Positions 1 through 64,000 of a DNA stretch of 64,000 bases are shown here, piece after piece. Origin of the DNA: a virus. Below the pieces are notes generated by a model. The model worked only from the letters and a program-made list of their open reading frames with translations, was not told the origin of the DNA and did not search any database. Each line of letters begins with the position of its first letter. Positions within the stretch are counted from its first letter, which is position 1. Location of the stretch: the IMG/VR virus record IMGVR_UViG_3300020048_005080. One strand, 5' to 3'. The position numbers were made by a program, and so were the translations under genes.

Positions 1-957
1 TTAATTCTCTACCAATCTGTTCTTTTGCTTGTTCAATATGATTTGAATATAAATGTGTATCACCCAAATTACCAATCAATTCATCAGGAACCATATTAAC
101 TTCTTTTGAAATAATTTCAATTAGTAAACCATAAGAAGCAATGTTGAATGGTAAACCTAAGAATGTATCTACACTTCGTTGATTCCACATTAAAGAGATT
201 GCTCTAGTTGGAACATTGTTCTCGTTCATTTCCTGTTCAATATGATCATGGTGCATATGAGAACCTATTTTATTTCCATACCAATTAAATCGTTCACTCT
301 CACTCAACTCTCTTGTATAAACTTGAAATCCATAATGACAAGGTGGAAGAACCATTTGGTCTAATTCTCCAACATTCCAAGCATTAACCATTAATCGTCT
401 TGAGTCTGGATTTGTTTTAAGGTCGTTGATTAGGTTCGCGATTTGGTCATAATTATGAGGCATCCATCCTTTACTTTTATCAAAATATGTTTCCCAACTT
501 CTCCATTGCTTACCATATACTGGACCTAAATCACCCCACACTTTAGCAAACTCGTCATCTGTTTTGATTTTATTAATAAATTCTTCTTGTGTTAATATTT
601 TAATATCTTTAAGATACTCATAATATTCATCTTCTGATGAATGTTGTTTTTGTATATTCTTAGCATGTTCCCATCCTTTTAGATAGTTCTTATAAGCATC
701 ACCATCCCAAATATGACAATTGTTATCAACTAAATACTTGATGTTTGTATCACCACGTAGGAACCATAACAATTCTGTTGTAATTGTTTTGAATGGCATT
801 TTTTTGGTTGTAAGCAGTGGAAACCCATCTGACATATTGTGTCTGATTTGTCTTCCAAATACTGAAAGTGTACCTGTACCTGTTCTATCTTGTTTGGTTA
901 CTCCATTATCTAAGATGTCTTGGAGTAATGCTGTGTATTGTTTATCTAATTTATTCA
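1..957 (-). CDS. thyA: thymidylate synthase (complete; stop at window edge)
   Basis: The reverse-strand translation starts MNKLDKQYTALLQDILDNGVTKQDRTGTGTLSVFGRQIRHNM, continues through FPLLTTKKMPFKTITTELLWFLRGDTNI and LPPCHYGFQVY, and ends at the TAA at 1-3. These are the classic ThyA motifs. The ORF is absent from the supplied track because it touches the window edge. Confidence 0.9.
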
Positions 958-969
958 TAATTATCCATA

Positions 970-1209
970 TTAATACTTTATAAATTCTTTGATAATATAT
1001 TCTGGAGCAGGAAGAATGTCTAGTCTACTTGCAATCTCAGTTAAACCAAATTCTTTATCTGTCATTAGTTCTTCTCTTAATTGATCAGCATCCGTTTTAT
1101 TAGGCTCTTCCCAGTACCCAACGAAATGTAAGATGTCTTTCATTTCACCCTCTTGTTCAGGATCAATAACCATTAATCCGTACTTTATATCTTTTACGTC
1201 CTTATCCAT
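970..1209 (-). CDS. hypothetical protein
   Basis: 79-aa ORF, co-oriented and tightly packed with its neighbours. Confidence 0.45.
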   Translation of the reverse strand: MDKDVKDIKYGLMVIDPEQEGEMKDILHFVGYWEEPNKTDADQLREELMTDKEFGLTEIASRLDILPAPEYIIKEFIKY

Positions 1210-1744
1210 TTTTATTCGTTATTTTGTCTAGACTTTCTTTAGTCCTTTCTAATGTTTCGTTTGCTTTTGCTAATTTTTCAGGAAATAATGTCTCTGTAGG
1301 CTCTTCTATTTTTGACTCTTCCTCATCTCTCTTAAATATAGCATCCCAGTTTTCGCCCCACATTTTATCTATAGCATCTTTGTATTTAGGATCATCCGCC
1401 ACTAAATTCATTAGATCTTTATACATCCAATATGTAAATTTTAGTTCAGCTAGATATCCTTTACAGTAATCTCCATCAGGATGCTGTTTACAACTAGTTG
1501 CTGGACAGCATCCATCTTCCCCACATGCTTCGCATATTGGACAATAAGGGGATCTTAATTCTTCATCCATCTCTTTTAAAGGTGATCTTAATTCTTCATC
1601 CATCTCTTTTAATTCTTTTTGAATTCCCTTGTCATTAATAAATTTAGCATCTTCCCACGCTTCTTTTCTATCTCTCCATTTTATCCAGAGTCTAAAAAAA
1701 TCGTATATCAGTTTTATTTTATTCATCTTTTTTGAATTTTTCAA
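1202..1744 (-). CDS. hypothetical Cys-rich protein with internal tandem duplication
   Basis: It contains CPICEACGEDGCCPATSCKQH plus a duplicated KEMDEELRSP(L/Y) segment that corresponds to a 33-bp DNA tandem repeat near 1545-1610. Confidence 0.5.
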   Translation of the reverse strand: MKNSKKMNKIKLIYDFFRLWIKWRDRKEAWEDAKFINDKGIQKELKEMDEELRSPLKEMDEELRSPYCPICEACGEDGCCPATSCKQHPDGDYCKGYLAELKFTYWMYKDLMNLVADDPKYKDAIDKMWGENWDAIFKRDEEESKIEEPTETLFPEKLAKANETLERTKESLDKITNKNG

Positions 1745-1919
1745 ATCCTTCTATTATAAAGAAAGGACCTTCCGAATCTGTATCTGTTAGAAGTTCTGCT
1801 GTGGTATCTGCTTGCTCTTTTATATAAAATCTGGTAGCAAATTCTATACCTCCAAATCTTTTACTATGTTTTGAATAGTATCTTCCTTTGATATTTTGAA
1901 TCAAAAATATTCTTTTCAT
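1719..1919 (-). CDS. hypothetical protein
   Basis: 66-aa ORF in the minus-strand operon. Confidence 0.35.
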   Translation of the reverse strand: MKRIFLIQNIKGRYYSKHSKRFGGIEFATRFYIKEQADTTAELLTDTDSEGPFFIIEGFEKFKKDE

Positions 1920-2275
1920 TATAATGGTTTTAAATATTCGACCTTTATTCCGTTTTGTTTTGCAAATTCAATCTCTGCGGCAACTCCTTTAGAATTTTCC
2001 CATCCTGGTATGGTATTACATACTAGAAGCTTATCGCATTTAGTGAGAAGAACTATACAGAAGTCCATCCAAAATGCCCAATCAGTTGGCATTTCTTTAC
2101 ATTCAGATAGAACATGTCCATATGTTATAGGAGAAATAGCAACATGTCCTTGTGCTACAAGATCTGCAGCTATTTCAGTCACAGCCTCATAATTCTTAAT
2201 TCTAATACTATCGTCAGAATTAGTATAAGGTGAAGCAATGTAGATTAATTCTTTATCCGTTTTCATCTTCGTCAT
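1919..2275 (-). CDS. nucleoside 2-deoxyribosyltransferase / DNPH1 (Rcl)-like protein
   Basis: YIASPYT near the N-terminus and the overall size fit the nucleoside deoxyribosyltransferase-like fold. It has a paralog at 24165..24653. Confidence 0.5.
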   Translation of the reverse strand: MTKMKTDKELIYIASPYTNSDDSIRIKNYEAVTEIAADLVAQGHVAISPITYGHVLSECKEMPTDWAFWMDFCIVLLTKCDKLLVCNTIPGWENSKGVAAEIEFAKQNGIKVEYLKPL

Positions 2276-2729
2276 TTTCCTCGTTATCTGCTTGTTCTTT
2301 GTATTCCAATGCTATACGGAGAAGTCCATTTAGATATTGCCATCTAGGAGCTCCGTGTGGATAACTAGGAAACAGTTCTTTAAGAACAGATTCTTGCCAT
2401 TCTTTTTCTGATTTAATGGGAGAGATCCATGAGCCATCTTCAGCATTAAAAGAGACAAAAGTTTGTACGCCCTTAATAAAGATTTCTAAATCCTCCTTCT
2501 CTGGTTTCATATCTCGTGGATATGAGCCGTAGTATATTTGTTTACCGTCAGTTCCTGTTAATGGAACATTGTTGTATATAAAGTCGGTAAATTGACTAGT
2601 GGATAGAATATCAACTATTGTATCCTCACGGTCGTACAAAACGTATTCATCTGAATCTGTTTTTTTAGCGGTGAGAATTGGGCCTTCACTATTTAGAAGC
2701 TCGATCTCTTCTGATTTTTTCGATCTCAT
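2253..2729 (-). CDS. hypothetical protein
   Basis: 158-aa ORF with an acidic C-terminus. Confidence 0.5.
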   Translation of the reverse strand: MRSKKSEEIELLNSEGPILTAKKTDSDEYVLYDREDTIVDILSTSQFTDFIYNNVPLTGTDGKQIYYGSYPRDMKPEKEDLEIFIKGVQTFVSFNAEDGSWISPIKSEKEWQESVLKELFPSYPHGAPRWQYLNGLLRIALEYKEQADNEENDEDENG

Positions 2730-2901
2730 TTTTTATAAAATTATTCTCGGGATTGTAATCACCGAGATTGTAAGTGATATAATTCTTCTCTATTGGATTA
2801 AATAATCTTACCATTAGATAATTTAACTCTGATATATGAATATTTTCCAATTCATACTCTTTATCATCCAAAATTATTTTTGGGTTTGTTTTTGCTGACA
2901 T
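2689..2901 (-). CDS. hypothetical protein
   Basis: 70-aa ORF. Confidence 0.35.
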   Translation of the reverse strand: MSAKTNPKIILDDKEYELENIHISELNYLMVRLFNPIEKNYITYNLGDYNPENNFIKNEIEKIRRDRASK

Positions 2902-3216
2902 CTATTTAGGTTTAAAAGCACCGAATAATTTTTTAAGTAATCCATTATCTTCTTTCTTAGATTTTTTCATGGGTATCACTTCATTTTTAATTTTAATTTT
3001 TTCTTGCCTGGGTTCTTTTTCGAAATCAAATTCTGTTTTAATCTCCGTGGGTTTTTGCATCTTCTGATGAAGCTCCCAATTAATAATAGAATCCATTTTT
3101 TCTTTGGAAAAATCATCAAAAAAATCATCATCTCCTCTCCTTGTTTTTTTACCTCTGTCTCTAGGAGGTGGTGGAGGATGTGAATGTGAACTAAATTGTG
3201 AAAGTTTTATTGCCAT
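2902..3216 (-). CDS. hypothetical Pro-rich basic protein
   Basis: HSHPPPPPRDRGKKTRRGDDD. The stop and start overlap that of 3216..3647. Confidence 0.4.
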   Translation of the reverse strand: MAIKLSQFSSHSHPPPPPRDRGKKTRRGDDDFFDDFSKEKMDSIINWELHQKMQKPTEIKTEFDFEKEPRQEKIKIKNEVIPMKKSKKEDNGLLKKLFGAFKPK

Positions 3217-3647
3217 TACTTTTCTTCTTTTACTACACGAAAGTAAGAATTTTCTACAAGAAAGCTATGAAGATTTTTAAGATTTTTACAAATTTCTTTT
3301 CCGTTCTCGTCCCAAGCTTGCATATCTTTTCTAGGTTTTCCTGATATTCCATCTTTCTCGTACAAATACCAACTCAGCCAATCTTGTCCATTATCAGTTA
3401 ATATCTGACTCCATAATAGGTAGATAACTTTATCGTAGGGATCTGTATAATCTATAAGGTCTATCTTTAATTGATAAGCTTCATTGCTTTTTCTGTGCAT
3501 TTCGATTAAATTATCTATGCACTCCTTAAAATCTTTAAAATTCATATTATTTTTACGGAATAAAGGAACAAAAGTTCCGGAACAAAAAACAAAAAAATAT
3601 GTATAATTTTTATGATATATTTTACTTCTGATACCCATTACGGTCAT
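3216..3647 (-). CDS. hypothetical protein (possible shorter start at 3545)
   Basis: The longest ORF overlaps the + gene at 3612. The internal Met in MNFKDFKECIDN would leave a 66-nt divergent intergenic region. Confidence 0.45.
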   Translation of the reverse strand: MTVMGIRSKIYHKNYTYFFVFCSGTFVPLFRKNNMNFKDFKECIDNLIEMHRKSNEAYQLKIDLIDYTDPYDKVIYLLWSQILTDNGQDWLSWYLYEKDGISGKPRKDMQAWDENGKEICKNLKNLHSFLVENSYFRVVKEEK

Positions 3648-4220
3648 AAGAATTTAGTTTCTGGATGTACTTCATGGGATAATGACAAAAGATGCAGAAA
3701 GTTTAATTCACTTTCTGAGCATGACGAATTTATAGTTAGATCGATAAATTCCACTGTGGGATACGAAGACACGCTTTACCATTTAGGAGATTGGAGTTTT
3801 GGAGGATTCGATAATATTAAAAAATTCAGAGACAGAATAAACTGTGCTAATGTACATTTGATCTTAGGAAATCATGATCATCACTTAGAGAATAATAGAG
3901 AAGATTGTCGTGATTATTTTTCCAGCGTGCAACATTATTTAGAAATTGAGATTGATGGCATTCGAATAATCATGAGTCATTGGCCAATGAAGGTATGGAA
4001 TAAGTACCATAAAGGATCTTGGCAATTGCATGGGCATTGTCACAATAATCTACAGCCAGATGAATGGTGGACTTCTTCGAAAGTAAACGAAAGAAGAAGA
4101 ACAATGGATATTGGGTTGGACACAAACTCTCTTAAACCTTGGTCTTTTGCTGAGCTTAAGAAGATAATGAATAAGCTAGATAAATTCGGAAAAGTTTTAG
4201 ATCATCACGAGAAAGACTAA
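3612..4220 (+). CDS. calcineurin-like metallophosphoesterase
   Basis: FTSDTHYGH, LGDWSFGG and LGNHDHH are the metallophosphoesterase motifs. Confidence 0.75.
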   Translation: MIYFTSDTHYGHKNLVSGCTSWDNDKRCRKFNSLSEHDEFIVRSINSTVGYEDTLYHLGDWSFGGFDNIKKFRDRINCANVHLILGNHDHHLENNREDCRDYFSSVQHYLEIEIDGIRIIMSHWPMKVWNKYHKGSWQLHGHCHNNLQPDEWWTSSKVNERRRTMDIGLDTNSLKPWSFAELKKIMNKLDKFGKVLDHHEKD

Positions 4221-5293
4221 ACCGTAGGTATATTAATCTGATTGATTAGATCTTCCGGTTTTTTATTCTCTATATCTTTCCAAACGTCAGATATAGTAAT
4301 TCCTATATCTTCAGTCATAATTAGTGCTTTATCTGTCCATTCAGATTTAACAGCTAAATTTATTGCCTGTATATTTTCTGTGCATGCAACAGACCCTAAA
4401 TCTAGGGATTCCTTAATAACATCAGATGCCTTATTTATAAGTTCTAAACAGCAATTATCGTGATTTTTTTTCTGTCCGCTAATATGAAAATGGAAAATGT
4501 TGTCAAAGTAGTTTTTTGATTCCTGACCATTTATTCTTGTCAATAAAGCATTTCCGATTTCTCTATAAGTTATAATCTTTAGACCTTCTAATTCGCTTGA
4601 ATTATTTGCTTTTAATCCGCTTATAAGCTCCGAATATATTTCAATAAGTGTATTTATGGCTTGTATCTCTTTAGCTCCACTTACATCATTTAAAGTGCAT
4701 AATACTGGATCTTTACTAAATATAGAATGATCTATATTTCCTATTTTTATTCCAAAAAATTCAGGAAGATAATCAATTACTATATTTAATGCTTCTTGAG
4801 GAATTCTAGTTGCAGTATTTTTCCAGATATGATTAGCAATATGTGTTAATGGTGTAATTGCTTGGTATTTACTAAAAAATGGTGGATCTATTCTAAATTC
4901 ACCTCTATAGGGCAATCCATTAACAGCATCTATTCCGCCATTAACAACTATTTCACCTGATCCAAAACTTCTTGGAATATTAAATTTACCCTCAGAATCA
5001 CTAATTGCTGTTTTTATTAGTCCTCCGCTATAGGCATATATAAAGTTCACCCTAGCTCCAACTAAAGCAGCATCGGAAACTACTCCCATATGATTTGAAA
5101 TAATATCTAAAGCTCCATCATAAGCTCCTTCTTCCCCGTCCTCATTTTTTTTACTAAATGGGTCTTTATATTTCTTTTTCTCCTCAGCTTCATTTAGTAG
5201 TCTTTGGGTCTCTTTTTCTCTCTGCCATATTTTATACTTTATACGCAGTTGATCCTCCGAAAGACCTGGATATTTTGCTCTGAAACTTATCAT
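4217..5293 (-). CDS. hypothetical protein
   Basis: 358-aa ORF at the 3' end of the long minus operon. Confidence 0.55.
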   Translation of the reverse strand: MISFRAKYPGLSEDQLRIKYKIWQREKETQRLLNEAEEKKKYKDPFSKKNEDGEEGAYDGALDIISNHMGVVSDAALVGARVNFIYAYSGGLIKTAISDSEGKFNIPRSFGSGEIVVNGGIDAVNGLPYRGEFRIDPPFFSKYQAITPLTHIANHIWKNTATRIPQEALNIVIDYLPEFFGIKIGNIDHSIFSKDPVLCTLNDVSGAKEIQAINTLIEIYSELISGLKANNSSELEGLKIITYREIGNALLTRINGQESKNYFDNIFHFHISGQKKNHDNCCLELINKASDVIKESLDLGSVACTENIQAINLAVKSEWTDKALIMTEDIGITISDVWKDIENKKPEDLINQINIPTV

Positions 5294-5311
5294 CGGATTA
5301 TATATCCGAAT

Positions 5312-6322
5312 TTAGATTTTAGAGCTACCAAAGCCAATTCCTGATTTCTTTTTACCCCCTTTGATTCTTGGCTTATCTGATAGAGCATTAAGAGTAGCTA
5401 AAGATTCTTTAAAATCTTTGCCCATAACTATTACAGAAATAACTAATTCTTTTAAATGTGATAATGACATATCTTCACTCGAATCTAACCATTCTTCTAG
5501 ATTGATGTTTTTAAGATCCTCATCAGATAATTTATTCTTAATATATGATTCTCTAATCGCTCTAGATGGCATTTGAACCTCATATCTTCTATCAAATCTA
5601 GAAGGTCTGTTTGTAATACGCTCTTGCAGTTTTTCTGGGTAATTTGTAGTTGCAATATAAACTACATTCTCAATTTGTTTAACACCGTCTAGAATGTTAA
5701 GCAATTTTGTAGTGGAATATCTGTCCTCGCCTGCTAATGAATCAATATCTTCAAGTATTACAATAAGAGGTCTTTCAGGTTCAATTGTTCTGATTGTTGG
5801 AACAAATTCAACAAATGCTTTAAAATCTTCATCCTCTTTGATATTAATAACAATCCCATTCTCTTCTTCAATTAGGTTCTTAACGCAAAGTTGGATAATT
5901 CCTGATTTACCACACCCAGGATCTCCATAAAGTAAAATACCCCTTTTGTGTACGAAGTTATACTCTTTATATGTTTCTCTTTTTCTCCAGAATATTTTTA
6001 TGTCACTTAGAATGCTTTCGATCTCAGGGGAAGGCAGTTCATAAAGTTCATCAATATTTAAAGCCTGTTTAGCAATAACCCAAGTCTGTAATGAGCTATT
6101 CCATTTCATTTCATAAAGCCCAGATGGAACATGCGGAATTGAAACATACGAGGGTGCAAATTGGTCATTCTGTAATACAGACCATTGTGTGTGTGTATGC
6201 GTGTCTATCGATTCTAAATCATCGTCAAAATATCCTTCTCTCATTTTTCTAGTTATATTAATTAAATTGTTTATTCTTTCCGTAACATCTGCCTTAGTTC
6301 TTGCAGTCTTTTTATTTTTCAT
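5312..6322 (-). CDS. AAA+ ATPase
   Basis: Walker A is LLYGDPGCGKSG, Walker B is IVILEDID, sensor-1 is ATTNYP, and the Arg finger region is RPSRFDRR. Confidence 0.8.
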   Translation of the reverse strand: MKNKKTARTKADVTERINNLINITRKMREGYFDDDLESIDTHTHTQWSVLQNDQFAPSYVSIPHVPSGLYEMKWNSSLQTWVIAKQALNIDELYELPSPEIESILSDIKIFWRKRETYKEYNFVHKRGILLYGDPGCGKSGIIQLCVKNLIEEENGIVINIKEDEDFKAFVEFVPTIRTIEPERPLIVILEDIDSLAGEDRYSTTKLLNILDGVKQIENVVYIATTNYPEKLQERITNRPSRFDRRYEVQMPSRAIRESYIKNKLSDEDLKNINLEEWLDSSEDMSLSHLKELVISVIVMGKDFKESLATLNALSDKPRIKGGKKKSGIGFGSSKI

Positions 6323-7334
6323 TCAATAGGAATTTATTACTGATAACTTTAAAAGATATCTTTCTATCAATGCTTCTTATAACAACACCCTCTCTGTCAA
6401 AATTAGGATTATGATAAGATTTTCCGTCTGCATAAGATAAAAGATCCTCTATTGTATCGGGTAAAGTAAATTCTGTTTCAATTTTGGGTACTGTATCAAG
6501 ACCTAATCCATGAATAGTATTAACAAATTCTGTTAACCCCACATATTCACGTGTGTCTATATTAAACACATTAAAGAACTTAACCGTCTGTCCTAAGATT
6601 TTATAAGGATTACCTTGTATACCTTCTCCGATTAGCTCTCCTTGAAAACACACATTATATTCTAAAGATTTCATTTTGTTCTCTAGATCTAAATTTCTTG
6701 CAACTTTCCAGAATGAATTTCCTTCAGTTTCTAAAAGCTCTAAATTTCTAGAACAAACACCAAACTCTCCATCTTTGTAATAGTATGTAGCAGAACTTCC
6801 GTCTAGTTTTTCTGTCACATAGAATTTATTGTCTTCTACTTTCCATCCTTCAAATACTGATGAAAGATTTTGAATTCTTTCTTCATCAGTCTTTGGAATG
6901 AATCCAGGAAATAGTCCTTTAGCTACTCCAGATAATTCTGCAGGCATAGGTGGTTCGTATTTAATGATTCCCAAAATTTCAGATACATCAGATCCTTCTT
7001 CAAATTCTACTATAAAATTCTTATATCTCATAAGAACATTTATTGGAATAATTAGACCTTGAGAAACCTGTCCTCTAAGTTTAATTGTTCTCAATCTGAA
7101 TCCTTCTGAGCCATCTGCCATTTTTTTGTATGAAGACTTTCTAAGGAATTCAAATTCTTCTTTAATTGGAAGGAATGAATCGATCTCGCAGTAGATTACA
7201 TAATCACCCTCTTTGTGTTCTACGTTTTTCCCTACTACCACCTTCCATCCGTTTACAATTGCCAATTCAATAGCATCCGCACCTTCAATTGGAAGGATTT
7301 CTTTAATTTTCTGAATCGTTGCTAGTTTTCTCAT
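6312..7334 (-). CDS. ATP-dependent RNA ligase (KxDG nucleotidyltransferase, DRB0094/TIGR02306-like)
   Basis: The N-terminus MRKLATIQKIKEILPIEGADAIELA is typical of this ligase family. The KxDG motif is TEKLDGSS. Confidence 0.75.
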   Translation of the reverse strand: MRKLATIQKIKEILPIEGADAIELAIVNGWKVVVGKNVEHKEGDYVIYCEIDSFLPIKEEFEFLRKSSYKKMADGSEGFRLRTIKLRGQVSQGLIIPINVLMRYKNFIVEFEEGSDVSEILGIIKYEPPMPAELSGVAKGLFPGFIPKTDEERIQNLSSVFEGWKVEDNKFYVTEKLDGSSATYYYKDGEFGVCSRNLELLETEGNSFWKVARNLDLENKMKSLEYNVCFQGELIGEGIQGNPYKILGQTVKFFNVFNIDTREYVGLTEFVNTIHGLGLDTVPKIETEFTLPDTIEDLLSYADGKSYHNPNFDREGVVIRSIDRKISFKVISNKFLLNEK

Positions 7335-7914
7335 CTATTAACTTATTTTGTTTATATGCGTCTCTCAATATCTCGTCTAGCGACAATTTATTGTTTTCTT
7401 TCTTGTAGATCACTATAGTTACCTGACAATCTCTAAGTTCCTTCTGTATAAGATATTTAATATGATCCCAATCACCTCCTGCAAGTCCTGCTCCGATCAT
7501 AGGAAGTCCTATACGTTTACCTTGAAACACCATATTCATTTTTCTTAGACATAATGTCAAAGCTTCATAATCAATAGGTCTTAAAACACCATCAGAGTGA
7601 TTTCTTCCGTAGTTGTATTGTGTATAGGCATTAACAACAGTTAATTCTGGTTCATTGCGATTGTTCTTTGCATCTTCCAAAGACCATATTGCATTTTCAC
7701 CTAATACAAATGTTTCATGGTCAATATTACCTAATTTGTTAATATCAGAACCAATAAGTTCCATTTCAAATTTATCACATCCAAAAGCCTTAGCCATCTG
7801 GGGAGCAATACCTGCTCCCATAGTTGAATGACAATTGCATCCGTGTGCAATCACATCAAATATGCCTTGCTTAGCATATTCAATTAGATCCCCTTTTATC
7901 TCTTGGTATCTCAT
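7303..7914 (-). CDS. macro domain (ADP-ribose binding/processing) protein
   Basis: GDLIEY...DVIAHGCNCHSTMGAGIAPQMAKAFG is a macro-domain glycine-rich loop. Confidence 0.7.
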   Translation of the reverse strand: MRYQEIKGDLIEYAKQGIFDVIAHGCNCHSTMGAGIAPQMAKAFGCDKFEMELIGSDINKLGNIDHETFVLGENAIWSLEDAKNNRNEPELTVVNAYTQYNYGRNHSDGVLRPIDYEALTLCLRKMNMVFQGKRIGLPMIGAGLAGGDWDHIKYLIQKELRDCQVTIVIYKKENNKLSLDEILRDAYKQNKLIDEKTSNDSEN

Positions 7915-8087
7915 GTCTCCTTAATATAAAATTCTCTATTAGGTGAATCATAATCCCATGACATATCTCTAACGAGAGCTGAGTAAACCCAGTTAGCAAT
8001 CATTTCTGTTGGACATTGACACACCAGCTCATCCCTTGTAATATCTCCTGAATCTGGATCAATATCTTTATATCTAATTTCTGTCAT
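7911..8087 (-). CDS. small hypothetical protein (58 aa, below the track threshold)
   Basis: ORF MTEIRYKDIDPDSGDITRDELVCQCP... fills the gap between the two neighbours with ATGA overlaps. Confidence 0.25.
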   Translation of the reverse strand: MTEIRYKDIDPDSGDITRDELVCQCPTEMIANWVYSALVRDMSWDYDSPNREFYIKET

Positions 8088-8362
8088 GAATTAATTCCTC
8101 TAACCTCATTAATAATTTTACCTTCTTCCTTAGGTTTATCTTCTTCTTTGATTTCTACAAAATCTTCAATAGATTCTATCATTGTATTTACTATAGGATA
8201 ATAGCATAGAATTTTTCTTCTAATTATTTCTTCATTCGGATTATTTTCATCATTATAGAAATAATAATACCCTGAGCCAGAGCTGAAATCATCACAGATT
8301 ATTTCTCTTTTGTAATCACCTGGTGGTGCAATTATAATGAGTTTAAATTTTTGCTTAGCCAT
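8084..8362 (-). CDS. hypothetical protein
   Basis: 92-aa ORF. Confidence 0.4.
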   Translation of the reverse strand: MAKQKFKLIIIAPPGDYKREIICDDFSSGSGYYYFYNDENNPNEEIIRRKILCYYPIVNTMIESIEDFVEIKEEDKPKEEGKIINEVRGINS

Positions 8363-8366
8363 AATT

Positions 8367-8627
8367 TTAGCCTAATTTTATCGTGGAAAATGTTAACCAA
8401 TCGCCTTCTCTTTGGTCACTGTTCCATTTTACATCTTCCCATCCAGCTTTAAGATATCTTTCCTTAATTATTTGAAAATGAGAAAAAGACATCCCTGAAG
8501 GAACTCCTGTATTCACTGAAGAATTTGGTGCTACCTTTTTATTAGCTAATTCATGATCTATTTTATTTTCGAAAGTATCAAGCTCTGCTAGAAAGTTAGC
8601 ATTTAATTGATTCGGTCCTATTGCCAT
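8367..8627 (-). CDS. hypothetical protein
   Basis: 86-aa ORF. Confidence 0.4.
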   Translation of the reverse strand: MAIGPNQLNANFLAELDTFENKIDHELANKKVAPNSSVNTGVPSGMSFSHFQIIKERYLKAGWEDVKWNSDQREGDWLTFSTIKLG

Positions 8628-8628
8628 A

Positions 8629-8964
8629 TTATTTTTCTTTGATTGTTTGTTCTGATTTAACTCTGTACCCTTTTTCTTCTTCTAAAGATTCTCTAAATCT
8701 TTTTAAAAATTCTTTAGCGTCTTTTTCATTGTCGTAATATCTATAGGCATACATTTCGTATCCTATCATATAACAGCAATTCATCCAGATTAAAGCAAAG
8801 GGAACTCTTTGTTGAATGTAATATCTTTTCTCCCCGTTTTGATAAATTACTTTTCTGATCCTGTGTCCCCATGAATATTTGGAAATATCAGACATATGGA
8901 AAAAAATTATACAAAATAACGGAAGTAATATAACTAATACTGATGCTATAGTAAGAAATTTCAT
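8629..8964 (-). CDS. hypothetical membrane protein
   Basis: N-terminal TM helix LTIASVLVILLPLFCIIFF. Confidence 0.4.
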   Translation of the reverse strand: MKFLTIASVLVILLPLFCIIFFHMSDISKYSWGHRIRKVIYQNGEKRYYIQQRVPFALIWMNCCYMIGYEMYAYRYYDNEKDAKEFLKRFRESLEEEKGYRVKSEQTIKEK

Positions 8965-8979
8965 TGATAGTGGTTTAAA

Positions 8980-9900
8980 TTATAATACTTCTAATTGCCA
9001 TAAAAATTTCGAATCAACCGTGTAATCTGAATGTGAATCACATTCTATAACGGAAAAACTGTTTGTTGAATATACATTTTCAAAATACTTAGATAACTCC
9101 AAAAATGAATTGCTGAATATTCCATGAGTCACACAAAGGAATACTTTATTATCTGGAAATTTCTCTTTAATTGCTTTTGAAATCTCTATGAAGGTTCTTC
9201 CTCCATCACAAATATCATCAAAGATTACAAATGTCTTATTAGCATGTGTCATATCCAATGGAACATTTGTACTTACAATTTTACCTGTAGTAATATCTCT
9301 ATGTTTGCTAGCTACAATAACATCGGTTATTCCGTTATGTTCTGCAACATCATAGATTTTCTTTAATGCACCAGCATCAGGAGAAATTATAGCAATATCT
9401 TTCTTGTCAATTGAATGTTCGAAAAATATTCTAGAAATACATTTTTTAGAAAACTCAACGTTAGAGTCTTTTTTAAAATTTATAATACATGATTCTAAAG
9501 CATCTGAATGAGGATCTAACACGATAACTTCTGAATATCCTTGAGCATTTATAATTGGAGAAATTACATCTTTAATATAATTAAATCCACCATCAGAGAA
9601 TTTTCTGTCAGATCTTGCACCAATGAAATAAGGAACGTATAATGAAATATCAGAAACTCCTGCTTCTTTTAATGCTGCAGTTGCACATAAGAGAATCTCG
9701 ACATCTTTAAAATTTCTTAATCTCTTATAAATACGTACGGGGTAACATTTATTAGTACCATATTCATCTTCTTTTTCTTTGTACCAAATTAATGAATCAG
9801 GATCAGTTAGTGTCAAAGATTGTTGTCCGTCAGGAAACTTAGAAATCTTATAAGATATTCCTGTTTGTTCTGGTGTTTCTAGATTAATTATTTTTCTCAT
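8980..9900 (-). CDS. ribose-phosphate pyrophosphokinase (PRPP synthetase) family protein (Prs or ADPR-PP synthetase-like)
   Basis: PRPP-binding loop VIFDDICDGGRTF, Prs-like length, and the N-terminal domain DGQQSLTLTD. Confidence 0.8.
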   Translation of the reverse strand: MRKIINLETPEQTGISYKISKFPDGQQSLTLTDPDSLIWYKEKEDEYGTNKCYPVRIYKRLRNFKDVEILLCATAALKEAGVSDISLYVPYFIGARSDRKFSDGGFNYIKDVISPIINAQGYSEVIVLDPHSDALESCIINFKKDSNVEFSKKCISRIFFEHSIDKKDIAIISPDAGALKKIYDVAEHNGITDVIVASKHRDITTGKIVSTNVPLDMTHANKTFVIFDDICDGGRTFIEISKAIKEKFPDNKVFLCVTHGIFSNSFLELSKYFENVYSTNSFSVIECDSHSDYTVDSKFLWQLEVL

Positions 9901-10480
9901 TCTCTTGTGTTTTTAATTGTTTTTCAATATAATCTGCAATAATAATTACCGCTTCGTCTTGTATCCACCAATGTTCATTACCATTTATAGTAACAGAGAA
10001 ATCCCCGTCTGTTGGATCAAGAACCACTTCATTAATAATGACAACTGGATTTTGCTTTCTTTTCTTTTCTTTATCAAATTTCATAAAAATCTCAGAAGCT
10101 AAACCTACATAATCTTTTCTTCTGATCCTTTCCTTGTAGGCATAATAATAAGTGCTCTCTCCAGTAGGACTGTGAATCACAACCACTTCTAAATCACTCC
10201 AGTCTTTTACCAGCTTCCAATTTTTGTGAATGTAACTTTTTGCTATATTAGCAATGTGTCCCATAGCAGCTAGATGTTTCTGATATTCATCCTTGAATTC
10301 TTTATCAACATAAAATATTGATTCCTTATAACCTTCTTCGAATTCTTCCTCTGTCATGAAGCACGGACTCATTATAGATCCGTGTATAAGATTAGGATGG
10401 TCTTTTTTTCTCGCCATATTCTTTTCTGATTTTATCAACTTCTTCAAAATATCGATCTGCATCATCGTGCCACACATCAA
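9884..10480 (-). CDS. hypothetical protein
   Basis: 198-aa ORF. I checked for NMNAT and 2H motifs and could not confirm either. Confidence 0.5.
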   Translation of the reverse strand: MMCGTMMQIDILKKLIKSEKNMARKKDHPNLIHGSIMSPCFMTEEEFEEGYKESIFYVDKEFKDEYQKHLAAMGHIANIAKSYIHKNWKLVKDWSDLEVVVIHSPTGESTYYYAYKERIRRKDYVGLASEIFMKFDKEKKRKQNPVVIINEVVLDPTDGDFSVTINGNEHWWIQDEAVIIIADYIEKQLKTQENEKNN

Positions 10481-10775
10481 CAGTTCCGTAATAAACTACA
10501 TCTTCTACTTCCTCGATTTTTTTAATTTCATTAGAAACCCATTCTTTATCCGATTCGTTTTTTAGACTATCAAAAAAGAATTGGTATTTCTCTTGATCAC
10601 CTCCGCCAGTACAATCCATTCCCTTAGATATAACAATATCGATTATCTTATCTACAATTTTTCCTTCAGGATCAGGACCACAGTAAACATCAATACAAAA
10701 TCCATATTGTCTGAATTCTCCGACTCTCTTTTTCTTCCTAATTCTTCTGCTGTATTTGCTCCTTTGGAACTCCAT
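10392..10775 (-). CDS. hypothetical protein (first gene of the long minus operon)
   Basis: It lies directly downstream of the conserved promoter cassette at 10790-10840. Confidence 0.45.
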   Translation of the reverse strand: MEFQRSKYSRRIRKKKRVGEFRQYGFCIDVYCGPDPEGKIVDKIIDIVISKGMDCTGGGDQEKYQFFFDSLKNESDKEWVSNEIKKIEEVEDVVYYGTVDVWHDDADRYFEEVDKIRKEYGEKKRPS

Positions 10776-10789
10776 TCTCTTAATTTTAG

Positions 10790-10881
10790 GTAAAGATAGA
10801 AATTTCTTATTGATTAAAAAAACGTTTTAACGAAATTGGATAAATACTTTACTGAATTATAATATATAATGAAAGAATTCT
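10790..10881. promoter_or_regulatory. divergent promoter pair sharing a palindromic TTAAAAAAACGTTTTAA core
   Basis: The minus-oriented cassette AAACGTTTTTTTAATCAATAAGAAATTTCTATCTTTAC drives 10775. The + side, ACGTTTTAACGAAATTGGATAAATACTTTAC, drives 10882. Confidence 0.55.
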
Positions 10882-11283
10882 ATGGAACATTTATTGGAAT
10901 ATGAGAAATTCTCAGGTGATATTTTAAACGAAGCACAGATTGTATATGACGGAGTAAAAATAAGTGCAGCTGGCGACGGAACAGGTAGACTACTTCTAAC
11001 CTACGGTTCAACAAAAAGTTACTATAAGATTAAAGCTAAGGTAAAAAAATTACTAGTTGTTTGGTATGATGGACCAATAGCTGTAGTAAATGCTTGGGAA
11101 AATGAACAAAAAGAATGCTGGGTTAAAGATAATACTGGTAAGCTATTTAAACTTAATAAAGAAACTTTAAAAACTATCGCGGCAAAAGCAAAGGCAAAAG
11201 CTCCATCCATAGAATTAGCAGGAACCGGGGAAATTAAAGGAGTAGAAGGAACATATAATGCAACATTAACCAAAGTTGCTTAA
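10882..11283 (+). CDS. hypothetical protein (N-terminal MEHLLEYEKF tag)
   Basis: 133-aa ORF. Its N-terminus matches the recurring tag. Confidence 0.5.
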   Translation: MEHLLEYEKFSGDILNEAQIVYDGVKISAAGDGTGRLLLTYGSTKSYYKIKAKVKKLLVVWYDGPIAVVNAWENEQKECWVKDNTGKLFKLNKETLKTIAAKAKAKAPSIELAGTGEIKGVEGTYNATLTKVA

Positions 11284-11292
11284 TTTATATTT

Positions 11293-11877
11293 ATGAAATA
11301 CCCAAAAAAATACTTATCGACCAATCCCAATGTCATGAAAAGGGAGATCAAAAAACATGGAGACAAAGAGGATTCTGATTCTTCTGCTTATGGTCCATGG
11401 GATGCTGATTATAAATCACGCAAAGCAGGCAAGGGCAAAGCGGTAAAAACCAAAACAAGTAAGTACACTAAGAAATATAAAGAAATGTTTGGGGAGAATC
11501 TAATGACAGATCCCTATCAATTCATGAATGTCTTAGAAGAACTCGAGAATGAGTTTATCGATTTATTAGAATCTTTGTCAGAAAATGAGATATCGGAAAT
11601 TGAGGGATTTTTAAATGAGGGGGTAACTTCTGCTGGTAGTCCAGTAAAAAAAGCTCTAAAGAATAAATCAGACAAGACTGGATTTCCTCAGGGTATATTA
11701 ACACAAGTATGGAAAAGGGGATATGCAGCTTGGAAAAATGGACATATTCCAGGAACAACGCCTCAACAATGGGCAATGGCTAGAGTTAATTCTTTTGTAA
11801 CTGGTGGTAAAACAACAAAAATGGGAGATAAAGCTTTATATAAACAAGCTAAAGCTAATAGAAAAGACAAGAAATAA
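11293..11877 (+). CDS. hypothetical protein
   Basis: 194-aa ORF with a basic N-terminus. Confidence 0.5.
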   Translation: MKYPKKYLSTNPNVMKREIKKHGDKEDSDSSAYGPWDADYKSRKAGKGKAVKTKTSKYTKKYKEMFGENLMTDPYQFMNVLEELENEFIDLLESLSENEISEIEGFLNEGVTSAGSPVKKALKNKSDKTGFPQGILTQVWKRGYAAWKNGHIPGTTPQQWAMARVNSFVTGGKTTKMGDKALYKQAKANRKDKK

Positions 11878-12270
11878 TCACTTATAGAAAGGATTTAGCT
11901 CGCTTAATACTGAAACGACCTCGTCTATTTTTTTGCAATCGTCTATAAATCCTATTACTTCTTCATCATTCAGATGAAAAAATTCATTATTAGATAGTGT
12001 TCTTTTCGCTTTATATTTTCTATGAAGCCATCTTTCAATTTTCTTATAGTTTTTACTTCTATAAGTTTTAAGCACAGATAAGTCTCCTGAATTCCCGGTT
12101 TTTAATTTCTTTAATCTTTCTTGTGGATCGTTTTTAGTGATTCCGATTTTATACTTCTCTTCGCCGTGCTGGTCTCCTTCTATAATTAGATAAACATAAC
12201 CTTCATTCATATTATATTTATCTTTTATTTTTACGAGAGGAAACTTAAACCTGCAATTAAAATATAACAA
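11878..12270 (-). CDS. GIY-YIG superfamily (T5orf172/MUG113-like) protein
   Basis: GYVYLI...KIGITKNDPQERLKKLKTGNS is the T5orf172-type pattern. Confidence 0.5.
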   Translation of the reverse strand: MLYFNCRFKFPLVKIKDKYNMNEGYVYLIIEGDQHGEEKYKIGITKNDPQERLKKLKTGNSGDLSVLKTYRSKNYKKIERWLHRKYKAKRTLSNNEFFHLNDEEVIGFIDDCKKIDEVVSVLSELNPFYK

Positions 12271-12272
12271 TC

Positions 12273-12746
12273 ATGAAAAAAGAACAGAAGATAAAGCCTT
12301 TAAGTGATTGGGAATGGACACTCACTTGGTCTTCTCTTAGATATTTTTGTGGAAGATACACAATAGCTTCTGCAACATATCCTAGTGATTTACTTATGAA
12401 CTTTGGAAAAAGATTATCAGAAGATCAAAAAAGAGCATTGGTTCAAGAAATACAAAAACAGATTGAAGATGCTATAAGGGTAGATGATAATATGTGGCTA
12501 AAAACAGATATGGAGCCATGGAGTGCATTAAGAAATTATTTAGATGTGTCAACATGGAAAGAGCTCTTCTGTCAAGGAGAGGACATAAAAGACACCACAG
12601 TGATAGCATTTCCATGTGAAAGAAAAGAAGAGGAAACAATAGTTACTCGTTGGATCCCTATAGATGCTTATGAAGGATCAGGATCAGTAAGAACGTCGGT
12701 TTACGAACCCTATATAAAACAAATAAAAGAATATGAATCTAAGTGA
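12273..12746 (+). CDS. hypothetical protein
   Basis: 157-aa ORF. Confidence 0.5.
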   Translation: MKKEQKIKPLSDWEWTLTWSSLRYFCGRYTIASATYPSDLLMNFGKRLSEDQKRALVQEIQKQIEDAIRVDDNMWLKTDMEPWSALRNYLDVSTWKELFCQGEDIKDTTVIAFPCERKEEETIVTRWIPIDAYEGSGSVRTSVYEPYIKQIKEYESK

Positions 12747-13008
12747 AATGAAACTAACTGCAATGTTAGCAGAGAAATTTAATAGTATGGACTCTGATGC
12801 TATTGAACAAGAATGGAAATTAATCGAAAAAGAGGGTGAAAATGCAACACCAGAAAAAGTAGAAGACGTTCTAAAAAGAACCCCAGGATTTACTGCTGTT
12901 GATATGATCAACTTTGGGGAATACTGCAAGAAAGGTTTTACTGATTACGAATGGGACGAGTTAACTCCTGAGCAGCACTTTGCTAATTGGTTAGAAAAGA
13001 TTAGATAA
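12733..13008 (+). CDS. hypothetical protein
   Basis: 91-aa ORF. Confidence 0.4.
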   Translation: MNLSEMKLTAMLAEKFNSMDSDAIEQEWKLIEKEGENATPEKVEDVLKRTPGFTAVDMINFGEYCKKGFTDYEWDELTPEQHFANWLEKIR

Positions 13009-13112
13009 TCAAAAAATGAAAAGAATAATCCAAAAGATTGCTCTGTGGATTTCTTTTAAATTCCCAAGGAGAAAGAAAAAAAGTATATGGGATTTATAAA
13101 AAATAAAAATAA

Positions 13113-13898
13113 ATGCAAGAAACATTAACACTAGCTCAGGCTATGGAAAAATATCATAGACCTGACTTAGCTCCATTAGATAGAGTAAGAGTCAATAAGA
13201 TCTTTGATATAATGATAGACAAAAAACTCTATCCAGTTTATTCTATTCCTGGTTACGAACACCAATTAGGAAAATCTAACGGATGTCCTGATACATGGTG
13301 GTTAGACTGGTCAGATTATGAAGCAACTTCTGACGAGGATGGAGATATACACGAACCTTGTATAAGAGAACTAATCCCTTATATTGACAAAGGAACACAC
13401 AGGACGTGTTGGGAAATTAGATATCGTCAGTTCAATAGAATGAAATACAAGTGGGACGAATGGGACATTAGAAATGGCGGTGTTTGTGAAATGTATGCAA
13501 ACGGTAAATTGGTATACAAATTTCACTCAAGAGAAATAGGTTATGCTCTTTCAAAAGCTCAATCATTAGAAGTGACTCTTTTAGAACACCCGTTTGATTT
13601 TCTTAATCAAGAAAAAGAAGCTGGCAGAAAAATTTGGTACTATGGTCTACCTGCAACTATTAGAATTGGAGTCGAGCCAGGGGAAATTGGTATAGTTCCT
13701 GATTATTCTTATATGAGCAAATCCGACTGGTGGAAAGAACTTAAAAACAAAAAAACTAAGATCACTCCAGAGGGTTATAAAAAAGATGAGGATGATTTCA
13801 TGGACGATGATGATTTCAATGAAAATATGAGAACTGGAGGTTGGATCAATCATGGTGATGCCCTTTGGGACGGGATGATCTGGTGGTTTAGAGATTAA
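13113..13898 (+). CDS. hypothetical protein
   Basis: 261-aa ORF. Confidence 0.5.
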   Translation: MQETLTLAQAMEKYHRPDLAPLDRVRVNKIFDIMIDKKLYPVYSIPGYEHQLGKSNGCPDTWWLDWSDYEATSDEDGDIHEPCIRELIPYIDKGTHRTCWEIRYRQFNRMKYKWDEWDIRNGGVCEMYANGKLVYKFHSREIGYALSKAQSLEVTLLEHPFDFLNQEKEAGRKIWYYGLPATIRIGVEPGEIGIVPDYSYMSKSDWWKELKNKKTKITPEGYKKDEDDFMDDDDFNENMRTGGWINHGDALWDGMIWWFRD

Positions 13899-13939
13899 AA
13901 TCATTTTTTATTACAATTAGTAATTTCTAGATTTGCAAT
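13898..13939 (+). promoter_or_regulatory. promoter cassette (AAATCATTTTTTAT ... TTTCTAGATTTGC)
   Basis: AAATCATTTTTTATTACAATTAGTAATTTCTAGATTTGCAAT sits immediately 5' of the ATG at 13940. The -7 element is TAGATTTG. Confidence 0.55.
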
Positions 13940-14347
13940 ATGGAAAAAATAGCAAAACAGGTTATTGTGATCCGAAAGGATCTTAACATGAGAAAAGGAA
14001 AGATGGTAGCACAAGGTGCTCACGCATCTATGGCAGCAGTACTTGATCAAATGGTTATAAGAAATTGTCCTACAGGAATTCAGGAAAAAACTCTCTCACT
14101 AGAAAGTGGAACACCGATGGAATCTTGGATTAACGGTCTATTCACTAAAGTTTGTGTTTCTGTAGATTCTGAATCGGAATTAATGGAGATATATGAAAAG
14201 GCTAAAGGAGCAGGACTTATTGCATCTATAATCACTGATGCTGGCCTTACTGAATTTGCTGGAGTTCCAACAAAAACATGTATTGCAATTGGACCAAATT
14301 GGTCAGAAGAAGTTAACGAAATAACAGGACATTTAAAACTATTATAA
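13940..14347 (+). CDS. peptidyl-tRNA hydrolase, PTH2 family
   Basis: KQVIVIRKDLNMRKGKMVAQGAHAS and the C-terminus GLIASIITDAGLTEFAGVPTKTCIAIGP...TGHLKLL closely parallel archaeal/eukaryotic PTH2. Confidence 0.8.
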   Translation: MEKIAKQVIVIRKDLNMRKGKMVAQGAHASMAAVLDQMVIRNCPTGIQEKTLSLESGTPMESWINGLFTKVCVSVDSESELMEIYEKAKGAGLIASIITDAGLTEFAGVPTKTCIAIGPNWSEEVNEITGHLKLL

Positions 14348-15534
14348 TGTTACAAGAATTTTTAGATCTTATAGAAAGCAAGTCTCCAGGAGCACAGCCT
14401 CTTCTTATTGTTAAGAGAGGATCGCAGGCTTATGGTACTGCCATTCCCACATCAGATATTGATTATGCTGGAGTTTATATCCAACATATTGATAATATAT
14501 TGGGCTATGGCTACAAAGAGCAGATCAATGATGATAAGAATGACACTGTTTTTTATGAGATTAAAAGATTCTTAGATCTTGTATCTACAAATAACCCGAC
14601 TATTTTAGAGCTCTTAAACACACCAGAAGACTGCATTCTATATAAACACCCATTGATAGGTGAGATACTTCAGCACAGAGACAAATTCATCACTAAAAAG
14701 TGTTCTAATTCATTTGCTGGGTATGCTATTCAACAGATTAAGAAGGCAAAAGGACAGGACAAGAAACAAAACTGGGAGAAAGACAAAGTAACACGTAAAG
14801 ACGTTCTAGACTTTTGCTATGTTATAAAAGGAGAAAAATCTATGCCTTGGAAAGTTTGGAGCGAAGCCCGTTACGAAGAGAAATTTGTTGGTGTTGTAAA
14901 TTTACCTAATGCAAGGGATGTTTATGCTGTTTATTATGATACTGATTCTCACCTTTGCTTTTCTGAATCAATTCCGGAAGGTTCTAGAAATGTATATAAA
15001 AATAATCGAAAAGAATTAGGACTTGTTATGGGTCTAGGCTATAAAGGTCTAGTTAAGTCGGGTGAAGGTGCTAACGTTGCTGAATCCAACCAATTGAGAC
15101 TTTCAAGTATACCCAAAGGAGAAACCCCTATATGTAATATCATATACAATAAAGATGGTTACACTGCACATTGTAAAGATTATAGAGAATACCAAGAATG
15201 GTTAGATAATCGAAATGAACAGAGATGGACTGATGTTAAGACCCACGATCAGAAGATTGATGGTAAAAATATGATGCACTGTCGTAGACTCCTAGAAATG
15301 GCTAAAGAAATTGCTGAAGGTAAAGGCATTCTTGTAAGAAGAGAAAATGCTCAGGAGCTATTAGCAATTAGAAGAGGAGAGGTTGATCTACAAAGTCTAA
15401 TTGATAGAGCTGAAAATGACATCGTAGAAATTGATAGATTATTTAAAGAATCAGATCTTCCAGAATCGGTTGATCTTGGCTTTATTAATGATTTACTTGT
15501 TTCAGTAAGAAAAGAATTTTACGGATTAGCATAA
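14347..15534 (+). CDS. Pol-beta superfamily nucleotidyltransferase (GS-x9-DxD)
   Basis: RGSQAYGTAIPTSDIDYAGVY is the minimal nucleotidyltransferase signature. I cannot assign the subfamily, which could be RNA-repair associated, OAS-like or CD-NTase-like. Confidence 0.55.
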   Translation: MLQEFLDLIESKSPGAQPLLIVKRGSQAYGTAIPTSDIDYAGVYIQHIDNILGYGYKEQINDDKNDTVFYEIKRFLDLVSTNNPTILELLNTPEDCILYKHPLIGEILQHRDKFITKKCSNSFAGYAIQQIKKAKGQDKKQNWEKDKVTRKDVLDFCYVIKGEKSMPWKVWSEARYEEKFVGVVNLPNARDVYAVYYDTDSHLCFSESIPEGSRNVYKNNRKELGLVMGLGYKGLVKSGEGANVAESNQLRLSSIPKGETPICNIIYNKDGYTAHCKDYREYQEWLDNRNEQRWTDVKTHDQKIDGKNMMHCRRLLEMAKEIAEGKGILVRRENAQELLAIRRGEVDLQSLIDRAENDIVEIDRLFKESDLPESVDLGFINDLLVSVRKEFYGLA

Positions 15535-15551
15535 AGGATATATAGTGTCGT

Positions 15552-16124
15552 ATGAGACACATAGAAGCTTACAGCTCATTTAAAAAAGAAACAATATCAG
15601 AAAATTTATCCTATCATCTAAATGAAGGCATAGGTATATTAGAGAGCGTTTTTAGATTGGAATCTGAAAGTTGGTTAGATCTAGTCAACGAATCAAGAGA
15701 TTTATATTATTCAGGAAAAATTGGTCTAACCGAAGATGAAATTTGGTTGGTCGGAACAGATGCTGGCAAAAAGGGAATATATGAGGGAAGAGAGGTTCTT
15801 CTCGACATACCTTTTGAAGATGTAGAAGAGCTACATGAAGCAGAGTATAGAGGTAGAAAAGTAGACCTCAATCGACCATTCAGAACACCTTCGGGGCCTA
15901 GGAAATTTGGCGTATATACCAAAAACGAAAAAGGCAATGTTGTTAAAGTCGGATTTGGTCAGCCAGGTATGAGAGTTAACAATAGCGATCCTAAAAAAGC
16001 AAGATCATTTCAGAAAAGAATGAGATGCGATAATCCAGGACCTAAATGGAGTGCTAAATACTGGTCTTGCAACGTGGCAAGATACAGAAAGCTTTTAGGA
16101 ATTAAATCAAGTAACCCGTGGTAA
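15552..16124 (+). CDS. hypothetical protein (N-terminal MRHIEAYSSF tag)
   Basis: 190-aa ORF. Confidence 0.5.
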   Translation: MRHIEAYSSFKKETISENLSYHLNEGIGILESVFRLESESWLDLVNESRDLYYSGKIGLTEDEIWLVGTDAGKKGIYEGREVLLDIPFEDVEELHEAEYRGRKVDLNRPFRTPSGPRKFGVYTKNEKGNVVKVGFGQPGMRVNNSDPKKARSFQKRMRCDNPGPKWSAKYWSCNVARYRKLLGIKSSNPW

Positions 16125-16465
16125 TGGAACATATAGAATTATACGAGAATTTTAATCAAAGAACAATGATTATTAAACACAGAAACTTTGGGGAGATTAA
16201 AATCGAACTCCAAGGGAGCCAAATAATGGATGTCGTAAATAATTCCAATGTTATGTTTCCCTTCGGTGTAGGTTCTTCATGGAACAGATCAATAGAGACT
16301 TGGGCTTGTAGAAACAACTTTATTAAAATTGAAACATGGATGAATAACCGAATGGCTAGACAAGAAGACACATGTCCGGAGGAAAAAGTAGCAGGGATTA
16401 GAGTTAAAGATATTCCACCTGGACATCCTCTAAGAATCATGTACCCAAATAAGTTTAAAAAATAA
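16124..16465 (+). CDS. hypothetical protein (N-terminal MEHIELYENF tag)
   Basis: ATG at 16124 with a TAATG overlap. The track starts at a GTG at 16118. Confidence 0.45.
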   Translation: MEHIELYENFNQRTMIIKHRNFGEIKIELQGSQIMDVVNNSNVMFPFGVGSSWNRSIETWACRNNFIKIETWMNNRMARQEDTCPEEKVAGIRVKDIPPGHPLRIMYPNKFKK

Positions 16466-17067
16466 TGAGATTTATTGCTATAATTATAGCGTCGTTCTTT
16501 TTTCTTTCAAATGCTGTAGATACAAATGCTGTAGATAATAAGAAGAGAGAGATTAAGGTTGATGCAGGAATATACACAGTGCTATATTCAGAAGCTCTAG
16601 AACAGCCTAAAGAAGTTTGGTACACAGTGGAATGTACAGACGGAAGGGTTTCTAGGAAAGGAATGGATTTTTACACTAACGATTCAATCTATACATCATC
16701 TAAAGAGGATTACGAAAATAACGAATGGGATAAAGGCCATATGGCACCTGCAGCGGATTTTTCTTGTGAAAAGACAACATTATATCAGACATTCTCTTAT
16801 CTTAATTGTTCTTTACAGCATCAGGATTTAAACAGAGGTGTATGGAGACTATTAGAATCTAGAGAAAGAGAGTTAGCAAAAAAGACCGATGTTGAAATTC
16901 ATATATTAGTAGACTTCACTAAAGGCACAAAGAAATTACCATCAGGTGCAACAGTACCAGGTGGATATAGAAAAGAAATAAGATATAGTGGGAAGACTGA
17001 GGTATATTATTTCAAAAATGAAAAACCTTTATCAAATTCTTTCGATAAGTATATCGTTAAGAATTAA
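16465..17067 (+). CDS. secreted DNA/RNA non-specific endonuclease (NucA/EndoG family)
   Basis: Signal peptide MRFIAIIIASFFFLSNA and the active-site motif DKGHMAPAADF, which corresponds to DRGH. Confidence 0.75.
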   Translation: MRFIAIIIASFFFLSNAVDTNAVDNKKREIKVDAGIYTVLYSEALEQPKEVWYTVECTDGRVSRKGMDFYTNDSIYTSSKEDYENNEWDKGHMAPAADFSCEKTTLYQTFSYLNCSLQHQDLNRGVWRLLESRERELAKKTDVEIHILVDFTKGTKKLPSGATVPGGYRKEIRYSGKTEVYYFKNEKPLSNSFDKYIVKN

Positions 17068-17924
17068 GCCATATTTGATGCCCCAGTAGTAGTAATATTA
17101 AATTGATTTGCTATCGCTGTAGCTTTTTCTAGTCCTCCTAAATATGTGCCAGAAACATCGTTACCTAAACCAGCATTTATATTAACTATACCTTTTAAAG
17201 CAGTATTTTGATCGGTGAATGCGTTGATATCTTTAGTACCATATTTTCTCTGCATCACATCATTTTTTGCACCGTTAATAAAGAATAATACTGCTGCTTC
17301 TGCTGCTACATCAATTTCATTTAATTGATCTGGATTATTAACAATATCTACTTTTCTACCTAATTTATTGTCCTTATTCAACATATCTTGGTATTTCTGA
17401 TAAAGACTTTTGAAAGTTATACCATTAAATCCTCTTCCTCTATATTTGTAACCGTCGCCAGGTGCTGTATTACCTGTGTTCCAACCGAAATTTTTAGTTG
17501 CTGCTTGTCCATAAACCATATCATAGAATCTAACATCATCTTTTTTGATTGTCTCTAATTCAGCATCGCTTACCGTGATTCTTTTTCCAAATATTTTTCG
17601 AATTCTATCATTAGAAGTGTTTCTGTAACTGGTTTCGTCTTGCGGAATAAATCCAGACTCTTTTCCTATACATCCAAGAATTGCTTTTTGAGTATACGGG
17701 TTAGTTATTCCGTGTCTTTTCATTGCATCCATAATAGCTTGAACGTTCTTAGCTTTGTCTCCAGATACCGGTATATTAGTTATAGATCCAGATATTGGAG
17801 ATGCACCAGTTTTAGATTGATCATTAGGATCACCAAATAACGCATTTGATAATTTCTTACCATAATCACCAAAAAGCTGTTCGTTAACTGCTTTGAATTC
17901 TTCTATAGATTTTAAATGTTTCAT
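17064..17924 (-). CDS. GH19-like muramidase with N-terminal targeting tag
   Basis: YRGRGFNGITFKSLYQKY...AAVLFFIN resembles the GH19 catalytic region. The N-terminus is MKHLKSIEEFKAVNEQLF. Confidence 0.55.
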   Translation of the reverse strand: MKHLKSIEEFKAVNEQLFGDYGKKLSNALFGDPNDQSKTGASPISGSITNIPVSGDKAKNVQAIMDAMKRHGITNPYTQKAILGCIGKESGFIPQDETSYRNTSNDRIRKIFGKRITVSDAELETIKKDDVRFYDMVYGQAATKNFGWNTGNTAPGDGYKYRGRGFNGITFKSLYQKYQDMLNKDNKLGRKVDIVNNPDQLNEIDVAAEAAVLFFINGAKNDVMQRKYGTKDINAFTDQNTALKGIVNINAGLGNDVSGTYLGGLEKATAIANQFNITTTGASNMA

Positions 17925-17987
17925 ATCGATTAATATTTAATATATATCCATTTTGAAAACATTAAATAGTTTTTTAGTATAACCATT

Positions 17988-18581
17988 ATGGAAGTAAAAT
18001 TTGCAGATAGCTTTTGGGAAAGCTTAGACCGTATGGTCAAAAGAGAAAGATGGTATTGGAAGACTTGGGATTTCCTAAGATATGATATACCTAAAGGAGT
18101 AAAGAATATTATTTTCTTTTGGAGAGTGATATGGAATTTCAGACCATGGGATCACACATATAATTTAAGAATATTTGCAAAATCTTTAGAACCTTTAAGG
18201 GATTCTATAATTAAAGGTAGAGAAGTTGATGTTCCAAGATTAAAGAAGGTAGCAAAGATTGAAAGAGCAATAGAAATTCTTAATAATATCACAGAGGACA
18301 AATACATAGAAATTGCAGAGTCTCAGCTAGGATGTGAAATGAACTATGACTATACTTTTCGTGATGATGAACCAGAGGAAATAAAAGGAGCAAATAAGAT
18401 AATTAGGGATCTTTCTCAAGAAATAGAGGATAAAGAATGGAAAGAGCTCTGGACTATTTTTCACGGGCAAGAACACTCTCATTATGTAATGCTATTAGAT
18501 AAAATGACTCCTGAGCAGAGAAAGGAAGGGGTTTGGAATAATTGGTATGATGGATCAGGAATGGGCCATTGGTGGAATTAA
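17988..18581 (+). CDS. hypothetical protein
   Basis: 197-aa ORF. Confidence 0.5.
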   Translation: MEVKFADSFWESLDRMVKRERWYWKTWDFLRYDIPKGVKNIIFFWRVIWNFRPWDHTYNLRIFAKSLEPLRDSIIKGREVDVPRLKKVAKIERAIEILNNITEDKYIEIAESQLGCEMNYDYTFRDDEPEEIKGANKIIRDLSQEIEDKEWKELWTIFHGQEHSHYVMLLDKMTPEQRKEGVWNNWYDGSGMGHWWN

Positions 18582-18815
18582 CTAAAGATTGTTCAAAACT
18601 TTTTTACGTATATCATATATTATTTTTAATTTAGCAATAACAATATAAATCCTAGTATATGAAATTCAAAATTAGAAAATTAAGATTCTGGCTTGATAAA
18701 ACATTCGGGTGGTTTTTTATTAATGGAAGAAAACAGGAATTTTGGGAGAAAGGGGTAATGAGAGAAGAAAGAGAAATTGCAAGAATAGAAGCTGAAATTA
18801 AAACAAAACCAAATA

Positions 18816-19130
18816 ATGAGTAAAAAAGTTTATCTTATCAAAGGTGCATTAGTCGATACGGAAGGAAAAAAAGAATGGATAGAATCAATAACAGCTTCTA
18901 AAGAAAGAGCAAATAAAATAAAAGCTCAATTGAATCGTTCATTAGAGGATGAGATTATCGTATCAAAAGAAATATTTGATAAGTACACTAAAGAGGGTTC
19001 AGAAGAATTAGAATGGGGTAAAATGGAATTTCACACTGATAATATGACAGATGACGAATTCGAAAAGTTCTGTATTTATAGATACGGAACTAAGATGCCA
19101 TTTAAAATAGAAGTATCAGATCTTGTCTAG
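18816..19130 (+). CDS. hypothetical protein
   Basis: 104-aa ORF. Confidence 0.45.
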   Translation: MSKKVYLIKGALVDTEGKKEWIESITASKERANKIKAQLNRSLEDEIIVSKEIFDKYTKEGSEELEWGKMEFHTDNMTDDEFEKFCIYRYGTKMPFKIEVSDLV

Positions 19131-20002
19131 ATACTTCCTTTTAAATTTCTTCTACTAACAATAGCTTTTATTCTCCTTTCAGCTTTATTAGATACACCTC
19201 TAGCCCATTCAGCGGTTCTTTCAAACGATTCCCCAATTTGTCTAAAAGATTGGGGTTCTTTATTTTCATCTAATCCGTATTTAAGTATAGTGATTTGTCT
19301 TTCCATTGGTTTGAGCTCGGATAATATACTCATTATAGATTTTTTTAAATCCTCATTTATTATATTACTGTCTGTGCTTGTTTCAGATTCTATCCAATTG
19401 ATAGGACTAAAAGAATCATCATCACTAGCATTTGTGCTACTTTCTAAAGGAATCGATCTTGGTGTATTTTTAATAGTTTCTATAGCTGATGCTGATAATT
19501 GAATATCCGTGTTCTCTTCTATTATTAATAACATTTCATCAATCGAAGGTTCTCTTCCGTGATAAGAAATAAAGCTTTCTTCCAGAGTTTGGTATTGTCT
19601 TAATTGTTGTGTGATATTAGTAGGGATTCTAACAGATCTTGAATTATTGTTCAGATACAGAAATATATTTTTTCTGATATGCCATACAGCATAACTGATA
19701 AATTTAAAACCTGTAGACGGATCGAAAGTTTCTATAGCTTCTACTAGACCTTTATTACCTTCAGATATTAGATCCTCTAAAGGATTTTGTTGTGAAGCAT
19801 AAGCTTTAGCAACAGATACAACAAATCTTAGATTTGATTTTAATATAAGCTCTTTAGCTTTAAGATCTCCATTTTTTGATTTAACTGCTAATTCAGCTTC
19901 TTTCTCAGGACTTAATATTTCATACTTACTTATTTCAGTGAAATATCTAGATATATTATCGTTAGTATTTGTAATTCTATTGATAATCTTAAATTCCCTC
20001 AT
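19127..20002 (-). CDS. RNA polymerase sigma-70 family factor (divergent)
   Basis: Region 2 is LRFVVSVAKAYASQQNPLEDLISEGNKGLVEAIETFDPSTGFKFISYAVWHIRKNI. Region 4 is the helix-turn-helix SFRQIGESFERTAEWARGVSNKAERRIK. Confidence 0.75.
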   Translation of the reverse strand: MREFKIINRITNTNDNISRYFTEISKYEILSPEKEAELAVKSKNGDLKAKELILKSNLRFVVSVAKAYASQQNPLEDLISEGNKGLVEAIETFDPSTGFKFISYAVWHIRKNIFLYLNNNSRSVRIPTNITQQLRQYQTLEESFISYHGREPSIDEMLLIIEENTDIQLSASAIETIKNTPRSIPLESSTNASDDDSFSPINWIESETSTDSNIINEDLKKSIMSILSELKPMERQITILKYGLDENKEPQSFRQIGESFERTAEWARGVSNKAERRIKAIVSRRNLKGSI

Positions 20003-20048
20003 GATTGTATTTTAAAGTTTCTAATTTTATTCTTAGAAACCTGTTTAG

Positions 20049-20255
20049 TTACAAAGGATTTTGATTTTTGTTTTTTTCCATCCACATTTTAGCTCCATTT
20101 CCAAGCATATCAAAAATGTCATTCGAAGGCATTTCCGACTGTTGCATATGTTTTTTGAACTCTTTATTAGCTTCTGGGTCTACACCTGCTGCTTTATTCA
20201 TTGCATCAAGTTTTTTCTTGATATTTTCTAAATACTCGTTATAGTTTGGAATCAT
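20049..20255 (-). CDS. hypothetical protein
   Basis: 68-aa ORF. Confidence 0.4.
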   Translation of the reverse strand: MIPNYNEYLENIKKKLDAMNKAAGVDPEANKEFKKHMQQSEMPSNDIFDMLGNGAKMWMEKNKNQNPL

Positions 20256-20277
20256 ATTTTTCTTTTTTTAACAATGT

Positions 20278-20339
20278 ATATATTAAATCATTTTTTTTAT
20301 CAATAAGAAATTTCTAATATTGCAAGGTAATTAAAAAAT
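20278..20339 (+). promoter_or_regulatory. promoter cassette
   Basis: AAATCATTTTTTTTATCAATAAGAAATTTCTAATATTGCAAGG. The segment TCAATAAGAAATTTCTA is identical to the 10775 promoter. Confidence 0.55.
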
Positions 20340-20651
20340 ATGGAAACTTCTAAAAGCGATTACAGATTCAGATTCATAAGCGATGTTCTAGTTATAGAGG
20401 ATCTAAATCTAGGAAGAATGTCAGTAACAAATAATGCTGAAGATGTTATTTCAGAAATAAGAACAAGTACCGACAGAAGATTGACTGAACATTTTATAAT
20501 CTATAAAGATAGCGATGGAGTTTGGGATCAAATGATTCCTTCATATTCTTTAACAGGTTGCTCTGAAGTTTTTTTTAAACATATCGGAGAAACTAATCTT
20601 GAAGATGCTATTATAAAACTAAGAGAATCATTAACTTTAAAACACCAATAA
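20340..20651 (+). CDS. hypothetical protein
   Basis: 103-aa ORF. Confidence 0.45.
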   Translation: METSKSDYRFRFISDVLVIEDLNLGRMSVTNNAEDVISEIRTSTDRRLTEHFIIYKDSDGVWDQMIPSYSLTGCSEVFFKHIGETNLEDAIIKLRESLTLKHQ

Positions 20652-20657
20652 ATAAAT

Positions 20658-22184
20658 ATGATAAATCCAGCTCTGCTAACAGACGGGTATAAAACTGGGC
20701 ATCACCAGCAATATCCCAAGGGAACGACATTAGTCTATTCCAATTTTACACCAAGAAGCAACAAGTACGCACCTAAGGGATGTGATATGGTAGTTTCTTT
20801 CGGACAACAATTAATCATGAAGCAAATTCACGAGAGTTTTAGAAAAGATTTCTTTGATCAACCAAAAGAAGCAGTATGTAAAGAGATTAGAGAGGAGCTC
20901 TCTTTATACCTAGGTGTAGATTATGACACAAGTCATTTCGAAGCTCTTCATGATCTTGGACATCTTCCTATTAAAGTTAAAGCATTACCAGAAGGCACAT
21001 TGGTTCCTATTAAAGTTCCAGTTTTAACTATCTACAATACAAACCCAGATTTTTACTGGATAACAAATTATTTGGAAACCCTAGTTTCTAATCTTCTTTG
21101 GAAACCAATAACCTCAGCAACTATTGCATTCCAATACAAAAGAGTACTTACAGAATGGGCTCTTAAAACAAATCAAGAAGCTAAAGAATTTGTTTACTGG
21201 CAAGGACACGATTTCTCTATGAGAGGTTTAGATTCTATTGATGCTGTAGTTTCATCTGGACTTGGTCACTTAACATCATTCTACGGTACGGATTCTCTTC
21301 CAGCAATTTACGGAGCACGTAAATTCTACGGAGCAGAAGGATTTGTTGGAGGCTCAGTTCCTGCAACAGAACACTCAGTTATGTGTGCAGGTGGTAAAGA
21401 AGACGAGATTGATACGTTCAGAAGATTACTTGAAACATATCCTAAAGGAATTCTTTCTGTAGTATCTGATACATGGGATTTATGGAAAGTGTGTACAGAA
21501 CACGTAGTCACTTTGAAAGATGAAATTCTTGCTCGTGATGGTAAATTAGTTATACGTCCTGACTCAGGAGATCCGGTTGATATTCTTTGTGGGTGGGGTG
21601 GCTTTGATCCTGAAGGTGAAAGCGAAGAAGCTAAAAATGAGCCACAAAATAAAGGAGTAATTGAATTACTTTGGGACGTATTTGGCGGAACAGTCAATGC
21701 TCAAGGTTACAAAGTACTTGACCCACACATCGGAGCTATCTATGGGGATTCAATCACAATCGACAGAGCAAATGAAATCTGCGCAAGACTAGAAGCAAAA
21801 GGATTCGCATCAACAAATGTTGTATTAGGGGTTGGTTCTTTCACTTATCAATATAACACTCGTGACACATTTGGTTTTGCAATGAAAGCAACGTATGTCG
21901 AAGTAAATAAACCAAAATTCGAAGGCGATTTCAATCCAGAAGGACGTGAGATCTTTAAAGATCCTATCACAGATGATGGAACAAAAAAATCTGCAACGGG
22001 ATTATTAAGTGTTCACAGTCATGATGGCGAATTGGTTTTAATTGACAAATGTACATGGGAAGGTGAAGAGGTTAGTTTATTACAAACAATTTACCAAGAC
22101 GGTATTTTTCACAATCCAGTTACTCTAAATGAAATCAGAGAGAAATTAGATAAAGCTATACATTTACAATTCGAATTAGCTTAA
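20658..22184 (+). CDS. nadV: nicotinamide phosphoribosyltransferase (NAMPT family)
   Basis: N-terminus MINPALLTDGYKTGHHQQYPKGT. The 508-aa length and colinear conservation are typical of NadV/NAMPT. Confidence 0.85.
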   Translation: MINPALLTDGYKTGHHQQYPKGTTLVYSNFTPRSNKYAPKGCDMVVSFGQQLIMKQIHESFRKDFFDQPKEAVCKEIREELSLYLGVDYDTSHFEALHDLGHLPIKVKALPEGTLVPIKVPVLTIYNTNPDFYWITNYLETLVSNLLWKPITSATIAFQYKRVLTEWALKTNQEAKEFVYWQGHDFSMRGLDSIDAVVSSGLGHLTSFYGTDSLPAIYGARKFYGAEGFVGGSVPATEHSVMCAGGKEDEIDTFRRLLETYPKGILSVVSDTWDLWKVCTEHVVTLKDEILARDGKLVIRPDSGDPVDILCGWGGFDPEGESEEAKNEPQNKGVIELLWDVFGGTVNAQGYKVLDPHIGAIYGDSITIDRANEICARLEAKGFASTNVVLGVGSFTYQYNTRDTFGFAMKATYVEVNKPKFEGDFNPEGREIFKDPITDDGTKKSATGLLSVHSHDGELVLIDKCTWEGEEVSLLQTIYQDGIFHNPVTLNEIREKLDKAIHLQFELA

Positions 22185-22193
22185 CAAAATATT

Positions 22194-22233
22194 CCATAGC
22201 AGCAATATCCCTGTGTTGCTATGGATTTTAAAA
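22194..22233 (+). terminator. rho-independent terminator
   Basis: CCATAGCAGCAA-loop-TTGCTATGG hairpin followed by ATTTTAAAATTT. Confidence 0.6.
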
Positions 22234-22269
22234 TTTCGGGGATTTATTTAATCATATAAATCAAAAAAA

Positions 22270-24162
22270 ATGTTTATGAATTTAATTTTAGATTACTGGT
22301 GGACCATCATCCCAGTACTTGCGTTGGTCTTTTACAAGTTCACGCTCCGTTTCTTCTTCGGTATGGTAATTATACCAGAAGATAAAATTGGTTTAGTAAC
22401 CAAAAAATTCGTTCTCTTTGGAGACAACAAATCTTTACCAGACGGTAAGATTATTGCTCTAAATGGAGAACCAGGGTATCAAGCAGATACATTAGCACCA
22501 GGTTTATACTGGGCTTATTGGGTTTGGCAATACTCAATTGATCAAGCAGATTTAATAATCGTTGAGAAAGGAAAATTAGGTCTTATCACTGCAAAAGATG
22601 GTATGTCACTACCTACTGGTTCTATCTTAGCTCGCCACGTAAAATGTGACGATTATCAAGACACACGTGCATTCTTAACTAACGGGGGTCAAAGAGGTAA
22701 ACAAGTTGGATATCTTAACAACGGGGTTTATCGAATCAATACACAACTATTTGAAGTGTTTCAAGCAGATATCACTTACATTGAAGATGGAATGGTAGGT
22801 ATTATAACAACACTTGATGGTAAGCCACTAGATCAAAATGCTATTGCAGGATCACCAGTTAATGACCATAATAACTTCCAAGATTTTGATAGATTCTTAG
22901 ATCATGGAGGACAAAGAGGTTTACAAACTCAAGTTATCCAAGCAGGTTCTTATACATTAAACCCTTGGGCAGTTGAGGTAGAGAAGAAAGAAATGACTTC
23001 TATTCCTATTGGTCACGTAGGTGTTGTTATATCATACGTTGGAGAAGAAGGAATTGATCAAACTGGAGACACTTTCAAACACGGTAACATCGTTAAGAAA
23101 GGACAAAAAGGAGTTTGGATTACACCTTTAGATCCAGGTAAATACGCGGTTAACCCGTACACTCAAAAAATCGAGATCGTACCTACAACAAACTTAGTAC
23201 TTAACTGGGCAAATGCTAGAAGTGAATCACACAACTTAGATAAGAACTTAAGTACTATCACAGTGCGTTCTAAAGACGGTTTCCCTTTCAATTTGGACGT
23301 ATCTCAAATTATCCATATTCCTTCTACTGAAGCACCTAAGGTAATTGCTCGATTTGGTTCTATGTCAAACTTAGTTTCTCAGGTACTTGAGCCAACAATT
23401 GGTAACTACTTCCGTAACTCTGCACAAGATTCAGATGTTATCTCTTTCTTAAGTACACGTCAGACAAGACAAAATGCTGCTAAAGATTCAATCTCTAAAG
23501 TATTAGAGGAATACAACGTACATGCAGTAGACACATTGATTGGAGATATCACACCTCCAGCAGAACTTATGAAAACTCTTACTGATCGTAAGATCGCACA
23601 AGAGGAGGAAATAACTTTCGAAACTCAGCGTAAAGCTCAAGACCAACGTAAGACTTTAGAGTCTGCTAAGTCATTAGCTGATATGCAAGGTAAAATGGTT
23701 GCTGCACAGCAATCAGTAGAAATCTCACAACGTGAAGCAGAAGCATCTGTTAAGAGATCAGAAGGTGAAGCTCAGGCAATGAAACTTAAAGCTGGTGCTC
23801 AGGCAGAAGCTAAAAAGATGATGGCTGAAGCAGATGCTGCTCAGATCAAATTAACGGGAGACGCAGAGGCAAGTAAGATTGAAGCAATAGGTAAAGCAAC
23901 TGCTGAAGCTTATGATCTTCAGGTTAAGGCAATGGGATCTGATAACTTTGGTAAATTGAAAGTTACCGAAATGATTGGGACAAATGGAATTAAAATTATT
24001 CCGGAAATACTTATCTCTGGCAATGACGGAGGTAACGGGCCAATCTCAGGACTTCTCGGAATGGAGTTATTAAAACAGATTACAGAAAAAAATAAATCTG
24101 AAGTTTTAACAGAAACTTCTAGTAAAAAACGAAACAATTCAGGAGAAGGTGAAGTAAAATAA
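22270..24162 (+). CDS. flotillin / SPFH (band 7) domain membrane protein
   Basis: N-terminal TM, an SPFH body, and the C-terminal Ala/Glu-rich coiled coil AQAEAKKMMAEADAAQIKLTGDAEASKIEAIGKATAEAY typical of flotillins/YqiK. Confidence 0.8.
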   Translation: MFMNLILDYWWTIIPVLALVFYKFTLRFFFGMVIIPEDKIGLVTKKFVLFGDNKSLPDGKIIALNGEPGYQADTLAPGLYWAYWVWQYSIDQADLIIVEKGKLGLITAKDGMSLPTGSILARHVKCDDYQDTRAFLTNGGQRGKQVGYLNNGVYRINTQLFEVFQADITYIEDGMVGIITTLDGKPLDQNAIAGSPVNDHNNFQDFDRFLDHGGQRGLQTQVIQAGSYTLNPWAVEVEKKEMTSIPIGHVGVVISYVGEEGIDQTGDTFKHGNIVKKGQKGVWITPLDPGKYAVNPYTQKIEIVPTTNLVLNWANARSESHNLDKNLSTITVRSKDGFPFNLDVSQIIHIPSTEAPKVIARFGSMSNLVSQVLEPTIGNYFRNSAQDSDVISFLSTRQTRQNAAKDSISKVLEEYNVHAVDTLIGDITPPAELMKTLTDRKIAQEEEITFETQRKAQDQRKTLESAKSLADMQGKMVAAQQSVEISQREAEASVKRSEGEAQAMKLKAGAQAEAKKMMAEADAAQIKLTGDAEASKIEAIGKATAEAYDLQVKAMGSDNFGKLKVTEMIGTNGIKIIPEILISGNDGGNGPISGLLGMELLKQITEKNKSEVLTETSSKKRNNSGEGEVK

Positions 24163-24164
24163 GT

Positions 24165-24653
24165 ATGAAAGTACAAATTTTAAAACCTACTGACGGTGAC
24201 CCTGTGCTTAACAAGGTCACCGTTTTTCTTGCTGGTTCTATAGAAATGGGAGCAGCAGAGGATTGGCAGACTATTGTTTCTAACAAGATGGAAGAATTGG
24301 AAATGCCTATTACTATATTTAATCCAAGAAGAGATTCATGGGATTCATCTTGGGAACAGAGAGAATCTAATCCACAATTTAGCCAACAGGTTAACTGGGA
24401 GATGGATAGACTTAATGAATGTGATATTATATTTATGTACTTCTCCCCTGGTACAAAATCCCCTATCTCTCTATTAGAATTAGGTCTTCATGCAGATTCA
24501 AGAAAAATGATCGTGTGTTGTCCTGATGAATTTTGGAGAAAGGGCAACGTTGAAATTGTTTGCTCTAGACACAATATACCTTTACATGACAATCTAGAAC
24601 ACGCTATGATGTGTTTGTCAGCTGTAACATCATCAGAATTAATTAATAAATAA
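24165..24653 (+). CDS. 2'-deoxynucleoside 5'-phosphate N-hydrolase / nucleoside deoxyribosyltransferase-like (DNPH1/Rcl fold)
   Basis: VFLAGSIEMGAAEDWQ, FNPRRDSWDS, ECDIIF, and SLLELG. It is a paralog of 1919..2275. Confidence 0.6.
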   Translation: MKVQILKPTDGDPVLNKVTVFLAGSIEMGAAEDWQTIVSNKMEELEMPITIFNPRRDSWDSSWEQRESNPQFSQQVNWEMDRLNECDIIFMYFSPGTKSPISLLELGLHADSRKMIVCCPDEFWRKGNVEIVCSRHNIPLHDNLEHAMMCLSAVTSSELINK

Positions 24654-24660
24654 AAAATAT

Positions 24661-25551
24661 ATGGATTTTTTAGAAACAGCAAAGAACTTAGAAACCACGC
24701 ACAGTCACGGTACAATTACATATTTAGATTTTAATCTAGATCCTAGTACATCAGATAAGGATTATCCACATTTGAAATTAAACACTAAGACTAAACATAT
24801 AGAATTACAGACATATCAGGTAAAGTCTAGAATTGACGAAGATGTTATAGCTGATTTAAAATTATTTCATGCTGTAGATGGAGAGGGAATGGTAAGGTCC
24901 GTATTAGAGTCTGAATCATTAATTCAAAGACAGAAGAATCTATTAAATATCTATAATATTTTAGGAGAAGAAACAGCAGGAGAGATTCTAACAGGATGGA
25001 AAAAAACTATAAAAAAAATATTTCCAAAAATTAGATATAAAACATACTTAATAAATGACTCAATAGAGGGATCAAAATTATTAATATATAGTATTATAAG
25101 TAGATCACATTTAATTGCAGCTAGAAGCAGAAGAGGACCTGCAAATTTTATTATATGTAACGGACAGGTTGGTTCTTTAATACAGGATCACCCATCTTTT
25201 GTTTATATAAATAATAATATTCCAGTCAGTTTGTCCGATAAAATTAGATCTATAGGAAGTATAGCAGGAAATATAGAAGTATTTATTAATCCTTTCCAAA
25301 GATTTACTGACAACAATATTATAATAGGAAGAAAAACACAGGAGCATGAGCCAGGAGTTTATATTGTGGAAAATAAAGGTTCCAAAGAGATTATGGAAAC
25401 TGCTATGTGGGAAGAATCAAAAATGATTAAATCAAAATCACTTCGTGAAAAATTAGCTTTTGTAGATACTGAAAATGCAAGCAGAAATTTTGTAAAATTC
25501 GAAGTGGAATTTACTAAAAAACCACTATGGAGAAGAATGTTATTCGTATAA
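24661..25551 (+). CDS. hypothetical protein
   Basis: 296-aa ORF. Confidence 0.5.
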   Translation: MDFLETAKNLETTHSHGTITYLDFNLDPSTSDKDYPHLKLNTKTKHIELQTYQVKSRIDEDVIADLKLFHAVDGEGMVRSVLESESLIQRQKNLLNIYNILGEETAGEILTGWKKTIKKIFPKIRYKTYLINDSIEGSKLLIYSIISRSHLIAARSRRGPANFIICNGQVGSLIQDHPSFVYINNNIPVSLSDKIRSIGSIAGNIEVFINPFQRFTDNNIIIGRKTQEHEPGVYIVENKGSKEIMETAMWEESKMIKSKSLREKLAFVDTENASRNFVKFEVEFTKKPLWRRMLFV

Positions 25552-25554
25552 ATT

Positions 25555-25767
25555 ATGAGCGAATCTAATACAACAAAACAAGGTGGCGGATTATTATATC
25601 TACTACTCTGTTTAGCAACTTCGATGATAGGATACACTATCCATGGCAGTATTTTTTGGGCTATTATCGATTGGATATTTATGCCTATTGCTTGGTGTAA
25701 ATGGCTAATCTGTCACGAAGTTAATATGACAATAATTAGAGAAACATTCTCTTTCTTTTTTAAATAA
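25555..25767 (+). CDS. small membrane protein
   Basis: 70 aa with two hydrophobic helices. Confidence 0.35.
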   Translation: MSESNTTKQGGGLLYLLLCLATSMIGYTIHGSIFWAIIDWIFMPIAWCKWLICHEVNMTIIRETFSFFFK

Positions 25768-25776
25768 ACAAAAACA

Positions 25777-26331
25777 ATGGAAGTAAAGAAATTAATATTT
25801 GATAAGCTAGAAGCTCTTCTAAATAAACCCGCAACAATAAATAAATTCTTCGTATTCACATTAGAGGATTTAAAACATGATTCAGAGGGATGTATAGAAG
25901 TAATAGAAAATTACCTAGAACAACACAAAGACAAAATTGAAGACATCGAATTTGATACGTGGATAGACGAAGCAACATTTTCTCCTGTAGTAATGATGCG
26001 AATGATCCCAAATAAGGAATTAGGAAGATACCTACACATAACTAATGTATTAAATAGTCTTCTTCCATCTTCTACTGAAGCTCATCTACTTAGAGAAAGA
26101 GTTACTGGGGTATTTGAGAAATTCCAATTTGAGTTTAATGAGACTTCTATTAGAAATAATATGAAGCAAGAAATAGAATACATTTTAGGGGTAACTATTA
26201 TAGATAAAACAACAGATACTAATTCTGATCAAGGTGTTGCTAATTTCGTTGTTATCGATGATTCTAATGAAATGACCTTAACAGAGTATTTAGATGCTGT
26301 AGCGGCAAAGAAAAGGCATGAAAACGGGTAG
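25777..26331 (+). CDS. hypothetical protein
   Basis: 184-aa ORF. Confidence 0.5.
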   Translation: MEVKKLIFDKLEALLNKPATINKFFVFTLEDLKHDSEGCIEVIENYLEQHKDKIEDIEFDTWIDEATFSPVVMMRMIPNKELGRYLHITNVLNSLLPSSTEAHLLRERVTGVFEKFQFEFNETSIRNNMKQEIEYILGVTIIDKTTDTNSDQGVANFVVIDDSNEMTLTEYLDAVAAKKRHENG

Positions 26332-26338
26332 CTAAATG

Positions 26339-27184
26339 CTACCCTAACATGTTTTTATTTATAATTCTTAATGATTCCATGTATTCCTCTTCTTTTTTAG
26401 CTGATCCACATAAGTGTGTGTAATGATCCTGTTCAATATTAGGGTCTTCAAGTACCACTTTTATATGATATCCGTCAACTATTTCCATTGCCCTCAATAA
26501 AGATTGCTCTATCCACACAACAGCTAAATATCTTTCACCTACGAATTCATTAGATTGTATCTTACTGTCATAAAGATTAACTAGCGATATCATATTATGA
26601 GCCCATTTTTTTAAGAACTCAAGATCATTCCCTCCTACTACTCCTGTATTATAAGCTAAATGCTCTAAATTTTCAGCATGAAAATTATCAAAGTATTTAC
26701 AAGCACCCTCAAAATTCATATGATAGTCGTCAGATCTTTTGGAGTATAACTGATTTTGATATGGATCCCATTTTCCCTCTCTGCTCTGTGCAAACACTTT
26801 AGATTCTAATATCTCCTTATTTAATCCAGACCATAAATAAACATCAGGATCTAAATGAACAAAGGGATCGTCCATTTCCATTATCGCATAAGCTTTTGCA
26901 GTTGACCACATATCCGTTGTGTAATTTATGTCGTCAAGTATTATCTTAACCTCATCAATAGGTAGTCCTAAAGGTTCAAATAGATTTTTCCATGCCCATG
27001 TGTCAGTAACAAGAATGACCTTAGTGAAATGTCTTCTTGCTAATTTTACAGAAACACTCCAGCTTAAAAGAAAATCTTCTTTTGTATTAAATTCGCCAAA
27101 AGTCTTAAATTCAGCTTTGGCTAAAAAAGGTTTAGACCAAAAACTATACAGAGCTGTTTTTACCATATTATAACATTTTATCAA
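26339..27184 (-). CDS. hypothetical protein, possible DxD nucleotide-sugar transferase
   Basis: 281-aa ORF. DDPFVHLDPD is a weak GT-A-like DxD, and I am not confident of the function. Confidence 0.45.
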   Translation of the reverse strand: MIKCYNMVKTALYSFWSKPFLAKAEFKTFGEFNTKEDFLLSWSVSVKLARRHFTKVILVTDTWAWKNLFEPLGLPIDEVKIILDDINYTTDMWSTAKAYAIMEMDDPFVHLDPDVYLWSGLNKEILESKVFAQSREGKWDPYQNQLYSKRSDDYHMNFEGACKYFDNFHAENLEHLAYNTGVVGGNDLEFLKKWAHNMISLVNLYDSKIQSNEFVGERYLAVVWIEQSLLRAMEIVDGYHIKVVLEDPNIEQDHYTHLCGSAKKEEEYMESLRIINKNMLG

Positions 27185-27572
27185 TTCTTATCACCGATCC
27201 CTGTCCGTGCATAACTTGAATAATGTAAGATCCCATATAATAAGCTTCTCCCGTGAACATATTCAGATATTTTTCATCTGTACATTCTTTGCAATATTTC
27301 TTTGCGTATCCTAAAGCTATCCATAGAAGAGATTCTCTAGGTTCATATCCTAAAGAATATTCTCTTCTTACGTATTCATCAGAATCGTATTTTTCTATTA
27401 ACTTCTCAAGATAAGCGTCAATATCGGACTCTGCTAATTTTTTGAATTTTTCGATCCATCTATCTTTACGCTCTTCCTCTCTTTTTATTTTGTTTCCAAA
27501 TTCCTCAATGGATTTCTTACCCTCTTCGGTATCTAAAAATTCTCTCAATTTTTCTACCATGCTTTTACTCAT
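27168..27572 (-). CDS. hypothetical protein
   Basis: 134-aa ORF. Confidence 0.5.
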   Translation of the reverse strand: MSKSMVEKLREFLDTEEGKKSIEEFGNKIKREEERKDRWIEKFKKLAESDIDAYLEKLIEKYDSDEYVRREYSLGYEPRESLLWIALGYAKKYCKECTDEKYLNMFTGEAYYMGSYIIQVMHGQGSVIRIDKML

Positions 27573-28303
27573 AACTCAAATGTTGGTTTTAACCATATGC
27601 CCCTGCTGAAAACTAATTTAGTAAATCCAGGTAATGTATTTTCAACTTCTCTAAAAAGATCTAAAGATGCAACAGTGTCGTGCTTCATCATCTTAAAAAC
27701 TTCCTCTCTAATTCTTTCTGCAGAAACAACCTTCTCAAGCTTTTCTAAAATTTCAGGTTGTGTCATTGCAGAAATAATATCGTAATTTATTAGAAATCCC
27801 TTAGTAACCGCAAATCTTAAGGCTCTTAAAAACCTTAAAGGATCATCCATCATAGTCTGCTCAGCTGGAAGTGGTGTTCTTAATATTTTTCTTTCTAAAT
27901 CTTCTTTACCTCCAAATAGATCTATGATGTTTCCATCATCATCCTCTGCCATAGCATTTAGAGTAAAGTCTCTCCTGATAAGATCATCTTCCAAAGTTCC
28001 AAGAACCAAAATTGGCTGTCTTGTCCCCTGTACATATCCAATCTCTTTTCTTGCCATTACAAAATCTGCAACTAGTCCTTCGTTTTTATGTCCTTTTGGA
28101 AACTTAGCTCTGATAGTAAAACAATCAGGAGTAGACAAGAATATACTAAATGCCTCTTGGGCTAGCCAATTTGTCATTGATTGAAATCCTTCTTCTACTG
28201 TCTGATCTAGATTATCTAGAATAAATGTGAAATCGATATCTTTAGATTCTACGCCTAATAGCTTATCCCTTACACATCCTCCAACTTTAAATATCTGTGG
28301 CAT
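27569..28303 (-). CDS. tRNA nucleotidyltransferase (CCA-adding / poly(A) polymerase head domain, class II), minimal
   Basis: VGGCVRDKLLGVESKDIDFTF matches GGxVRD...DxD, and RRDFTLNAMA is the class II NTase motif. Confidence 0.8.
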   Translation of the reverse strand: MPQIFKVGGCVRDKLLGVESKDIDFTFILDNLDQTVEEGFQSMTNWLAQEAFSIFLSTPDCFTIRAKFPKGHKNEGLVADFVMARKEIGYVQGTRQPILVLGTLEDDLIRRDFTLNAMAEDDDGNIIDLFGGKEDLERKILRTPLPAEQTMMDDPLRFLRALRFAVTKGFLINYDIISAMTQPEILEKLEKVVSAERIREEVFKMMKHDTVASLDLFREVENTLPGFTKLVFSRGIWLKPTFEL

Positions 28304-28309
28304 TTTTTT

Positions 28310-28356
28310 TATTTTTTGTAAAGATAGAAAAAACTAATTAAATTAAAAAATGATTC
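28310..28356 (-). promoter_or_regulatory. promoter cassette
   Basis: On the minus strand: GAATCATTTTTTAATTTAATTAGTTTTTTCTATCTTTAC, about 20 nt before the ATG at 28303. Confidence 0.55.
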
Positions 28357-28382
28357 ATAAAAAAAGGCCCGAAGGCCTTTTA
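28357..28382 (-). terminator. rho-independent terminator (bidirectional hairpin)
   Basis: AAAAAAAGGCCCGAAGGCCTTTT is a perfect GC stem flanked by an A-run and a T-run. Confidence 0.7.
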
Positions 28383-28398
28383 ATTAAATCATTAAAGA

Positions 28399-29064
28399 TT
28401 ATTTAGATTCTTCTCTTTGCTTGTCATCAAAGTTAAGATCTTTTGAAAGTTGTTCCATATCAACATCACTTAAATTCATTGAAGCAAATTTAGAGCTTCT
28501 GTATTTAGACATGTTAGAAGAAACATTTGCAAATACATTCCCTGTTGATTTGTCATTTGATGAATAGTTAATTGAATTGGATCCTCTAATTCCTATAGAT
28601 CCACCAGCTTTAATAGCATCTTGGTTAGCTGCAAGGAATAAGAATTTCCATCCTGCTTCAGTTTGAGTTTCAATCATTTTCATAATTGCTTCTCTTTTAT
28701 AAGTCTTACTTGAGTTTTCTTCCCCGTCTGTGATGATTACAAAAACTACGTCTCTATCAGTATTAAGATCCTCAATAGTTTTACCAATAGCATCAAATAA
28801 TGAAGTACCACCTCTAGGAATGAAATTCTCTCCAAGAATTAATGGTGTTGCATCTTTTACTGGTAATCCTTGGTAATCCATTTCATATCTGTCATCGAAT
28901 TGTACAAGAGTGATAAATGCTTCACCTTCTGAATTTTTTTGCTCGTCTAAGAATTTATTAAATCCTTCAACTGTTGCTTTTCCTATAGAAGCCATAGATC
29001 CTGATCTATCCAAAATTACTACGATCTCTGTTTGTTCTGTGTTTTTAATTTTTTTACTTTCCAT
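28399..29064 (-). CDS. von Willebrand factor A domain protein
   Basis: The MIDAS motif is VVILDRSGSM. GGTSLFDAIG and FVIITDGEENSS are also present. Confidence 0.8.
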   Translation of the reverse strand: MESKKIKNTEQTEIVVILDRSGSMASIGKATVEGFNKFLDEQKNSEGEAFITLVQFDDRYEMDYQGLPVKDATPLILGENFIPRGGTSLFDAIGKTIEDLNTDRDVVFVIITDGEENSSKTYKREAIMKMIETQTEAGWKFLFLAANQDAIKAGGSIGIRGSNSINYSSNDKSTGNVFANVSSNMSKYRSSKFASMNLSDVDMEQLSKDLNFDDKQREESK

Positions 29065-29124
29065 TTTAAATGTGTTTATTATTTTAGTGAATTATTTCAT
29101 TAAGTTTCTTCTAATATATAAGTT

Positions 29125-29400
29125 ATGAATCAAGATTTACCCTTTAACGAAAACTGGATATCAAATAACCAATCTATTAGAATATTTAGTCCTGATCTAG
29201 AAGACGAAGAACTAAAATGGCATTTTGATGAAGAGGACAGAATTGTTATATCCTCCAATGAAACCGATTGGAAATTCCAATTTGATAATGAGTTACCAAT
29301 CTCTATCAAAGAGGAAATTAAAATTCCTAAAGGCGTATGGCATCGGTTAATTAAAGGATCAGGAACTCTTGAACTTTTAATAACACGGCCAGAGCTTTAA
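29125..29400 (+). CDS. hypothetical protein
   Basis: 91-aa ORF. Confidence 0.45.
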   Translation: MNQDLPFNENWISNNQSIRIFSPDLEDEELKWHFDEEDRIVISSNETDWKFQFDNELPISIKEEIKIPKGVWHRLIKGSGTLELLITRPEL

Positions 29401-29538
29401 AAAGAGCATCCCGAAAAAATGTTTTATTACGTAAATCAGTTAAACATAGTCAAACAGCGGAAAGCTAGAACACAGGCAAATGTAAAATAAACTGAGCCTC
29501 CAACTTTTTATTTCAACGAGATGCTCAAAAATTATAGC

Positions 29539-30327
29539 TTAAATAAGCCCTTTAATCTCTGCTAGAATCTCTCTAAATCGAGCTAATTCTTTAATCCCTT
29601 TGTGATAAGCTAGACCTTCCTCTAATAGATCATACGTTTTAACCACCGTACTTCCTTCGTTATCTTTGTTTGCTAGAACTAACACAGTGTCAGCAATAGC
29701 ACAAGATGTTTCAATATCATGTGATACGACAACCAAAGTGTTCATTTCATCTAAGTTTGATACTTTAATAAGAAGTTCAACAACTTTATCTTTCATGATT
29801 GTGTCCAATCCAGAGAATGGTTCGTCCAAAAGAATAAATTTGTTACCTGCAAGAACTTGTTGTAAAATAGACACCCTCTGCTTTTGTCCTCCTGATAAAT
29901 CACAAGGGTATTTACTAAGCTGATCTGTTAATTCAAAATGCTCAGCATATTGTTTGATTGTCTCTATTTTCTCTTTACCCTTCATACTAGTTAAAGCTAA
30001 TGAAAGATTCGTCATAATAGTTCGATGATTAAATAGGTGATAATCCTGTGGTACCACACCCATTTCTCCAGTTTTAACCGGGTGTTGATCTGCTCCAACT
30101 TTAATATCTCCCGAATTGGCTTTGTTGTATCCAGATAGAAGTTTAAATAAAGATGTTTTACCACATCCGCTTCTTCCACATATTGCTACGATTTGCCCTT
30201 GTGTCATACCAGGTCTTGTAACATTATGGATCTGCATATTGATATCTTTTAGTATTGGCTTATCGTCATAAGTGAGACTCACATTATTGACAGATAAGAT
30301 CAATTCTTCTTTTTTGTAGTCAATCAT
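29539..30327 (-). CDS. ABC transporter ATP-binding protein (NitT/TauT-like)
   Basis: Walker A is GRSGCGKTS, the ABC signature is LSGGQKQRV, and Walker B is ILLDEPFSGLD. Confidence 0.85.
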   Translation of the reverse strand: MIDYKKEELILSVNNVSLTYDDKPILKDINMQIHNVTRPGMTQGQIVAICGRSGCGKTSLFKLLSGYNKANSGDIKVGADQHPVKTGEMGVVPQDYHLFNHRTIMTNLSLALTSMKGKEKIETIKQYAEHFELTDQLSKYPCDLSGGQKQRVSILQQVLAGNKFILLDEPFSGLDTIMKDKVVELLIKVSNLDEMNTLVVVSHDIETSCAIADTVLVLANKDNEGSTVVKTYDLLEEGLAYHKGIKELARFREILAEIKGLI

Positions 30328-31136
30328 TTTCTAAGAATTTTATTGATCCATAATTTATTATAACGAGTGGTATCTGTATAAGGGAAGATCCAAACTTTCA
30401 TTAAATCGAATAAGTAATCGAATACGATACCTATAATAAGAATCACAATTAATACACCAAACACATCGTCCATTTTTAAGTACTTATTAGATTTGATCAT
30501 CATAGTACCTAAACCTCCTTCAGACATACAAATCCCTTCCACTGAAGTTATCATCATCCAAGCAATTGCAAAGTTCTGTCTAATAACTTCCAGAACTAAA
30601 TGAAGCTTACCTTTAATAACCACTTCATATAATGTCTTCCATGTGCTGAATTTAAGGGAGTAACAAAGTTCGTATTCTTTCTTAGGTATATCTCCAATGT
30701 AAGCTAAAAGAGATGTAACAAAGTATGGTATAATACCAAATAAAAGCAGTGAGATCTTAATATCGCTTCCATCCTTGATGAGTATAGTAAAGACGAATAA
30801 AAGTCCAGTATACGTCAAGAAACGAAGCTTAGAAACGAATATTGCTATTCCTTTAAAAGCTGGAATTAATGCAAGATAAACTATAGCTAAAGAAATAGTT
30901 ATAGATATCACCATTCCTTTTAGTATTAGTCCTAGTGTTGCGAAGAAGTTATCTAAGAATCCAGGTCCTGTAATAATCTTCCATGATGAATTTAAAATTC
31001 CTGAAGGTTTAGGAAGTAACTCATTTCCGTTTACCTGTGCTATAAATAGAAATATAGCTATTTGAATTATCCCGATGATAAGCATAGTTCTTACACTTAC
31101 GCTCTCTAGGAATCTTGGTGAGAATATTTTCTTCAT
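30324..31136 (-). CDS. ABC transporter permease
   Basis: Six predicted TM helices. It is overlap-coupled to the ATPase. Confidence 0.7.
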   Translation of the reverse strand: MKKIFSPRFLESVSVRTMLIIGIIQIAIFLFIAQVNGNELLPKPSGILNSSWKIITGPGFLDNFFATLGLILKGMVISITISLAIVYLALIPAFKGIAIFVSKLRFLTYTGLLFVFTILIKDGSDIKISLLLFGIIPYFVTSLLAYIGDIPKKEYELCYSLKFSTWKTLYEVVIKGKLHLVLEVIRQNFAIAWMMITSVEGICMSEGGLGTMMIKSNKYLKMDDVFGVLIVILIIGIVFDYLFDLMKVWIFPYTDTTRYNKLWINKILRK

Positions 31137-31151
31137 CTTATTTATATAATA

Positions 31152-31190
31152 AGGGGCTACTCAGTTGAGAATAGCCCCTTTTATTGTTTT
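31152..31190 (-). terminator. intrinsic terminator-like hairpin
   Basis: AGGGGCTA-12 nt loop-TAGCCCCT followed by TTTATTGTTTTT. Confidence 0.5.
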
Positions 31191-31192
31191 TA

Positions 31193-32968
31193 TTATTGTC
31201 CTAAGATTGAAATCTCTACTCTTCGGTTTTGTGCTCTTCCTGCTGCATTTGAATTGCTAGCAATTGGATTTGAAGATCCGTATCCTTTAGATTGTAGACG
31301 TGTAGAAGTCATACCTTTTTGCTTTAAGTAATTAAGTACTGATAAAGCTCTTTGTTCAGATAAAGGAAGGTTGATAGACTCACTACCTACATTATCTGTA
31401 TAACCTCCGATAAGTACTTTAGTACCATCTGCTGTTACTGCGTCTTGAAAAATCTCATCTAATACACTCATAGAAGATGCAGAGATTTGAGCAGATCCTG
31501 TGACGAACTCGATGTGATAAGATTTATTACCAATCTTATTTGTCATCTTAGTGTTCGTATAGTCTGTCAAATTGATCTTACCTTGTAATAGATCTGGGTT
31601 GTTTGCTACAACTGACATTAGGATCGATTTATCAAATGCTTTAGAGTAATCTAAGTATGATGGTAAATCGCTAGAGTAATACTTAGACTGTAATGTACCG
31701 AATGTATTATAGATTGCTCTGTAGATGTCCGTGTTGTCAGTTTTACCTTCTACATAAATACCTAACATATTCGCCATATCACCCAAGTTAAATACCATCG
31801 AACCTCCTAAGTGTGTGTCATCGTCAGTTTTAATACCGTTGTAGTATGTGTACCAATATTGACCATTTTGTTCGTCGTAAATTTTAGCATTCAATCCGCA
31901 AGCAAATCTTTTAGCATCATCGAATGTACGGATTTGATCCCCTGCAATAGCAGTGCATTTAGTGATTTCCTCTGCTGCTGTACGGTGATCGTTTAACCAC
32001 TTACGACATGTGATAGTGATGTTAGGCATAATTGAAGAATATTCTTTAGTAGAGATAATAGTTACTCCGCCACGTCCATTCTTAGCATTAACGTCACCAG
32101 GTGTCCAAGTAGCAACTAAGTCCGCTCTTACTGTAGTGTCACGTCCAATAGTTTTACCGTCTTTCATGATCTTACGTGTTTCTCTATATCCTGAGTTGTA
32201 TTTAACTACAGCATCTAAGAAATCTTTACAGTACATGAAGTTAAGAGCATCAGGATCATATGTTGTTTCGTCTACGTTAACTTTTACACCATTGTCTCCT
32301 GCTAATTTAAGAGCTAAGTCTAAGTCTCCATCCATACGATAACCAACGATTGTTGCTCCTTTTAGATTTTGCTTATTGTTCTTGTATTTGATATCTCCAA
32401 TAACTTGGTCTTCTCCATAAGATTTACCAGTTGTTAAGAAGGCTACCGGCTGATATTCAGGACCTAAATCTTTCACTGCATTTGAAATACCTGTAATATA
32501 AGAAGGAATTCCTGATCCCATAAAGGTGATGAATACACCTGGTGTGTTAGGATTGCTTTTATACTCCTTACAGAATTTAACTAATTCAGCGCAAGATTGA
32601 GCACAGTCGTCTTGACGGATAAGGCTGATATCCAAACCTGAGCGATCAAATAAAGATCCTTTTGTTGTTTGTTTACCTCCATTTGCATAAGCAATACCGT
32701 TTTGTGATTGCCAAGCCATGATGTACCAATTAACTTTAGTACCTCCGTTGTTTGCAGGTTCAGCTGAAGGAAAGTTCAACTTGATAGCTGCTTTTCCAGA
32801 TAATGAAGCTTCGGGAGCGTCTGGAATTGCCACTTGTCCGAATGTTTTTGAGTCTTCTACTTCGTGTGGTCTGTTGTCCCACCATAACACTTTAAGTGCG
32901 AAGATTACTGCTACAGCGAATAGTCCAATAACGACTTTACCGCTTGTTTTTAACTTTACATTTGCCAT
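31193..32968 (-). CDS. periplasmic substrate-binding-like protein fused to a C-terminal OmpA/MotB peptidoglycan-binding domain
   Basis: N-terminal signal anchor and an SBP-like body. The C-terminal OmpA signature is DNVGSESINLPLSEQRALSVLNYL...RRVEISI. Confidence 0.7.
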   Translation of the reverse strand: MANVKLKTSGKVVIGLFAVAVIFALKVLWWDNRPHEVEDSKTFGQVAIPDAPEASLSGKAAIKLNFPSAEPANNGGTKVNWYIMAWQSQNGIAYANGGKQTTKGSLFDRSGLDISLIRQDDCAQSCAELVKFCKEYKSNPNTPGVFITFMGSGIPSYITGISNAVKDLGPEYQPVAFLTTGKSYGEDQVIGDIKYKNNKQNLKGATIVGYRMDGDLDLALKLAGDNGVKVNVDETTYDPDALNFMYCKDFLDAVVKYNSGYRETRKIMKDGKTIGRDTTVRADLVATWTPGDVNAKNGRGGVTIISTKEYSSIMPNITITCRKWLNDHRTAAEEITKCTAIAGDQIRTFDDAKRFACGLNAKIYDEQNGQYWYTYYNGIKTDDDTHLGGSMVFNLGDMANMLGIYVEGKTDNTDIYRAIYNTFGTLQSKYYSSDLPSYLDYSKAFDKSILMSVVANNPDLLQGKINLTDYTNTKMTNKIGNKSYHIEFVTGSAQISASSMSVLDEIFQDAVTADGTKVLIGGYTDNVGSESINLPLSEQRALSVLNYLKQKGMTSTRLQSKGYGSSNPIASNSNAAGRAQNRRVEISILGQ

Positions 32969-33008
32969 TTTGTTTTTCTTTTTAAATTAATACTGATTTT
33001 TACTGATT

Positions 33009-34001
33009 TTACTTTAACAGATTGTCATACGAATCTGAACTAGCTTTTGGAGTAGGCATTACTACCTCCGGCTTAGCATTTTCACCTTCATTGTTGTAAA
33101 TGAATAATTCTGGTTTATATTCTTCTAGCATTCTTAGACCCTCAATTTGATAAGAAGCATTTTCTAAATCGATTGATTTCATAAAGTCTGAAGAGTAGCT
33201 TATTGCTTTTTTCATTGAAGCAAGTTTACCTGCGATGTCATCTTTAAGGTAATCCATGCTTTGTTCTACCATTAAACGTTTTTCTACGTCCCCATTAAAG
33301 ATAGACATTGCTGATTTAAGAGCGTTGTTACCTTTGGTTACTGAATGATAAAGATCCTTTTTTAACTCAAGATCATTCTTCATATCATCTAGCATGAATT
33401 TTGAATTTTTATGGACCTGAGTAAGGTATGCTCCTATTTTATCGAGATTGTCACGGATAGGGGTTAATTGTTGGATATAACCTTCCAATCTAGATACCTG
33501 TCGTGTAGCTGTAGCAAGTTCCATTCCCATGTTATTTGCTTTTGCTGCTGCAGCGATATCGAGTTGTTTTCTTTTCTCTTTTTCCTTCTCTTTAATCTTA
33601 GAGTCAATACCTTCTTTTTGACCATCAACCTCTACTGATTTATTATAGAGATTTTCTCTCTCTTTCTCAATATCTTTGATGTAATCTTCTGCTATAATAA
33701 ATGGATCTAATTCGATTACGATTCCTACCAATTTTTTAAGAAGGATCTCGTAAAGATAAAATAGACTCATCCATAATTTACGATTTGAAAGAATCATATA
33801 AAGAATGAAAGCTACTGCACATGCAATACCAAAATTGATGGTATTCCAAACGATAGTTGTAAGAAGCGGAACTACATAATATCCTATTGCTCCTAAAATA
33901 CCCAATCCTAAGATTGATCCTATTTTACCTCCCGGACGATTCCAGTAGGATTTAATTTTATTTTCCTTGGAGTCACCAGAGGGAAAGACCTGTGTATTCA
34001 T
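33009..34001 (-). CDS. membrane protein with coiled-coil domain
   Basis: Two TM helices followed by a long coiled coil. Confidence 0.5.
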   Translation of the reverse strand: MNTQVFPSGDSKENKIKSYWNRPGGKIGSILGLGILGAIGYYVVPLLTTIVWNTINFGIACAVAFILYMILSNRKLWMSLFYLYEILLKKLVGIVIELDPFIIAEDYIKDIEKERENLYNKSVEVDGQKEGIDSKIKEKEKEKRKQLDIAAAAKANNMGMELATATRQVSRLEGYIQQLTPIRDNLDKIGAYLTQVHKNSKFMLDDMKNDLELKKDLYHSVTKGNNALKSAMSIFNGDVEKRLMVEQSMDYLKDDIAGKLASMKKAISYSSDFMKSIDLENASYQIEGLRMLEEYKPELFIYNNEGENAKPEVVMPTPKASSDSYDNLLK

Positions 34002-34012
34002 ACTGATTTGTT

Positions 34013-34678
34013 TTATTTGATTAGATTATTGATTTTTTGTAGATCTGATGCGATCATAGATTTTCTAGATTCACATGCTGCTTTGTAAGTCAAAGACTTT
34101 TGGTTTGCTTTATTTTCTTGCTCAGATGCTTCAGCTTCAAGTTTAGCAATACCAACAGTTTCGTTTGCAATTTCTTGTTGAAGATTTTTAATCATATCTT
34201 CACGTTCCATTATAGATTTCCTTTTCTGTTCTGCTTCTGATCTTTTGTTTTGCACATCGGAAAGAATTTTTTGATCAATTGCACTATTGAATTTGTTAGC
34301 GTCCTCATCAATAATAGCAATATAATGATTTGCAGACTCAAGCAATTTTTCTTTGGTTAGACCTTGTACCTGTAGACCTCCAAATGCTGCAGTGAATTTC
34401 ATATCCTCTGGTAATGTGCTCATTGCCTGACACATTTTGGAAAATTCAAAGTAATCAGGACCAGGAAGATTTGCCTTATCAAATAGCTCATCGAAGTGCT
34501 GATTGAATTTTTGTAGGTCATCCGTAGAAACAGAAACTGTTCCCTGATATGATGTTGTGCGTGCTTCCATTGGTATTGGAGGCACTGTTGTATTTGTCTG
34601 GGTAAGAACTGGCGGAGTATTTTTTTGATCTCCTTTTGGTTCCTCTTCCCTTTCAATAAAATAATCTATTAATCCCAT
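34013..34678 (-). CDS. coiled-coil protein (start chosen at MGLIDYF)
   Basis: The promoter cassette at 34700-34750 lies inside the longer ORF from the track (34013..34753), so the internal ATG at 34678 is preferred. Confidence 0.45.
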   Translation of the reverse strand: MGLIDYFIEREEEPKGDQKNTPPVLTQTNTTVPPIPMEARTTSYQGTVSVSTDDLQKFNQHFDELFDKANLPGPDYFEFSKMCQAMSTLPEDMKFTAAFGGLQVQGLTKEKLLESANHYIAIIDEDANKFNSAIDQKILSDVQNKRSEAEQKRKSIMEREDMIKNLQQEIANETVGIAKLEAEASEQENKANQKSLTYKAACESRKSMIASDLQKINNLIK

Positions 34679-34699
34679 TTCTATTTTAGTTTGGTTTTT

Positions 34700-34752
34700 A
34701 ATTATGGTGTAAAGATAGAAACTTCCATTTGATAAAAAAAACGTTTCCTTCA
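34700..34752 (-). promoter_or_regulatory. promoter cassette
   Basis: On the minus strand: GAAACGTTTTTTTTATCAAATGGAAGTTTCTATCTTTAC. Confidence 0.5.
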
Positions 34753-34823
34753 TTTTTTACTGAAATTTACTGAAAAAATTTCAATACCCCTTATATTATT
34801 AAAAAACACGCACGCGTATGACC

Positions 34824-34861
34824 ACAAAAAAAGCCAGAAAAACTGGCTTTTAATTTTTTTT
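34824..34861 (-). terminator. rho-independent terminator
   Basis: AAGCCAGAAAAACTGGCTT hairpin flanked by an A-run and TTAATTTTTTTT. Confidence 0.65.
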
Positions 34862-34870
34862 GTATGTAAA

Positions 34871-36031
34871 TTATTTTACTACATCCAAAGCTATTTGAGC
34901 GGATCCTTTTTTTAATATACTTGGTTCAGCTGTTATAAATTTGAATTCGAAAGCTTGATCAGGATCTAATTGATTTCCTTTTTTAGCTTTATTAATATAG
35001 ACTTTATCTCCGGGGTTTAGTGTAACTGCTTTAGGAAAAGACGATAATTTTCTGTAAACTGGAATGGTGGGATTTCCCCCCATATATCTCTCAAACTTAT
35101 CCATCGGATATCCTTTAAATATTACTGGTGTTTCTTTAAGTAAATCGGTTTTATTCTCTTTGTCACCTAAATAATTCAAATACATTTGCTCTGTATTTAA
35201 TGGATCGTCAGCAACCTCATAAATATTCTTTTTTCCTGTTTCCGGATTAACAATAGAAATAGTAAGACCTTTAGATATCTGAATTCTTTTGTAATCCACA
35301 TTTGCATAATTTATCTCCTTCTTTTTCATCTCACCTTTTAGTGCAGGTCCTAATTTCCATTCTTTCTCTTCTACCTGGGCTTTTAATTTATTAACAATAA
35401 ATAATTCTAAATCCTCGGTAAGATCCACTATTAATTCAAAATTTTGTCCATAAGGATATCCATATGCTGAATTATTATAGAAAGCAAATGGCTTAAGATT
35501 GCTTACTCTTTCAGAGTCTTTATACATATCATCTTTCCCTTTCTCATCAGATAGATAATATTTAATAGTAACTCCCACTATATTAGATTTAACTAGTCCC
35601 CAAACTTTATCTCCTTCTCTATAAAATCCAGGCTTATCTGGTCCTTTTCCTCCTTTGAAAATAGGATAAAGCTTAGTATCATCCTTATAGAAACATATTC
35701 TTCCAAGATCTAGCATCTGTGCTTCCTTATCATTATCAGGAATCCAAGCTGCTAAGTTTTTACTATTAGTTAGAATATTTAAAGCTTTACTAATGTATTT
35801 ATTTACGGAAGTATTATCCATCTTTAATAATCTAATACCATCATAGAGAGATATTTTATTATTTTTTGAATCTAAAAATCCTGTCAATTCAAATCCGAAT
35901 CGATAATCATTATCATAGGGTACAATTCTTGATTGCAGATCTTGTAAAGATGTGCGTTCTATCCAATGTGCGTCGTATTTTATTTCGTCTAATCTAGAGA
36001 AATATGATTCAAATAATAATAAATGTTCCAT
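34871..36031 (-). CDS. hypothetical protein (N-terminal MEHLLLFESYF tag)
   Basis: 386-aa ORF. Confidence 0.55.
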   Translation of the reverse strand: MEHLLLFESYFSRLDEIKYDAHWIERTSLQDLQSRIVPYDNDYRFGFELTGFLDSKNNKISLYDGIRLLKMDNTSVNKYISKALNILTNSKNLAAWIPDNDKEAQMLDLGRICFYKDDTKLYPIFKGGKGPDKPGFYREGDKVWGLVKSNIVGVTIKYYLSDEKGKDDMYKDSERVSNLKPFAFYNNSAYGYPYGQNFELIVDLTEDLELFIVNKLKAQVEEKEWKLGPALKGEMKKKEINYANVDYKRIQISKGLTISIVNPETGKKNIYEVADDPLNTEQMYLNYLGDKENKTDLLKETPVIFKGYPMDKFERYMGGNPTIPVYRKLSSFPKAVTLNPGDKVYINKAKKGNQLDPDQAFEFKFITAEPSILKKGSAQIALDVVK

Positions 36032-36034
36032 GTG

Positions 36035-36685
36035 TTATATATCTGTTGATTCAATAAGTGTATAAGAGAATTTATTTCCGTGAATTTTTGCTGCTTTTTT
36101 ACAAATCGCTAGAAAAGCATCAAAATCTTTTACTCTTTTAAATACCTGACATCCTTCGCTCCAGTTTTCTACCCATGTAGAATCCGTACCTGCTTTATGA
36201 ATATTAATACCGAACATACCTGTGTCAGTTACTTTCTCTTCAAAAAGTAAATCTTTGTTAGCATCTCGCCAAACTGTAACATTACCGTTTCTTTGGCAAA
36301 GAGCTTCATATTTACCTTGATGTTTATCGATAGACCATACTCCTCTGTATTGTCCAGGAACTAATCTTGCAACACCTTTATTGTTATGAAATTCCATAAC
36401 TCCTTTTTTACCTGGGTCACATGTAGCATTCCAAGCATAATATTGCCAATTTTTACTTTCATCTTTAAATGAAATAGTTAGCGTGTCATCAAAAACGTTA
36501 GTAACTTTATCTGCTATTGACGGAGCGTTATTTCTAACGCCAACAATATTAACATCATAAGTTTTGTTTGATGTGTCTTCAAACCAAGCATAGCCTTTTG
36601 CTTTAACTGCTTTTTCTATCTGTTCTCTTGTATAACTCATTTTTTTGTTTTTATTTTGTAATTTTTTTATATTAATCAAAACCAA
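36035..36685 (-). CDS. L,D-transpeptidase (YkuD)-like cell-wall enzyme
   Basis: GINIHKAGTDSTWVENWSEGCQVFKR resembles the YkuD catalytic motif IHG...SHGC(I/V)R. I consider this tentative. Confidence 0.4.
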   Translation of the reverse strand: MVLINIKKLQNKNKKMSYTREQIEKAVKAKGYAWFEDTSNKTYDVNIVGVRNNAPSIADKVTNVFDDTLTISFKDESKNWQYYAWNATCDPGKKGVMEFHNNKGVARLVPGQYRGVWSIDKHQGKYEALCQRNGNVTVWRDANKDLLFEEKVTDTGMFGINIHKAGTDSTWVENWSEGCQVFKRVKDFDAFLAICKKAAKIHGNKFSYTLIESTDI

Positions 36686-37827
36686 TTTTTAGGATTCCAT
36701 TTTGATTTTTTAGCATCTTCTGCAGCTTTATTTAAAGCATCTTGTGTTTCTCTAGCTACTCTTTCTGTTTCTCTTTGTGTTGCTTCAGCTGCTTCTCTAG
36801 CTACTCTTTCTGTTTCTCTTTGTGCTGCTTCAGCTGCTTCTTGTGTTTCTTTAGCTACTCTTTCTGTTTCTTTTTGAGCAGCAGCTGCTTGTTCTGCTAA
36901 GACTCTATCAGCTTCATCAGCTAAACGTTTAGCTTCTGCTGCTTGTTCATCAGCAAATTTTTGAGCTGCTTCAGCTTGTTCTTTAGCAATTCTTTCCGCT
37001 TCACCGTCAGCAATTGCATTACCTAAGTCAATAGCAGGATTCAAATCTAGATTAACATTAACATCGGCGTCAAGTCCAACTAGTAAAGCAGCTTCTCCGC
37101 TAATCCCTACGCTTACTTCTCCATCGTTAAAAGTTCCATGTGCTTCACCTTCAGCGCCAACTTGAACGCCAATACTAGCTCCAGCTGAACCACTTGCCTC
37201 TGCACCTCCAATTGGAGTATTGACACCAACAGTTCCACCAGCTTCAACACCAACACCGGCACCGGCCATAGCTCCACCGCCAACATCCACACCATGTTCG
37301 CCTACAGTAGCGTGTCCTTCTACTCCAGCGTGTGCTTCCGCGTAAGCACCTGCGTGTCCTTCAGCATCTGCTTCAACCTTAACCTCACCTAGTGGAGTAT
37401 CAAGTCCTGCTTCAGCATGAGCTTCTGCACTTGCTTCAACTTCAACTCTAGCGCTAACTTCTGCACCTGCTTCTATTTTAGCATCCGATCCGTCCCATCC
37501 CGCTTCTGCGTGTGCTTCTGCACTTGCCTCTGCACTTGCGTGTGCTTCCGCCCGAGCATCAACCTCTGCACCAATACTTACTCCCCCGCCTAAATCTTGG
37601 CTTGCGTGAGCTTCTGCATTTGCATCTACATTTACTTCAGCACTTACCTCTGCTTCCGCACTTGCATGAGCCATAGTACCATCGATACCTGCTTCTGCAC
37701 TTACATGAGCTTCTGCTGAAGCATCATAACTTGCATCTGAACTTGCTCCTAGATTTTCATTTCCTGTTTGTGTTGATACATTCCCATTTAAAGATGCGCT
37801 TGCTCCTATTTCTACTTCTTCGTTCAT
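36676..37827 (-). CDS. Ala/Glu/His/Gly-rich repeat protein with C-terminal coiled-coil repeats
   Basis: AEAHASAEA-type repeats, and a C-terminal RETERVA(R/K)E repeat matching about 42-bp DNA tandem repeats at 36720-36900. There is a local GC-rich island. Confidence 0.55.
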   Translation of the reverse strand: MNEEVEIGASASLNGNVSTQTGNENLGASSDASYDASAEAHVSAEAGIDGTMAHASAEAEVSAEVNVDANAEAHASQDLGGGVSIGAEVDARAEAHASAEASAEAHAEAGWDGSDAKIEAGAEVSARVEVEASAEAHAEAGLDTPLGEVKVEADAEGHAGAYAEAHAGVEGHATVGEHGVDVGGGAMAGAGVGVEAGGTVGVNTPIGGAEASGSAGASIGVQVGAEGEAHGTFNDGEVSVGISGEAALLVGLDADVNVNLDLNPAIDLGNAIADGEAERIAKEQAEAAQKFADEQAAEAKRLADEADRVLAEQAAAAQKETERVAKETQEAAEAAQRETERVAREAAEATQRETERVARETQDALNKAAEDAKKSKWNPKNWF

Positions 37828-37830
37828 ATT

Positions 37831-38142
37831 TTATTTATTTTTTAATTCGTCTATTGCATCTTGTGCATATCGATCCGTTTGGTCTTGGAGATACTTAATT
37901 CTATCTAGCATTATTTGCTTGTCGTTTGCTATGGTTTGTTCAATATAAGCTTCTTTCACCTCATATTCATCTTGCCAAAATGCTACTCTCTCCTCCATTA
38001 ATCTGTGTTGATAATATATTACACCAAGCATAAGAATAATCACAAATGACTGCTCTTTTAGCTTAGAAAGAAATACATCAGAAAATCCAGATAATGTTGT
38101 TTTGTCTTTATTTTCCTCTTTATTTTCCTCTTTATTTTCCAT
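37831..38142 (-). CDS. small membrane protein with N-terminal ENKEE repeats
   Basis: MENKEENKEENKDK from a 13-bp DNA repeat, followed by one TM helix. Confidence 0.4.
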   Translation of the reverse strand: MENKEENKEENKDKTTLSGFSDVFLSKLKEQSFVIILMLGVIYYQHRLMEERVAFWQDEYEVKEAYIEQTIANDKQIMLDRIKYLQDQTDRYAQDAIDELKNK

Positions 38143-38174
38143 TAATTACTATATAATTTTTTGTAATATTTATA

Positions 38175-38987
38175 TTATTTAAGCAGAGCGTAATATTCTT
38201 TGAAATGCTTAATTCTATCAGGAAGACCAATAGTTCCACCATTAACTCTTTTAGTTACCGCAGTCACTGTTGCATCATCAGCACCTTTATCACAGATAGA
38301 CCAAAGTTTATTTGAATTGAAGAAGAATGCAGCTGAAGCTAAAGGATATTTAGTCGCAACCAAATCTGGGTTTGCAACAGTATCTTCTCCTATGAATTTA
38401 GCGAAGTTAGTGTAATTTGATTTTCCAGTTAATTGAATATAACCTCTACCACGAAACTTGAATCCTTCTTTAGAAGATTCATCGCCATTACCCATACGGG
38501 AAGCATAAACTCTAGCAGCAATCTTTTCTGGCTGACGAGCATAAGATTCGTTAAGATTTCCAGGGAAATATTTACCAAATATTTTCTTAAGTCCGTCTGC
38601 TGAATAATTTAAGTTTTCTGAAACTGCTTTAAATCCTCCAGACTCGTGTCCGCATTGAGCAAGAAAATGAGCTAATCTAAGAACGTTAGTGATTCCAAAT
38701 TTAGCTGCAGTATCTGGGATTTGTGCAATTACAGAATCAGGAACGTGTCCTTTTAGTTTTTCTAATTTGAAAGGAGATGAAGGAACTGCTAAATCTGATT
38801 CTAGCAATATTCCCATTTTTTTAAGTGTAACCGGACCAGCTACACCATCGTCTTTTAGACCGTTAGATTTTTGCCAAGCTTTTAATGAGGTATCAACTTG
38901 AGCGTCAAAAGTACCGTTAATTGGAAGTCCTAAGAAATTTTGGAGTTTTTCTACTTCTACTCCTACAGAGCCTAATTTAAGTATCAT
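38175..38987 (-). CDS. endolysin: PG_binding_1 domain plus GH19 muramidase/chitinase-like catalytic domain
   Basis: The N-terminus LKLGSVGVEVEKLQNFLG...DGVAGPVTLKKMG is a PG-binding domain. The catalytic region has FKFRGRGYIQLTGKSNYTNF and AAFFFN. Confidence 0.85.
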   Translation of the reverse strand: MILKLGSVGVEVEKLQNFLGLPINGTFDAQVDTSLKAWQKSNGLKDDGVAGPVTLKKMGILLESDLAVPSSPFKLEKLKGHVPDSVIAQIPDTAAKFGITNVLRLAHFLAQCGHESGGFKAVSENLNYSADGLKKIFGKYFPGNLNESYARQPEKIAARVYASRMGNGDESSKEGFKFRGRGYIQLTGKSNYTNFAKFIGEDTVANPDLVATKYPLASAAFFFNSNKLWSICDKGADDATVTAVTKRVNGGTIGLPDRIKHFKEYYALLK

Positions 38988-39028
38988 AGAGATATATTTT
39001 ATTTATATATCCATATGACATTTATAAA

Positions 39029-39283
39029 TTATTTGACCATTATCACCTTAAATGCTAATGTATCACCTATTTTATATGGTTCCGAAGATATGCACTCATT
39101 TCCACACGAAGTTTTAAGTTTCCATTTTCTTCTACCCATATTCATTTCATCGTGAATAGATTTAGGGGTATTGTCGATTTCGACACAATAATTAACCACA
39201 CATTTTCTTTGTTCTATTTTAGTGTTATTATTACACGAAAATAATAATGCAGGGAATACAAAAAATAAGATCTTTTTCATCAT
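39029..39283 (-). CDS. lipoprotein (possible spanin-like lysis accessory)
   Basis: MMKKILFFVFPALLFSCNNN is a lipobox-type signal with Cys. The gene lies immediately downstream of the endolysin. Confidence 0.4.
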   Translation of the reverse strand: MMKKILFFVFPALLFSCNNNTKIEQRKCVVNYCVEIDNTPKSIHDEMNMGRRKWKLKTSCGNECISSEPYKIGDTLAFKVIMVK

Positions 39284-39468
39284 CTATTAAATACTGAGTT
39301 AATATAATGCTCTATTCTTTCGTCATGTAATTCTTCGCACATTTTAAATTGCATTTCTGTGTTCCCTTTAGGGTAAAGTCTTCTCATGGTTTCAAATAGA
39401 ACTTTTCTTCTATCGGTTAAATTAATGTCTTTTTCTTTAGAAGCTACGATGATTTTAGTTTTTTCCAT
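39280..39468 (-). CDS. hypothetical protein
   Basis: 62-aa ORF. Confidence 0.35.
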   Translation of the reverse strand: MEKTKIIVASKEKDINLTDRRKVLFETMRRLYPKGNTEMQFKMCEELHDERIEHYINSVFNR

Positions 39469-39624
39469 ATAATCTTTGATAAGTATTATATGTTAAATAA
39501 CGAGTAAAATTTCATTATAAGACTATCAGTTAATATTAATATGGCGAAATATTATGGATTGTAAGATAGATATAATAATAAAATCACACACGGCTTAGGA
39601 CCGTGATGTTACGCAAGTATCATT

Positions 39625-39668
39625 GAGAGTCAGGATAAATCGCAACCTTCCTGGCTCTCTTTTTTTAA
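39625..39668 (+). terminator. strong hairpin plus T8 (plus-strand intrinsic terminator geometry)
   Basis: GAGAGTCAGGA-loop-TCCTGGCTCTC (11 bp, one G-U) followed by TTTTTTTT. Confidence 0.45.
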
Positions 39669-39679
39669 TTCAAATAAAT

Positions 39680-40255
39680 CTAATTGTTTTTATTCTCGCT
39701 GGCGTATTTAACACCCATGATAGTACCAACTATTGAGAAAGCATTAGTCAGAAGAATACCAAACATATTACTCCATGTAGATCCTATGATCTGTGTGTCC
39801 TTTCCTGTCATCATTGCAATTCCGTACATAATAGTCGTAATAACACCAACACTTATAATAACTAATAAAGCAACTTTAACAATTGTTCCTATAAGTTCTG
39901 TCTGTGATTTTTTTTGCATTACGTCTAAATCGTTTAATGCAATATCTTTTGCTTCTAGAGCTTCATTTTTAGAATCCTCTGCTTCATGTAATGCAATCTT
40001 AAGCTCCTCGTTTATTCTTGTATTCTCCTCTTCAGAAGCTTGGAGCTCACGATTTCGTTCTTGTACCTGTTTAGTTATTTCAAGTCTTTTCCTCCTACCG
40101 TCTTTATCCTTCTCTATTGATACGGAGAGATAATTTTTAAAATCATTATCTCCATCCTCTGCCTCAAGGATCTTTAGTATATTACCTTCTAAGCTTACCC
40201 TTTTTGTTTTTTGTATTTCAAGTAAGCAATCCCTGACTTCTTTACTTACTTTCAT
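39680..40255 (-). CDS. coiled-coil protein with C-terminal TM helices
   Basis: 191-aa ORF. Confidence 0.5.
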   Translation of the reverse strand: MKVSKEVRDCLLEIQKTKRVSLEGNILKILEAEDGDNDFKNYLSVSIEKDKDGRRKRLEITKQVQERNRELQASEEENTRINEELKIALHEAEDSKNEALEAKDIALNDLDVMQKKSQTELIGTIVKVALLVIISVGVITTIMYGIAMMTGKDTQIIGSTWSNMFGILLTNAFSIVGTIMGVKYASENKNN

Positions 40256-40686
40256 TACTTATAAATCTTAAATGGATTTGTTCTATTTTTGTATCCTGGA
40301 AAATCATTTTTGAAATCCTCTAATCTTGGTTCAATATCATCTGATTTTATAATCCAAAATTGAGCACCTGCTTTAACTGCTTTAGCTTGTTCTTCTGGTT
40401 CATTAGAGGAAGATATTATTCCAATAACAACATTATTACCATACTCAAAATTAATCTTACGGATTAATTCTATACCATCATAGGAAGATCCAATTATGTT
40501 TAGGTCTACAAATACACATTCAGGTTTTCCGTCTGGATTTTTTTGCCATTCTGCAAAAAGTCTAGCAGCTTCATCTGAGCTATCAAGACTTTCTAAAGAA
40601 AGTGAAATATCAAGAAGACTGCAAGCATCTTCAAATACAAGATGAAATAGACTTTCGTCATCTACTAATAAAATTGAATCAATCAT
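40255..40686 (-). CDS. response regulator receiver (REC-only) protein
   Basis: ILLVDDE and FVDLNI are the phospho-acceptor context. The protein is CheY-like in size. Confidence 0.7.
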   Translation of the reverse strand: MIDSILLVDDESLFHLVFEDACSLLDISLSLESLDSSDEAARLFAEWQKNPDGKPECVFVDLNIIGSSYDGIELIRKINFEYGNNVVIGIISSSNEPEEQAKAVKAGAQFWIIKSDDIEPRLEDFKNDFPGYKNRTNPFKIYK

Positions 40687-42814
40687 TTTTTAAGTTTATT
40701 TTTATTTGACTTCCTTCAACTGGAAGTTTATCACAAGAAACACTAAACCCATGTTCTTCTAATATTGCTATACATATATTTAATCCCAGACCAGTGCCAG
40801 ACTCTTTCTGTCCTTCCTTACGAGTATATGGTTGCGAAAGTAATTTGAACTCTTCTGAGCTTAATCCTCTTCCGTTATCCTCTACATATAATGTATCATC
40901 TATTCTATAGATCTTTACAATCTTATTATTGCTATCATTATATTTTAGGCCATTTCTGATTAAATTATCCAACGCTGTACAGAATAGTGCTTCGTTAACA
41001 CTTAATTCTCCTAAATCTGATAGATCAACCTGAGGTCTATATGCAGTTGCTGATAGATAATCCTCAAGAATATTTTTCAAATTACATTCTTCTCTATTAA
41101 GTACTACGTCTTTCTTTACAAGATTTGTAAACTCGTAAACTCCTTTATAAACTTTTTGTGTGTGACGAAGTCCTTCTTTAATCATTTTAATAGGGGCTTC
41201 AATCTTAAGTTCCTTTATTTGCTCCTCAGATAATCTTCTATCTAAAGAGCTTAGTCCTCTAGGCATGTATGTGTTAATGCCACTGTGCATATCATGTCTA
41301 AGTATTTTAGCAGCATGCTCAAGATACGTATTTTTCTTTTCTAGTTCTTTCTGTTGATTATAACTTTCAGTAATATCGGTAGCAATTTTCATCACTCGAT
41401 ATGGTTTTTCATCAGGTCCTATGATAGGATTGTATGTTGCTTGGAGATAAATTAATGCCCCATTTTTTCTTCTTCTTGTAACTTCGCCTCTGAAGAATTT
41501 TCCGTCGCTTAGTGATTTCCAAAAATCTTGATATTCTTTGGTATTCTTTTCTGAATTTTCTATAAATATGCTATGGTGTTTTCCTATAATTTCTTCTTGT
41601 GAATATCCTAATATGCTCAAAAATGAATCATTTGCAAATTTTATATTACCATCTAAATCAAATTCAATAACAGCATTTGATCTATTAATAGCATTCATTC
41701 TATTGGATATTTCAACCTCTTTTCTTTTTAACTCAGTTACATCTTGGCGTATAGAAGAGAATCCACAAAGTTTATTATTTTCGTCAAATCTAGCTTTAAT
41801 AAAAGTATCTACATAATATAGACTTCCGTCTTTAGCTCTATTTGTACAAACAGCATTCCATATTTTTTTTTCGGCTACAACTGTTTTGTACATATCACTC
41901 CAAAACTCTTTAGGATGTGTACCTGAGTTTACTATATTATGATCCCTTCCTATAACTTCATCTAAAGAATATCCAGAAACATCAGTGAATCTTTGATTTA
42001 CATAAGTTATTTTTCCTTTCTCGTCAGCAACTGAGATAATAGAAGAAGCATCAAGAAATTTTTCATTCTCAATTATTTCGTGAGATAATTTATTAGATTC
42101 TTTAACTGAATACCCAAACGAGTATAATGAAGAAAGCATCTGTGCAAAATCTACCTCGTCTTTATCCCATATTCTTGGTGAAAGACTTTCAATACATATA
42201 ACTCCTATTACTTCCCCTTTATACCAGATAGGAACATCGAGCATTGATTTTACACCTAATGGTTTAAGATATCCTTCTAAAAAACAAGAAGTTGCTGGAT
42301 GTGTTTCTGCATTATCTGCAATGATTATTGGATTATCTTTTATTGCTTCAAAATATGGAAAAAAGTCTTTCTCAAATAGCTCTATATCTTTATAAAAATT
42401 ATCCTCCGATCTAATATAAAGATTCTGACAGATAATAGACGTACGATCGTTATTATAAAGCCAAAAAGAACATCTATCAGATTCTATAGTATCTGAAACT
42501 TCTTTAGAAAGAATAGCAGATCCTGCTTCTATATTACCAGAAAAAAATACCTCATTATGAGATTGTCTGATTAAAGAGTCCGATAATTTCTTATTGTATT
42601 TTAATTTCTTTTTTTCCTGTCTGCTTTTATTTAAAAATGTTCTTCCTATAAAATATGAAGGGACACAGAAAGAAATAAAACATAGATACTCGATTAAATT
42701 GTAAAAATCTGAGTCTTTAACTATTCCGAATGTGATAGATGTTTTTATCACAAAGAAAAATATCATAATAAGAATAGCGGACGCCGTAGAAAATAATAAT
42801 CCAAATTTTTTCAC
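40679..42814 (-). CDS. sensor histidine kinase with TM, GAF-like and two PAS domains
   Basis: PAS region ITYVNQRFTDVSGYSLDEVIGRDH. H box RHDMHSGI. N box LIRNGLKYN. G boxes DNGRGL and GTGLGLNI. Confidence 0.85.
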   Translation of the reverse strand: MKKFGLLFSTASAILIMIFFFVIKTSITFGIVKDSDFYNLIEYLCFISFCVPSYFIGRTFLNKSRQEKKKLKYNKKLSDSLIRQSHNEVFFSGNIEAGSAILSKEVSDTIESDRCSFWLYNNDRTSIICQNLYIRSEDNFYKDIELFEKDFFPYFEAIKDNPIIIADNAETHPATSCFLEGYLKPLGVKSMLDVPIWYKGEVIGVICIESLSPRIWDKDEVDFAQMLSSLYSFGYSVKESNKLSHEIIENEKFLDASSIISVADEKGKITYVNQRFTDVSGYSLDEVIGRDHNIVNSGTHPKEFWSDMYKTVVAEKKIWNAVCTNRAKDGSLYYVDTFIKARFDENNKLCGFSSIRQDVTELKRKEVEISNRMNAINRSNAVIEFDLDGNIKFANDSFLSILGYSQEEIIGKHHSIFIENSEKNTKEYQDFWKSLSDGKFFRGEVTRRRKNGALIYLQATYNPIIGPDEKPYRVMKIATDITESYNQQKELEKKNTYLEHAAKILRHDMHSGINTYMPRGLSSLDRRLSEEQIKELKIEAPIKMIKEGLRHTQKVYKGVYEFTNLVKKDVVLNREECNLKNILEDYLSATAYRPQVDLSDLGELSVNEALFCTALDNLIRNGLKYNDSNNKIVKIYRIDDTLYVEDNGRGLSSEEFKLLSQPYTRKEGQKESGTGLGLNICIAILEEHGFSVSCDKLPVEGSQIKINLKND

Positions 42815-42870
42815 TGAGAATATTTTCTTTTATATATCCCCCCGTGCCAAAAAAATCGATATGGAATTAT

Positions 42871-43194
42871 CTATTTATAGTAGATCTTCTCTGGATATTT
42901 ACCAAATACAAATTCAGTGACTGAACACAGCCAAATTGTCGAAGGACCATGCCAAGCATCATTGTTGTAATAACCCTCACTAGACTCGTTATGATCATAG
43001 GAAAGTATCTTAGAATCTTCGAATGGTTCGTCTGCAAAGGTAACAAAACAATAGTCGGATTCGCCAGATAATATCTCCAAAAGAATATCTGCTCCTAACA
43101 CCATTTCAAGTTCATCTTTTTCCCCTTCCCATTCTGGAAGATCCACGAACCATCTATTATCTTCTTCCTTGTAAAATTTGAATCTTCTTATCAT
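42871..43194 (-). CDS. hypothetical protein
   Basis: 107-aa ORF. Confidence 0.45.
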   Translation of the reverse strand: MIRRFKFYKEEDNRWFVDLPEWEGEKDELEMVLGADILLEILSGESDYCFVTFADEPFEDSKILSYDHNESSEGYYNNDAWHGPSTIWLCSVTEFVFGKYPEKIYYK

Positions 43195-43346
43195 AGCTTA
43201 GGCTTAATAAAATTAATTCCAATTAAGAATATCATAACTAAATTAGTAGTTAGGTGAAGACCCCTTCCGTTGTATTTATAGCAAAGAATATTTCCAATGG
43301 CTAAGGCAATTAGTAAAATAATTGGAAAGATATATTTTTTTATCAT
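43191..43346 (-). CDS. small membrane protein (51 aa, below the track threshold)
   Basis: MIKKYIFPIILLIALAIG... with ATGA overlaps on both sides. Confidence 0.25.
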   Translation of the reverse strand: MIKKYIFPIILLIALAIGNILCYKYNGRGLHLTTNLVMIFLIGINFIKPKL

Positions 43347-44164
43347 ACTTCTAAATCTAAAATTAGTACATCATCATAATCATCCCATGGACAATCAACT
43401 AAATAATGTGTGACCTCTCCACAGATAATATCTTTTATCATTTTTTGTGGAGTGTGTCCAACTATCTGATTAACCCCTTCTAAAGGAAAATCATTTAGTA
43501 TTGTGGGCCTAACCCAGAAAGGCCCTGCCCATAAGTTATAGCCTCCGCTGTGTGCATCAACATTAAATATGTTATCGACTCTGAGCTCAAATAGATCATT
43601 TATAAATTTTTCCAGATCATTAGGATCAAAATCTTTAGTTATTTCATGTTTTTTATATCTTGGGTTATTAATATCTCTACAAACATCTTTTAGCCATCCG
43701 TTAGTAACTCCTGCATGTGTCCATAAATACTTAACACCTGTATTATCTTTTTCTAAATGAGCCGCTTTAAAACATTCTTTATTATCAGTAAATAATTGAT
43801 AAAGATCTGGCTTCATTTCTGCTCTATATCCGCTACAAACTTCGTTGGGAACAAAATATTGAATATCGTGATTTCCAAGTAAAAGTACAACCTTGTCAGG
43901 TAATGCTTTTTTGAAGAAAAGTATTTTTTTAAGATTGTCTAGGATTGTAACATTGCTAATATCAAAGCTGTCTACATAATCTCCGACGAATATGATTTGA
44001 TCATATTCAGTATAAGGCATTTCTTTCCAAAATTCTTCAGCATCTGCTGGAACTCCATTTTCAACCATTGTCATCCAGTGATTGAATTCATAAGGGCTTC
44101 CGTGTGTATGAAACATCCACTTATCCCGCCCATGAACATCCCCTAATGTTAAAATCTTCTTCAT
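43343..44164 (-). CDS. Ser/Thr phosphatase-like metallophosphoesterase
   Basis: LGDVHG, GDYVD and LLGNHD. Confidence 0.75.
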   Translation of the reverse strand: MKKILTLGDVHGRDKWMFHTHGSPYEFNHWMTMVENGVPADAEEFWKEMPYTEYDQIIFVGDYVDSFDISNVTILDNLKKILFFKKALPDKVVLLLGNHDIQYFVPNEVCSGYRAEMKPDLYQLFTDNKECFKAAHLEKDNTGVKYLWTHAGVTNGWLKDVCRDINNPRYKKHEITKDFDPNDLEKFINDLFELRVDNIFNVDAHSGGYNLWAGPFWVRPTILNDFPLEGVNQIVGHTPQKMIKDIICGEVTHYLVDCPWDDYDDVLILDLEV

Positions 44165-44204
44165 GCTGTAAATTTAATAGAAAATTCGGTAAGTAAAAAA
44201 CGAT

Positions 44205-44645
44205 TTACTTTTCTTTTTTATATCGACAGGATTTGCATAGATTATAAAGCCACCCTTTACCCATAGTTCTTACGTTCTTATTGCTTCCGCATCTTTCGCA
44301 AGTTCTGTAGCATTCGTCCTCCGCTTTATCTATTATTTCCTCTATTTCCGGTCCAAAATGTCCATAAATTCTAAGTGATGCAAACTTATCCTTAATATCA
44401 GTAACCATTTGACCTTTAGTTAGCTTCTTACGCACTTTATCCCAGAATCTATACTTAACCCAAACAACAGAATTTCCAGTAGCTAAATAGTGGATCTTAC
44501 GCTTAATAAACATGGGTATCCATCTTGGCCACATTTCTTTTTCTATATCAACTATAGCTTTCTCAACTATTTTAACCCACCCCTCAGGAACAGAAGGATA
44601 AGAATACCCTACATGTTTATATTTTTCAGATATTTTCATTTTCAT
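44205..44645 (-). CDS. zinc-ribbon protein
   Basis: CYRTCERCGS...CKSCRYKK contains two CxxC pairs. Confidence 0.45.
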   Translation of the reverse strand: MKMKISEKYKHVGYSYPSVPEGWVKIVEKAIVDIEKEMWPRWIPMFIKRKIHYLATGNSVVWVKYRFWDKVRKKLTKGQMVTDIKDKFASLRIYGHFGPEIEEIIDKAEDECYRTCERCGSNKNVRTMGKGWLYNLCKSCRYKKEK

Positions 44646-45009
44646 TATTTATTTCTGGATCTTCTAGATCCTCCTCTGGCTTATCTTCGCTCAGATATCC
44701 TATAGATCTTAACCACACCGCCAAAGATACACCTGCGGATAATTTCTCAAAGAATTCCGCTTTATAACCTATCAATAAAAATATTAGATATAATATAGCA
44801 AAAATCCCTATTATTCCTAATCCAGGTTCCCAGATATATTTATCTTCCTTCAATTTATTAAAATTGAATATAATAATAAAGAACCCTACAATATAGACTA
44901 GGGTTAATTCAGGAATTGGAATATTAAATAGAACAGATAATTCTTCTGCAATACCAATTCCGAAGAAAATAGCTAATAGGTGTTTAACCTTAGAATCGTT
45001 TAAGTACAT
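44626..45009 (-). CDS. membrane protein
   Basis: Three TM helices. Confidence 0.4.
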   Translation of the reverse strand: MYLNDSKVKHLLAIFFGIGIAEELSVLFNIPIPELTLVYIVGFFIIIFNFNKLKEDKYIWEPGLGIIGIFAILYLIFLLIGYKAEFFEKLSAGVSLAVWLRSIGYLSEDKPEEDLEDPEINNENENI

Positions 45010-46426
45010 ATAATTTTTTACTTGATCTTGTGTATGCTGTATATTTTATTCTATTTCTTTCTACAACATTTGGATTAACATCTATATCATCTTCCAAAAC
45101 GAAAGCTGTTGTATATGTACTTCCTTGCGATTTGTGAGCAGTTATAGAATATGCGTAGCTAACATCAGCAAATCTCCTGATAAAGTCATAATACTTTATC
45201 CATGATTTTTCCTTGCCTCTTTTTTCTATTGCTATCTTTTTTAATTTGTTCGCTAGAACAAAGAAATATGATTCGCTGTCTTCATGAAGTATATCAATAA
45301 AATATGTAACCTTCTTGTCTTCATCATTCAAAAATGTAACACCAGTTTCATAATATTTTAATGTGCCTTCCTCGTCAGCAACTCTGACCTTCTCTTTTTT
45401 TATTTCGAATTTATCAACAGTAAATTCGTCGTTGGTATTAAAAAGAATTTGACCCATTTCTATTATAGGATTATTTGCTATAAGCTTTTCACCTAGTAAT
45501 ATCTTAGATCCAATAGATTCATCACCATAAATAACTTTCCTTACAAGCTGATTCATCTTCTCAACAGTCTTATTCCTCCATGCAATTATTTTAGAATATT
45601 CAGGATCTTCTTTAAAATCTTCACTATTAAAATAGGATGAGAGTATATCATTAAAGGATTCTCTGATTGATGATGAGTTAAGGTTAAGAAATTCTATACC
45701 CTCTCCTTTATCATTCAACATAGATTCTACCCCAGTCTCAATATAAGGATTTTCTAAATCAGTTCTAATTAATACTGATGTATCGATTATAGGATTATCT
45801 CCTTTCTGTCTCATGATGGTTTTTAACTCCAAAGTTTTTATTCCATACATTTCTAATAGTTCATCTCTAAAAGGAATACAATCAGGTTTACCAACAGGTG
45901 GGATTTGAGCAGGATCTCCCATGCAGATTATCTTAATATCACTTCTATATCTAAGAATCTCGTGAAATAAATCATCATTAAGCATAGAAACTTCGTCTAT
46001 TATAAGAAGCTTTGTCTTTCTTATTTGTGGCTCAAAATCTCCTTGATTTACAAACTCTTGCTGACCGTCAGAGGTGATTCTTTCAGTCAGGCCCAAAAGC
46101 TTGTGTATGGTCTGAAAAGTTACCCTTGCATTCTTTATTCCTGTGGTTTTTTTAATAACTCTAACAGATTTATTAGTTGGGCCTGTTACTGCTATTTTGT
46201 ACCAATTTTTGTTCGGATAAATCACATCAAGGACATACCTTACCAAGAAACTCACACAATAGGTTTTACCTGTTCCTGCCCATCCCTTTAATACGTAAAT
46301 ATTATCATCATTCTTATCATGAATAAAATCTTTCAACTCGTCAAAAGCTTTCTTCTGATCACCATTTAATGTGGAAATATCTACTATTGGTTTGTATTTT
46401 TTTTCCTTAACTTTTTCCTCACTCAT
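44990..46426 (-). CDS. SF1B DNA helicase (Dda/RecD-like)
   Basis: Walker A is LKGWAGTGKTY and Walker B is LLIIDEVSM. Also present are GDPAQIPPV and SITAHKSQGSTY. Confidence 0.85.
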   Translation of the reverse strand: MSEEKVKEKKYKPIVDISTLNGDQKKAFDELKDFIHDKNDDNIYVLKGWAGTGKTYCVSFLVRYVLDVIYPNKNWYKIAVTGPTNKSVRVIKKTTGIKNARVTFQTIHKLLGLTERITSDGQQEFVNQGDFEPQIRKTKLLIIDEVSMLNDDLFHEILRYRSDIKIICMGDPAQIPPVGKPDCIPFRDELLEMYGIKTLELKTIMRQKGDNPIIDTSVLIRTDLENPYIETGVESMLNDKGEGIEFLNLNSSSIRESFNDILSSYFNSEDFKEDPEYSKIIAWRNKTVEKMNQLVRKVIYGDESIGSKILLGEKLIANNPIIEMGQILFNTNDEFTVDKFEIKKEKVRVADEEGTLKYYETGVTFLNDEDKKVTYFIDILHEDSESYFFVLANKLKKIAIEKRGKEKSWIKYYDFIRRFADVSYAYSITAHKSQGSTYTTAFVLEDDIDVNPNVVERNRIKYTAYTRSSKKLYVLKRF

Positions 46427-46429
46427 TTC

Positions 46430-47002
46430 TTACAAAATAATCTCGTCTATAACTTTAAGTTTAATTGCTTCATTTGAATCCATATACCAATCTTTTTTTG
46501 CTTTATAGATTCTTTCTAATTTTTTAGCAGTAATTCCTGTTTGTTGAAGAGTAATTTCTTCAACCTGTTTTTGTAGTCTTAGCATTTCAATAAGCTCTTC
46601 TTCCATATCTTTTGATTTCCCGAAAGCGCCTCCACCAACTTGGTGATAAAGATATGTTGATCTCTCATATCCATATCTCTTGTGTCCTGAAATTGAAATT
46701 AGGAATCCGCAAGACATAGCACATCCAGTAACTATAGTGTGAATAGGAACTTTGCTAGTTTTCATTATGCCTAAAAGCCCCATACACTGATAAACTAATC
46801 CTCCATATGAATCTATGTATAGCTTTATCGGTTTTGCTATGTATACTAGATCGTGAGCTTCGTATATTCTTCTAATGTACTCATCATGATCGTTAATCTC
46901 AATTATTTCTTTCGAGATAGCATTAATAGAACTTTGCGAGACCTGACGATCAAGAAATAGTTTTCTTTCCTTTGGACTTGGTAAATTGATAGTTTCTGCC
47001 AT
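46430..47002 (-). CDS. ClpP-like serine peptidase (S14)
   Basis: IDSYGGLV, TGCAMSCGFLI (the catalytic Ser context), and GHKRYG. Confidence 0.75.
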   Translation of the reverse strand: MAETINLPSPKERKLFLDRQVSQSSINAISKEIIEINDHDEYIRRIYEAHDLVYIAKPIKLYIDSYGGLVYQCMGLLGIMKTSKVPIHTIVTGCAMSCGFLISISGHKRYGYERSTYLYHQVGGGAFGKSKDMEEELIEMLRLQKQVEEITLQQTGITAKKLERIYKAKKDWYMDSNEAIKLKVIDEIIL

Positions 47003-47003
47003 T

Positions 47004-47525
47004 TTATTTTGTTATGTGTAGTTTTATTTGATGTAAACAATCTTTATTATATAGATTGAATATAGGGATAAAGTTTCTCTTAGCAATTCTAAGAGCCTGT
47101 CCAGTACCTCCATCTATTCTACCACCTTTAGTCCAACACACAATAAATGAAACAGGGGTTTTGAGATCATCGCCTAGAACTTGGAATGTATTTCTAGTCA
47201 TAAGTTTTTTTGCAGCTTCCGATAAATAATTCCAAGAAGGATGGTTAGCTTTAGCTATCTCCCTAGCTTCAGCTATTTTAACCTGATCCATATTGTCAAG
47301 ATACAGATCGGAGATATTATCATTGAAGCCTTTCCATGGTAAATAAATTTGTTTATCATGAATGCAATGCTTTTCGAACATAGAATCAGCACCAGGAGCA
47401 CCCCCTGATCTTAACGTGTATCCGAAAATTCCTAAAAACCGAGCAGCTTCCTCTATCATCGGTTCTACCCCAGGAGGAGTTTCTCTGGAACCTATTCCAG
47501 CATAAAATTTATTAGCGGTTTCCAT
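47004..47525 (-). CDS. SLOG/DprA(Smf)-like Rossmann protein
   Basis: GIGSRETPPG...LRSGGAPGADSMFEKH. Confidence 0.5.
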   Translation of the reverse strand: METANKFYAGIGSRETPPGVEPMIEEAARFLGIFGYTLRSGGAPGADSMFEKHCIHDKQIYLPWKGFNDNISDLYLDNMDQVKIAEAREIAKANHPSWNYLSEAAKKLMTRNTFQVLGDDLKTPVSFIVCWTKGGRIDGGTGQALRIAKRNFIPIFNLYNKDCLHQIKLHITK

Positions 47526-47530
47526 TAAAA

Positions 47531-47830
47531 TTATTTGGTGTTTTCTTCTTGTAATTTTTTGTAGTGATCTTTTCCTGATCCTTTTACATATTGTACTGAA
47601 ACCCCTTTTGGTGTATGTAGTTCTACAAATAAAGGATTACCTATTGCAAGACAAATATGTATATCTCTCGAGTTAAGCTTCATTTCAAGTAGGAATTCCC
47701 GATCCTTTCCTAGAAATTTAATTTTGCTGTCTGTGATGTCTAAGGATTCACCGATCTTTATGTTTATACATTTCTCGCTCTCAACGAAAGCTTCCCAATC
47801 TGTTAATGCTGGTGATTGATGTTTTTCCAT
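47531..47830 (-). CDS. hypothetical protein
   Basis: 99-aa ORF. Confidence 0.4.
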   Translation of the reverse strand: MEKHQSPALTDWEAFVESEKCINIKIGESLDITDSKIKFLGKDREFLLEMKLNSRDIHICLAIGNPLFVELHTPKGVSVQYVKGSGKDHYKKLQEENTK

Positions 47831-47832
47831 CG

Positions 47833-48210
47833 TTATAATATTATTTTCTTTTTAACAAGCATTTCCCTAACTTTGACCCAGTCAACAAAATCTCGGTGCT
47901 CAGAAACTAGCGGACATCCCAAAGCAGCGTCGTCAATATAAAGCTGGCAAAAAGCTTTTGGTGATGAAGTCCAAGATGATTGCTCGGGATTAGTTTGAAT
48001 ACCATAGAGAGGAATTTCGTTTTCTTTAAACCAATTTATTGCATCATCCAAGAAATTGCCCTTATCACCATTCGATCTCATTGTCCATAAGATTAGACTA
48101 TGACCATTAGCAATGAGTTCTTTTAGTACTGGAGCAGCTCCAATATCTCTTCCTACATATGGAAACGCGTGAACTACACAAGTTCCATCAAAATCAATTC
48201 CAATTACCAT
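47833..48210 (-). CDS. small HAD-superfamily phosphatase
   Basis: Motif I is IGIDFDGT and motif IV is YIDDA. Confidence 0.55.
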   Translation of the reverse strand: MVIGIDFDGTCVVHAFPYVGRDIGAAPVLKELIANGHSLILWTMRSNGDKGNFLDDAINWFKENEIPLYGIQTNPEQSSWTSSPKAFCQLYIDDAALGCPLVSEHRDFVDWVKVREMLVKKKIIL

Positions 48211-48211
48211 A

Positions 48212-48364
48212 CTACTTATTTTCTTTCACTTCAGCTATAGTCTTTTTAAATATCCCTTTAGCTACAAAGTATTCTCTTAATTTTTTACCTAGATCCAAAT
48301 CATTTGGATATTTTATAACCATCTCCTCAATAGTTCTGATTTCATCAATTTTATTATCGCTCAT
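48212..48364 (-). CDS. small hypothetical protein (50 aa, below the track threshold)
   Basis: MSDNKIDEIRTIEEMVIKYPNDLDLGKKLREYF... Confidence 0.2.
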   Translation of the reverse strand: MSDNKIDEIRTIEEMVIKYPNDLDLGKKLREYFVAKGIFKKTIAEVKENK

Positions 48365-48398
48365 AATCTTTTATTTATTATACCGAATTAAAATTGTT

Positions 48399-48908
48399 TT
48401 ATTTCGTTAATAAACTTTCAGATGCTTTTGAATAATCTAATAAATTGTCTCCTCCTGGATTTTTACCTGGATTAACTTTCTGCTTGTCCCAGTATTCATG
48501 AAGAGAATCTTCAGAGAAAAATCCAACAGGAAATATATCTACACAAAGTCTATCAAGAGATAATTCATCAATACCCTCTTGCTTCATTTTGTATGCTATG
48601 TAATAAGTGTACATAACAGCAGCTCCTGGAGTCGAACAAGAAAGAGATATTAAAAGTCTAGAAGCTTTATCAAGCTTACAGTCAATATGATCCAATCTGC
48701 CTTCTAATATTCCTAAAATCCAATGCTTTGATTTAATATCATCATACATTTCCTCAATCTTATCAGGTGAAAGTTGAAGTAATGTGATAAGGATTTTCAT
48801 TTGTTGTTCATCTAATCCTTTTCTTACACCATTTTCGTCTAATGGTTTACAAAAGATCATTTCTACGCTGTCAGGTAATTGTGTTACCTCATAATCTAAA
48901 TAAGTCAT
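48399..48908 (-). CDS. hypothetical protein
   Basis: 169-aa ORF. Confidence 0.5.
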   Translation of the reverse strand: MTYLDYEVTQLPDSVEMIFCKPLDENGVRKGLDEQQMKILITLLQLSPDKIEEMYDDIKSKHWILGILEGRLDHIDCKLDKASRLLISLSCSTPGAAVMYTYYIAYKMKQEGIDELSLDRLCVDIFPVGFFSEDSLHEYWDKQKVNPGKNPGGDNLLDYSKASESLLTK

Positions 48909-48959
48909 GTTTTTAATTTTTTAATTATGCTATAAATTGTACTTATGAAACATACATAA

Positions 48960-49301
48960 TTAGATTTTTAAATCTTGTGTGTGTCTCTTAATAAATTGCG
49001 CTTTAGTAAGGAGTGAGGCATTAGTTTTTAAACCAATCATTCTATTGATATCCTTCTCTGTGATGTACAAAGGTTTTTTATTCTTATAGAAAAAGCTACC
49101 TTTGGTTTTCTCTATGAAAGAAACCCTCTCGATGAACTTAGAAGAGTTCTCTTCCGTTATCTCTCTCATTCCCACTATCATTGTACAAAAAATTATTGTA
49201 CGATATGGTTCTTTCATCTGTGTATTTTCTTGCGTAATTTCGCTTCTTTCCCACAATTTTTTGTAATCCTTTATTTGAGATAAGTCATAATTTAGTGCCA
49301 T
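48960..49301 (-). CDS. hypothetical protein
   Basis: 113-aa ORF. Confidence 0.45.
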   Translation of the reverse strand: MALNYDLSQIKDYKKLWERSEITQENTQMKEPYRTIIFCTMIVGMREITEENSSKFIERVSFIEKTKGSFFYKNKKPLYITEKDINRMIGLKTNASLLTKAQFIKRHTQDLKI

Positions 49302-49312
49302 GATATTTAAGT

Positions 49313-49768
49313 TTAATTTGTTTTTATTAAATGTTCAACAAAATTTAATGTGACTATATCCATTGACGATTCAATGAAAGACACAGGATTTGCATATATT
49401 TCACCGTTAACTCTAGCGATCTCGTCAGAAGTTAATTTGTAATCCGTCCCGTCAGCATAATGAATTTCAGCTTTTGTTACTTGGTTATCGTCCCAGCTAA
49501 AATCTATCAATCTTTTAATCTCTTTGTTATTAATAATAAAAGATACATTACCTTTTACTGGGGTAATAAAATAAATAGTACAAGATTCAACTTTTTCTCT
49601 TTCGAGTATATAATTTGCTATGCCCTCTGTTAGTTCGTCAGCAGTACGATTTCCTATGCTATTGTGCATTTGTATGTCTAATAAAAATCTATTAGACTCA
49701 GTATTTCTTGAATTTTTAATTTGATCCTTTTTCATTTGTTTCAGATTTAAAGTTCTGAGGGTATTCAC
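49313..49768 (-). CDS. hypothetical protein
   Basis: 151-aa ORF. Confidence 0.45.
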   Translation of the reverse strand: MNTLRTLNLKQMKKDQIKNSRNTESNRFLLDIQMHNSIGNRTADELTEGIANYILEREKVESCTIYFITPVKGNVSFIINNKEIKRLIDFSWDDNQVTKAEIHYADGTDYKLTSDEIARVNGEIYANPVSFIESSMDIVTLNFVEHLIKTN

Positions 49769-50177
49769 TTTTTGCTAATTTAATATATTTAGCTACATCT
49801 TCTTCTTTATCGGGAGATCTCATCATTATTCCCATTGTTAAAGAGAAATCGTACCATCCAAATGCGATGATCCAAGAATAATACAATTCTGAGCTTCCTT
49901 CTGGTAAATAAACTTCTCGTCTATATCCTTTGATGTAGTCGTAAGCATCTTTAAATTCTGCGGAAGGAAATCTTTCTTTTAATTCCTTCATAAATTCTTT
50001 TTCAGCTTCTCTAGCTTCAGCAGCTTCTTTTGGTTCGTGATCGTATCCGAAGTAAACCAAATCTTGATATTCAAGATTATCTTTCGAACTTGAGCTCTCC
50101 ATCGACATAAACTTTAATGATTGATTCGTCTTTAGTGATTCTTTTAATATATGCTCCAGGATTTTTAATCTTGTCAT
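49716..50177 (-). CDS. hypothetical protein
   Basis: 153-aa ORF. Confidence 0.45.
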   Translation of the reverse strand: MTRLKILEHILKESLKTNQSLKFMSMESSSSKDNLEYQDLVYFGYDHEPKEAAEAREAEKEFMKELKERFPSAEFKDAYDYIKGYRREVYLPEGSSELYYSWIIAFGWYDFSLTMGIMMRSPDKEEDVAKYIKLAKSEYPQNFKSETNEKGSN

Positions 50178-50289
50178 ATACTAATCTTAGACCTTTGTCG
50201 TTAAAAGTCTCTACTACAGAACCGCCAGGAATATGGCTTTCTGGATTTGTCCGGTAATTATCCAGGACCTTAATAATTTTTTCACCCAT
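50077..50289 (-). CDS. hypothetical protein
   Basis: 70-aa ORF, the first gene after the promoter cassette at 50295-50345. Confidence 0.4.
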   Translation of the reverse strand: MGEKIIKVLDNYRTNPESHIPGGSVVETFNDKGLRLVYDKIKNPGAYIKRITKDESIIKVYVDGELKFER

Positions 50290-50294
50290 ATTAG

Positions 50295-50345
50295 TTATTT
50301 TGGGTAAATATAGAAACTTCTAGTTGTATAAAAAAATGATTTCAG
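50295..50345 (-). promoter_or_regulatory. promoter cassette
   Basis: On the minus strand: GAAATCATTTTTTTATACAACTAGAAGTTTCTATATTTACC. Confidence 0.55.
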
Positions 50346-50348
50346 AAA

Positions 50349-51122
50349 TTATGCTAGAGGAGCTCCAGATTCCCATGTTTTTTTGTATGGCCCAACGTAT
50401 CTGAATGATGCAGTTTGTGAAGGATTTCTTGCAGCAACACTAGACCAGCTATTTAGATTATAGTTCATTTCAATCTGTCCTTTTTTGTCTCCTTTAAATC
50501 CACCTGATGAATTTGAAATTATATTTCCTCCATCTATAACAACACCAACGTGACCGGGTTTTGATGCTCTAGCAGTTAGTATTATATCTCCAGGTTGTGA
50601 TCCATTTTTCCAATCTGTAATTTTTTGCCAAACTCCGCCGCTCTTTTTACTCTCAGAATCCATATAACTCCAAAGAGATCCCGTTCCAAGAGTAATAGCT
50701 CCTGATCCAGCTATAGCATATCCAGTTGCTCTATAGAATATAATAGAAGCTGCTGCTGCACATCCCAAATTACCTCCACCTGTACCCGGTATTTTTCTTG
50801 TTGATACATTAAGATTAGCATAAGCTGAATTGACTATGTTTCCTATAGGACCTCTAAGTGGTTGTTTTAATTCTGCTGAGTCATTTTTGTCAGTGATACC
50901 CACTGTTGATCCAAAAGAATCCATTTGACTTGTGTTTACATTAGCTATAGGAACTAATGCTTGGCCTAATCCTACTGGAGATTCTGCTGCAAAAAGATTA
51001 GGTTCTGCCATTCCTGTATCCTCAACAGAAATTCCCATCAATTTATTAAACATGGCTATTTCAGATCTAAACAATTGCTCGTTTACTATTTTAAAATTCT
51101 CTATACTTTTGAGATGTTTCAT
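50349..51122 (-). CDS. CHAP/NlpC-P60-like peptidase with N-terminal targeting tag
   Basis: MKHLKSIENFKIVNEQLF at the N-terminus. GCAAAASIIFY carries the candidate catalytic Cys, and PGHVGVVID the candidate His. Confidence 0.6.
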   Translation of the reverse strand: MKHLKSIENFKIVNEQLFRSEIAMFNKLMGISVEDTGMAEPNLFAAESPVGLGQALVPIANVNTSQMDSFGSTVGITDKNDSAELKQPLRGPIGNIVNSAYANLNVSTRKIPGTGGGNLGCAAAASIIFYRATGYAIAGSGAITLGTGSLWSYMDSESKKSGGVWQKITDWKNGSQPGDIILTARASKPGHVGVVIDGGNIISNSSGGFKGDKKGQIEMNYNLNSWSSVAARNPSQTASFRYVGPYKKTWESGAPLA

Positions 51123-51124
51123 TA

Positions 51125-51913
51125 TTAAATGTATTTCATTAATGCTTCAACTGCATCATTATTTGTATCCATGTGATCGTTTTTATTATTCGATACTGAT
51201 TTTGAAACAGCCTGGGAAATTGAGTTTCTTGCTGTATTGTTATCTGCTCCAAAACTAGTATAGTAATATTCAACCTTTCCTTTATTTTCTCTAGCTAGCT
51301 TAGTATAAAAATCAGATACTGAAGCATTACCCATCCATATATCAACAAGATATATTTTATCAAAGGCATCAGCGCCAACACTTTTTAATAATTCCATTCC
51401 TGGTTTATATCCCCCGGAAAATAAATATAGTATCTTTTTAGATGGATTTATATCTTTTTTCATTACTGAATCATAAGAAGCCTTACCATTGACATTTGAA
51501 TTAGATGCGACAAAAAGATTAAGCTTGTTTCCTGTTTTATTAAAGTAATCGTACATATACTCTCCACTTTGTTTTCCTCCTACTGGAATTCCACCAAAAA
51601 CAATAGCTAATGGCGATGTTTTACTTGCACCATCACTAAATTTACCATAATCTCCTACACTTCCTGCTGCCTTACCTGGTGCAGGCCCTGTTCCCCCTTT
51701 ATTATCTTTAGAATCTCCTTCCGCAGATTTAGGATCCATAATTTTTAAAAGACCCTTAGTGAGTTCCCTAGTATCATTACCGAATAATTGTTCGTTTACT
51801 TGCTTAAACTCATCTATTGATTTTAAATGCCTCATTCTATTTCTTTTATTATGTATATAACCCAATGTTGAAATAATAAAAACCAGTGCTATAATAACAT
51901 AAGATCTTATCAT
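51125..51913 (-). CDS. hypothetical protein carrying the MRHLKSIDEFKQVNEQLF tag (the true start may be the internal Met at 51835)
   Basis: The tag starts at residue 27 of the longest ORF. The upstream 26 aa are hydrophobic. Confidence 0.5.
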   Translation of the reverse strand: MIRSYVIIALVFIISTLGYIHNKRNRMRHLKSIDEFKQVNEQLFGNDTRELTKGLLKIMDPKSAEGDSKDNKGGTGPAPGKAAGSVGDYGKFSDGASKTSPLAIVFGGIPVGGKQSGEYMYDYFNKTGNKLNLFVASNSNVNGKASYDSVMKKDINPSKKILYLFSGGYKPGMELLKSVGADAFDKIYLVDIWMGNASVSDFYTKLARENKGKVEYYYTSFGADNNTARNSISQAVSKSVSNNKNDHMDTNNDAVEALMKYI

Positions 51914-51949
51914 ATACTATATATCAAAAAAAATGTACGTGTTTTTAAA

Positions 51950-51980
51950 ATAAGGGAGGGTACTTAATGTACCTTCCCTT
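51950..51980 (-). terminator. hairpin terminator
   Basis: AAGGGAGGGTAC-TTAA-TGTACCTTCCCTT followed by TTATTTG. Confidence 0.5.
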
Positions 51981-52961
51981 TTATTTGTCTAATATCCAAG
52001 AAAAGATAAGTGGAGCAACAATAGTTGCATCTGACTCGACAATAAATTTAGGTGTGTTAGTATCCAATTTACCCCAAGTGATCTTTTCATTTGGTACTGC
52101 TCCCGAGTAAGATCCATATGATGTTGTAGAATCTGAAATTTGACAGAAATAAGCCCAGAATGGTACATCTTCCCATTCAAGATCTTGGTACATCATCGGA
52201 ACAACACATATTGGAAAGTCCCCTGCAATACCTCCTCCGATTTGGAAGAATCCTATTCCAGGCTCAGAACAATTGTTTCTGTACCATTCACTAAGGTAAA
52301 CCATATATTCAATACCATTTCTCACCGTATTAGGCTCCAATTCTCCTTTTATAACATAAGAAGCAAAGATATTACCTAATGTGGAATCCTCCCATCCAGG
52401 TACAACCATTGGAAGATTTCTTTCCGCTGCAGCAATCATCCAGGAGTCTTTAGGATCAATCTCATAATATTGCGTAAGAATTCCGCTATTAATTAGCATG
52501 TACATGAATTCATGAGGAAAGTATTTTTTACCCTCGGCTTCCGCTTCTTTCCATAGATCATAAATATAAGATTGTAATCTTCTAAAAGCTTCTTCCTCAG
52601 GAATACAAGTGTCAGTGACTCTATTTAAACCTTGATCTAACAATTCTCTTTCTTGCTCTGGTGTAAGATCCCTATAATTAGGTATTCTTTTATAATGAGA
52701 ATGTGCTACAAGATTCATTAAATCCTCTTCCAAGTTAGCTCCAGTACAAGATATAATATCAACTTTACCAGCTCTAATCATTTCAGCTAAAGAAATACCA
52801 ATCTCTGCTGTACTCATTGCACCAGCAAGAGAAATTAGCATCTTGCCACCTTTATCTATATGTGTCTCGTAACCAATTGCTGCATCCTTTAATGCTGCAG
52901 AATTAAAATGCTTATAATTTCTATTAATAAACATTGATATAGGACCTTTCTTCTTTACCAT
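51981..52961 (-). CDS. deoxyhypusine synthase-like / homospermidine synthase-like enzyme
   Basis: KMLISLAGAMSTAEIG, DIISCTGANLEEDL and EKITWGKLD track the DHS family, which is NAD-dependent. Confidence 0.65.
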   Translation of the reverse strand: MVKKKGPISMFINRNYKHFNSAALKDAAIGYETHIDKGGKMLISLAGAMSTAEIGISLAEMIRAGKVDIISCTGANLEEDLMNLVAHSHYKRIPNYRDLTPEQERELLDQGLNRVTDTCIPEEEAFRRLQSYIYDLWKEAEAEGKKYFPHEFMYMLINSGILTQYYEIDPKDSWMIAAAERNLPMVVPGWEDSTLGNIFASYVIKGELEPNTVRNGIEYMVYLSEWYRNNCSEPGIGFFQIGGGIAGDFPICVVPMMYQDLEWEDVPFWAYFCQISDSTTSYGSYSGAVPNEKITWGKLDTNTPKFIVESDATIVAPLIFSWILDK

Positions 52962-53070
52962 ATTATCTTTATTTAGTTATAGTGAGATTGTATGAAATTA
53001 TTTCGAATATATAATATACAATAATATGTAGTAAATTCTTATATTTACAAAAATACTAATATAAAACCCT

Positions 53071-53292
53071 ATGAAGTCTTACGAAAAACAATTGGAAGAA
53101 TTTGGAAGAGAAATTGCTGACGAGGTTATCTCTAAAGAAAAAGATTACAAATACGAAGCATCTTTAGACCGATACCAAATATCAAGATCCCTATCTTCTA
53201 TATACAGTCAGGATTTAAGAAAAACTACAGAAGATTTAGACAGATCAATAAATAAATCGCTGGCTAGAATGAGAAGCCAGGATCAATACTAA
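53071..53292 (+). CDS. hypothetical protein
   Basis: 73-aa ORF preceded by TTCTTATATTTAC. Confidence 0.35.
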   Translation: MKSYEKQLEEFGREIADEVISKEKDYKYEASLDRYQISRSLSSIYSQDLRKTTEDLDRSINKSLARMRSQDQY

Positions 53293-53597
53293 ATACCTCT
53301 AACTAATCTCACATACAATTCATTAGATTGATCTGTAATGTGTGGTGAATATCCCTTAGATAGATTGTAGTACCATGCTTTAGTACCTGACGAAGATGCT
53401 GACCAATATTTATCAGGTTTAAATCTACCTATTCCTAATTTATCAAAGTCATAAATACTTTTAAATTCAGCTTCTGTTGGTAGTCTCCATCCGTTCCCAC
53501 CTAATGCTTCAAGTTCTCCTGCCACTGAGGTCCATGGCATTTTATTAGGAAGATCTTCTGCCATTATTTCCAATTTATCAAAAATAATATTGTTCAT
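53289..53597 (-). CDS. DUF1566 (Lcl C-terminal)-like protein
   Basis: GWRLPTEAEFKSIYDFDKLG...YWSAS. Confidence 0.45.
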   Translation of the reverse strand: MNNIIFDKLEIMAEDLPNKMPWTSVAGELEALGGNGWRLPTEAEFKSIYDFDKLGIGRFKPDKYWSASSSGTKAWYYNLSKGYSPHITDQSNELYVRLVRGI

Positions 53598-53634
53598 ATA
53601 TCCTATATATTAAAGAATGTATAATATATAATAT

Positions 53635-54150
53635 ATGTTCAAATATATCTCAAAAATTCTAGCACAATTCTCAACGCCACAAAAAATAGTGGCTCTTTCT
53701 ATGCTACTTTTAGCAATAGTAATAATATCCATAGCTCCTTCTATTATTTCTTCTGTAACATTAGATAGAGATGAATTAAATTCGGAAATAAAAAGACAAG
53801 ATACTAAAATAAAAAATCTAGAAATCCATGCAGATTCTTTGGAATATAAGATAAGAAAAAGTGGTATGGAATGTACAAACCAAATAGTTCTTAGAGAAGA
53901 GGAATTCTTAGAAATGTTGGAAAATCTAAAAGGTGACCTTAGAAATCATAATAATATGGAAGATAGAATAGTAAGACTTAATACTGTTTCAAAAGAAAAA
54001 AGAATATACCAAGTTGGAGACTCTTCTGTATCTATGATGATGGTACATGAAGAACCAAGACAAGAAAAAGTAATAATCTATAAAAAACCACAAATCAGTT
54101 CAACTCTATCGTTGATAGATGAGATGAAAAAGAAGATAAAAAAGAATTAA
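53635..54150 (+). CDS. membrane coiled-coil protein
   Basis: N-terminal TM plus a coiled coil. Confidence 0.45.
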   Translation: MFKYISKILAQFSTPQKIVALSMLLLAIVIISIAPSIISSVTLDRDELNSEIKRQDTKIKNLEIHADSLEYKIRKSGMECTNQIVLREEEFLEMLENLKGDLRNHNNMEDRIVRLNTVSKEKRIYQVGDSSVSMMMVHEEPRQEKVIIYKKPQISSTLSLIDEMKKKIKKN

Positions 54151-54522
54151 TTATCTAGGAAAATCTTTCCCTCTAGCAACTACGTGTATTTCGCAATCTT
54201 CGGGTTTAAATAAATCCTTAGTTATCTGTATAGCTCTTTCAACATCAAAATCTTTACAAGAGAATATATCAATGAAGCAATATCCTTTATCTTCGAATGA
54301 ATGAACAGATATATGGCTTTCCGCAATAATAACTATTCCAGTAATTCCTTTATCTTCTGGTACTAATCCTGAATAAGGGAAAACATATGGCTGAGTTATA
54401 GGGGTCATGTGAATTAACTCCGGGAGTGATTTTAAATAATTGAAATGTAAGTTATAATCTGATAATACTTCTTTTGGGCATCCTTTTAAATCGAGTGTAA
54501 TGTGAGGTCCAAATTCTTCCAT
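54151..54522 (-). CDS. speH: S-adenosylmethionine decarboxylase proenzyme, SpeH class (pyruvoyl-dependent)
   Basis: GPHITLDLKGC and IAESHISVHSFEDKGYCFIDIFSC, which holds the ES self-cleavage site and resembles the ESH(I/L)S(V)HTWPE motif. Confidence 0.75.
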   Translation of the reverse strand: MEEFGPHITLDLKGCPKEVLSDYNLHFNYLKSLPELIHMTPITQPYVFPYSGLVPEDKGITGIVIIAESHISVHSFEDKGYCFIDIFSCKDFDVERAIQITKDLFKPEDCEIHVVARGKDFPR

Positions 54523-54572
54523 TTCTTTAAAAATTATTTACTGATTATATATCCCCCTTATTACAAAAAACC

Positions 54573-54612
54573 ACAAAAAAAGCCTGTTTTTTAAAACAGG
54601 CTAATATTTTTA
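54573..54612 (-). terminator. rho-independent terminator
   Basis: AGCCTGTTTT-TTAA-AACAGGCT perfect hairpin between an A-run and a T-run. Confidence 0.65.
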
Positions 54613-54622
54613 TGAGAAATTA

Positions 54623-55054
54623 TTATACGTCATCATCATCATTCTGTGTAAATCTAGATATTCCTGATGCAGCTCTTGTGTATGCTCCAAAATCCATTTC
54701 GTTTCCTGGAACATTTTCGAAATTACCAATTTGATTGAATTCTCTATCAAATACAGCAACATCAAAAGATAACGGAGATAACGTTTTTGTAATATATCTG
54801 GTAAACCCACCATCTCCTGTCTTTTTATGAGCCATAAAAAGACCTGCTTTTTCTAAATCACCAGATCTTAAGTCTGTTGCTGATTCTTTTAAAGATCCTA
54901 AAAAATTACCTAGATCTTTGCTATTTAATTCAGCAGGCATAGATGATTGTATAGGATTCGTAATTTGATCATCGAAAGGCATCCAATCAAAAATCAGATC
55001 TGTTGATTTACCTATATTTGCATCAAAGTTTTCGAATAACTTAATATATCTCAT
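54623..55054 (-). CDS. hypothetical protein, paralog A (MRYIKLFENFD ... RFTQNDDDDV)
   Basis: It shares its N-terminal tag and poly-Asp C-terminus with 55755..56396. Confidence 0.5.
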   Translation of the reverse strand: MRYIKLFENFDANIGKSTDLIFDWMPFDDQITNPIQSSMPAELNSKDLGNFLGSLKESATDLRSGDLEKAGLFMAHKKTGDGGFTRYITKTLSPLSFDVAVFDREFNQIGNFENVPGNEMDFGAYTRAASGISRFTQNDDDDV

Positions 55055-55211
55055 TTTATATTATTTTTTATAGATTATATATCCTTAGGAAAAACAAAAA
55101 TATAATAAAGAACTAAATGAAATAATAAAAACAGCAAATATTAGATATTCTTGGATCTCACTTAATGGTTTACATTTAAGATCACAATTAGGATCCCCGC
55201 AATAAACACAT

Positions 55212-55487
55212 TTATTTTTTTCTTCCCTTTCCATTTTTTTTCTTATTACTTACACAACAATATCTATCTATAGGAAGAATATTTACTAAAAGAATAACAG
55301 GCTTTTTCTGCTCTGGTGTATCTTCGTAGTCTTTCCAAGAATGCGCTATTAAATGTCCAATATTGTTATTAAGCAACCATAAGGTATCTTTAGATGGGGA
55401 TACAAAAGAGATTCTTTCGGGTTCATTGTTTTGTGAATATGCTACTCCTTGAAACAGTAAAAATAATAGGATACAAATTTTTTTCAT
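55212..55487 (-). CDS. small secreted protein
   Basis: Signal peptide MKKICILLFLLFQGVAYSQ. Confidence 0.4.
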   Translation of the reverse strand: MKKICILLFLLFQGVAYSQNNEPERISFVSPSKDTLWLLNNNIGHLIAHSWKDYEDTPEQKKPVILLVNILPIDRYCCVSNKKKNGKGRKK

Positions 55488-55545
55488 AATATATTTGGAT
55501 ATTATATTTGCTGTAAATATTTTTGTTTCCTAAAATATATAAATT

Positions 55546-55758
55546 ATGAATTTAAAAAAAGAATATATCAAAATCATATCAGAAAAAATATCTCTAAAAG
55601 AAGAAGATTTTAGCCATATAGAGAAAGAAATAGTAAATCTAGGGTTTGATATGGTAAAGGAGAAAATAGAAGAAATAAGAGAGCTTAATGATGAAATAAT
55701 AAGGCTTAAAATAGAAATATCAAATCTTAAATCTTATAATGACAATAATGATTATTAA
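55546..55758 (+). CDS. small coiled-coil protein
   Basis: 70-aa ORF. Confidence 0.3.
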   Translation: MNLKKEYIKIISEKISLKEEDFSHIEKEIVNLGFDMVKEKIEEIRELNDEIIRLKIEISNLKSYNDNNDY

Positions 55759-56396
55759 TCATCATCATCATCTCTAGTAAATCTATAAATACCTACTGCA
55801 CCTCTAGTAAGATCTGGGGTTTCTTTTCTAAACATTTCACATTTATCTTTTAAACCCTGTGGAAGTATAGGTTTGGTTGTATCAGTCCTTGAATCGTCGA
55901 AATTTATAAAATACTCAGCAAGATATTTTATAAGATTAATCATATCTTCTTTTTTTATCCATTCGGATTTATATTCCATATTATCTAATTCGTACTCGTT
56001 GACTTCGTCCTTATCTAAATAAAAAGCGGATTCAATTTCAATATCACTTAATTGATATTCTCCACCTTCTGGAGGATCATTATAAGTTCCTGTATAGTAT
56101 TTAGAAAATCCTCCACTGAATAAAATAACACAACTTATGTAAACCAAGGATTCAGATTTTTCTACAGGGAAACTAAAAATCATTTCCAAACTGCCATCAC
56201 CATCTTCATCAGGTTCAGCTTCATTTGTTCCGTCATATTCAACTTCAAACAATGATTCCTTTTTATCTTTTTCTAGCATATATGAATATAAGCCAAGAAA
56301 GCATAACTCCTCAGGCTCTAACTTATTAAGCCAAAATATTGAATCAGGCCATAGGTAATGAGAATCAAAATTTTCAAATAATTTTATGTTTTTCAT
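55755..56396 (-). CDS. hypothetical protein, paralog B (MKNIKLFENFD ... RFTRDDDDD)
   Basis: See 54623..55054. Confidence 0.5.
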   Translation of the reverse strand: MKNIKLFENFDSHYLWPDSIFWLNKLEPEELCFLGLYSYMLEKDKKESLFEVEYDGTNEAEPDEDGDGSLEMIFSFPVEKSESLVYISCVILFSGGFSKYYTGTYNDPPEGGEYQLSDIEIESAFYLDKDEVNEYELDNMEYKSEWIKKEDMINLIKYLAEYFINFDDSRTDTTKPILPQGLKDKCEMFRKETPDLTRGAVGIYRFTRDDDDD

Positions 56397-56412
56397 TATT
56401 TATATATCACTA

Positions 56413-56871
56413 TTATTTATGCTTACCTGATTTAAAATTTTTAAGCACATCTCCGACTTTATATTTTTTATCGGAATAGAAAAGAATTCCACATTCGGTA
56501 ATATAAGCATATGGAGGATTAGTTCTTCTTTCTATAATAGTCTCTGCTACTACACAATCGAAGTGCTTTTCGTCAGGAGCTATATAATCTTTATCTTCTA
56601 TTTCTAATCGGCAGGAATCTTTATATTCCCCTTTATGTATTGGATTAGAGCAGTTACCTTTATGTGAACCCCATCGAGTATTTCCGACTCCAATCACAAT
56701 ATATTCACATCCTTCTAAAGTGTATACTTTATAATTCAGATCATAACGTCTAGAGTTGTTACTTAATTCTCTAGTTTCTTTTTTACTTTCTACTGGATTG
56801 GAATTACATGACATTAAAACAACAGTAGTAATAAAGATCTGTAATATAGACAATATGCTATTTTTTTTCAT
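56413..56871 (-). CDS. lipoprotein
   Basis: MKKNSILSILQIFITTVVLMSCNS is a lipoprotein signal. Confidence 0.5.
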   Translation of the reverse strand: MKKNSILSILQIFITTVVLMSCNSNPVESKKETRELSNNSRRYDLNYKVYTLEGCEYIVIGVGNTRWGSHKGNCSNPIHKGEYKDSCRLEIEDKDYIAPDEKHFDCVVAETIIERRTNPPYAYITECGILFYSDKKYKVGDVLKNFKSGKHK

Positions 56872-56930
56872 TTTTAGATTTTATACAAATCTATAGAATA
56901 TTCGACTTAGTAAAAAATGATTTTTTAGAA
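56872..56930 (-). promoter_or_regulatory. promoter cassette (embedded in the 3' end of the upstream ORF)
   Basis: On the minus strand: AAAATCATTTTTTACTAAGTCGAATATTCTATAGATTTG. Confidence 0.45.
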
Positions 56931-57109
56931 AATATCCTATTATGTAAAAATAGGTAGGTATAAACAGATATTAGGCTAAAAGGCCAAAATAGACACCCAA
57001 TTAAGTAAATTAATGGTCTTTCTACTCTAGAATTAAATATTGATATTAACCAGAAAATAATTCCAGATGATATCATAAGGGTCATAAAAATCACAAACAA
57101 TGTATACAT
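56891..57109 (-). CDS. small membrane protein
   Basis: Two TM helices. Confidence 0.35.
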   Translation of the reverse strand: MYTLFVIFMTLMISSGIIFWLISIFNSRVERPLIYLIGCLFWPFSLISVYTYLFLHNRIFSKKSFFTKSNIL

Positions 57110-57119
57110 ATCAGTTATA

Positions 57120-58832
57120 TTAAATAAATTCTAAATTGTCAAAAGATTTAAGATAGCTCATTTCCCAAATTTGTGACTCTTTAACTTTCTCTTTTTTCTT
57201 CTCGACTTTACCTTCTGATTTATTAACAGCTTTCTTAATAAGCTTCACATCTTTTTTAGTAACATTCTTAGGATCTATTTTATGTTTAGGAGCTAATGGG
57301 TTGTGTGATCCTTTTCCACTTGGTTTATGTACTGCGTGATGTGATATACCTGTATGTAATTCGTGCTTATATTCTTTTAATAATGTATTAGCTTCAGCAA
57401 AAGATTTAATTTGTAGATCAAACCATTTTTTAACACCATCAACTGTAGGCTGTATATATTTTGCTATCACTTTAGCTGCAGAGCTTGTCATAGGCTTAAC
57501 CAATTTATCCAGTCCTTTAGCTATAATTTTTGTAAATGTATTATTTGCTTTCTTCGATATAGAACTAATAAATGAAGTTATTTTAGCAGGCATATTTATT
57601 AAGAAATCAAAACCTTTAACTATACCCTGGCCAGCTTTAAGAATAAAGTCCCAAATCCATCCAAGAACAGAAGAAAGTATTGATGATGATGCTAAAGCAA
57701 CAACACCCGTTAATATTTTACCAATTGCTCCTGCTCCCGCTTTTTTAAGAGCTGCTTTAGCTACCTCGTCTCCAGCTTTTTTTGATAAATCTACTCCGAA
57801 TTTTTTTGCTGTAGCTACTCCTGCTGCTTCTATAAAGTGGTGTATTGCTCCTCCTGGCTTAGCTATAGTTTTAGCTGCTCCTGATAATGCAGATTTAGTA
57901 GAAGTACCAACTGCTACACTTTCTGTACCTGATGCAGGATTTATAATAGATGTTCCAGCTTTAACAACATCATATATTCCTAATGCTACCATACCGCCTC
58001 CTATTACTACTTCGGGCAAAGCCTGAGAAACACCAGAAGCCATTTTTGCTAGCGGGGTTATAGTTTGGTTTTTATCAAGTATTTTTTTAGAATTTTTTAT
58101 TTTTACCCATCCTTCGTAAAGATGAATTCCCCCACCTAGTGCCTGAAATACACCAGCAGCTACAGCAAGAGGTGGTTCTAGCCAAGAAAAAGCAGCAGAT
58201 CCTAGAGCTACAGCTCCTAATATACCTAATATAGCAGATATAACACTCATAGCTAAAGCTGCCCAATCTAGCCATGTCATGTCTTTTACGAATTGTACAA
58301 CTACATTTCCACATGTTTTAAGAAATTCCCAAGCTTTTTGAGCTCCATAAGATAAAGCGTCGTATCCTTTTTTAAGAACGGATGCAGTTTTTTTAATTGC
58401 ACTCTTAGCGACAGATTTTACTTTATTCCATCCGGCTTTTATATCGCTCCAGCCAATTCCCCATTCATTTATATTATTGCTTCTTCCTCTAGCAACAGCA
58501 AATGTACTTTTTTCAATAACGAATCCTTCGCCATTTTTCATTAGTATCATATGTGTATCTGCATCAAGATATACGAATTGTCCAGGTGTTTCTAACCAAT
58601 GAGACTTGTTCTCATAAAGCATTGATATTTCATAGTAAGCATGAGCTTTTTCTAATAAAGCTTCATCAACGGATCCTTCAGATTCTAGCAAAGGGCCTCT
58701 GAACATATTTTTAAATTCTGCCTTGCTATACTTGGGTGCTGATCCGTTCTCGTTTAAAGAGAAAACATCATCAAGATCTATAAGATTAGATTCATTAGAA
58801 AATTGATCAAAATCAGATATAATATTAGTCAT
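57120..58832 (-). CDS. large Ala/Gly/Lys-rich membrane-associated protein
   Basis: 570 aa with a central hydrophobic Gly/Ala-rich region and a highly basic C-terminal tail. Confidence 0.55.
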   Translation of the reverse strand: MTNIISDFDQFSNESNLIDLDDVFSLNENGSAPKYSKAEFKNMFRGPLLESEGSVDEALLEKAHAYYEISMLYENKSHWLETPGQFVYLDADTHMILMKNGEGFVIEKSTFAVARGRSNNINEWGIGWSDIKAGWNKVKSVAKSAIKKTASVLKKGYDALSYGAQKAWEFLKTCGNVVVQFVKDMTWLDWAALAMSVISAILGILGAVALGSAAFSWLEPPLAVAAGVFQALGGGIHLYEGWVKIKNSKKILDKNQTITPLAKMASGVSQALPEVVIGGGMVALGIYDVVKAGTSIINPASGTESVAVGTSTKSALSGAAKTIAKPGGAIHHFIEAAGVATAKKFGVDLSKKAGDEVAKAALKKAGAGAIGKILTGVVALASSSILSSVLGWIWDFILKAGQGIVKGFDFLINMPAKITSFISSISKKANNTFTKIIAKGLDKLVKPMTSSAAKVIAKYIQPTVDGVKKWFDLQIKSFAEANTLLKEYKHELHTGISHHAVHKPSGKGSHNPLAPKHKIDPKNVTKKDVKLIKKAVNKSEGKVEKKKEKVKESQIWEMSYLKSFDNLEFI

Positions 58833-58871
58833 AAGATATTTTTAACTAATTATATATCCAGATTTAAAAAA

Positions 58872-59738
58872 TTACCCCAAGTATGATCTTAGTAATCTGC
58901 TTCTTGTAGAAACTCTAAGTTTCTTAATTCCCTTCTCCTTTATCTGTCTTGCACGTTCTCTAGATATCTCTAATTTCTGTCCAATTTCGTCTAATGATCT
59001 TGGACAAGACTGATCGATACCATAGAACATTTTAATCACATTTTTAGAGCGTATGTCTAGTGTATTAAGACTTCTTTCTATTTCTGTTCTTAAAGATTCG
59101 TGAATTAATAAATTGTCTGCAGATGGAGAATCGGGATTAATTAAAACCTCAATCATTGCTGAAGCTTCAGAATCCCCGCCTAACGGTGCATCAAAGGATG
59201 TGTGTTTTAAAGATGTCTTGACAGTTTCTGAAATTTTATATTCAGGAATATCCAAAGCTTCTGATATCTCTTCGTGAGTTGGTATTCTTTCTAGATCCTG
59301 CTCTAATTTTCCTATAGTTCTATTAATTTTACTAAGAACCCCAACCTGATTTAAAGGTATACGAATAACCCTAGATTTTTCAGAAAGAGCTTCTAATATA
59401 CTCTGTCTAATCCACCAAACTGCATACGATATAAATTTGAATCCTCTTGTTTCGTCAAATTTTCTAGCTGCTTTTATTAGACCTAGATTACCCTCGTTTA
59501 TAAGATCTATTAGTGGTAATCCTTGATTCTGGTATTGCTTAGCAACAGATACTACGAATCTTAGATTTGCTTTAGTTAATTTATCTAAAGCAGCTTGATC
59601 TCCTTCTCTAATTCTTCTTGCTAATCTAGTTTCTTCCTCTATTGTAATCAGAGCCTCCTTAGAAATATCACTAAGATACTTTTCCAATGATTTATCTGCA
59701 CGGTTAGTAATAGATTGGGTAATCTTAAGTTGTCTCAT
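58872..59738 (-). CDS. rpoD: RNA polymerase sigma factor, near copy of the Bacteroidota primary sigma A
   Basis: MRQLKITQSITNR, LTKANLRFVVSVAKQYQNQGLPLIDLINEGNLGLIKAARKFDETRGFKFISYAVWWIRQSI, and the terminal LRSYLG. The short 288-aa form is characteristic of Bacteroidota. Confidence 0.9.
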   Translation of the reverse strand: MRQLKITQSITNRADKSLEKYLSDISKEALITIEEETRLARRIREGDQAALDKLTKANLRFVVSVAKQYQNQGLPLIDLINEGNLGLIKAARKFDETRGFKFISYAVWWIRQSILEALSEKSRVIRIPLNQVGVLSKINRTIGKLEQDLERIPTHEEISEALDIPEYKISETVKTSLKHTSFDAPLGGDSEASAMIEVLINPDSPSADNLLIHESLRTEIERSLNTLDIRSKNVIKMFYGIDQSCPRSLDEIGQKLEISRERARQIKEKGIKKLRVSTRSRLLRSYLG

Positions 59739-59744
59739 CTATAG

Positions 59745-59812
59745 GCTTTTAAAGTTTATAAGCGCTAATGTAGAAAATTCTTATGCTATAAAAAAATGAT
59801 TTTCAAGGATAT
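59745..59812 (-). promoter_or_regulatory. promoter cassette
   Basis: On the minus strand: GAAAATCATTTTTTTATAGCATAAGAATTTTCTACATTAGCG. Confidence 0.5.
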
Positions 59813-59841
59813 TAATAAAATTTCTTGTTATAACAGGTAAA

Positions 59842-60387
59842 TTATATCTTAAATTTATTTATAAACTCATCTATATTATCACTCCACATTATCATAGCAT
59901 TTTCTTTTATCTTATCTTCGTCCCAATTCCACCATGAAATATTTAGAAGATCTTCTATTTGCTGATAAGTAAATCTCATCTTTACAACCTTAGCAGGATT
60001 ACCTGCAACTATAGAATAAGGTGGAACATCCTTTGTTACTACAGATCCGCTAGCTACAATAGACCCATTAGATATTTTTACACCTGACATTATAGTAGCT
60101 TTTGCGCCTATCCACACATCATTCTCTATTATAATATCTCCCTTACAAGAAGGATGACCCATTTTCATGTGCATTTCTGCTATTGTATCATTTACTAGAC
60201 CTAGTAGCTGAGAGCTAGTAGTTACCCAATCTGGTCTATGATTTGCATGTAGAAAAAAATTACAATCCCTGCCGACCGAATTATATTTGCCTAAGATAAT
60301 CTTATATTGATCACTCCATGTAATTATGTTTACATTCCTATCAAAATATGTTCCTCTATCAGGATGCCACAGGTGTATATTTTCCAT
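59842..60387 (-). CDS. hexapeptide-repeat acetyltransferase (xenobiotic acetyltransferase, CatB/Vat-like)
   Basis: NVWIGAKATIMSGVKISNGSIVASGSVVTKDVPPYSIVAGNPAKVV is a left-handed beta-helix. The N-terminal domain is XAT-like. Confidence 0.8.
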   Translation of the reverse strand: MENIHLWHPDRGTYFDRNVNIITWSDQYKIILGKYNSVGRDCNFFLHANHRPDWVTTSSQLLGLVNDTIAEMHMKMGHPSCKGDIIIENDVWIGAKATIMSGVKISNGSIVASGSVVTKDVPPYSIVAGNPAKVVKMRFTYQQIEDLLNISWWNWDEDKIKENAMIMWSDNIDEFINKFKI

Positions 60388-60469
60388 TGCTTTAAATTTT
60401 TACATTCAAGATTATTAACTCTACTAATTTATATACTAAATAGGATCTTAAGTTTCTGCCTCAGCACAC

Positions 60470-60508
60470 AAAAAACCCCAGAATTTTTAAAGTTCCGGGG
60501 TTTTTAAA
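60470..60508 (-). terminator. rho-independent terminator
   Basis: AAAAAACCCCAGAA-loop-TTCCGGGGTTTTT. Confidence 0.6.
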
Positions 60509-60509
60509 T

Positions 60510-62048
60510 TTATCCTAATATACCTTTGATCTTATCTTTATTGTCTATTAATTTTTTAAGTAATCCTTGTAGTTCAGATGTAAGAATCTTACCTCCATCA
60601 ACCTTAACTTCTTTTCCAGCTAGGCTTTTAATCATATTAGAAACCTTAACTATCGCTTTCTCTGTATTTCTACCGTATGCTCCGTCAGTTGTAAGTTTTA
60701 CTCCTATTCCTAAATTGTTATAGTCTTCTTGGAATTTTTTAATAGCGGGTGCATTAGGCCCATCTTTTTTAAGATTTCCTTTTTCAACATTACCGCTCTT
60801 AATATCTTTACCTTCTTCTTTAGGCTCTTCTTTACCGCCTTCTACTTTTCCTGTAAGGTCTTTTTTATCCTTAGTAAATTCTTTTCCTTCTTTATCTTTA
60901 AAGAATACCTTATCACCCTCCATTTTAATTATTTCACTTTGAGCTTCTTCTCCGTTTTCTTTTTTGTATTTAACTACATCGCCTTCTTTATATTCTATAA
61001 CTGGTGTACTTGCTTTAGCATCAGCAATTGCTTTATCGTCGATCTCTTTAGCTTTATCTGACATAGAATTTATACTTGTGATAATAGTAGACATACCATC
61101 TGCTATTTTCTTATCCACTCCGATTTTAGTTAATTCTGATTTTTGAAGATCGTTAGTTTCTTGTATTATTTTATCAATTTCTGTATTCATTGATTCAAGT
61201 TTATCCTTTCTTTCTTTTCTTTTCATCTTCTCCCAAGCTCCTTTATCAGTAAGTAACTTTTGGTATTCATCAAATTTACCAATAACCTCTGAAGCTTTAC
61301 CCTTTAAGGCATCGGTACTAGGCGTTTTTTGTTGAGAGACCATTTCAGAGTAAATAGATTTCATTTTATCCGAAAGAGCATCTCTTTCATCATCAAATGT
61401 ATTTTTCTCGTAAAGTGAAGGATAACTGTAATTATCGAATCCTAATAGATTTTTATAAGGAGAGACATTACGATTTTCTTTTAGAGGCTGACTCTTAAGA
61501 ATATCTTGATAGCTTATTATCTTACTAGTAACCATTTTATTGATTACCTCTGCGTATTTCTTAGCTTCTTCTGTTGAAGCAACATCATTATAAATGTTTT
61601 TAATAGCACTGGCTGATTTATTTGCATCTTCTTTAATGCTATCATATTTAGGGTCTACCTTTTCTGCTACTTTTTTAATTACAGATTCCATAGTATCTGC
61701 TCTTTTAGCTGGATCTTTTTCCTCTGATACTGATAATAAATCTGCAAGTACATCCGGATATTTAGGTGCCTTAGTTGCGACAAACATGTAGCATTTAAAA
61801 AATAGAGATACTATCTCGCTTATAGTTTTTACTGTTCCTGATGTTGCTCCTGCTCCTGTAGCTGCTCCTGTAGCTGCTCCCGTCGCTGCTCCTGTTGCTG
61901 CTCCTGTCGCTGCTGGTGCTGCTCCTGTAGCTGCTGGTGCTGCTCCTGTAGCTGCTGGTGCTGCTGGTGTAGGTGCTGCTCCAGTTACTGCTACTTGTTC
62001 GTATACCTGTGTATAACTATTAAAGTTTAATATATTTCGATATTGCAT
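60510..62048 (-). CDS. Lys-rich protein with N-terminal (A-A-P/T-G) repeats and a C-terminal PG_binding_1 domain
   Basis: AAPAATGAAPAATGAATGAATG repeats from 15-18-bp DNA repeats at 61850-61990. The C-terminus is IKKFQEDYNNLGIGVKLTTDGAYGRNTEKAI. Confidence 0.6.
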   Translation of the reverse strand: MQYRNILNFNSYTQVYEQVAVTGAAPTPAAPAATGAAPAATGAAPAATGAATGAATGAATGAATGAGATSGTVKTISEIVSLFFKCYMFVATKAPKYPDVLADLLSVSEEKDPAKRADTMESVIKKVAEKVDPKYDSIKEDANKSASAIKNIYNDVASTEEAKKYAEVINKMVTSKIISYQDILKSQPLKENRNVSPYKNLLGFDNYSYPSLYEKNTFDDERDALSDKMKSIYSEMVSQQKTPSTDALKGKASEVIGKFDEYQKLLTDKGAWEKMKRKERKDKLESMNTEIDKIIQETNDLQKSELTKIGVDKKIADGMSTIITSINSMSDKAKEIDDKAIADAKASTPVIEYKEGDVVKYKKENGEEAQSEIIKMEGDKVFFKDKEGKEFTKDKKDLTGKVEGGKEEPKEEGKDIKSGNVEKGNLKKDGPNAPAIKKFQEDYNNLGIGVKLTTDGAYGRNTEKAIVKVSNMIKSLAGKEVKVDGGKILTSELQGLLKKLIDNKDKIKGILG

Positions 62049-62090
62049 CGTTTATTGTTTTTCTTATATATATCTAAGAAAAAAATGATT
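62049..62090 (-). promoter_or_regulatory. promoter cassette (short variant)
   Basis: On the minus strand: AAAATCATTTTTTTCTTAGATATATATAAG. Confidence 0.4.
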
Positions 62091-62447
62091 TTATTTCTTA
62101 TCGCTATTTCTTTTTAAATTTTCAGATCTTGATATAGCTAATAAATTACTTGGGTCATCATTATATCGATCCCCGTCTATATGTATAATAACATGCCCTT
62201 CTGGAATAGGCCCAAATGTTTCCTCGTAAGCAACCCTAGGTCTTCTAGCCCTTTTACCTGTGCCATTCCAAAGATATGTACAGTCTTTTTTCATTACTTG
62301 AACTCCTCCGCCCCAGGTGATATGGGTTTCTCCTGTATGGTGTTCACCCTTAGTAAATACAGTATCAGATTTTCCGTTAACACCTTTTTTACCTTTATTC
62401 CAAGGGGGTTTCCCCTTAATAAATTGTCCATTACTGCTTCTCTCCAT
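62091..62447 (-). CDS. HNH endonuclease
   Basis: GHVIIHIDGDRYNDDPSNLLAISRSENLKRN is an HNH motif. The N-terminal domain has PWNKGKKG repeats. Confidence 0.65.
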   Translation of the reverse strand: MERSSNGQFIKGKPPWNKGKKGVNGKSDTVFTKGEHHTGETHITWGGGVQVMKKDCTYLWNGTGKRARRPRVAYEETFGPIPEGHVIIHIDGDRYNDDPSNLLAISRSENLKRNSDKK

Positions 62448-63055
62448 TATTTAATCTTTTTGTAGATCCAGCAAGCATCATTTATACCAGAAAATTTAGG
62501 TATATTAAAACAATCACACTCTTCAAAATCATTGTAAAGGGACTCAAAGAAAGCATCATCACCCGTACAACCACCGTGTCCTTCACCTACATATATTAAA
62601 TATGCTCCAACTTTCATACTGGTTACAACATTATGAGCCATTGGCTTATCGTAAGGAGGCCAAGCCATAAAAACATTACGATCTTCATATTTTTTCACAG
62701 CTTCATCAGCATGTAATTTCTCTACTTTGCAGTGAAATTTACCGTCTCTGCACCATCCATTTTTTTTATTTGGCTGTATATCAGTTGCTATAATATCAGC
62801 TCCTTGAACAATTGCTATGCTTTCAGTATAAGCAAATCCTGCCCCTACCGAAACAATTGGACCATGTTCTAATAATTTAGATACCAATTCTTGATTTGGT
62901 ACATGCCATGATGTTCCCACCCTGAATTGCTCTCTTTTCTCGTAAGAAGCATAAAAATCTCCAGACTCCCGCATTTTTTTCATCATGCTTAAAAAATCCA
63001 TATCAGGAGATACCATCTCTTTTATGTCATCTGGTGCAAATACTGTGTTATCCAT
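62447..63055 (-). CDS. hypothetical protein
   Basis: 202-aa ORF. Confidence 0.5.
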   Translation of the reverse strand: MDNTVFAPDDIKEMVSPDMDFLSMMKKMRESGDFYASYEKREQFRVGTSWHVPNQELVSKLLEHGPIVSVGAGFAYTESIAIVQGADIIATDIQPNKKNGWCRDGKFHCKVEKLHADEAVKKYEDRNVFMAWPPYDKPMAHNVVTSMKVGAYLIYVGEGHGGCTGDDAFFESLYNDFEECDCFNIPKFSGINDACWIYKKIK

Positions 63056-63061
63056 AATTTT

Positions 63062-63268
63062 TTAATTACCTTTTAATGAACTGATGCAAACATTCTTATC
63101 CGTTATGCTCTCTTTATAACCCCATATATCAGAAGTTATCATATGACAAGCATGTTTTTTATTTTGAATCTTTCCAATCCCTTCAATAGTTTTAACATAT
63201 CCTGGCCAAGATTTACTGTGTGAATCATCTTTAGTCCAGGGGCATTCTTTACATGGCTTTCTATCCAT
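63062..63268 (-). CDS. small Cys-rich protein
   Basis: CKECPW...CHMI...CISS. Confidence 0.35.
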   Translation of the reverse strand: MDRKPCKECPWTKDDSHSKSWPGYVKTIEGIGKIQNKKHACHMITSDIWGYKESITDKNVCISSLKGN

Positions 63269-63560
63269 TTGCTTTACACATTAAACATCCATTATCCATT
63301 TCTGGATTACTTCTTTCTCCTGGCATTCCTTTGTACTTAATCCATGGGCCAGAAGGATCTTCTTTGCCATCCCATTTATTAAGAGCTTCTAAAGCATCTG
63401 ATTCATTCGAATAACAATATCTTCCGTAATATAGATTCTCATCCATTCCTATTACCAATCCAGTAGTGAAAATAAATTTTCTAAGTCCGCATAAGCCTCT
63501 TCCTGGAATTTCTCTTATTTCGTAATAACCTTCTGTCTCAAGATATGCTTTTAAATCCAT
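63261..63560 (-). CDS. hypothetical protein
   Basis: 99-aa ORF. Confidence 0.45.
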   Translation of the reverse strand: MDLKAYLETEGYYEIREIPGRGLCGLRKFIFTTGLVIGMDENLYYGRYCYSNESDALEALNKWDGKEDPSGPWIKYKGMPGERSNPEMDNGCLMCKANG

Positions 63561-63625
63561 GTCTATTATTTTTATAAAACAAATATAGAAACATCTACTA
63601 AAACAAAAAAATGATTTCAGTAAAT
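63561..63625 (-). promoter_or_regulatory. promoter cassette
   Basis: On the minus strand: GAAATCATTTTTTTGTTTTAGTAGATGTTTCTATATTTG, with -33 TTTG and -7 TATATTTG. Confidence 0.55.
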
Positions 63626-63639
63626 TAATTTTATTTTCT

Positions 63640-64000
63640 CCCCCAGGTATAATAGATCACCTTACCGTCAATATATTCCTTCCATGTTTTTTCCCATGGA
63701 CCAGATATTAACATAGTTAAGCATCCTTTACTATTTGCTATTCTATGATAAGAATCCCTAGGAAACCACTTAAATATTGAAGTTCTTCTCTGAATATAAT
63801 ATTCTCCTGTCTCTTCAGATGTAAGAATGTGTTCGTCATATTCACCAAAGAACTTAATAGATAAAGCATTAAATGCGTGTGTATGAAATCTATCTTGAGA
63901 CTTTGTAGATTTATGAAAATAGAAGAAAATGATACTACCTATCCATTTCAGCTCAAAGACTACAAACTGAGAAACTATCTGGTCTCCAAATTCGAATCTG
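63640..64000 (-). CDS. hypothetical protein (5' truncated at window edge)
   Basis: The ORF has no stop codon before the window edge. It ends ...VIYYTWGRK with a TAA near 63640. Confidence 0.4.

Follow-up and report, generated by a model that had tools for sequence, protein, structure and literature searches.

A predicted PTH2-type peptidyl-tRNA hydrolase gene joined to an RlaP-family gene in viral DNA

Introduction

In jumbo phages, PTH2 has been described as a member of an RNA-repair set that also comprises RNA ligase, RlaP and the CCA enzyme, and as RNA-repair and ribosome-rescue cargo of the group 2 and group 3 jumbo phages (Iyer et al. 2021; PMC7824862). PTH2 also occurs in the tRNA arrays of Cluster C mycobacteriophages (PMC5966550). 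The gp36 protein of Mycobacterium phage Myrna is annotated as PTH2 in GenBank (EU826466), and such annotations have been made since 2008. Homologues were found in 44 deposited phage genomes and in at least 320 IMG/VR viral contigs, and many of the phage homologues are already labelled as peptidyl-tRNA hydrolase. The activity and role of phage PTH2 are nevertheless inferred, because the searchable literature yielded no phage PTH2 that had been tested by biochemistry or genetics.

The enzyme that a bacterial host is expected to possess already is Pth1 (PMC3488237, PMC4929431). Bacterial Pth1 (PF01195) shares its reaction and substrates with PTH2, but is unrelated to it in sequence and fold and uses a His-based active site. 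RlaP, in turn, extends damaged RNA 3' ends, including those of tRNA, by one or two nucleotides, an activity that is compatible with ligases requiring a 3'-OH end (PMC12776372).

The present analysis concerns a PTH2 gene in a stretch of 64,000 nucleotides of viral DNA (IMG/VR record IMGVR_UViG_3300020048_005080), referred to below as the window. The reading of phage PTH2 in terms of the tRNA pool and RNA repair is already published (Iyer et al. 2021; PMC7824862), and the gene in the window is an ordinary further example of an annotated type of phage gene. Its importance is modest, as one more well-supported case of translation-maintenance and RNA-repair genes in large phages.

Results

The PTH2 gene and its family assignment

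The gene occupies positions 13940..14347 on the plus strand, from an ATG start to a TAA stop, and encodes a protein of 135 amino acids. A preliminary description of this DNA, made from the letters alone, had assigned the product to PTH2 and proposed a profile search as a check, which bore the assignment out. The Pfam profile PF01981 matched with an E value of 1.5e-34 and 119.1 bits (cutoff 23 bits), and the match was full-length, spanning residues 6-135 of the protein and positions 2-115 of the 115 in the profile. The NCBIfam model TIGR00283 arch_pth2 was also passed (104 bits versus a cutoff of 82 bits); the stricter equivalog NF003314 was not reached (109 vs 126), probably because of an insertion in the protein. 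Seven solved Pth2 sequences were matched, and M. jannaschii Pth2 (2zv3) aligned with the window protein end to end (E 5e-24). The Pfam scan at E <= 0.01 gave PTH2 only, and no match to the Pth1 profile PF01195 was found.

The end-to-end alignment claimed beforehand does hold throughout the profile and along the archaeal Pth2 enzymes, broken only by some 15-20 inserted residues (at roughly 37-58) with no equivalent in the archaeal enzymes; the similarity greatly exceeds what chance would produce. Similarly, AQGAHA and the C-terminal ITGHLKLL both occur in the protein, whereas the GKGK that had been named is not literally there, the lysine motif being R18-K19-G20-K21. Values of dN/dS of 0.11 and 0.25, versus the related contigs L016 and L009, respectively, point to purifying selection on the gene. 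The higher value versus L007 (0.57) reflects the replacement of an internal segment, rather than relaxed selection. Membership of this ORF in the PTH2 family is virtually certain.

Active-site residues and predicted fold

The sequence of S. solfataricus Pth2 (1xty) was checked against the PDB before residue mapping, and its K18, D86 and T90 align with K21, D100 and T104 of the window protein. The latter three residues were invariant in two alignments of phage, bacterial and archaeal proteins; absence of the conserved catalytic residues had been cited in the preliminary description as an argument against the assignment. Presumably, K18, D86 and T90 are the catalytic residues of the Sulfolobus enzyme, and K21, D100 and T104 their equivalents. 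The active site of that enzyme was reportedly mapped through mutagenesis by Fromant et al. in 2005, with K18 and D86 in the site and T90 nearby.

The AlphaFold2 model of the protein had a mean pLDDT of 92.1 and a pTM of 0.84. All 14 Foldseek matches in the PDB at E <= 0.001 were Pth2 chains, and 13 crystal-structure Pth2 chains gave target-normalised TM-scores of 0.81-0.89. The Pth2 alpha/beta fold is thus predicted with confidence for the window protein. As judged from residue conservation, the protein is very probably an active hydrolase, with K21, D100 and T104 as its putative catalytic residues.

A contrary view would be that the fold is inactive or has been repurposed, either as a regulator that binds tRNA or ribosomes or through moonlighting, as proposed for human Bit1/PTRH2. 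The clade-specific insertion could form a new binding surface, and the lack of published activity tests for phage PTH2 leaves room for such a view. However, every Sulfolobus active-site residue checked is invariant in the phage, bacterial and archaeal sequences, the core is 44-46% identical to that of M. jannaschii Pth2, and the gene is under purifying selection. Loss or change of function is therefore very unlikely.

The beta-hairpin insertion

The insertion, which is specific to a clade and predicted as a beta-hairpin, lies at positions 14033..14131 on the plus strand (PTH2 codons 32-64). Its predicted strands comprise residues 39-42 and 48-51, with a block-mean pLDDT of about 92. Archaeal, mycobacteriophage and phiM12 PTH2 lack the insertion, whereas bacterial and jumbo-phage PTH2 have it, in variable lengths. 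In comparison with L007, codons 32-64 show 44% nucleotide identity, versus 97-98% in the flanking codons, and at least three hairpin variants were found among close relatives. The hairpin is thus hypervariable and mosaic across otherwise near-identical phages.

Swapping of a hypervariable segment among near-identical phages is a pattern often seen at arms-race interfaces, and would be consistent with a counter-defence role, whereby PTH2 would strip the N-acetyl-aminoacyl group from tRNA and so neutralise GNAT-type toxins (TacT, AtaT, ItaT), of abortive-infection toxin-antitoxin modules. Such toxins acetylate aminoacyl-tRNA, and cellular Pth strips the N-acetyl-aminoacyl group. The standard substrates in assays of archaeal Pth2 are N-acetylated or diacetylated aminoacyl-tRNAs, which speaks for the same role. 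Neutral recombination, however, explains the variability of the hairpin equally well, and the Pth1 of the host already has the same activity. A counter-defence role of this kind is quite unlikely.

Relatives of the PTH2 protein

Close relatives of the protein occur in the genomes of 238 bacterial or archaeal species. Identity was 48-62% to the Chitinophaga, Kofleriaceae and Bacteroides genes and about 40% to Sulfolobus Pth2, and sequence comparison places the window protein in a bacterial/phage PTH2 clade. The term "archaeo-eukaryotic type", applied to it beforehand, is appropriate for the family as a whole, but the nearest relatives are bacterial and phage genes. Phage capture of an archaeal or eukaryotic gene was considered and rejected, because the protein resembles its bacterial and phage counterparts far more than the archaeal ones; it belongs instead to a clade that bacteria share, with no direct archaeal or eukaryotic import.

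Viral origin of the window

The phage setting proposed for the gene was corroborated. Near-identical syntenic contigs, among them L015 and L016, are catalogued as viral in IMG/VR and include one of 190,674 bp, and the window itself contains PHROG matches and a short Gp23-like protein. The best relatives of its RlaP protein are found in uncultured phages of 630-640 kb, Tenacibaculum phage PTm1 and Prevotella Lak phages. Megablast of positions 10000-25000 against deposited phages gave a sole match, of 234 bp at 74% identity, to the crAss-like phage cr126_1, and the phage is therefore not close to any isolate. Five large uncharacterised ORFs (570, 512, 386, 358 and 330 aa) yielded no structural or packaging hallmark in PHROG and tblastn searches, and the short Gp23-like protein excepted, no unambiguous virion or packaging hallmark gene was found in the window.

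Likewise, none of the scanned ORFs was recognised as a terminase, portal or tail gene. These observations would be compatible with a piece of bacterial or symbiont DNA, or some other mobile element, whose PTH2 is a cellular member of the bacterial clade. The relatives in 238 species genomes and the partial synteny in Chitinophaga favour such an origin, as do the cell-like genes of the window, which encode two sigma-70 factors, an ABC transporter, OmpA, a PAS/GAF histidine kinase, ClpP and deoxyhypusine synthase. Against it stand the viral catalogue entries of the near-identical contigs, the Gp23-like head protein and the phage affiliation of RlaP. Moreover, most of the window ORFs lack a Pfam match and several match PHROG phage families only; the 64 kb contain no tRNA genes, and no ribosomal-protein genes were found among the scanned ORFs. 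NAMPT, RNA ligase, RlaP and the homing-endonuclease-like T5orf172 are also typical jumbo-phage cargo (PMC7824862). A cellular origin is consequently highly improbable. The source is probably a large, jumbo-type tailed phage of freshwater-type metagenomes, possibly with a host in the Bacteroidota.

RlaP and the surrounding genes

The PTH2 gene is located within an eight-gene rightward block (12273..17067). The block opens with two small overlapping ORFs of 157 and 91 aa (12273..13008, plus strand), taken from the ORF list, which are kept in L001 and L007 and have no Pfam match. Directly upstream of PTH2 is an ORF of 261 aa (13113..13898, plus strand), for which no family match was found in Pfam, PHROG or NCBIfam. 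The segment 13103-13898 has no counterpart in L007, although its flanks are 91-94% identical there, and this ORF is a lineage-specific insertion, probably outside the core module.

Immediately downstream is a gene for an RlaP-family (PF10127) Pol-beta nucleotidyltransferase of 395 aa (14347..15534, plus strand; Pfam RlaP E 8e-18, phrog_388 E 1e-52). Its ATG shares one base with the TAA stop of PTH2 (TAATG), a junction that is kept in L001, L007, L009 and L016, and is retained even where the PTH2 of the relatives is only 67% identical. For RlaP, dN/dS was 0.03-0.09, with a dN of 0.009 versus L007; a PDB search with the protein gave no sequence match. The immediate partner of PTH2 is RlaP, and the pairing is specific to this lineage.

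In the phage lineage, RlaP is always followed by a conserved protein of 190 aa (15552..16124, plus strand; phrog_7595, E 1.4e-9), syntenic in L001, L002, L007 and L009. The next conserved ORF (16118..16465, plus strand), syntenic in the same four contigs, encodes 115 aa from its listed GTG, while in related contigs a start further downstream is called, giving 113 aa; the ORF matched neither Pfam nor NCBIfam. The last gene of the co-directional block encodes a DNA/RNA non-specific endonuclease (Endonuclease_NS; 16465..17067, plus strand), identified by PF01223 (E 2.6e-21) and by synteny in relatives. Scans of positions 10500-18200 gave 34 sigma-70 promoter sites, versus 30 +/- 6 in shuffled sequence, and 3 intrinsic terminators, versus 3.6, with no excess in either case. 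Since these scans were no better than shuffled sequence, gene order is the sole basis of the inferred operon boundaries.

Other RNA-repair genes in the window

Two further enzymes of potential relevance to RNA repair are encoded on the minus strand. The first is an Rnl5-type (DraRnl/NgrRnl) ATP-dependent RNA ligase of 340 aa (6312..7334), which matched PF21189 and PF09414, as well as TIGR02306 at 200.9 bits (cutoff 151 bits), and to which the Naegleria RNA ligase 5cot is matched full-length (E 4e-73). It is likely to be the sealing enzyme of the repair set. The second is a class-II nucleotidyltransferase of 244 aa (27569..28303; PF01743, E 4e-20), with the head and neck of CCA-adding enzymes and poly(A) polymerases. 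This protein aligns with residues 38-247 of the 502-aa cca1 protein (9ns2), is below every NCBIfam CCA/PcnB cutoff and has no body and tail domains, being truncated compared with the cellular enzymes of roughly 400 aa. The ligase gene is 6.6 kb and the CCA-like gene 13 kb distant from PTH2; as both are on the opposite strand, neither belongs to the transcription unit of PTH2.

A CCA enzyme and an RNA ligase had been listed in the preliminary description as companions of PTH2. An RNA ligase and a CCA-like nucleotidyltransferase are indeed encoded, though kilobases away, and the "CCA enzyme", which probably corresponds to 27569..28303, is a head-and-neck fragment. RlaP, the immediate neighbour, was not named in that finding. 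A Pfam scan of roughly 55 window ORFs revealed no PNKP end-healing kinase/phosphatase. The window also encodes two calcineurin-like phosphoesterases (3612..4220 and 43343..44164), which could be candidates for an end-healing role.

Gene neighborhoods of viral PTH2

RlaP was found within 5 kb of PTH2 at 3 of 80 viral loci and at none of 80 bacterial loci, which rules out adjacency of the two genes as a general rule. At these loci, no conserved physical linkage of PTH2 with repair genes across lineages was found, and PTH2 is missing from the 5-6 kb around the nearest RlaP homologues (LR756502, PTm1). In a Pfam survey of the 261 ORFs of at least 190 aa around viral PTH2 genes, RNA_ligase was detected three times, HAD_PNKP and RlaP twice each and PolyA_pol once, with no dominant protein partner. 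By comparison, of 59 dereplicated viral loci, 37 have tRNA genes (maximum 20 per locus) no more than 5 kb from PTH2, and two have tmRNA. The recurrent neighbour of viral PTH2 is thus tRNA genes, rather than any protein partner. A second, independent lineage (L074) carries a CCA enzyme, PTH2 and RlaP inside 7.7 kb.

The frequency of tRNA arrays, sometimes with tmRNA, and the rarity of RlaP adjacency would suit a PTH2 that acts as a booster of translation only, by recycling the drop-off peptidyl-tRNA of intense phage translation; RlaP would then be a coincidental neighbour, with no link to defence or repair. Growth of phage lambda depends on host Pth levels because of bar minigenes, which also favours this account. 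Codon-usage mismatch and short ORFs are named in it as sources of drop-off. The same rationale has been given for PTH2 in mycobacteriophages (PMC5966550). On the other side, the TAATG coupling to RlaP persists in relatives with divergent PTH2, a similar neighborhood with a CCA enzyme recurs in L074, and the window also encodes an RNA ligase and a CCA-like enzyme. As an exclusive account it is possible but doubtful, and it overlaps with a role in tRNA maintenance and repair more than it excludes one.

Discussion

Proposed role of the PTH2 protein

The best explanation of these data is that the gene probably encodes a catalytically competent, phage-borne PTH2 in a predicted toolkit for tRNA maintenance and repair. 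The enzyme would cleave the ester bond that joins a peptide or N-acyl-amino acid to A76 at the tRNA 3' end, acting on tRNAs that have departed or been expelled from stalled ribosomes, and the free tRNA, with its 3'-OH, would go back to the pool during infection. In the lineage of the window, PTH2 would be made jointly with RlaP, as an extender of damaged RNA 3' ends, and the two, together with the Rnl5 ligase and the CCA-like nucleotidyltransferase, would constitute the toolkit. Translation may thereby be sustained when host ribotoxins or heavy phage translation drain the usable tRNA.

Maintenance of the tRNA pool is a reasonably likely biological role for the window PTH2, and the position of PTH2 inside the phage's own tRNA array in most other phages fits a general function of this type. 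The tRNA-pool protection that the preliminary description had put forward is supported by RlaP, the Rnl5 and CCA-like genes, the tRNA arrays of other phages and the published analysis (PMC7824862). A specific functional coupling of PTH2 to RlaP-dependent repair is more tentative, and less likely than not. It is improbable that PTH2 and RlaP perform a coupled two-enzyme step on the same damaged tRNA, with the recombining hairpin as an arms-race surface. In such a scheme, tRNAs cut or trimmed by host ribotoxins while charged would first lose their peptidyl or N-acyl-aminoacyl group through PTH2, RlaP would next replace the lost nucleotide(s), and the Rnl5 ligase or the CCA-like enzyme would complete the repair; the hairpin might, for example, escape a host inhibitor or recognise toxin-modified tRNA. 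Experiments could be guided by two features, the stop/start overlap kept between PTH2 and RlaP and the exchange of the hypervariable hairpin.

Comparison with known systems

The PTH2 proteins of phages RsoM2USA (gp157; Ralstonia), Myrna (gp36), phiM12 (gp226; Sinorhizobium) and XacN1 (Xanthomonas), as well as phrog_1866, resemble the window protein in family and size, and these phage proteins are 47-57% identical to it over 96-99% of the protein. The insertion is shared with RsoM2USA, unlike the mycobacteriophage and phiM12 proteins, in which the hairpin is missing. The coupling to RlaP distinguishes the window from RsoM2USA, phiM12 and Myrna. No tRNA genes occur in the 64-kb window, whereas most phage copies of PTH2 are in tRNA arrays.

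Bacterial chromosomal PTH2 proteins (Chitinophaga spp., Kofleriaceae/Haliangiales and Bacteroides/Phocaeicola), in the identity range of 48-62% given above, have the same invariant residues as the window protein and, like it, the insertion that separates helix 1 from the WL/FTK segment. Their genes are cellular, located on megabase scaffolds and partly syntenic within Chitinophaga, and none has RlaP within 5 kb.

The enzymes of M. jannaschii (2zv3), S. solfataricus (1xty), P. horikoshii (1wn2) and A. fulgidus (3erj) and human PTRH2/Bit1 (1q7s) have the same fold. Archaeal Pth2 and PTRH2/Bit1 have in common with the window protein the GKGK-type lysine, the DAG aspartate, the threonine and the C-terminal LKLL. 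They are 30-46% identical to it, comprise 115-123 aa without the beta-hairpin insertion, and serve housekeeping functions in organisms most of which have no Pth1.

The RNA-repair sets described previously (Iyer et al. 2021; Carruthers et al. 2025) consist of RlaP, RNA ligase and a CCA-adding enzyme. The window differs from these sets in that the parts are spread over 22 kb and both strands, the partner of RlaP is PTH2 and not the ligase, and no PNKP-type enzyme was recognised. Nevertheless, RlaP, an Rnl5 ligase (which joins 5'-phosphate to 3'-OH) and a class-II nucleotidyltransferase are all encoded, and the combination of RNA ligase and RlaP in this phage is that of the jumbo-phage RNA-repair set.

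Identity and predicted fold of the PTH2 protein

The ORF at 13940..14347 (+), which runs from ATG to TAA over 135 codons, encodes a protein of the PTH2 family, and the end-to-end family match proposed in the preliminary description was confirmed by profile searches. Residues 6-135 matched Pfam PF01981 (PTH2) over profile positions 2-115 of 115 (E 1.5e-34), with 119 bits versus a gathering score of 23 bits, and the product also matched PHROG family phrog_1866 (E 3.7e-36). Among the NCBIfam models, TIGR00283 (arch_pth2) was passed (104 bits, above the 82-bit cutoff), and the stricter NF003314 gave 109, under its cutoff of 126. Seven solved Pth2 proteins were matched in a phmmer search of PDB sequences, the best being that of M. 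jannaschii (2zv3; E 5e-24), which aligned over the full length except for a single gap facing query residues about 43-57. Chance cannot account for this match. The motifs described earlier are present, except that the first reads RKGK and not GKGK.

Residues K18, D86 and T90 of S. solfataricus Pth2 (reference sequence of 120 residues, verified against PDB entry 1xty) correspond to K21, D100 and T104 of the window protein, and these columns were invariant in alignments of phage, bacterial and archaeal proteins. Fromant et al. are reported to have shown by mutagenesis in 2005 that K18 and D86 of the Sulfolobus enzyme matter for catalysis. An AlphaFold2 model built with 27 homologues as input had a mean pLDDT of 92.1 and a pTM of 0.84. 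All 14 Foldseek matches to this model in the PDB (E <= 0.001) were Pth2 chains, and target-normalized TM-scores for the 13 crystal-structure chains were 0.81-0.89. The dN/dS ratio of PTH2 was 0.11 and 0.25 in comparison with the related contigs L016 and L009, respectively. In view of the invariant residues, the predicted fold and the dN/dS values, the protein has all the traits of a working PTH2 in sequence and fold, from which we infer its activity. A repurposed, inactive PTH2 fold is unlikely, since the active-site positions are invariant. The literature search found no experimental study of any phage PTH2.

The favored explanation is that an active enzyme would, in the infected cell, release tRNA bound in peptidyl or N-acyl-aminoacyl esters. 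Cellular Pth neutralizes GNAT toxins that acetylate aminoacyl-tRNA (PMC9241777), and the phage PTH2 could conceivably serve to neutralize such toxins, although we consider this improbable.

Clade placement and a hypervariable hairpin

The designation "archaeo-eukaryotic type" is right for the family, but the gene's own clade is bacterial and phage, as judged by the identities and by a common insertion. When one genome was scanned for each GTDB species, 238 proved to have a PTH2 relative of 48-61% identity. Among them were many species of Chitinophaga, in which the gene lies on megabase scaffolds and its neighbors are conserved in part, as well as Kofleriaceae/Haliangiales and Bacteroides/Phocaeicola; archaeal and human Pth2 were 30-46% identical to the window protein. 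The insertion, located after helix 1, is common to the bacterial and jumbo-phage proteins, whereas archaeal, mycobacteriophage and phiM12 PTH2 lack it. The PTH2 of an Asgard-binned contig (Promethearchaeota MAG JAFGOA010000025.1) also falls into the bacterial/phage clade, with 55% identity and the insertion; the contig could be a mis-binned viral one or reflect lateral transfer.

In the AlphaFold2 model the insertion folds, with high confidence, into a beta-hairpin whose strands span residues 39-42 and 48-51. In comparison with the related contig L007, the flanking DNA is 91-94% identical and the dN of RlaP, the product of the adjacent gene, is 0.009, while PTH2 codons 32-64 (window 14033..14131) are 44% identical in nucleotides (compare L007 5001-5411), with a value of 77% for codons 65-97. 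In close relatives the hairpin occurs in at least three variants, e.g., VIRNCPTGI, VILSHKKEI and YYGRSELDS. These sequence comparisons point to the swapping, by recombination, of an internal segment centered on the predicted hairpin.

Conserved overlap of PTH2 with RlaP and a proposed coupling

PTH2 lies in a rightward block (12273-17067, +) flanked on either side by leftward genes, in the order orf157, orf91, orf261, PTH2, RlaP, orf190, orf115 and Endonuclease_NS. The last A of the PTH2 stop codon TAA (14345-14347) is the first base of the RlaP ATG (14347-14349). The same TAATG junction was found in the related contigs L001, L007, L009 and L016 (PTH2 identity to the window copy of 100, 75, 67 and 85%, respectively), in which the cassette of PTH2, RlaP, orf190, orf113 (orf115 of the window, called from a downstream start) and Endonuclease_NS is kept. 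Directly upstream of PTH2, orf261 (261 aa; 13103..13898), which had no family match, constitutes an insertion/deletion relative to L007, where it is absent. Promoter and terminator scans around the block were uninformative.

In this lineage, PTH2 would be co-translated with RlaP (PF10127; 395 aa; 14347..15534, +). RlaP was recently found to add one or two nucleotides to RNA 3'-OH ends and to prefer damaged RNAs, and over-damaged tRNA depends on it to regain aminoacylation once ligated; the 3'-OH end that it leaves suits ligases that join 5'-phosphate to 3'-OH (PMC12776372). The RNA ligase of the window (Rnl5 type; 6312..7334, -) is by family assignment of this kind. Together, PTH2 and RlaP may belong to a set of scattered genes that maintain and repair tRNA.

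Gene content and phage nature of the window

The window is concluded to derive from a large phage, possibly of a Bacteroidota host. Its G+C content is about 33%, and many ORFs have no family match, others matching phage PHROG families. An identical PTH2 protein is encoded on 15 metagenome contigs, and syntenic relatives, one of 190,674 bp, are listed as viral in IMG/VR. The nearest RlaP homologues belong to uncultured phages of 630-640 kb (57% identity), to Tenacibaculum phage PTm1 (39%) and to the Lak phages of Prevotella (38%). No terminase, portal or tail genes were recognized among the window ORFs scanned, and a 296-aa Gp23-like protein (24661..25551, +; PF07068, E 2.5e-14), whose similarity to major capsid proteins of the T4 Gp23 type is confined to their middle and C-terminal part, with 23-25% identity to capsid genes, is too short for a main capsid protein. 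That a bacterial fragment was mis-assigned as phage is unlikely.

The 64 kb contain no tRNA genes. A CCA-like nucleotidyltransferase is encoded at 27569..28303 (-), and a YggL homologue (50S ribosome-binding protein; 10392..10775, -; PF04320, E 1.5e-7) is a further translation-related gene near the PTH2 block. The Rnl5 ligase is flanked by an AAA ATPase on one side and, on the other, by a 203-aa protein of weak macro/DarG likeness (NF048014, E 1e-7, far under the cutoff); this group (5312..7914, -) may be a repair cassette of its own, for RNA or ADP-ribose. A full-length NAMPT homologue (20658..22184, +; phrog_448, E 1e-190) and a Prs-like phosphoribosyltransferase (8980..9900, -) resemble phage NAD+ salvage/reconstitution genes, thought to counter NAD-depleting defenses. 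At the DNA level the window matches a deposited phage in one place only, a DUF5824 gene (11293..11877, +); in that phage, cr126_1, the matching region carries the annotation NAMPT. Directly adjoining this gene, on the other strand, is a homing-endonuclease-like gene of the T5orf172/MUG113 type (11878..12270, -).

Other genes include an SF1 helicase, two sigma-70 family factors (19127..20002 and 58872..59738, both -), one with regions 1.2, 2, 3 and 4 and the other with 1.2 and 2 only, and a series of cell-like genes, which code for the ATPase and permease of an ABC transporter, an OmpA-domain protein, a GAF/PAS histidine kinase, an SPFH/band-7 protein and ClpP (29539..32968 (-), 40679..42814 (-), 22270..24162 (+), 46430..47002 (-)). 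A deoxyhypusine synthase family protein (51981..52961, -; PF01916, E 9e-40), unusual as phage cargo, could perform eIF5A-type hypusine chemistry or act as a homospermidine synthase.

Neighborhoods of other viral PTH2 genes

A pattern scan of IMG/VR detected PTH2 relatives on at least 320 viral contigs, of which 80 were fetched; clustering by PTH2 at 90% identity reduced these to 59 loci. RlaP was located within 5 kb of PTH2 in only 3 of the 80 loci, two of which (L015 and L016) represent the window's own lineage; the third (L074) is of an independent lineage, in which 7.7 kb hold PTH2 and RlaP together with a full CCA enzyme and an R2K ATP-grasp protein. No protein family was dominant among 261 larger neighboring ORFs. 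tRNA genes occurred within 5 kb in 37 of the 59 loci (maximum 20 per locus), with a tmRNA additionally present in two. Given the frequency of tRNA genes, the rarity of RlaP and the lack of a dominant protein family, the recurrent context of viral PTH2 is tRNA, and pairing with RlaP is a variant of it specific to the lineage. The association with tRNA arrays favors pure translation support, without a link to defense, a reading that overlaps with the tRNA maintenance and repair role and is, on its own, a tentative possibility.

The two tmRNA genes (L076, 6956-7311; L083, 9982-10364) lie a few kb from PTH2, in or beside tRNA arrays. Eight of the 59 loci carry within 5 kb a suppressor-type tRNA reading UAG or UGA (labeled Pyl or SeC by ARAGORN), with anticodon CTA in L039, L044, L053, L058, L068 and L082, and TCA in L060 and L080. 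These tRNAs are a hint that some of the phages recode stop codons, and recoding might be connected with the recycling of peptidyl-tRNA.

Comparison with known phage PTH2 proteins

The association of PTH2 with tRNA genes is also known from cluster C mycobacteriophages, in which PTH2 occurs in tRNA arrays (PMC5966550); in Myrna, a tRNA nucleotidyltransferase is located 3 kb upstream of gp36 (PTH2). By tblastn, homologues were detected in 44 of 50,697 deposited phage records, including RsoM2USA (57% identity), the mycobacteriophages Myrna, Baka and Sandalphon (52-54%), the Sinorhizobium phiM12 group, XacN1, Atu_ph07 and RaK2, and many are already annotated as peptidyl-tRNA hydrolase. The proposed role in protecting the tRNA pool, together with the CCA enzyme and RNA ligase, is supported, yet it has already been published and appears in database annotations: Iyer et al. 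(PMC7824862) gave nearly verbatim the same reading of phage PTH2. To these known systems the window adds small new details, namely the coupling to RlaP, the hypervariable hairpin and the placement in the bacterial/phage clade.

Follow-up and report, generated by a model that had tools for sequence, protein, structure and literature searches.

Our analyses support the existence of a portable N-terminal leader of about ten residues, carried by nine genes of a 64-kb stretch of viral DNA (64,000 nucleotides, hereafter the window) and, in a related form, by more than 140 unrelated proteins of other large viral contigs. The leader is virus-specific, is under selection at the protein level, ends in a conserved Glu tripeptide and is predicted to be co-regulated with virion genes. 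It is probably the capsid-targeting propeptide of a T4-like phage infecting what are probably Bacteroidota, and most likely acts as a head-loading address similar to that of T4, placed on far more kinds of cargo.

Leader-bearing genes of the window

The motif M-[KRE]-[HYN]-[LI]-x-x-[IYF]-[ESD]-x-[FY] forms the start of nine ORFs of the window, and all nine N-termini on which the initial annotation had reported a shared tag were confirmed in the sequence at the positions given there (Table 1). A search of all six frames of the window with the regular expression M[KRE][HYN][LI][KEL]x[IYF][ESD]x[FY] returned exactly these nine matches and none elsewhere; 200 dinucleotide-preserving shuffles averaged 0.005 matches, and none of them had more than one. 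Eight of the matches sit 1-8 codons past an upstream stop and the ninth (51835) 27 codons past one, and the ORFs that they head encode 113-386 aa each. Two coordinates had to be revised: MEHIELYENF begins at ATG 16124, inside an ORF called from GTG 16118, and 51125..51913 carries its motif from an internal Met, at 51835. Because synonymous codons vary among the leader copies of the window and the DNA 5' of them cannot be aligned, except for the 8-nt box described below, the conservation of the leader is placed at the protein level, and a nucleotide element (promoter or leader RNA) was rejected as the cause of the motif.

The bodies of the nine proteins, initially described as unrelated, indeed showed no relationship by BLASTP with two exceptions, namely the 17064-17924 protein and the protein starting at 51835, which share 30% identity over ~130 aa, and the proteins of 54623-55054 and 55755-56396, which have a C-terminal motif in common. 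A PSSM trained on the leaders of other genomes scored five of the window leaders at 27-32 bits, those at 16124, 36031 and 15552 at 8-18 and that at 10882 at 4.6, whereas the highest control values were 17.2 and 14.8 bits for 15,426 internal positions and 8.4 for 348 internal Met; the score of the 17064-17924 protein is partly circular, since its close orthologues were in the training set. The low scores of MEHLLEYEKF (10882) and MRHIEAYSSF (15552; 8.0 bits) count against a capsid-targeting role, and so does the absence of a nearby [ILV]xE from three of the nine window leaders (16124, 55054 and 56396), the tripeptide being present in the other six. The 54623-55054 protein has INE or VNE after the leader in its orthologues, and the 10882-11283 protein has LNE/A at residues 15-18. 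In general character, the leader alternates charged residues (K/E) with single hydrophobic ones, and a search of the leader N-termini for an h-region of 7-15 residues, a twin arginine or a lipobox, as expected of Sec, Tat or lipoprotein signals, found none.

Table 1. Leader-bearing genes and late-promoter-like boxes of the window (a slash sets off the residues that follow)
Feature	Position	Strand	Leader or element	Remarks
GH19-type muramidase/chitinase-like enzyme	17064..17924	-	MKHLKSIEEFKAVNE/QLF	encoded at 17871-17924
CHAP/NlpC-P60-like peptidase	50349..51122	-	MKHLKSIENFKIVNE/QLF	encoded at 51069-51122
Protein without assigned family	51125..51913	-	MRHLKSIDEFKQVNE/QLF	leader from internal Met at 51835
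143-aa protein	54623..55054	-	MRYIKLFENFD	C-terminus GISRFTQNDDDDV, common to 55755-56396
213-aa protein	55755..56396	-	MKNIKLFENFD	C-terminus GIYRFTRDDDDD
190-aa protein, diverged leader	15552..16124	+	MRHIEAYSSFKKETISE/N	phrog_7595; leader kept in orthologue; PSSM 8.0 bits
113-aa protein	16124..16465	+	MEHIELYENF	PSSM 18.4 bits
133-aa protein, diverged leader	10882..11283	+	MEHLLEYEKFSGDILNE/A	PSSM 4.6 bits; late box 10861-10868
386-aa protein	34871..36031	-	MEHLLLFESYFSRLDE/I	PSSM 13.7 bits; late box 36036-36043
Possible tenth leader	1202..1723	-	MNKIKLIYDFF	protein of ~173 aa; PSSM 16.4 bits; 174-aa product in public gene calls
Possible diverged leader, one-residue insertion	57120..58832	-	MTNIISDFDQFSNE/S	visual similarity; 570-aa protein; late box 58851-58858
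Late-promoter-like box	17941..17948	-	GATATATA	upstream of 17064-17924
Equivalent boxes	10861-10868, 15537-15544	+		same element
Equivalent boxes	36036-36043, 51918-51925, 55076-55083, 56401-56408	-		same element

Three of the carriers had been annotated as lytic enzymes, a description that holds for the first, partly for the second and finds no support for the third. The 17064-17924 protein is composed of the leader, a variable linker to about residue 45 and a catalytic domain at about residues 46-280; it matched phrog_181 (endolysin, E=4.5e-25) in PHROGs and no Pfam family. Its AlphaFold2 model (pLDDT 82.5, with residues 1-40 below 55 and the domain above 84) matched 4ok7 (SPN1S endolysin) and 9eoi (a GH19 endolysin) with a Foldseek probability of 1.00, and the profile match and the model together confirm a predicted GH19-type lysozyme-like endolysin fold for the body. 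Because an untagged canonical endolysin (PG_binding_1 + GH19) is already encoded at 38175-38987 in the window, the tagged protein would be an additional muralytic enzyme. The CHAP profile scored 20.9 bits on the 50349-51122 protein, below the Pfam cut-off of 26, and 27.9 bits, above the cut-off, on its orthologue L014; the gene lies directly 3' of 51125-51913, probably in the same transcription unit. No enzymatic family was detectable for the 51125-51835 protein in Pfam, PHROGs or solved structures, and the CHAP protein likewise gave no useful matches among the latter.

Public gene calls give the 51125-51835 product a 236-aa form, and an in-frame hydrophobic extension of 26 codons (MIRSYVIIALVFIISTLGYIHNKRNR) runs from 51913. 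This transmembrane-like extension is kept in frame in five orthologues, with the late box 12 nt before the upstream ATG, and two isoforms of the product are possible. A leader located behind a conserved in-frame transmembrane helix is without precedent in T4 and counts against a capsid-targeting role. Among the remaining genes, 16124-16465 overlaps the 3' end of 15552-16124 and probably belongs to the same operon, and no Pfam family was found for the 570-aa protein at 57120-58832.

Distribution and conservation of the leader

A scan of viral sequences for the DNA pattern encoding M[KR]xIKLFExF produced at least 148 matches in at least 120 viral stretches, and the consensus of this related leader reads MKHIKLFEQF-[ILV]-N-E. 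Among the matches listed, nearly all sit 0-25 codons past a stop and head ORFs whose lengths span 80-560 aa and whose bodies are unrelated. The Pfam families of the cargo are highly diverse (ATP-grasp, GNAT, CHAP, ART-PolyVal, Acb1, AAA, methyltransferase and others), other cargo matching none, and some cargo proteins resemble common enzymes of metabolism (NMNAT-like, amine oxidase, ATP-grasp), unusual contents for a capsid and as such a point against a capsid-targeting role. When 596 Gb of cellular genome sequence were scanned with this DNA pattern, 62 stretches matched, mostly chance occurrences, short ORFs or Dcm methylases; the leader is essentially virus-specific and almost absent from cellular genomes, those of Bacteroidota included. 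Leader genes are often arranged in tandem in viral contigs and are scattered through the genome; the carriers number at least nine over these 64 kb and at least 14 across the lineage. The motif occurs on ~10% of genes and is lacking from those for the capsid protein, sheath and tube. Searches for a cultured close relative by megablast, by tblastn with several proteins and by tblastn with the 20-aa leader returned nothing close. In Tenacibaculum phage PTm1 and huge phage LR756500, related phages that share the head module with the carriers, the head regions showed no leaders, which counts against a capsid-targeting role. A search of the accessible literature for the leader string gave no result.

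Positions 11-13, which the leader search had left unconstrained, read [ILVM]-x-E in 76 of 136 leaders (56%) among the matches listed, against 1.6% per position in the bodies. Ala and Ser are the commonest residues after the Glu (P1'), and past position 13 the conservation drops away sharply. Among 50 orthologues of the GH19 protein, entropy was 1.1-1.3 in the leader, 2.17 in the linker and 0.85-1.27 in the domain, with M1 and E15 invariant; in orthologues of as little as 50% identity the constraint on the leader equals that on the catalytic domain, whereas the neighbouring linker drifts. Absence of the leader from orthologues had been named at the outset as evidence against a shared address, and the orthologues keep it.

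In T4, the capsid-targeting sequence (CTS) reads MKTYQEFIAE (PMC8442874); targeting depends on its residues 4 and 7 and processing on residues 8 and 10, and gp21 cleaves after L/I-X-E (PMC9026906). In some copies of the leader the last four residues are exactly FIAE, and MKTFKDFIYE is the start of one gene of this lineage. The suggestion of the initial annotation that the Glu-containing tail would suit a gp21-like specificity agrees with the [ILV]-x-E motif and its invariant Glu: the end of the leader matches the gp21 cleavage motif, and cleavage may be expected to take place there.

Head genes and the late-promoter-like box of carrier phages

Leader-carrying phages encode T4-type gp20, gp21, gp23 and gp55, the protease, scaffold, portal and capsid protein being found in L052, L113 and ~70 relatives, and the neighbours of leader genes in other contigs include Portal_T4, Peptidase_S77 (the gp21 family), Gp23 and a T4-type terminase; the search for a prohead protease proposed earlier thus succeeded in these contigs. 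A leader-bearing acidic protein of 110-125 aa is encoded between the portal and protease genes of ~70 contigs, in the position of gp67/68. This protein was rejected as a gp67/gp68 homologue, as a comparison with T4 gp67/gp68 by hhalign and a search of PHROGs both came back empty, and the lack of similarity counts against a capsid-targeting role. The capsid proteins of these phages begin MANL[LI]NE/AEI, the T4 gp23 site being FLTE/AEIGG, and their proteases begin ..LLIVE/M, the T4 gp21 counterpart being LLIE. In a protease-scaffold fusion, [ILVM]xE occurs at 5.5-6.6% of positions and a 14-residue [VLI]AE repeat is present; a 'protease-like' ORF of L070 was rejected as a protease because its similarity is confined to the acidic repeat.

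For the window's own lineage, reading along a 154-kb relative extended into the structural block and to portal residue 100. T4-type TerL, sheath and tube genes were found, and an 89%-identical relative showed gp55-like, gp4-like and gp2 genes along with the first 100 residues of Portal_T4. A further homologue search yielded only portal fragments on short contigs. The window itself contains, among T4-type head genes, only a gp23-like paralogue. It also contains a ClpP-like gene (46430-47002), a candidate prohead protease that matches PHROG head-maturation families yet sits among replication genes, and T4-type heads use gp21. Taken overall, no enrichment of leader genes around head modules is seen, which counts against a capsid-targeting role.

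The box [AG]ATATATA precedes seven of the nine leader genes of the window, the remaining two being operonic, and the same box precedes the sheath, tube and portal genes of this lineage. In gp55-encoding relatives it is found before the portal gene at 81 of 82 loci, before the core gene at 70 of 77 and before the protease gene at 71 of 71. The T4 late promoter TATAAATA was not enriched upstream of leader genes, where [AG]ATATATA is enriched instead. By this shared predicted promoter element, the leader genes would fall into the late (virion-assembly) class.

Capsid targeting and alternative explanations

We infer a sequence of core binding, cleavage, packaging and ejection. The ~10 residues M-K/R/E-H/Y/N-L/I-x-x-Phi-E-x-F would form a short amphipathic helix docking the attached protein on the scaffolding core of the assembling prohead late in infection; 0-4 spacer residues, and as many as 5 in the window's diverged leaders, precede [ILV]-x-E, where a gp21-family prohead serine protease would cleave after the Glu and release the cargo inside the head, from which it would be ejected with the DNA into the next host cell. 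The cargo of the window would include the GH19 muramidase and the CHAP peptidase, plausibly opening peptidoglycan at entry, together with seven or more proteins without assigned function, whereas related phages would load an ADP-ribosyltransferase and Acb1-like, GNAT, ATP-grasp and other enzymes by the same leader. The modular address analogous to the T4 CTS that was originally proposed is supported by the more than 140 unrelated cargo proteins, virus specificity and the [ILV]-x-E end, as well as by the T4-type head genes, the leader protein in the gp67/68 position and the late box.

The resemblance to the T4 system extends to several levels. As with the CTS, a leader of 10-13 residues stands at the N-terminus of otherwise unrelated proteins, starts with M-K, has hydrophobic residues at positions 4 and 7 of a predicted amphipathic helix and ends in [ILV]-x-E, ten residues being too few to prove common descent; its genes are predicted to be late, as in T4, and its cargo likewise includes likely host-directed and anti-defence enzymes. 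The leader differs from the CTS in its longer consensus with a variable spacer ahead of the Glu, in hosts that appear to be Bacteroidota instead of enterobacteria, in the number of carriers (T4 has three Ips), in cargo that consists mostly of enzymes of 80-570 aa and not of small basic Ips, in the copy behind a transmembrane helix and in being known here from sequence alone. The acidic protein between portal and protease recalls T4 genes 67/68 in its position, without similarity in sequence or profile. Large enzymes such as an ADP-ribosyltransferase recall Alt, although the latter cargo is of the 'polyvalent protein' type and not an Alt homologue, and the C-terminal acidic motif common to two window proteins is reminiscent of the processing of Alt at both termini.

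More distant parallels are found in phiKZ, 201phi2-1 and SPN3US, also of large genome size, in which a protease distantly related to gp21 processes ~10-20 head-internal proteins per genome after a Glu, with ejection of the cargo, as would be the case in the leader phages. These belong to a separate phage lineage, and their head, inner-body and ejection proteins have, instead of a common short leader, long propeptides cut at S/A-X-E, with S/A/G and not I/L/V at P3. Encapsulin cargo-loading peptides and P22 scaffold fusions also load arbitrary proteins into an HK97-fold shell by means of a short portable peptide, but with signals that lie at the C-terminus or consist of scaffold domains, that no maturation protease removes and that are unrelated to the leader.

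Different scenarios might otherwise explain a shared N-terminus. The leader could be a portable address to a destination other than the capsid (an assembly site, a membrane complex, the baseplate or tail, or a chaperone or activator), with the Glu tripeptide as a binding surface. We consider this unlikely while granting it some weight, as portability and virus specificity fit any address system, and the conserved transmembrane helix ahead of one leader, the largely cytoplasmic-type metabolic cargo and the scattered leader genes are in agreement with it; it is opposed by the leader end, which matches the gp21 motif and also the first residues of the capsid protein of these phages, by conservation that ceases exactly past the Glu, by the leader-bearing protein between portal and protease and by the failure to find a candidate receptor for another destination. 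A sorting signal of an as yet unknown phage-encoded localisation system (membrane-associated or an intracellular compartment) appears rather unlikely; ~10% of the proteome would then be its clients, and the helix-plus-leader isoform of 51125-51913 a membrane-anchored member.

It is improbable that the leader is inherited sequence without sorting function, spread by duplication or recombination, for example as a cassette linker. Relatedness of the three VNEQLF proteins is clear for the leader and extends to part of the linker, leader genes are often tandem, and cassette exchange at the CTS-coding segments of T-even phages has been discussed (Repoila 1994, cited in PMC12373910); however, the synonymous positions no longer agree between copies and the flanking sequences cannot be aligned, leaving no DNA-level homology for recombination, and the leader, with its invariant M1 and Glu, equals the catalytic domain in conservation in orthologues of as little as 50% identity, next to a drifting linker. 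Selection on the first codons for translation initiation, through an A/T-rich unstructured mRNA start in hosts without Shine-Dalgarno, seems very improbable: upstream regions are A-rich and without Shine-Dalgarno, and the leader codons, rich in A/T, end in A slightly more often than body codons do, but synonymous codon use is near body frequencies (His is CAC in 57% of leaders), the conservation concerns specific residues, including the distal [ILV]xE, and the motif is lacking from the highly expressed capsid protein, sheath and tube. The secretion or membrane-targeting signal that the initial annotation had raised as its alternative is extremely improbable as a means of exporting lytic enzymes, despite two cargo proteins predicted to act on peptidoglycan and the transmembrane helix ahead of one leader, given the lack of a hydrophobic core, twin arginine or lipobox, its near absence from cellular genomes, Bacteroidota too, and cargo of cytoplasmic type (ART, Acb1-like, GNAT, ATP-grasp, AAA and methyltransferase enzymes).

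If the leader is a capsid-targeting propeptide, a 13-residue string would mark the head-packed, injected proteins of a large and abundant environmental group of T4-like phages, with genomes of ~150-400 kb and hosts that are probably Bacteroidota. Hundreds of 'hypothetical proteins' could then be grouped as candidate effectors that act early in infection, a defined set including peptidoglycan hydrolases, ADP-ribosyltransferases, Acb1-like nucleases, acetyltransferases and ATP-grasp enzymes. The leader would also provide a packaging tag for the engineering of Bacteroidota phages, and the principle of the T4 CTS would be ancient and used far beyond the T-even phages.

Leader peptides in the window and in other viruses

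All nine N-termini to which the initial annotation had assigned a common motif translate as named, with two start details amended: the motif of 16124-16465 lies at an ATG two codons within a GTG-initiated ORF, and that of 51125-51913 begins at an internal Met (51835), the 236-aa form in public gene calls. The pattern M[KRE][HYN][LI][KEL]x[IYF][ESD]x[FY] had exactly nine matches in the six-frame translation of the window, against a mean of 0.005 expected by chance (200 dinucleotide-preserving shuffles). These head ORFs of 113-386 aa, with an upstream stop 1-8 codons before the motif in eight of them and 27 codons before it in the ninth (51835).

Absence of the motif from orthologues, raised initially as an argument against a shared address, was not what we found: the VNEQLF-type leader, searched as a degenerate DNA pattern, is kept in orthologues on seven IMG/VR stretches. 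The DNA pattern for M[KR]xIKLFExF matched more than 120 viral stretches, with at least 148 in-frame matches; those listed stand at the start of 80-560-aa ORFs, on contigs as long as 480 kb, nearly all with an upstream stop 0-25 codons before the motif. Most of the 123 complete leader-bearing proteins among the matches listed had no Pfam family, the remainder including ATP-grasp, GNAT, CHAP, DUF5824, ART-PolyVal, Acb1/2',5'-RNA-ligase, AAA, amine oxidase, methyltransferase, cytidylyltransferase and others. As literal strings, KLFEQF, KLFEEF and KLFENF had no match in the literature text searched.

Three of the nine window proteins had been described as lytic enzymes, which is borne out for the GH19-like one and, via an orthologue only, for the CHAP peptidase. 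The product of 17064-17924 matched a PHROG endolysin family (E=4.5e-25), and the best Foldseek matches of its AlphaFold2 model (mean pLDDT 82.5; residues 1-40 at 40-54 and outside the fold) were SPN1S endolysin and GH19 endolysins; it is predicted to be a second GH19-type enzyme of the window. The CHAP domain of 50349-51122 fell under the Pfam threshold and passed it in an orthologue, and 51125-51913 had no recognisable family in Pfam, PHROG or solved-structure searches.

Features of the window and of its lineage (window coordinates unless a stretch is named)
Feature	Position	Strand	Remarks
Leader gene	10882-11283	+	
Leader gene	15552-16124	+	
Leader gene	16124-16465	+	
Leader gene	17064-17924	-	
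Leader gene	34871-36031	-	
Leader gene	50349-51122	-	
Leader gene	51125-51913	-	
Leader gene	54623-55054	-	
Leader gene	55755-56396	-	
In-frame 26-codon hydrophobic extension MIRSYVIIALVFIISTLGYIHNKRNR	51835-51913	-	directly before leader Met
Protein of 194 aa starting MKTFKDFIYEKINE	L290:17398-17979		window lineage, about 15 kb before window start
Canonical endolysin without leader	38175-38987		PG_binding_1 + GH19
Protein of 296 aa	24661-25551	+	Pfam Gp23; homologous to N-terminal half of T4-type gp23
ClpP-family protein, 190 aa	46430-47002	-	several PHROG 'head maturation protease' families matched
Full-length sigma-70-family factor	19127-20002	-	
Full-length sigma-70-family factor	58872-59738	-	
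Host-like genes (many)	20658-24162, 29539-32968, 40255-42814, 51981-54522		
Protein of 512 aa	60510-62048	-	behind late box; Ala/Pro/Thr/Gly-rich repeat near N-terminus (AAPTPAAPAATGAAPAATGAAP...)
Strict boxes, 8 nt	5299, 10861, 15537, 17941, 36036, 39004, 42831, 51918, 54546, 55076, 56401, 58851, 62067		12-30 nt before start codons

The closing tripeptide and the head module

Positions 11-13 were left free by the leader search pattern. In 136 leaders among the matches listed they read [I39 V27 L17]-[N51 S15 T11 A10]-[E88], and [ILVM]-x-E occurred in 76 of the 136, versus a per-position rate of 1.6% in the protein bodies behind these leaders. Ala and Ser are the commonest residues directly after it, and composition is random from position 14 on. 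This enrichment agrees with the earlier proposal that a Glu-containing tail would suit a gp21-like specificity. Six of the nine window leaders carry [ILV]-x-E (three VNE and one each of LNE, ISE and LDE), with the Glu at residue 15, 16 or 17. The GH19 enzyme has 662 homologues, and the leader is retained in its orthologues to about 50% identity, in which 0-4 residues separate F10 from [LIVM]-[ND]-E. M1 and E15 are invariant in a 50-sequence alignment, where mean column entropy is 1.1-1.3 in the leader, 2.17 in linker residues 19-45 and 0.85-1.27 in the catalytic domain.

The T4 capsid-targeting sequence (CTS) is MKTYQEFIAE (PMC8442874), in which residues 4 and 7 set targeting and residues 8 and 10 processing, gp21 cleaving after L/I-X-E (PMC9026906); the leader is the sole common feature of T-even internal proteins (PMC3012670, PMC12373910). 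The leader described here is hydrophobic at positions 4 and 7, some copies finish in FIAE, and its helical hydrophobic moment ranks among the highest 5% when compared with shuffles of itself.

Among the 77 largest leader-less neighbour ORFs, Pfam identified Portal_T4, Peptidase_S77 (the gp21 family), Gp23, T4-type terminase, UvsW and sheath, together with a T9SS sorting domain, a hint at Bacteroidota hosts. The search for a prohead protease succeeded in other leader carriers; the window lineage was read as far as the first 100 portal residues. Local phmmer with T4 head proteins placed gp20 and gp21 homologues beside leader genes in two viral stretches, L052 and L113, the latter with the order portal, 110-aa acidic leader protein, protease fused to a long repeat region, capsid protein. 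In almost all of 80 related loci found by a portal-based search, the gene after the portal codes for 110-125 aa with a leader-variant start (MKIIKTFEDFISE, MKYVKLFEQFIKE and MKVIKTIESFAKE among others) and an acidic tail, marine-group members having the conserved acidic C-terminal motif DDPLAG(L/M). This protein occupies the position of T4 genes 67 and 68, with no detectable homology to gp67 or gp68.

Capsid proteins of this portal group start MANL[LI]NE/AEI..., and T4 gp23 reads ...FLTE AEIGG, where gp21 cuts between FLTE and AEIGG. The protease starts ...LLIVE/MSSS, compared with MNEPQLLIE in T4 gp21, a site that agrees with the cleavage logo (PMC9026906). Because these starts match the T4 gp23 and gp21 sites, the tripeptide closing the leader is apparently identical to that at the homologous maturation site in the capsid protein of the same phages. 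The protease-scaffold fusion has [ILVM]xE at 5.5-6.6% of positions and [VLI]-A-E every 14 residues. A relative codes for a 657-aa acidic protein (L070:8737-10710) with three copies of a ~55-aa repeat that the L113 protease also has in its scaffold part, and three ESVVTE/A motifs, five leader genes flanking it within 14 kb; it resembles a core or internal protein subject to extensive processing.

A late-promoter-like box and the window lineage

The window has 25 copies of the strict box [AG]ATATATA, of which 20 lie no more than 80 nt ahead of a gene start. Among the genes behind it are that of the endolysin and seven of the nine leader genes; the remaining two (16124 and 51122) are directly downstream of boxed leader genes. 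In the marine group, where a gp55-like late sigma factor is present, the box stands before the portal (81/82 loci), the leader-bearing core gene (70/77) and the protease (71/71), and in a close relative of the window lineage before the sheath gene, both tube genes, the gp4-like gene and the portal. Unlike this box, the T4 late motif TATAAATA was not enriched upstream of leader genes, and [AG]ATATATA is best read as a putative late promoter of this clade.

The window (32% GC) has genes without Shine-Dalgarno sequences and with A-rich leaders, and its phage-type genes include a Dda-like helicase, RNA ligase, I-TevI-like endonuclease, thymidylate synthase, NAMPT, two sigma-70 factors and a ClpP-like protein. 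Nucleotide and protein homology searches found no close cultured relative; the window corresponds to about 64 kb of the 154-kb contig IMGVR_UViG_3300042307_001176 (protein identity 88-100%). Further leaders on this contig and its relatives are MKHIKLFEAFLAKK, MKHIKSIDQFINEQLF, MKNIRTFENYD, MRHIRIYEQFD, MKHLKKYQSNNSEINE and MKTFKDFIYEKINE, the last identical to the T4 CTS at 6/10 positions, with three further substitutions judged conservative. The lineage has T4-ordered replication genes (UvsX-like, gp47/46-like), followed by T4-type TerL, sheath and two tube genes, and an 89%-identical relative has gp55-like, gp4-like and gp2 genes and the first 100 residues of Portal_T4. A protease and a capsid protein should follow, because every related block seen has that order; a portal-homologue search for the lineage yielded portal fragments on short contigs only.

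The Gp23-family protein of the window, with tblastn matches to many T4-like capsid proteins (22-25% identity), sits among non-structural genes, and huge phage LR756500 has a similar paralogue (L302:42596-43534). The ClpP-family gene adjoins the Dda-like helicase among replication genes, and may be either an auxiliary ClpP or a protein with a head role. Besides the two sigma-70 factors of the window, the lineage encodes a gp55-like late factor and a further sigma70_r2/r4 protein (on viral stretch L396). Host-like genes code for NAMPT, a Band-7/SPFH protein, ABC-transporter permease and ATPase, an OmpA-like protein, a GAF/PAS sensor kinase with response regulator, deoxyhypusine synthase and AdoMet decarboxylase. 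The 512-aa protein, without a Pfam family, may be a virion protein.

Weighing the readings of the leader

The most economical reading of the leader is a T4-type capsid-targeting propeptide, which we consider rather probable; beyond the leader's existence and its CTS likeness, we infer the steps. As a short amphipathic helix, the leader would attach late-expressed proteins to the prohead core, a gp21-family protease would cut it off after the conserved Glu, and the freed cargo would stay in the head for ejection.

Several observations do not sit easily with this reading, i.e. the lack of a nearby [ILV]-x-E in three of the nine window leaders (16124, 55054, 56396), the weak scores of two window leaders against a profile trained on leaders of other genomes, the metabolic-looking cargo in relatives, the lack of leaders in the head regions of the related phages PTm1 and LR756500, and the conserved transmembrane helix ahead of the 51125-51913 leader. 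This transmembrane-like segment is kept in frame in five divergent orthologues, and a late box lies 12 nt before the upstream ATG, which suggests two isoforms, one membrane-anchored and one beginning at the leader. That the leader is an address for a destination other than the capsid is unlikely.

We give still less weight to an inherited sequence without sorting function. The protein bodies had been called unrelated, and BLASTP agrees for most; the exceptions are 17064-17924 and 51125-51913, with weak mutual similarity in the linker region, and 54623-55054 and 55755-56396, with a common C-terminal motif G..RFT..DDDD, more fully G(I)(S/Y)RFT(Q/R)(N/D)DDDD. Such shared acidic C-termini, here and in the marine portal-adjacent proteins, could be a second signal at the opposite terminus.

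Synonymous codons vary among the window copies (TTA/CTC, TCT/AGT/TCA, GAA/GAG, TTC/TTT) and the DNA upstream of them is not alignable, so that constraint acts on the leader peptide; an effect of translation initiation is highly improbable. Across 596 Gb of genomes from bacteria and archaea, the M[KR]xIKLFExF pattern matched only 62 stretches, mainly by chance in tiny ORFs or at N-termini of Dcm methylases, with a few MAG contigs that look like mis-binned phage; a secretion signal is scarcely credible.

The CTS principle is known from T-even phages, whose ip genes were found via their leader. What appears undescribed is this leader, how widely it is spread among large environmental T4-like phages that show Bacteroidota-type features, how many carriers there are (at least nine in 64 kb, at least 14 in the lineage) and how diverse the cargo is enzymatically. 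If the capsid-targeting reading is true, the tagged GH19 and CHAP proteins would degrade the cell wall as part of the virion and differ in this from the untagged endolysin.

Follow-up and report, generated by a model that had tools for sequence, protein, structure and literature searches.

A predicted wall-tethered ABC importer encoded beside a PspA/ESCRT-III-like gene in a probable huge phage of Bacteroidota

The ABC transporter genes carried by this viral DNA belong to a larger unit. On the minus strand of the window, the 64,000-nucleotide stretch of IMG/VR record IMGVR_UViG_3300020048_005080 that was analysed, ORF calling and synteny define a unit of five genes, not three, running from about 34678 to 29539. 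We think it probable that genes 3-5 supply the transport half of an envelope module of five genes that serves the upkeep of the host envelope during infection, and such upkeep is in our view the most likely role, over simple nutrient scavenging. The carrier is probably a huge phage infecting Bacteroidota. A sequence-only reading had described the ATPase gene, the permease gene and the 591-aa binding-protein-like gene as a self-contained transporter cluster. All three ORFs lie where it placed them, on the minus strand, but two upstream genes (33009-34001 and 34013-34678) were missed, and the tight linkage of genes 3-5 to these coiled-coil and PspA/ESCRT-III-like genes argues against a transporter that stands alone. 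The features are as follows.

34013-34678, minus strand: gene 1 (g246), cytoplasmic coiled-coil protein (predicted)
33009-34001, minus strand: gene 2 (g330), protein with two transmembrane helices and a PspA/Vipp1/ESCRT-III-like hairpin (predicted)
31193-32968, minus strand: gene 3 (g591), 591 aa, membrane anchor, binding domain and OmpA domain
about 32879-32947, minus strand: gene 3 membrane anchor, N-terminal transmembrane helix, residues 8-30
after the anchor, minus strand: gene 3 conserved linker
about 31574-32743, minus strand: gene 3 NMT1/TauA/NrtA-like substrate-binding domain, residues about 76-465
31196-31540, minus strand: gene 3 OmpA-like peptidoglycan-binding domain, residues about 477-591
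30324-31136, minus strand: gene 4, 270 aa, ABC importer permease (BPD_transp_1)
29539-30327, minus strand: gene 5, 262 aa, ABC ATPase (ABC_tran)
31146-31184, minus strand: intra-operon hairpin in the spacer between the binding-protein and permease genes
34829-34851, unstranded: palindromic terminator-like hairpin with T-runs on both strands

The start of gene 1 is probably M26, at 34678, because homologues begin at this position; the mechanical ORF extends to 34753. The gene 4 stop overlaps the gene 5 start by 4 bases. A tRNA scan detected no tRNA. NAMPT and PRPP synthetase are among the many metabolic genes of the window.

What ties genes 1 and 2 to the transporter? Hundreds of Bacteroidota genomes have the five-gene unit, and so do dozens of huge phages; the Lak megaphages are among the latter, and one of them, Lak-A1, has the five genes in order. 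The same order was found at about 80 Bacteroidota genome loci; each of the five genes occurs in 77-85 of 85 loci, and all five are found together, again in this order, in 58 of 80 phage-like loci, the phage status of IMG/VR contigs being that of IMG/VR's own classification. Gene 1 adjoins gene 2 in 77/85 loci and in 69/80 of the phage-like loci. Cultured Chitinophaga and Chryseolinea strains have the full module. A reduced unit, in which genes 1 and 2 are accompanied by an NMT1_3 binding protein but by no ABC genes, is found in the cultured Ralstonia jumbo phage RsoM2USA, and the link between the ESCRT-III-like protein and a binding protein therefore persists where the transporter is missing. 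In the phage LR756500.1 the ORF lying upstream of the binding-protein gene, 368 aa long, resembles gene 2 only weakly (hhalign probability 31%) and was not accepted as gene 2; this phage was counted for the transporter part and one gene-1-like ORF alone. Co-occurrence of this kind shows that the genes are functionally linked, and not in what way.

Gene 2 encodes two N-terminal transmembrane helices followed by a cytoplasmic helical hairpin of the PspA/Vipp1/ESCRT-III kind. The AlphaFold model is all-helical and of moderate confidence (overall pLDDT 66); in the hairpin, residues 100-237, block-mean pLDDT is about 62-93, and is at least 75 up to about residue 210. In a Foldseek search against the PDB the top eight matches were all Vipp1 or PspA, with probabilities of 0.99-1.0 and E-values, only about 1e-2 to 0.14, that are to be read with the proneness of coiled-coil hairpins to spurious structural matches in mind. 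Escherichia coli PspA (4whe) superimposes on the model over 115 columns with a target TM of 0.79 and an rmsd of 1.4. Some gene 2 homologues carry the JGI label 'phage shock protein A'. In Pfam, gene 2 matched Snf7 (E 0.084) and, in 4 of 28 family members, PspA_IM30 (best E 0.039), both below threshold, and a profile search of PDB sequences gave chance matches only, such as GrpE. The model resembles a membrane-anchored PspA/ESCRT-III-like protein, for which polymer formation is predicted. The gene 1 protein begins with an amphipathic helix and ends in a coiled coil, and between the two lie a low-complexity linker and a conserved NLPGPDY(Y/F)EF...QGL domain; it matches no significant Pfam or NCBIfam family, and only generic coiled coils were found in a PDB profile search. 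The idea that genes 1 and 2 are ESCRT-III paralogues was dropped, as profile-profile comparison showed no homology.

The binding protein is, on the structural model, tethered at both ends, by a transmembrane helix predicted to lie in the inner membrane and by an OmpA-like domain predicted to sit on peptidoglycan. That the C-terminus is a genuine OmpA domain, as had been proposed from the sequence, is borne out by Pfam OmpA (PF00691), which matches residues 488-582 with an E-value of 1.5e-19 and 70.5 bits against a cut-off of 27.2, and by the invariance across 37 homologues of D525 and R540, which lie in the domain's TD..G...N..LS..RA motif. The equivalents of these two residues contact the diaminopimelate of peptidoglycan in OmpA/Pal structures such as 3td5. 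The domain has 43% identity to the Capnocytophaga OmpA C-domain (5wtp; rmsd 1.0), and its best NCBIfam matches are the YiaD and PA1041 anchors. No significant Pfam or NCBIfam model was found for residues 1-485, and here it is the structure prediction that is informative. The AlphaFold model of the protein is confident (pLDDT 88.8, pTM 0.84), and the middle domain models as a two-lobe class-II periplasmic binding fold, in agreement with the binding-protein assignment of the sequence-only reading. Its structural matches are to TauA (6ssy_A; E 4e-10, target TM 0.79) and also to CmpA and NrtA (target TM 0.6 for both) and to ThiY-type binding proteins. The Lak-A1 homologue scores above the cut-offs for Pfam NMT1_2 and NMT1, and has OmpA as well. 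A binding protein anchored by OmpA had been called unusual, but in its own protein family the fusion is the norm: at 50% identity the family forms 382 clusters, almost every one with a length of about 600 aa, and bacterial cases have been described (Ravi et al., mSystems 2024). The BFVD viral structure library holds no protein in which the binding fold and an OmpA domain occur together.

Genes 4 and 5 complete what is, by sequence and model, a binding-protein-dependent type-I ABC importer of the NitT/TauT-like kind, with uptake as its predicted activity. The permease matches PF00528 BPD_transp_1 (E 2.9e-8, 34.1 bits versus a cut-off of 26.4). The ATPase matches PF00005 ABC_tran (E 2.5e-26), and its translation has an intact Walker A (GRSGCGKTS), Q-loop (VPQD), signature (LSGGQKQR), Walker B with catalytic Glu (ILLDEP) and H-loop (VSHD). 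Is the solute then a nutrient? An unlikely, though the best surviving, alternative to envelope upkeep is that genes 3-5 simply import a sulfonate, nitrate, phosphonate or thiamine precursor for phage replication, genes 1 and 2 being mere neighbours. It draws on the likeness of the binding domain to TauA, NrtA, CmpA and ThiY, on a window rich in metabolic genes such as the two named above, and on the nearest NCBIfam models, which are PhnT2 (126 bits, cut-off 457.7) and TauB (121.9, cut-off 357) for the ATPase, with SsuB and NtrCD-type importers also near and below their cut-offs, and SaoP (45.5, cut-off 295) and TauC (30.5, cut-off 342) for the permease. All of these named-transporter matches, however, fall 3-10 times below the curated cut-offs, so the HMM classification reaches an importer kind by resemblance at the family level only, and the sulfonate, nitrate or phosphonate substrate suggested earlier finds no backing in it. 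The SaoP/SaoA lead, from selenoprotein-linked ABC models, was dropped, as the matches are weak and generic. Against nutrient import there also stand the anchoring of the binding protein both in the membrane and on the wall, to our knowledge not a feature of nutrient scavengers; the RsoM2USA pair of genes 1 and 2 adjoining a binding protein without ABC genes; and the presence of genes 1 and 2 with genes 3-5, in the same order, at almost every bacterial and phage locus. This linkage counts against plain nutrient acquisition, the purpose first assigned to the transporter, as the main reading.

A less probable alternative still is that the unit is a sensor or force transducer instead of an importer. 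The ABC genes would then drive or read the conformation of the wall-tethered binding protein, in the manner of FtsEX or MacB, and either signal the state of the envelope to the ESCRT-III-like protein or remodel the attachment of membrane to wall. A binding protein fixed at both ends cannot diffuse, and a conserved linear motif (residues about 44-63) lies in the low-confidence linker of its model. The EAA coupling loop of the permease is recognisable (E-L-C-Y-S-L-K-F-S-T-W), with the conserved Gly replaced by Lys in the phage; the permease of a bacterial homologue (L003), 49% identical to the phage copy, keeps the Gly. RsoM2USA, with the binding protein and the ESCRT-III-like pair and not one ABC gene, is likewise in keeping with a sensor. 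Nevertheless, the permease fold is that of a BPD_transp_1 type-I importer, not of FtsX or MacB, the catalytic motifs of the ATPase are all intact, and tethered or fused binding proteins function normally in importers, as in OpuA, GlnPQ and the Gram-positive lipoprotein binding proteins.

Might the module be a piece of host chromosome, acquired in passing or by misassembly and without a role in infection? Bacteroidota chromosomes often contain homologous five-gene units. In neighbour-joining trees, however, the phage copies of the binding-protein, permease and ATPase genes are monophyletic, and the best bacterial match in a GTDB scan of 458 genomes has 53% identity. Because the phage genes form their own clade, at no more than 53% identity to the bacterial versions recovered, the transporter genes are not a recent passenger. 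The composition is like that of the surrounding phage genes (34.7% GC versus 32.8% in the rest of the window). Every motif and reading frame of the module is intact. Related contigs of phages, from other samples, have undergone rearrangements and insertions and still retain the module. The sequence-only reading had named absence from related phages, together with high identity to the host, as the pattern of a passenger, and the reverse was found; we consider passenger DNA very improbable. Comparison of the region with 50,697 phage records at the nucleotide level gave no match, and it was the protein-level searches that were informative. Equally improbable is a part in superinfection exclusion or counter-defence, by altering the envelope against a second phage or offsetting a membrane-depolarising abortive infection: PspA-type proteins limit proton leakage and the OmpA/MotB-like domain weakly matches ZorB models, but the PADLOC scan of the cluster gave no system-level match, its matches are generic by domain (OmpA to ZorB; the ABC ATPase to mad3 and mad8), for which reason we reject the defence reading, and in many bacteria the module is a housekeeping-like chromosomal operon outside obvious defence islands.

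The hairpin between the binding-protein and permease genes is real, although it lies at 31146-31184 and not at 31152-31190, where it had first been placed. Its core stem is 31151-31180. The hairpin has a folding energy of -21.7 kcal/mol (z -6.9; none of 200 shuffles was as stable), and an interrupted U-rich stretch comes after it. Of 92 loci, 71 have a strong hairpin in this spacer. Compared with that of locus L090, the stem has three compensatory pair changes, and T-runs follow the stem in L090 and in L086. This recurrence, with the compensatory changes, lends support to the earlier idea of uneven expression. The description of the cluster as flanked by terminators held in part. There is a terminator-like hairpin, at 34829-34851, between an upstream 386-aa gene and the five-gene unit, and so upstream of the two additional genes. 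Folding of the spacer 32969-33010, upstream of the 591-aa gene, gave no structure, and no canonical terminator lies 3' of the ATPase gene. Genes 1 and 3 are both preceded by a direct repeat of a TCAGTA motif, TCAGTAAAWWTCAGTA, for which we claim no regulatory role; none of 166 related loci has it, and 9 of 100 shuffles reached the same count.

How does the module compare with known systems? NitT/TauT importers (TauABC, SsuABC, NrtABCD/CmpABCD, ThiXYZ) share the permease fold, the ATPase similarity and the binding-protein fold, but lack the membrane anchor and the OmpA domain that the binding protein has here. OpuA, GlnPQ and the Gram-positive and cyanobacterial lipoprotein binding proteins also hold the binding domain at the membrane; the tether here is a separate N-terminal transmembrane helix with a C-terminal peptidoglycan anchor, and not a lipid or a permease fusion. 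MotB shares the layout of an N-terminal transmembrane helix and a C-terminal OmpA-like domain, but relative to MotB, Pal and YiaD a binding domain of roughly 390 residues is inserted in gene 3, and there is no stator or Tol partner. Cyanophages carry pstS, a single binding-protein gene. PspA-like genes are already on record from huge phages: in Jug phages a pspA-like gene adjoins terD (PMC12880540), and ORF54 of RsoM2USA is listed as PspA-like (PMC8504454). In none of these three phage reports is a whole ABC importer linked with an ESCRT-III-like gene. The closest precedent is bacterial: by comparative genomics, Ravi et al. (mSystems 2024; PMC11237479) described PspA/Snf7-linked ABC operons that include a PBPB and OmpA protein, with OGG56892.1 of Candidatus Handelsmanbacteria as an example, and proposed membrane remodelling tied to solute transport in bacteria. 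A membrane-anchored divergent Snf7/PspA-like gene, a protein with signal or transmembrane segment, periplasmic binding and OmpA domains, a permease and an ABC ATPase are common to that operon and this module. The example of Ravi et al., however, has a classical PspA, a double AAA+ ATPase and another gene order, whereas the present module begins with the coiled-coil protein, is borne by a phage, and has no recognisable classical PspA and, in ORF translations and Pfam searches, no adjoining AAA+ gene. In the literature this operon type is mentioned a single time, in the bacterial comparison of Ravi et al. (2024), and we found no report of it from a phage.

How might upkeep of the host envelope work? 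Inside the infected cell the module would act on the host envelope. The ESCRT-III-like protein, together with the coiled-coil protein as its partner, may polymerise on the cytoplasmic face and there stabilise or reshape the inner membrane, while the wall-tethered importer would bring in a small solute at the same site. The class of solute is a guess: an ion or osmolyte of the structural class to which taurine, sulfonates, nitrate or bicarbonate belong. By terminating part of the transcription or by protecting the 3' end of the mRNA, the hairpin may lift the output of the binding protein over that of the permease and ATPase. A huge phage whose latent period is long would gain a host membrane, proton-motive force and turgor kept intact until lysis. 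A bolder and more tentative proposal, to which we give distinctly less credence than to envelope upkeep itself, is that huge phages of several bacterial phyla carry an ESCRT-III-type membrane machine, a membrane-anchored PspA/Snf7-like polymer with a coiled-coil partner, that is physically linked to the ABC transporter and its wall-tethered binding protein and reshapes or protects the host inner membrane in a long infection. Such a machine might, for example, serve to make or keep up membrane structures, to sustain turgor and proton-motive force, or to set the time of lysis.

PspA, Vipp1 and ESCRT-III proteins are central to membrane repair. We know of no role for their divergent membrane-anchored relatives, and of no study of the ABC and binding-protein partners. 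The analysis also corrects what is likely a habit of annotation, by which the module is labelled as a 'nutrient transporter' and some hypothetical proteins. Testable systems are at hand in the Chitinophaga and Chryseolinea strains, which have the full module, and in RsoM2USA, which has the reduced form and is a culturable way in to the ESCRT-III-type machine. If that machine is real, it would be the first membrane-remodelling system of the superfamily to be shown as a phage function. That dozens of huge phages, among them the Lak megaphages found in human and animal guts, retain the unit as a separate clade suggests that envelope management is under strong selection while huge phages infect their hosts.

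The three adjacent minus-strand ORFs in which the sequence-only reading saw an ABC importer with an OmpA-fused binding protein are present exactly where it had placed them. The cluster is larger than the three genes it described, however, as two more precede the binding-protein gene. The module comprises the following:

34013-34678, minus strand: gene 1, coiled-coil protein (probable start)
33009-34001, minus strand: gene 2, predicted PspA/Vipp1-like protein
31193-32968, minus strand: gene 3, binding protein, 591 aa; Pfam OmpA at residues 488-582 (E 1.5e-19)
gene 3, residues 8-30: N-terminal helix, membrane anchor in the AlphaFold model
gene 3, linker: low confidence in the AlphaFold model, yet with a conserved motif
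gene 3, residues ~76-465: alpha/beta two-lobe domain in the AlphaFold model
gene 3, C-terminal: OmpA domain, by AlphaFold model and Pfam
30324-31136, minus strand: gene 4, permease, 270 aa; Pfam BPD_transp_1, 34.1 bits against a cut-off of 26.4
29539-30327, minus strand: gene 5, ABC ATPase, 262 aa; Pfam ABC_tran, E 2.5e-26

In contig L003, from a Bacteroidota chromosome, two genes come before the counterparts of genes 3-5: a 212-aa gene homologous to window ORF 34013-34753 (39% identity) and a 330-aa gene homologous to ORF 33009-34001 (33% identity). Genes for a TonB-dependent receptor and for a protease carrying a type-IX secretion tail are among the neighbours. When one genome per species was scanned, 458 GTDB genomes held a relative, and the best 80 of the 458, all 50-53% identical, are predominantly Chitinophagales and Cytophagales (Chitinophaga, Puia, Niastella, Ferruginibacter, Chryseolinea and others). 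By tblastn with the five window proteins, the gene order is the same in essentially every sufficiently long locus, and over 85 loci gene 1 was present in 77, gene 2 in 82, gene 3 in all 85, gene 4 in 80 and gene 5 in 78. The five genes are tightly linked. Chitinophaga ginsengisoli DSM 18107 and Chryseolinea serpens DSM 24574 are cultured strains with the five-gene unit. Two copies of the module occur in single MAGs, one of Cytophagales (L015/L041) and one of Puia (L067/L083). Bacterial gene 2 comes in two subtypes, 58-67% or 30-37% identical to the phage copy, which groups with the subtype frequent in Cytophagales loci.

What sort of protein is the product of gene 3? Residues 1-485 matched no Pfam or NCBIfam model, and a profile of 37 homologues found only OmpA-like chains among PDB sequences. 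The AlphaFold model built on the 37-homologue alignment is confident (pLDDT 88.8, pTM 0.84), and in Foldseek searches of the PDB its middle domain matched TauA (6ssy_A; E 4e-10, target TM 0.79, rmsd 3.8), CmpA and NrtA (target TM ~0.6), the CmpC regulatory domain, and ThiY-type and thiamine-binding proteins; the C-terminus matched a Capnocytophaga OmpA C-domain (43% identity, rmsd 1.0). The homologue in phage Lak-A1 matches Pfam NMT1_2 (E 1.8e-9), NMT1 and OmpA, all above cut-off, which ties the middle fold to a sequence family. The two-lobe model, the TauA and NMT1 matches and the OmpA domain therefore bear out the central structural claim of the sequence-only reading, a binding protein fused to OmpA. 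That such a fusion is unusual does not hold, as an exhaustive search with residues 31-485 gave 382 clusters at 50% identity, almost all of 580-630 aa, making the fusion the rule of the family; a word-index search gave more than 120 full-length relatives, at 52-100% identity, among the matches listed. In the homologue alignment D525 and R540 of the OmpA motif are invariant, and we take these, going by OmpA/Pal structures, to be the peptidoglycan-contact residues. Many of the other invariant residues (W86, Y172, K182, E186, D187, D213, D215, W288, D292, Y310, R347, W372, Y375) are aromatic or acidic. The protein is predicted to be doubly tethered, by its membrane anchor and its OmpA domain.

In the translated ATPase the Walker A, Q-loop, LSGGQ, Walker B (with catalytic Glu) and H-loop motifs are all intact, and the permease stop and ATPase start overlap by 4 bases. 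Genes 3-5 hold what a type-I importer requires: the ATPase motifs, a permease coupling loop and a binding fold.

Gene 2 encodes 330 aa, with two hydrophobic N-terminal helices followed by a long helical part. Its matches to Pfam Snf7 and PspA_IM30 are below threshold; several homologues carry the JGI name 'phage shock protein A'. The AlphaFold model, of moderate overall confidence (pLDDT 66), shows a PspA-like fold whose hairpin, residues 100-237, has block-mean pLDDT of ~62-93 (at least 75 up to about residue 210). The best eight Foldseek PDB matches are all Vipp1/PspA polymers, archaeal CdvB is also among the matches, and the model superposes on E. coli PspA (4whe) with target TM 0.79 and rmsd 1.4. 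On these structural grounds we take the gene 2 product to be a membrane-anchored protein of the PspA/Vipp1/ESCRT-III superfamily. Gene 1 gave no specific family match. It probably starts at M26 (34678), judged by comparison with homologues. An amphipathic helix at the N-terminus is followed by a variable linker, the conserved NLPGPDY(Y/F)EF...QGL domain and a coiled coil. Homology between genes 1 and 2 was considered and rejected.

The hairpin noted earlier between the binding-protein and permease genes is real, and lies at 31146-31184 (-21.7 kcal/mol, z -6.9; 0 of 200 shuffles fold as well). Among bacterial and phage loci with spacers of 25-400 bases at this place, the spacer is strongly folded in 71 of 92 (MFE < -10 kcal/mol and z < -2.5, mononucleotide shuffles). 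The window stem differs from that of homologous locus L090 by three compensatory pair changes, and T-runs follow the stem in L090 and in the close phage relative L086. This recurrence and the compensatory changes support the suggestion of uneven expression, which might come about through partial termination or mRNA 3'-end protection. The description of the cluster as flanked by terminators stands only loosely: a clear terminator-like palindrome is found at 34829-34851, two genes further upstream than the 591-aa gene, whereas the 40-base spacer just 5' of that gene showed no structure on folding and no canonical terminator was found downstream of the ATPase gene. A direct repeat, TCAGTAAAWWTCAGTA (minus strand), has exactly two copies in the 64 kb, one just 5' of the binding-protein gene (32991-33006) and the other upstream of gene 1 (34758-34773); none of the related loci contains it, and statistically it is weakly supported.

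The window is phage-like, with a Dda-like helicase, RNA ligase, NAMPT, PRPP synthetase, two endolysin-like proteins, two sigma factors and a weak major-head-protein match. Its composition is uniform (GC 34.7% in the module, 32.8% elsewhere). The NAMPT (20658-22184; PHROG E 1e-190) and ribose-phosphate pyrophosphokinase (8980-9900) genes form an NAD-salvage pair, as in large phages; the sigma-factor-like genes are at 19127-20002 and 58872-59738, and the endolysin-like genes at 17064-17924 and 38175-38987. Two nucleotidyltransferase genes (CCA-adding/poly(A) polymerase type) and one VWA-domain gene lie at 27569-28303, 14347-15534 and 28399-29064; in L086 too, the VWA gene and the 244-aa nucleotidyltransferase gene are a few genes 3' of the module. 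At 40255-42814 (minus strand) a 711-aa protein with a PHROG 'kinase' match adjoins a 143-aa ORF, and as their counterparts in L086 are a GAF/PAS histidine kinase and a response regulator, the phage appears to carry a two-component system. L086 also encodes an SmpB-like protein (2864-3169), SmpB being the partner of tmRNA.

How widely is the module spread among phages? Close relatives, on contigs of 162 kb and 88 kb and in IMG/VR UViG_3300032220_001761 (190 kb, 90% identity), keep it along with the VWA and nucleotidyltransferase neighbours, and it is retained despite rearrangements and insertions in distant phage-like contigs of 629 kb (67% identity), 384 kb (69%) and 165 kb (57%). In IMG/VR a relative occurs on 75 contigs, with identities of 29-90% and contig GC from 22% to 65%; 43 of these contigs are at least 100 kb long and 25 at least 200 kb. 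With HMMs of the five families, the full set of genes was detected in 58 of the 80 phage-like loci. The 629-kb contig (L002) has an extra 277-aa ORF (11769-12602) between the binding-protein and permease genes, and two IMG/VR loci (L097 6522-9317, L100 10603-13398) have two further weak binding-protein-model matches downstream (E ~1e-16). Among deposited phages, LR756500.1 (462 kb) has the transporter part. Lak megaphages (~540-550 kb) match gene 2, with a relative in all 15 Lak records hit, and the Prevotella phage Lak-A1 (MK250016.1) has all five genes in order at 4040-10415, with a 533-aa binding protein. The cultured Ralstonia jumbo phage RsoM2USA (MG752970.1, 344 kb) has a reduced form at 4347-7248: RsoM2USA_55 (gene-1-like), RsoM2USA_54 (gene-2-like, called PspA-like in its genome paper), a 122-aa gene, and RsoM2USA_52, an NMT1_3 binding protein; the OmpA domain and the ABC genes are absent. 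Even where no transporter is present, therefore, the ESCRT-III-like pair stays linked to a binding protein. Neighbour-joining trees place the binding proteins, permeases and ATPases of the phage-like loci in a clade of their own, separate from the 80 bacterial sequences. The module has long been resident in a huge-phage lineage.

The bacterial survey of PspA systems by Ravi et al. (mSystems 2024, PMC11237479) includes a relevant operon, exemplified by OGG56892.1, and suggests that membrane remodelling and solute transport are linked. The window module is a variant of the same operon type, but its gene order differs, it has neither the AAA+ gene nor a recognisable classical PspA, and a distinct coiled-coil gene stands first. 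For Jug phages, the published account goes no further than a pspA-like gene next to terD, and our literature search found no paper on the five-gene module in phages and no experimental work on any member. The module is a phage-borne variant, itself new, of an operon type already flagged in bacteria by comparative genomics.

What does the module do? The observation in the sequence-only reading is confirmed, and its interpretation is partly supported. Plain nutrient uptake is a less likely reading, as genes 1 and 2 travel with the importer genes in bacteria and phages alike. A sensor or transducer without transport, for which the reduced RsoM2USA form speaks and against which the intact ATPase motifs do, is less likely too. 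Superinfection exclusion or anti-defence is an unlikely alternative. Passenger DNA is also unlikely, as related phages keep the module and bacterial identity is at most 53% among the best 80 of the 458 genomes. The breadth of the module among huge phages, Lak megaphages included, makes it worth following up. We favour a role at the host envelope: from the cytoplasmic side, the ESCRT-III-like protein together with its partner would stabilise or reshape the inner membrane, and the wall-tethered importer would bring in a small solute at the same place. A slow-replicating huge phage may in this way keep its host cell energised and intact.
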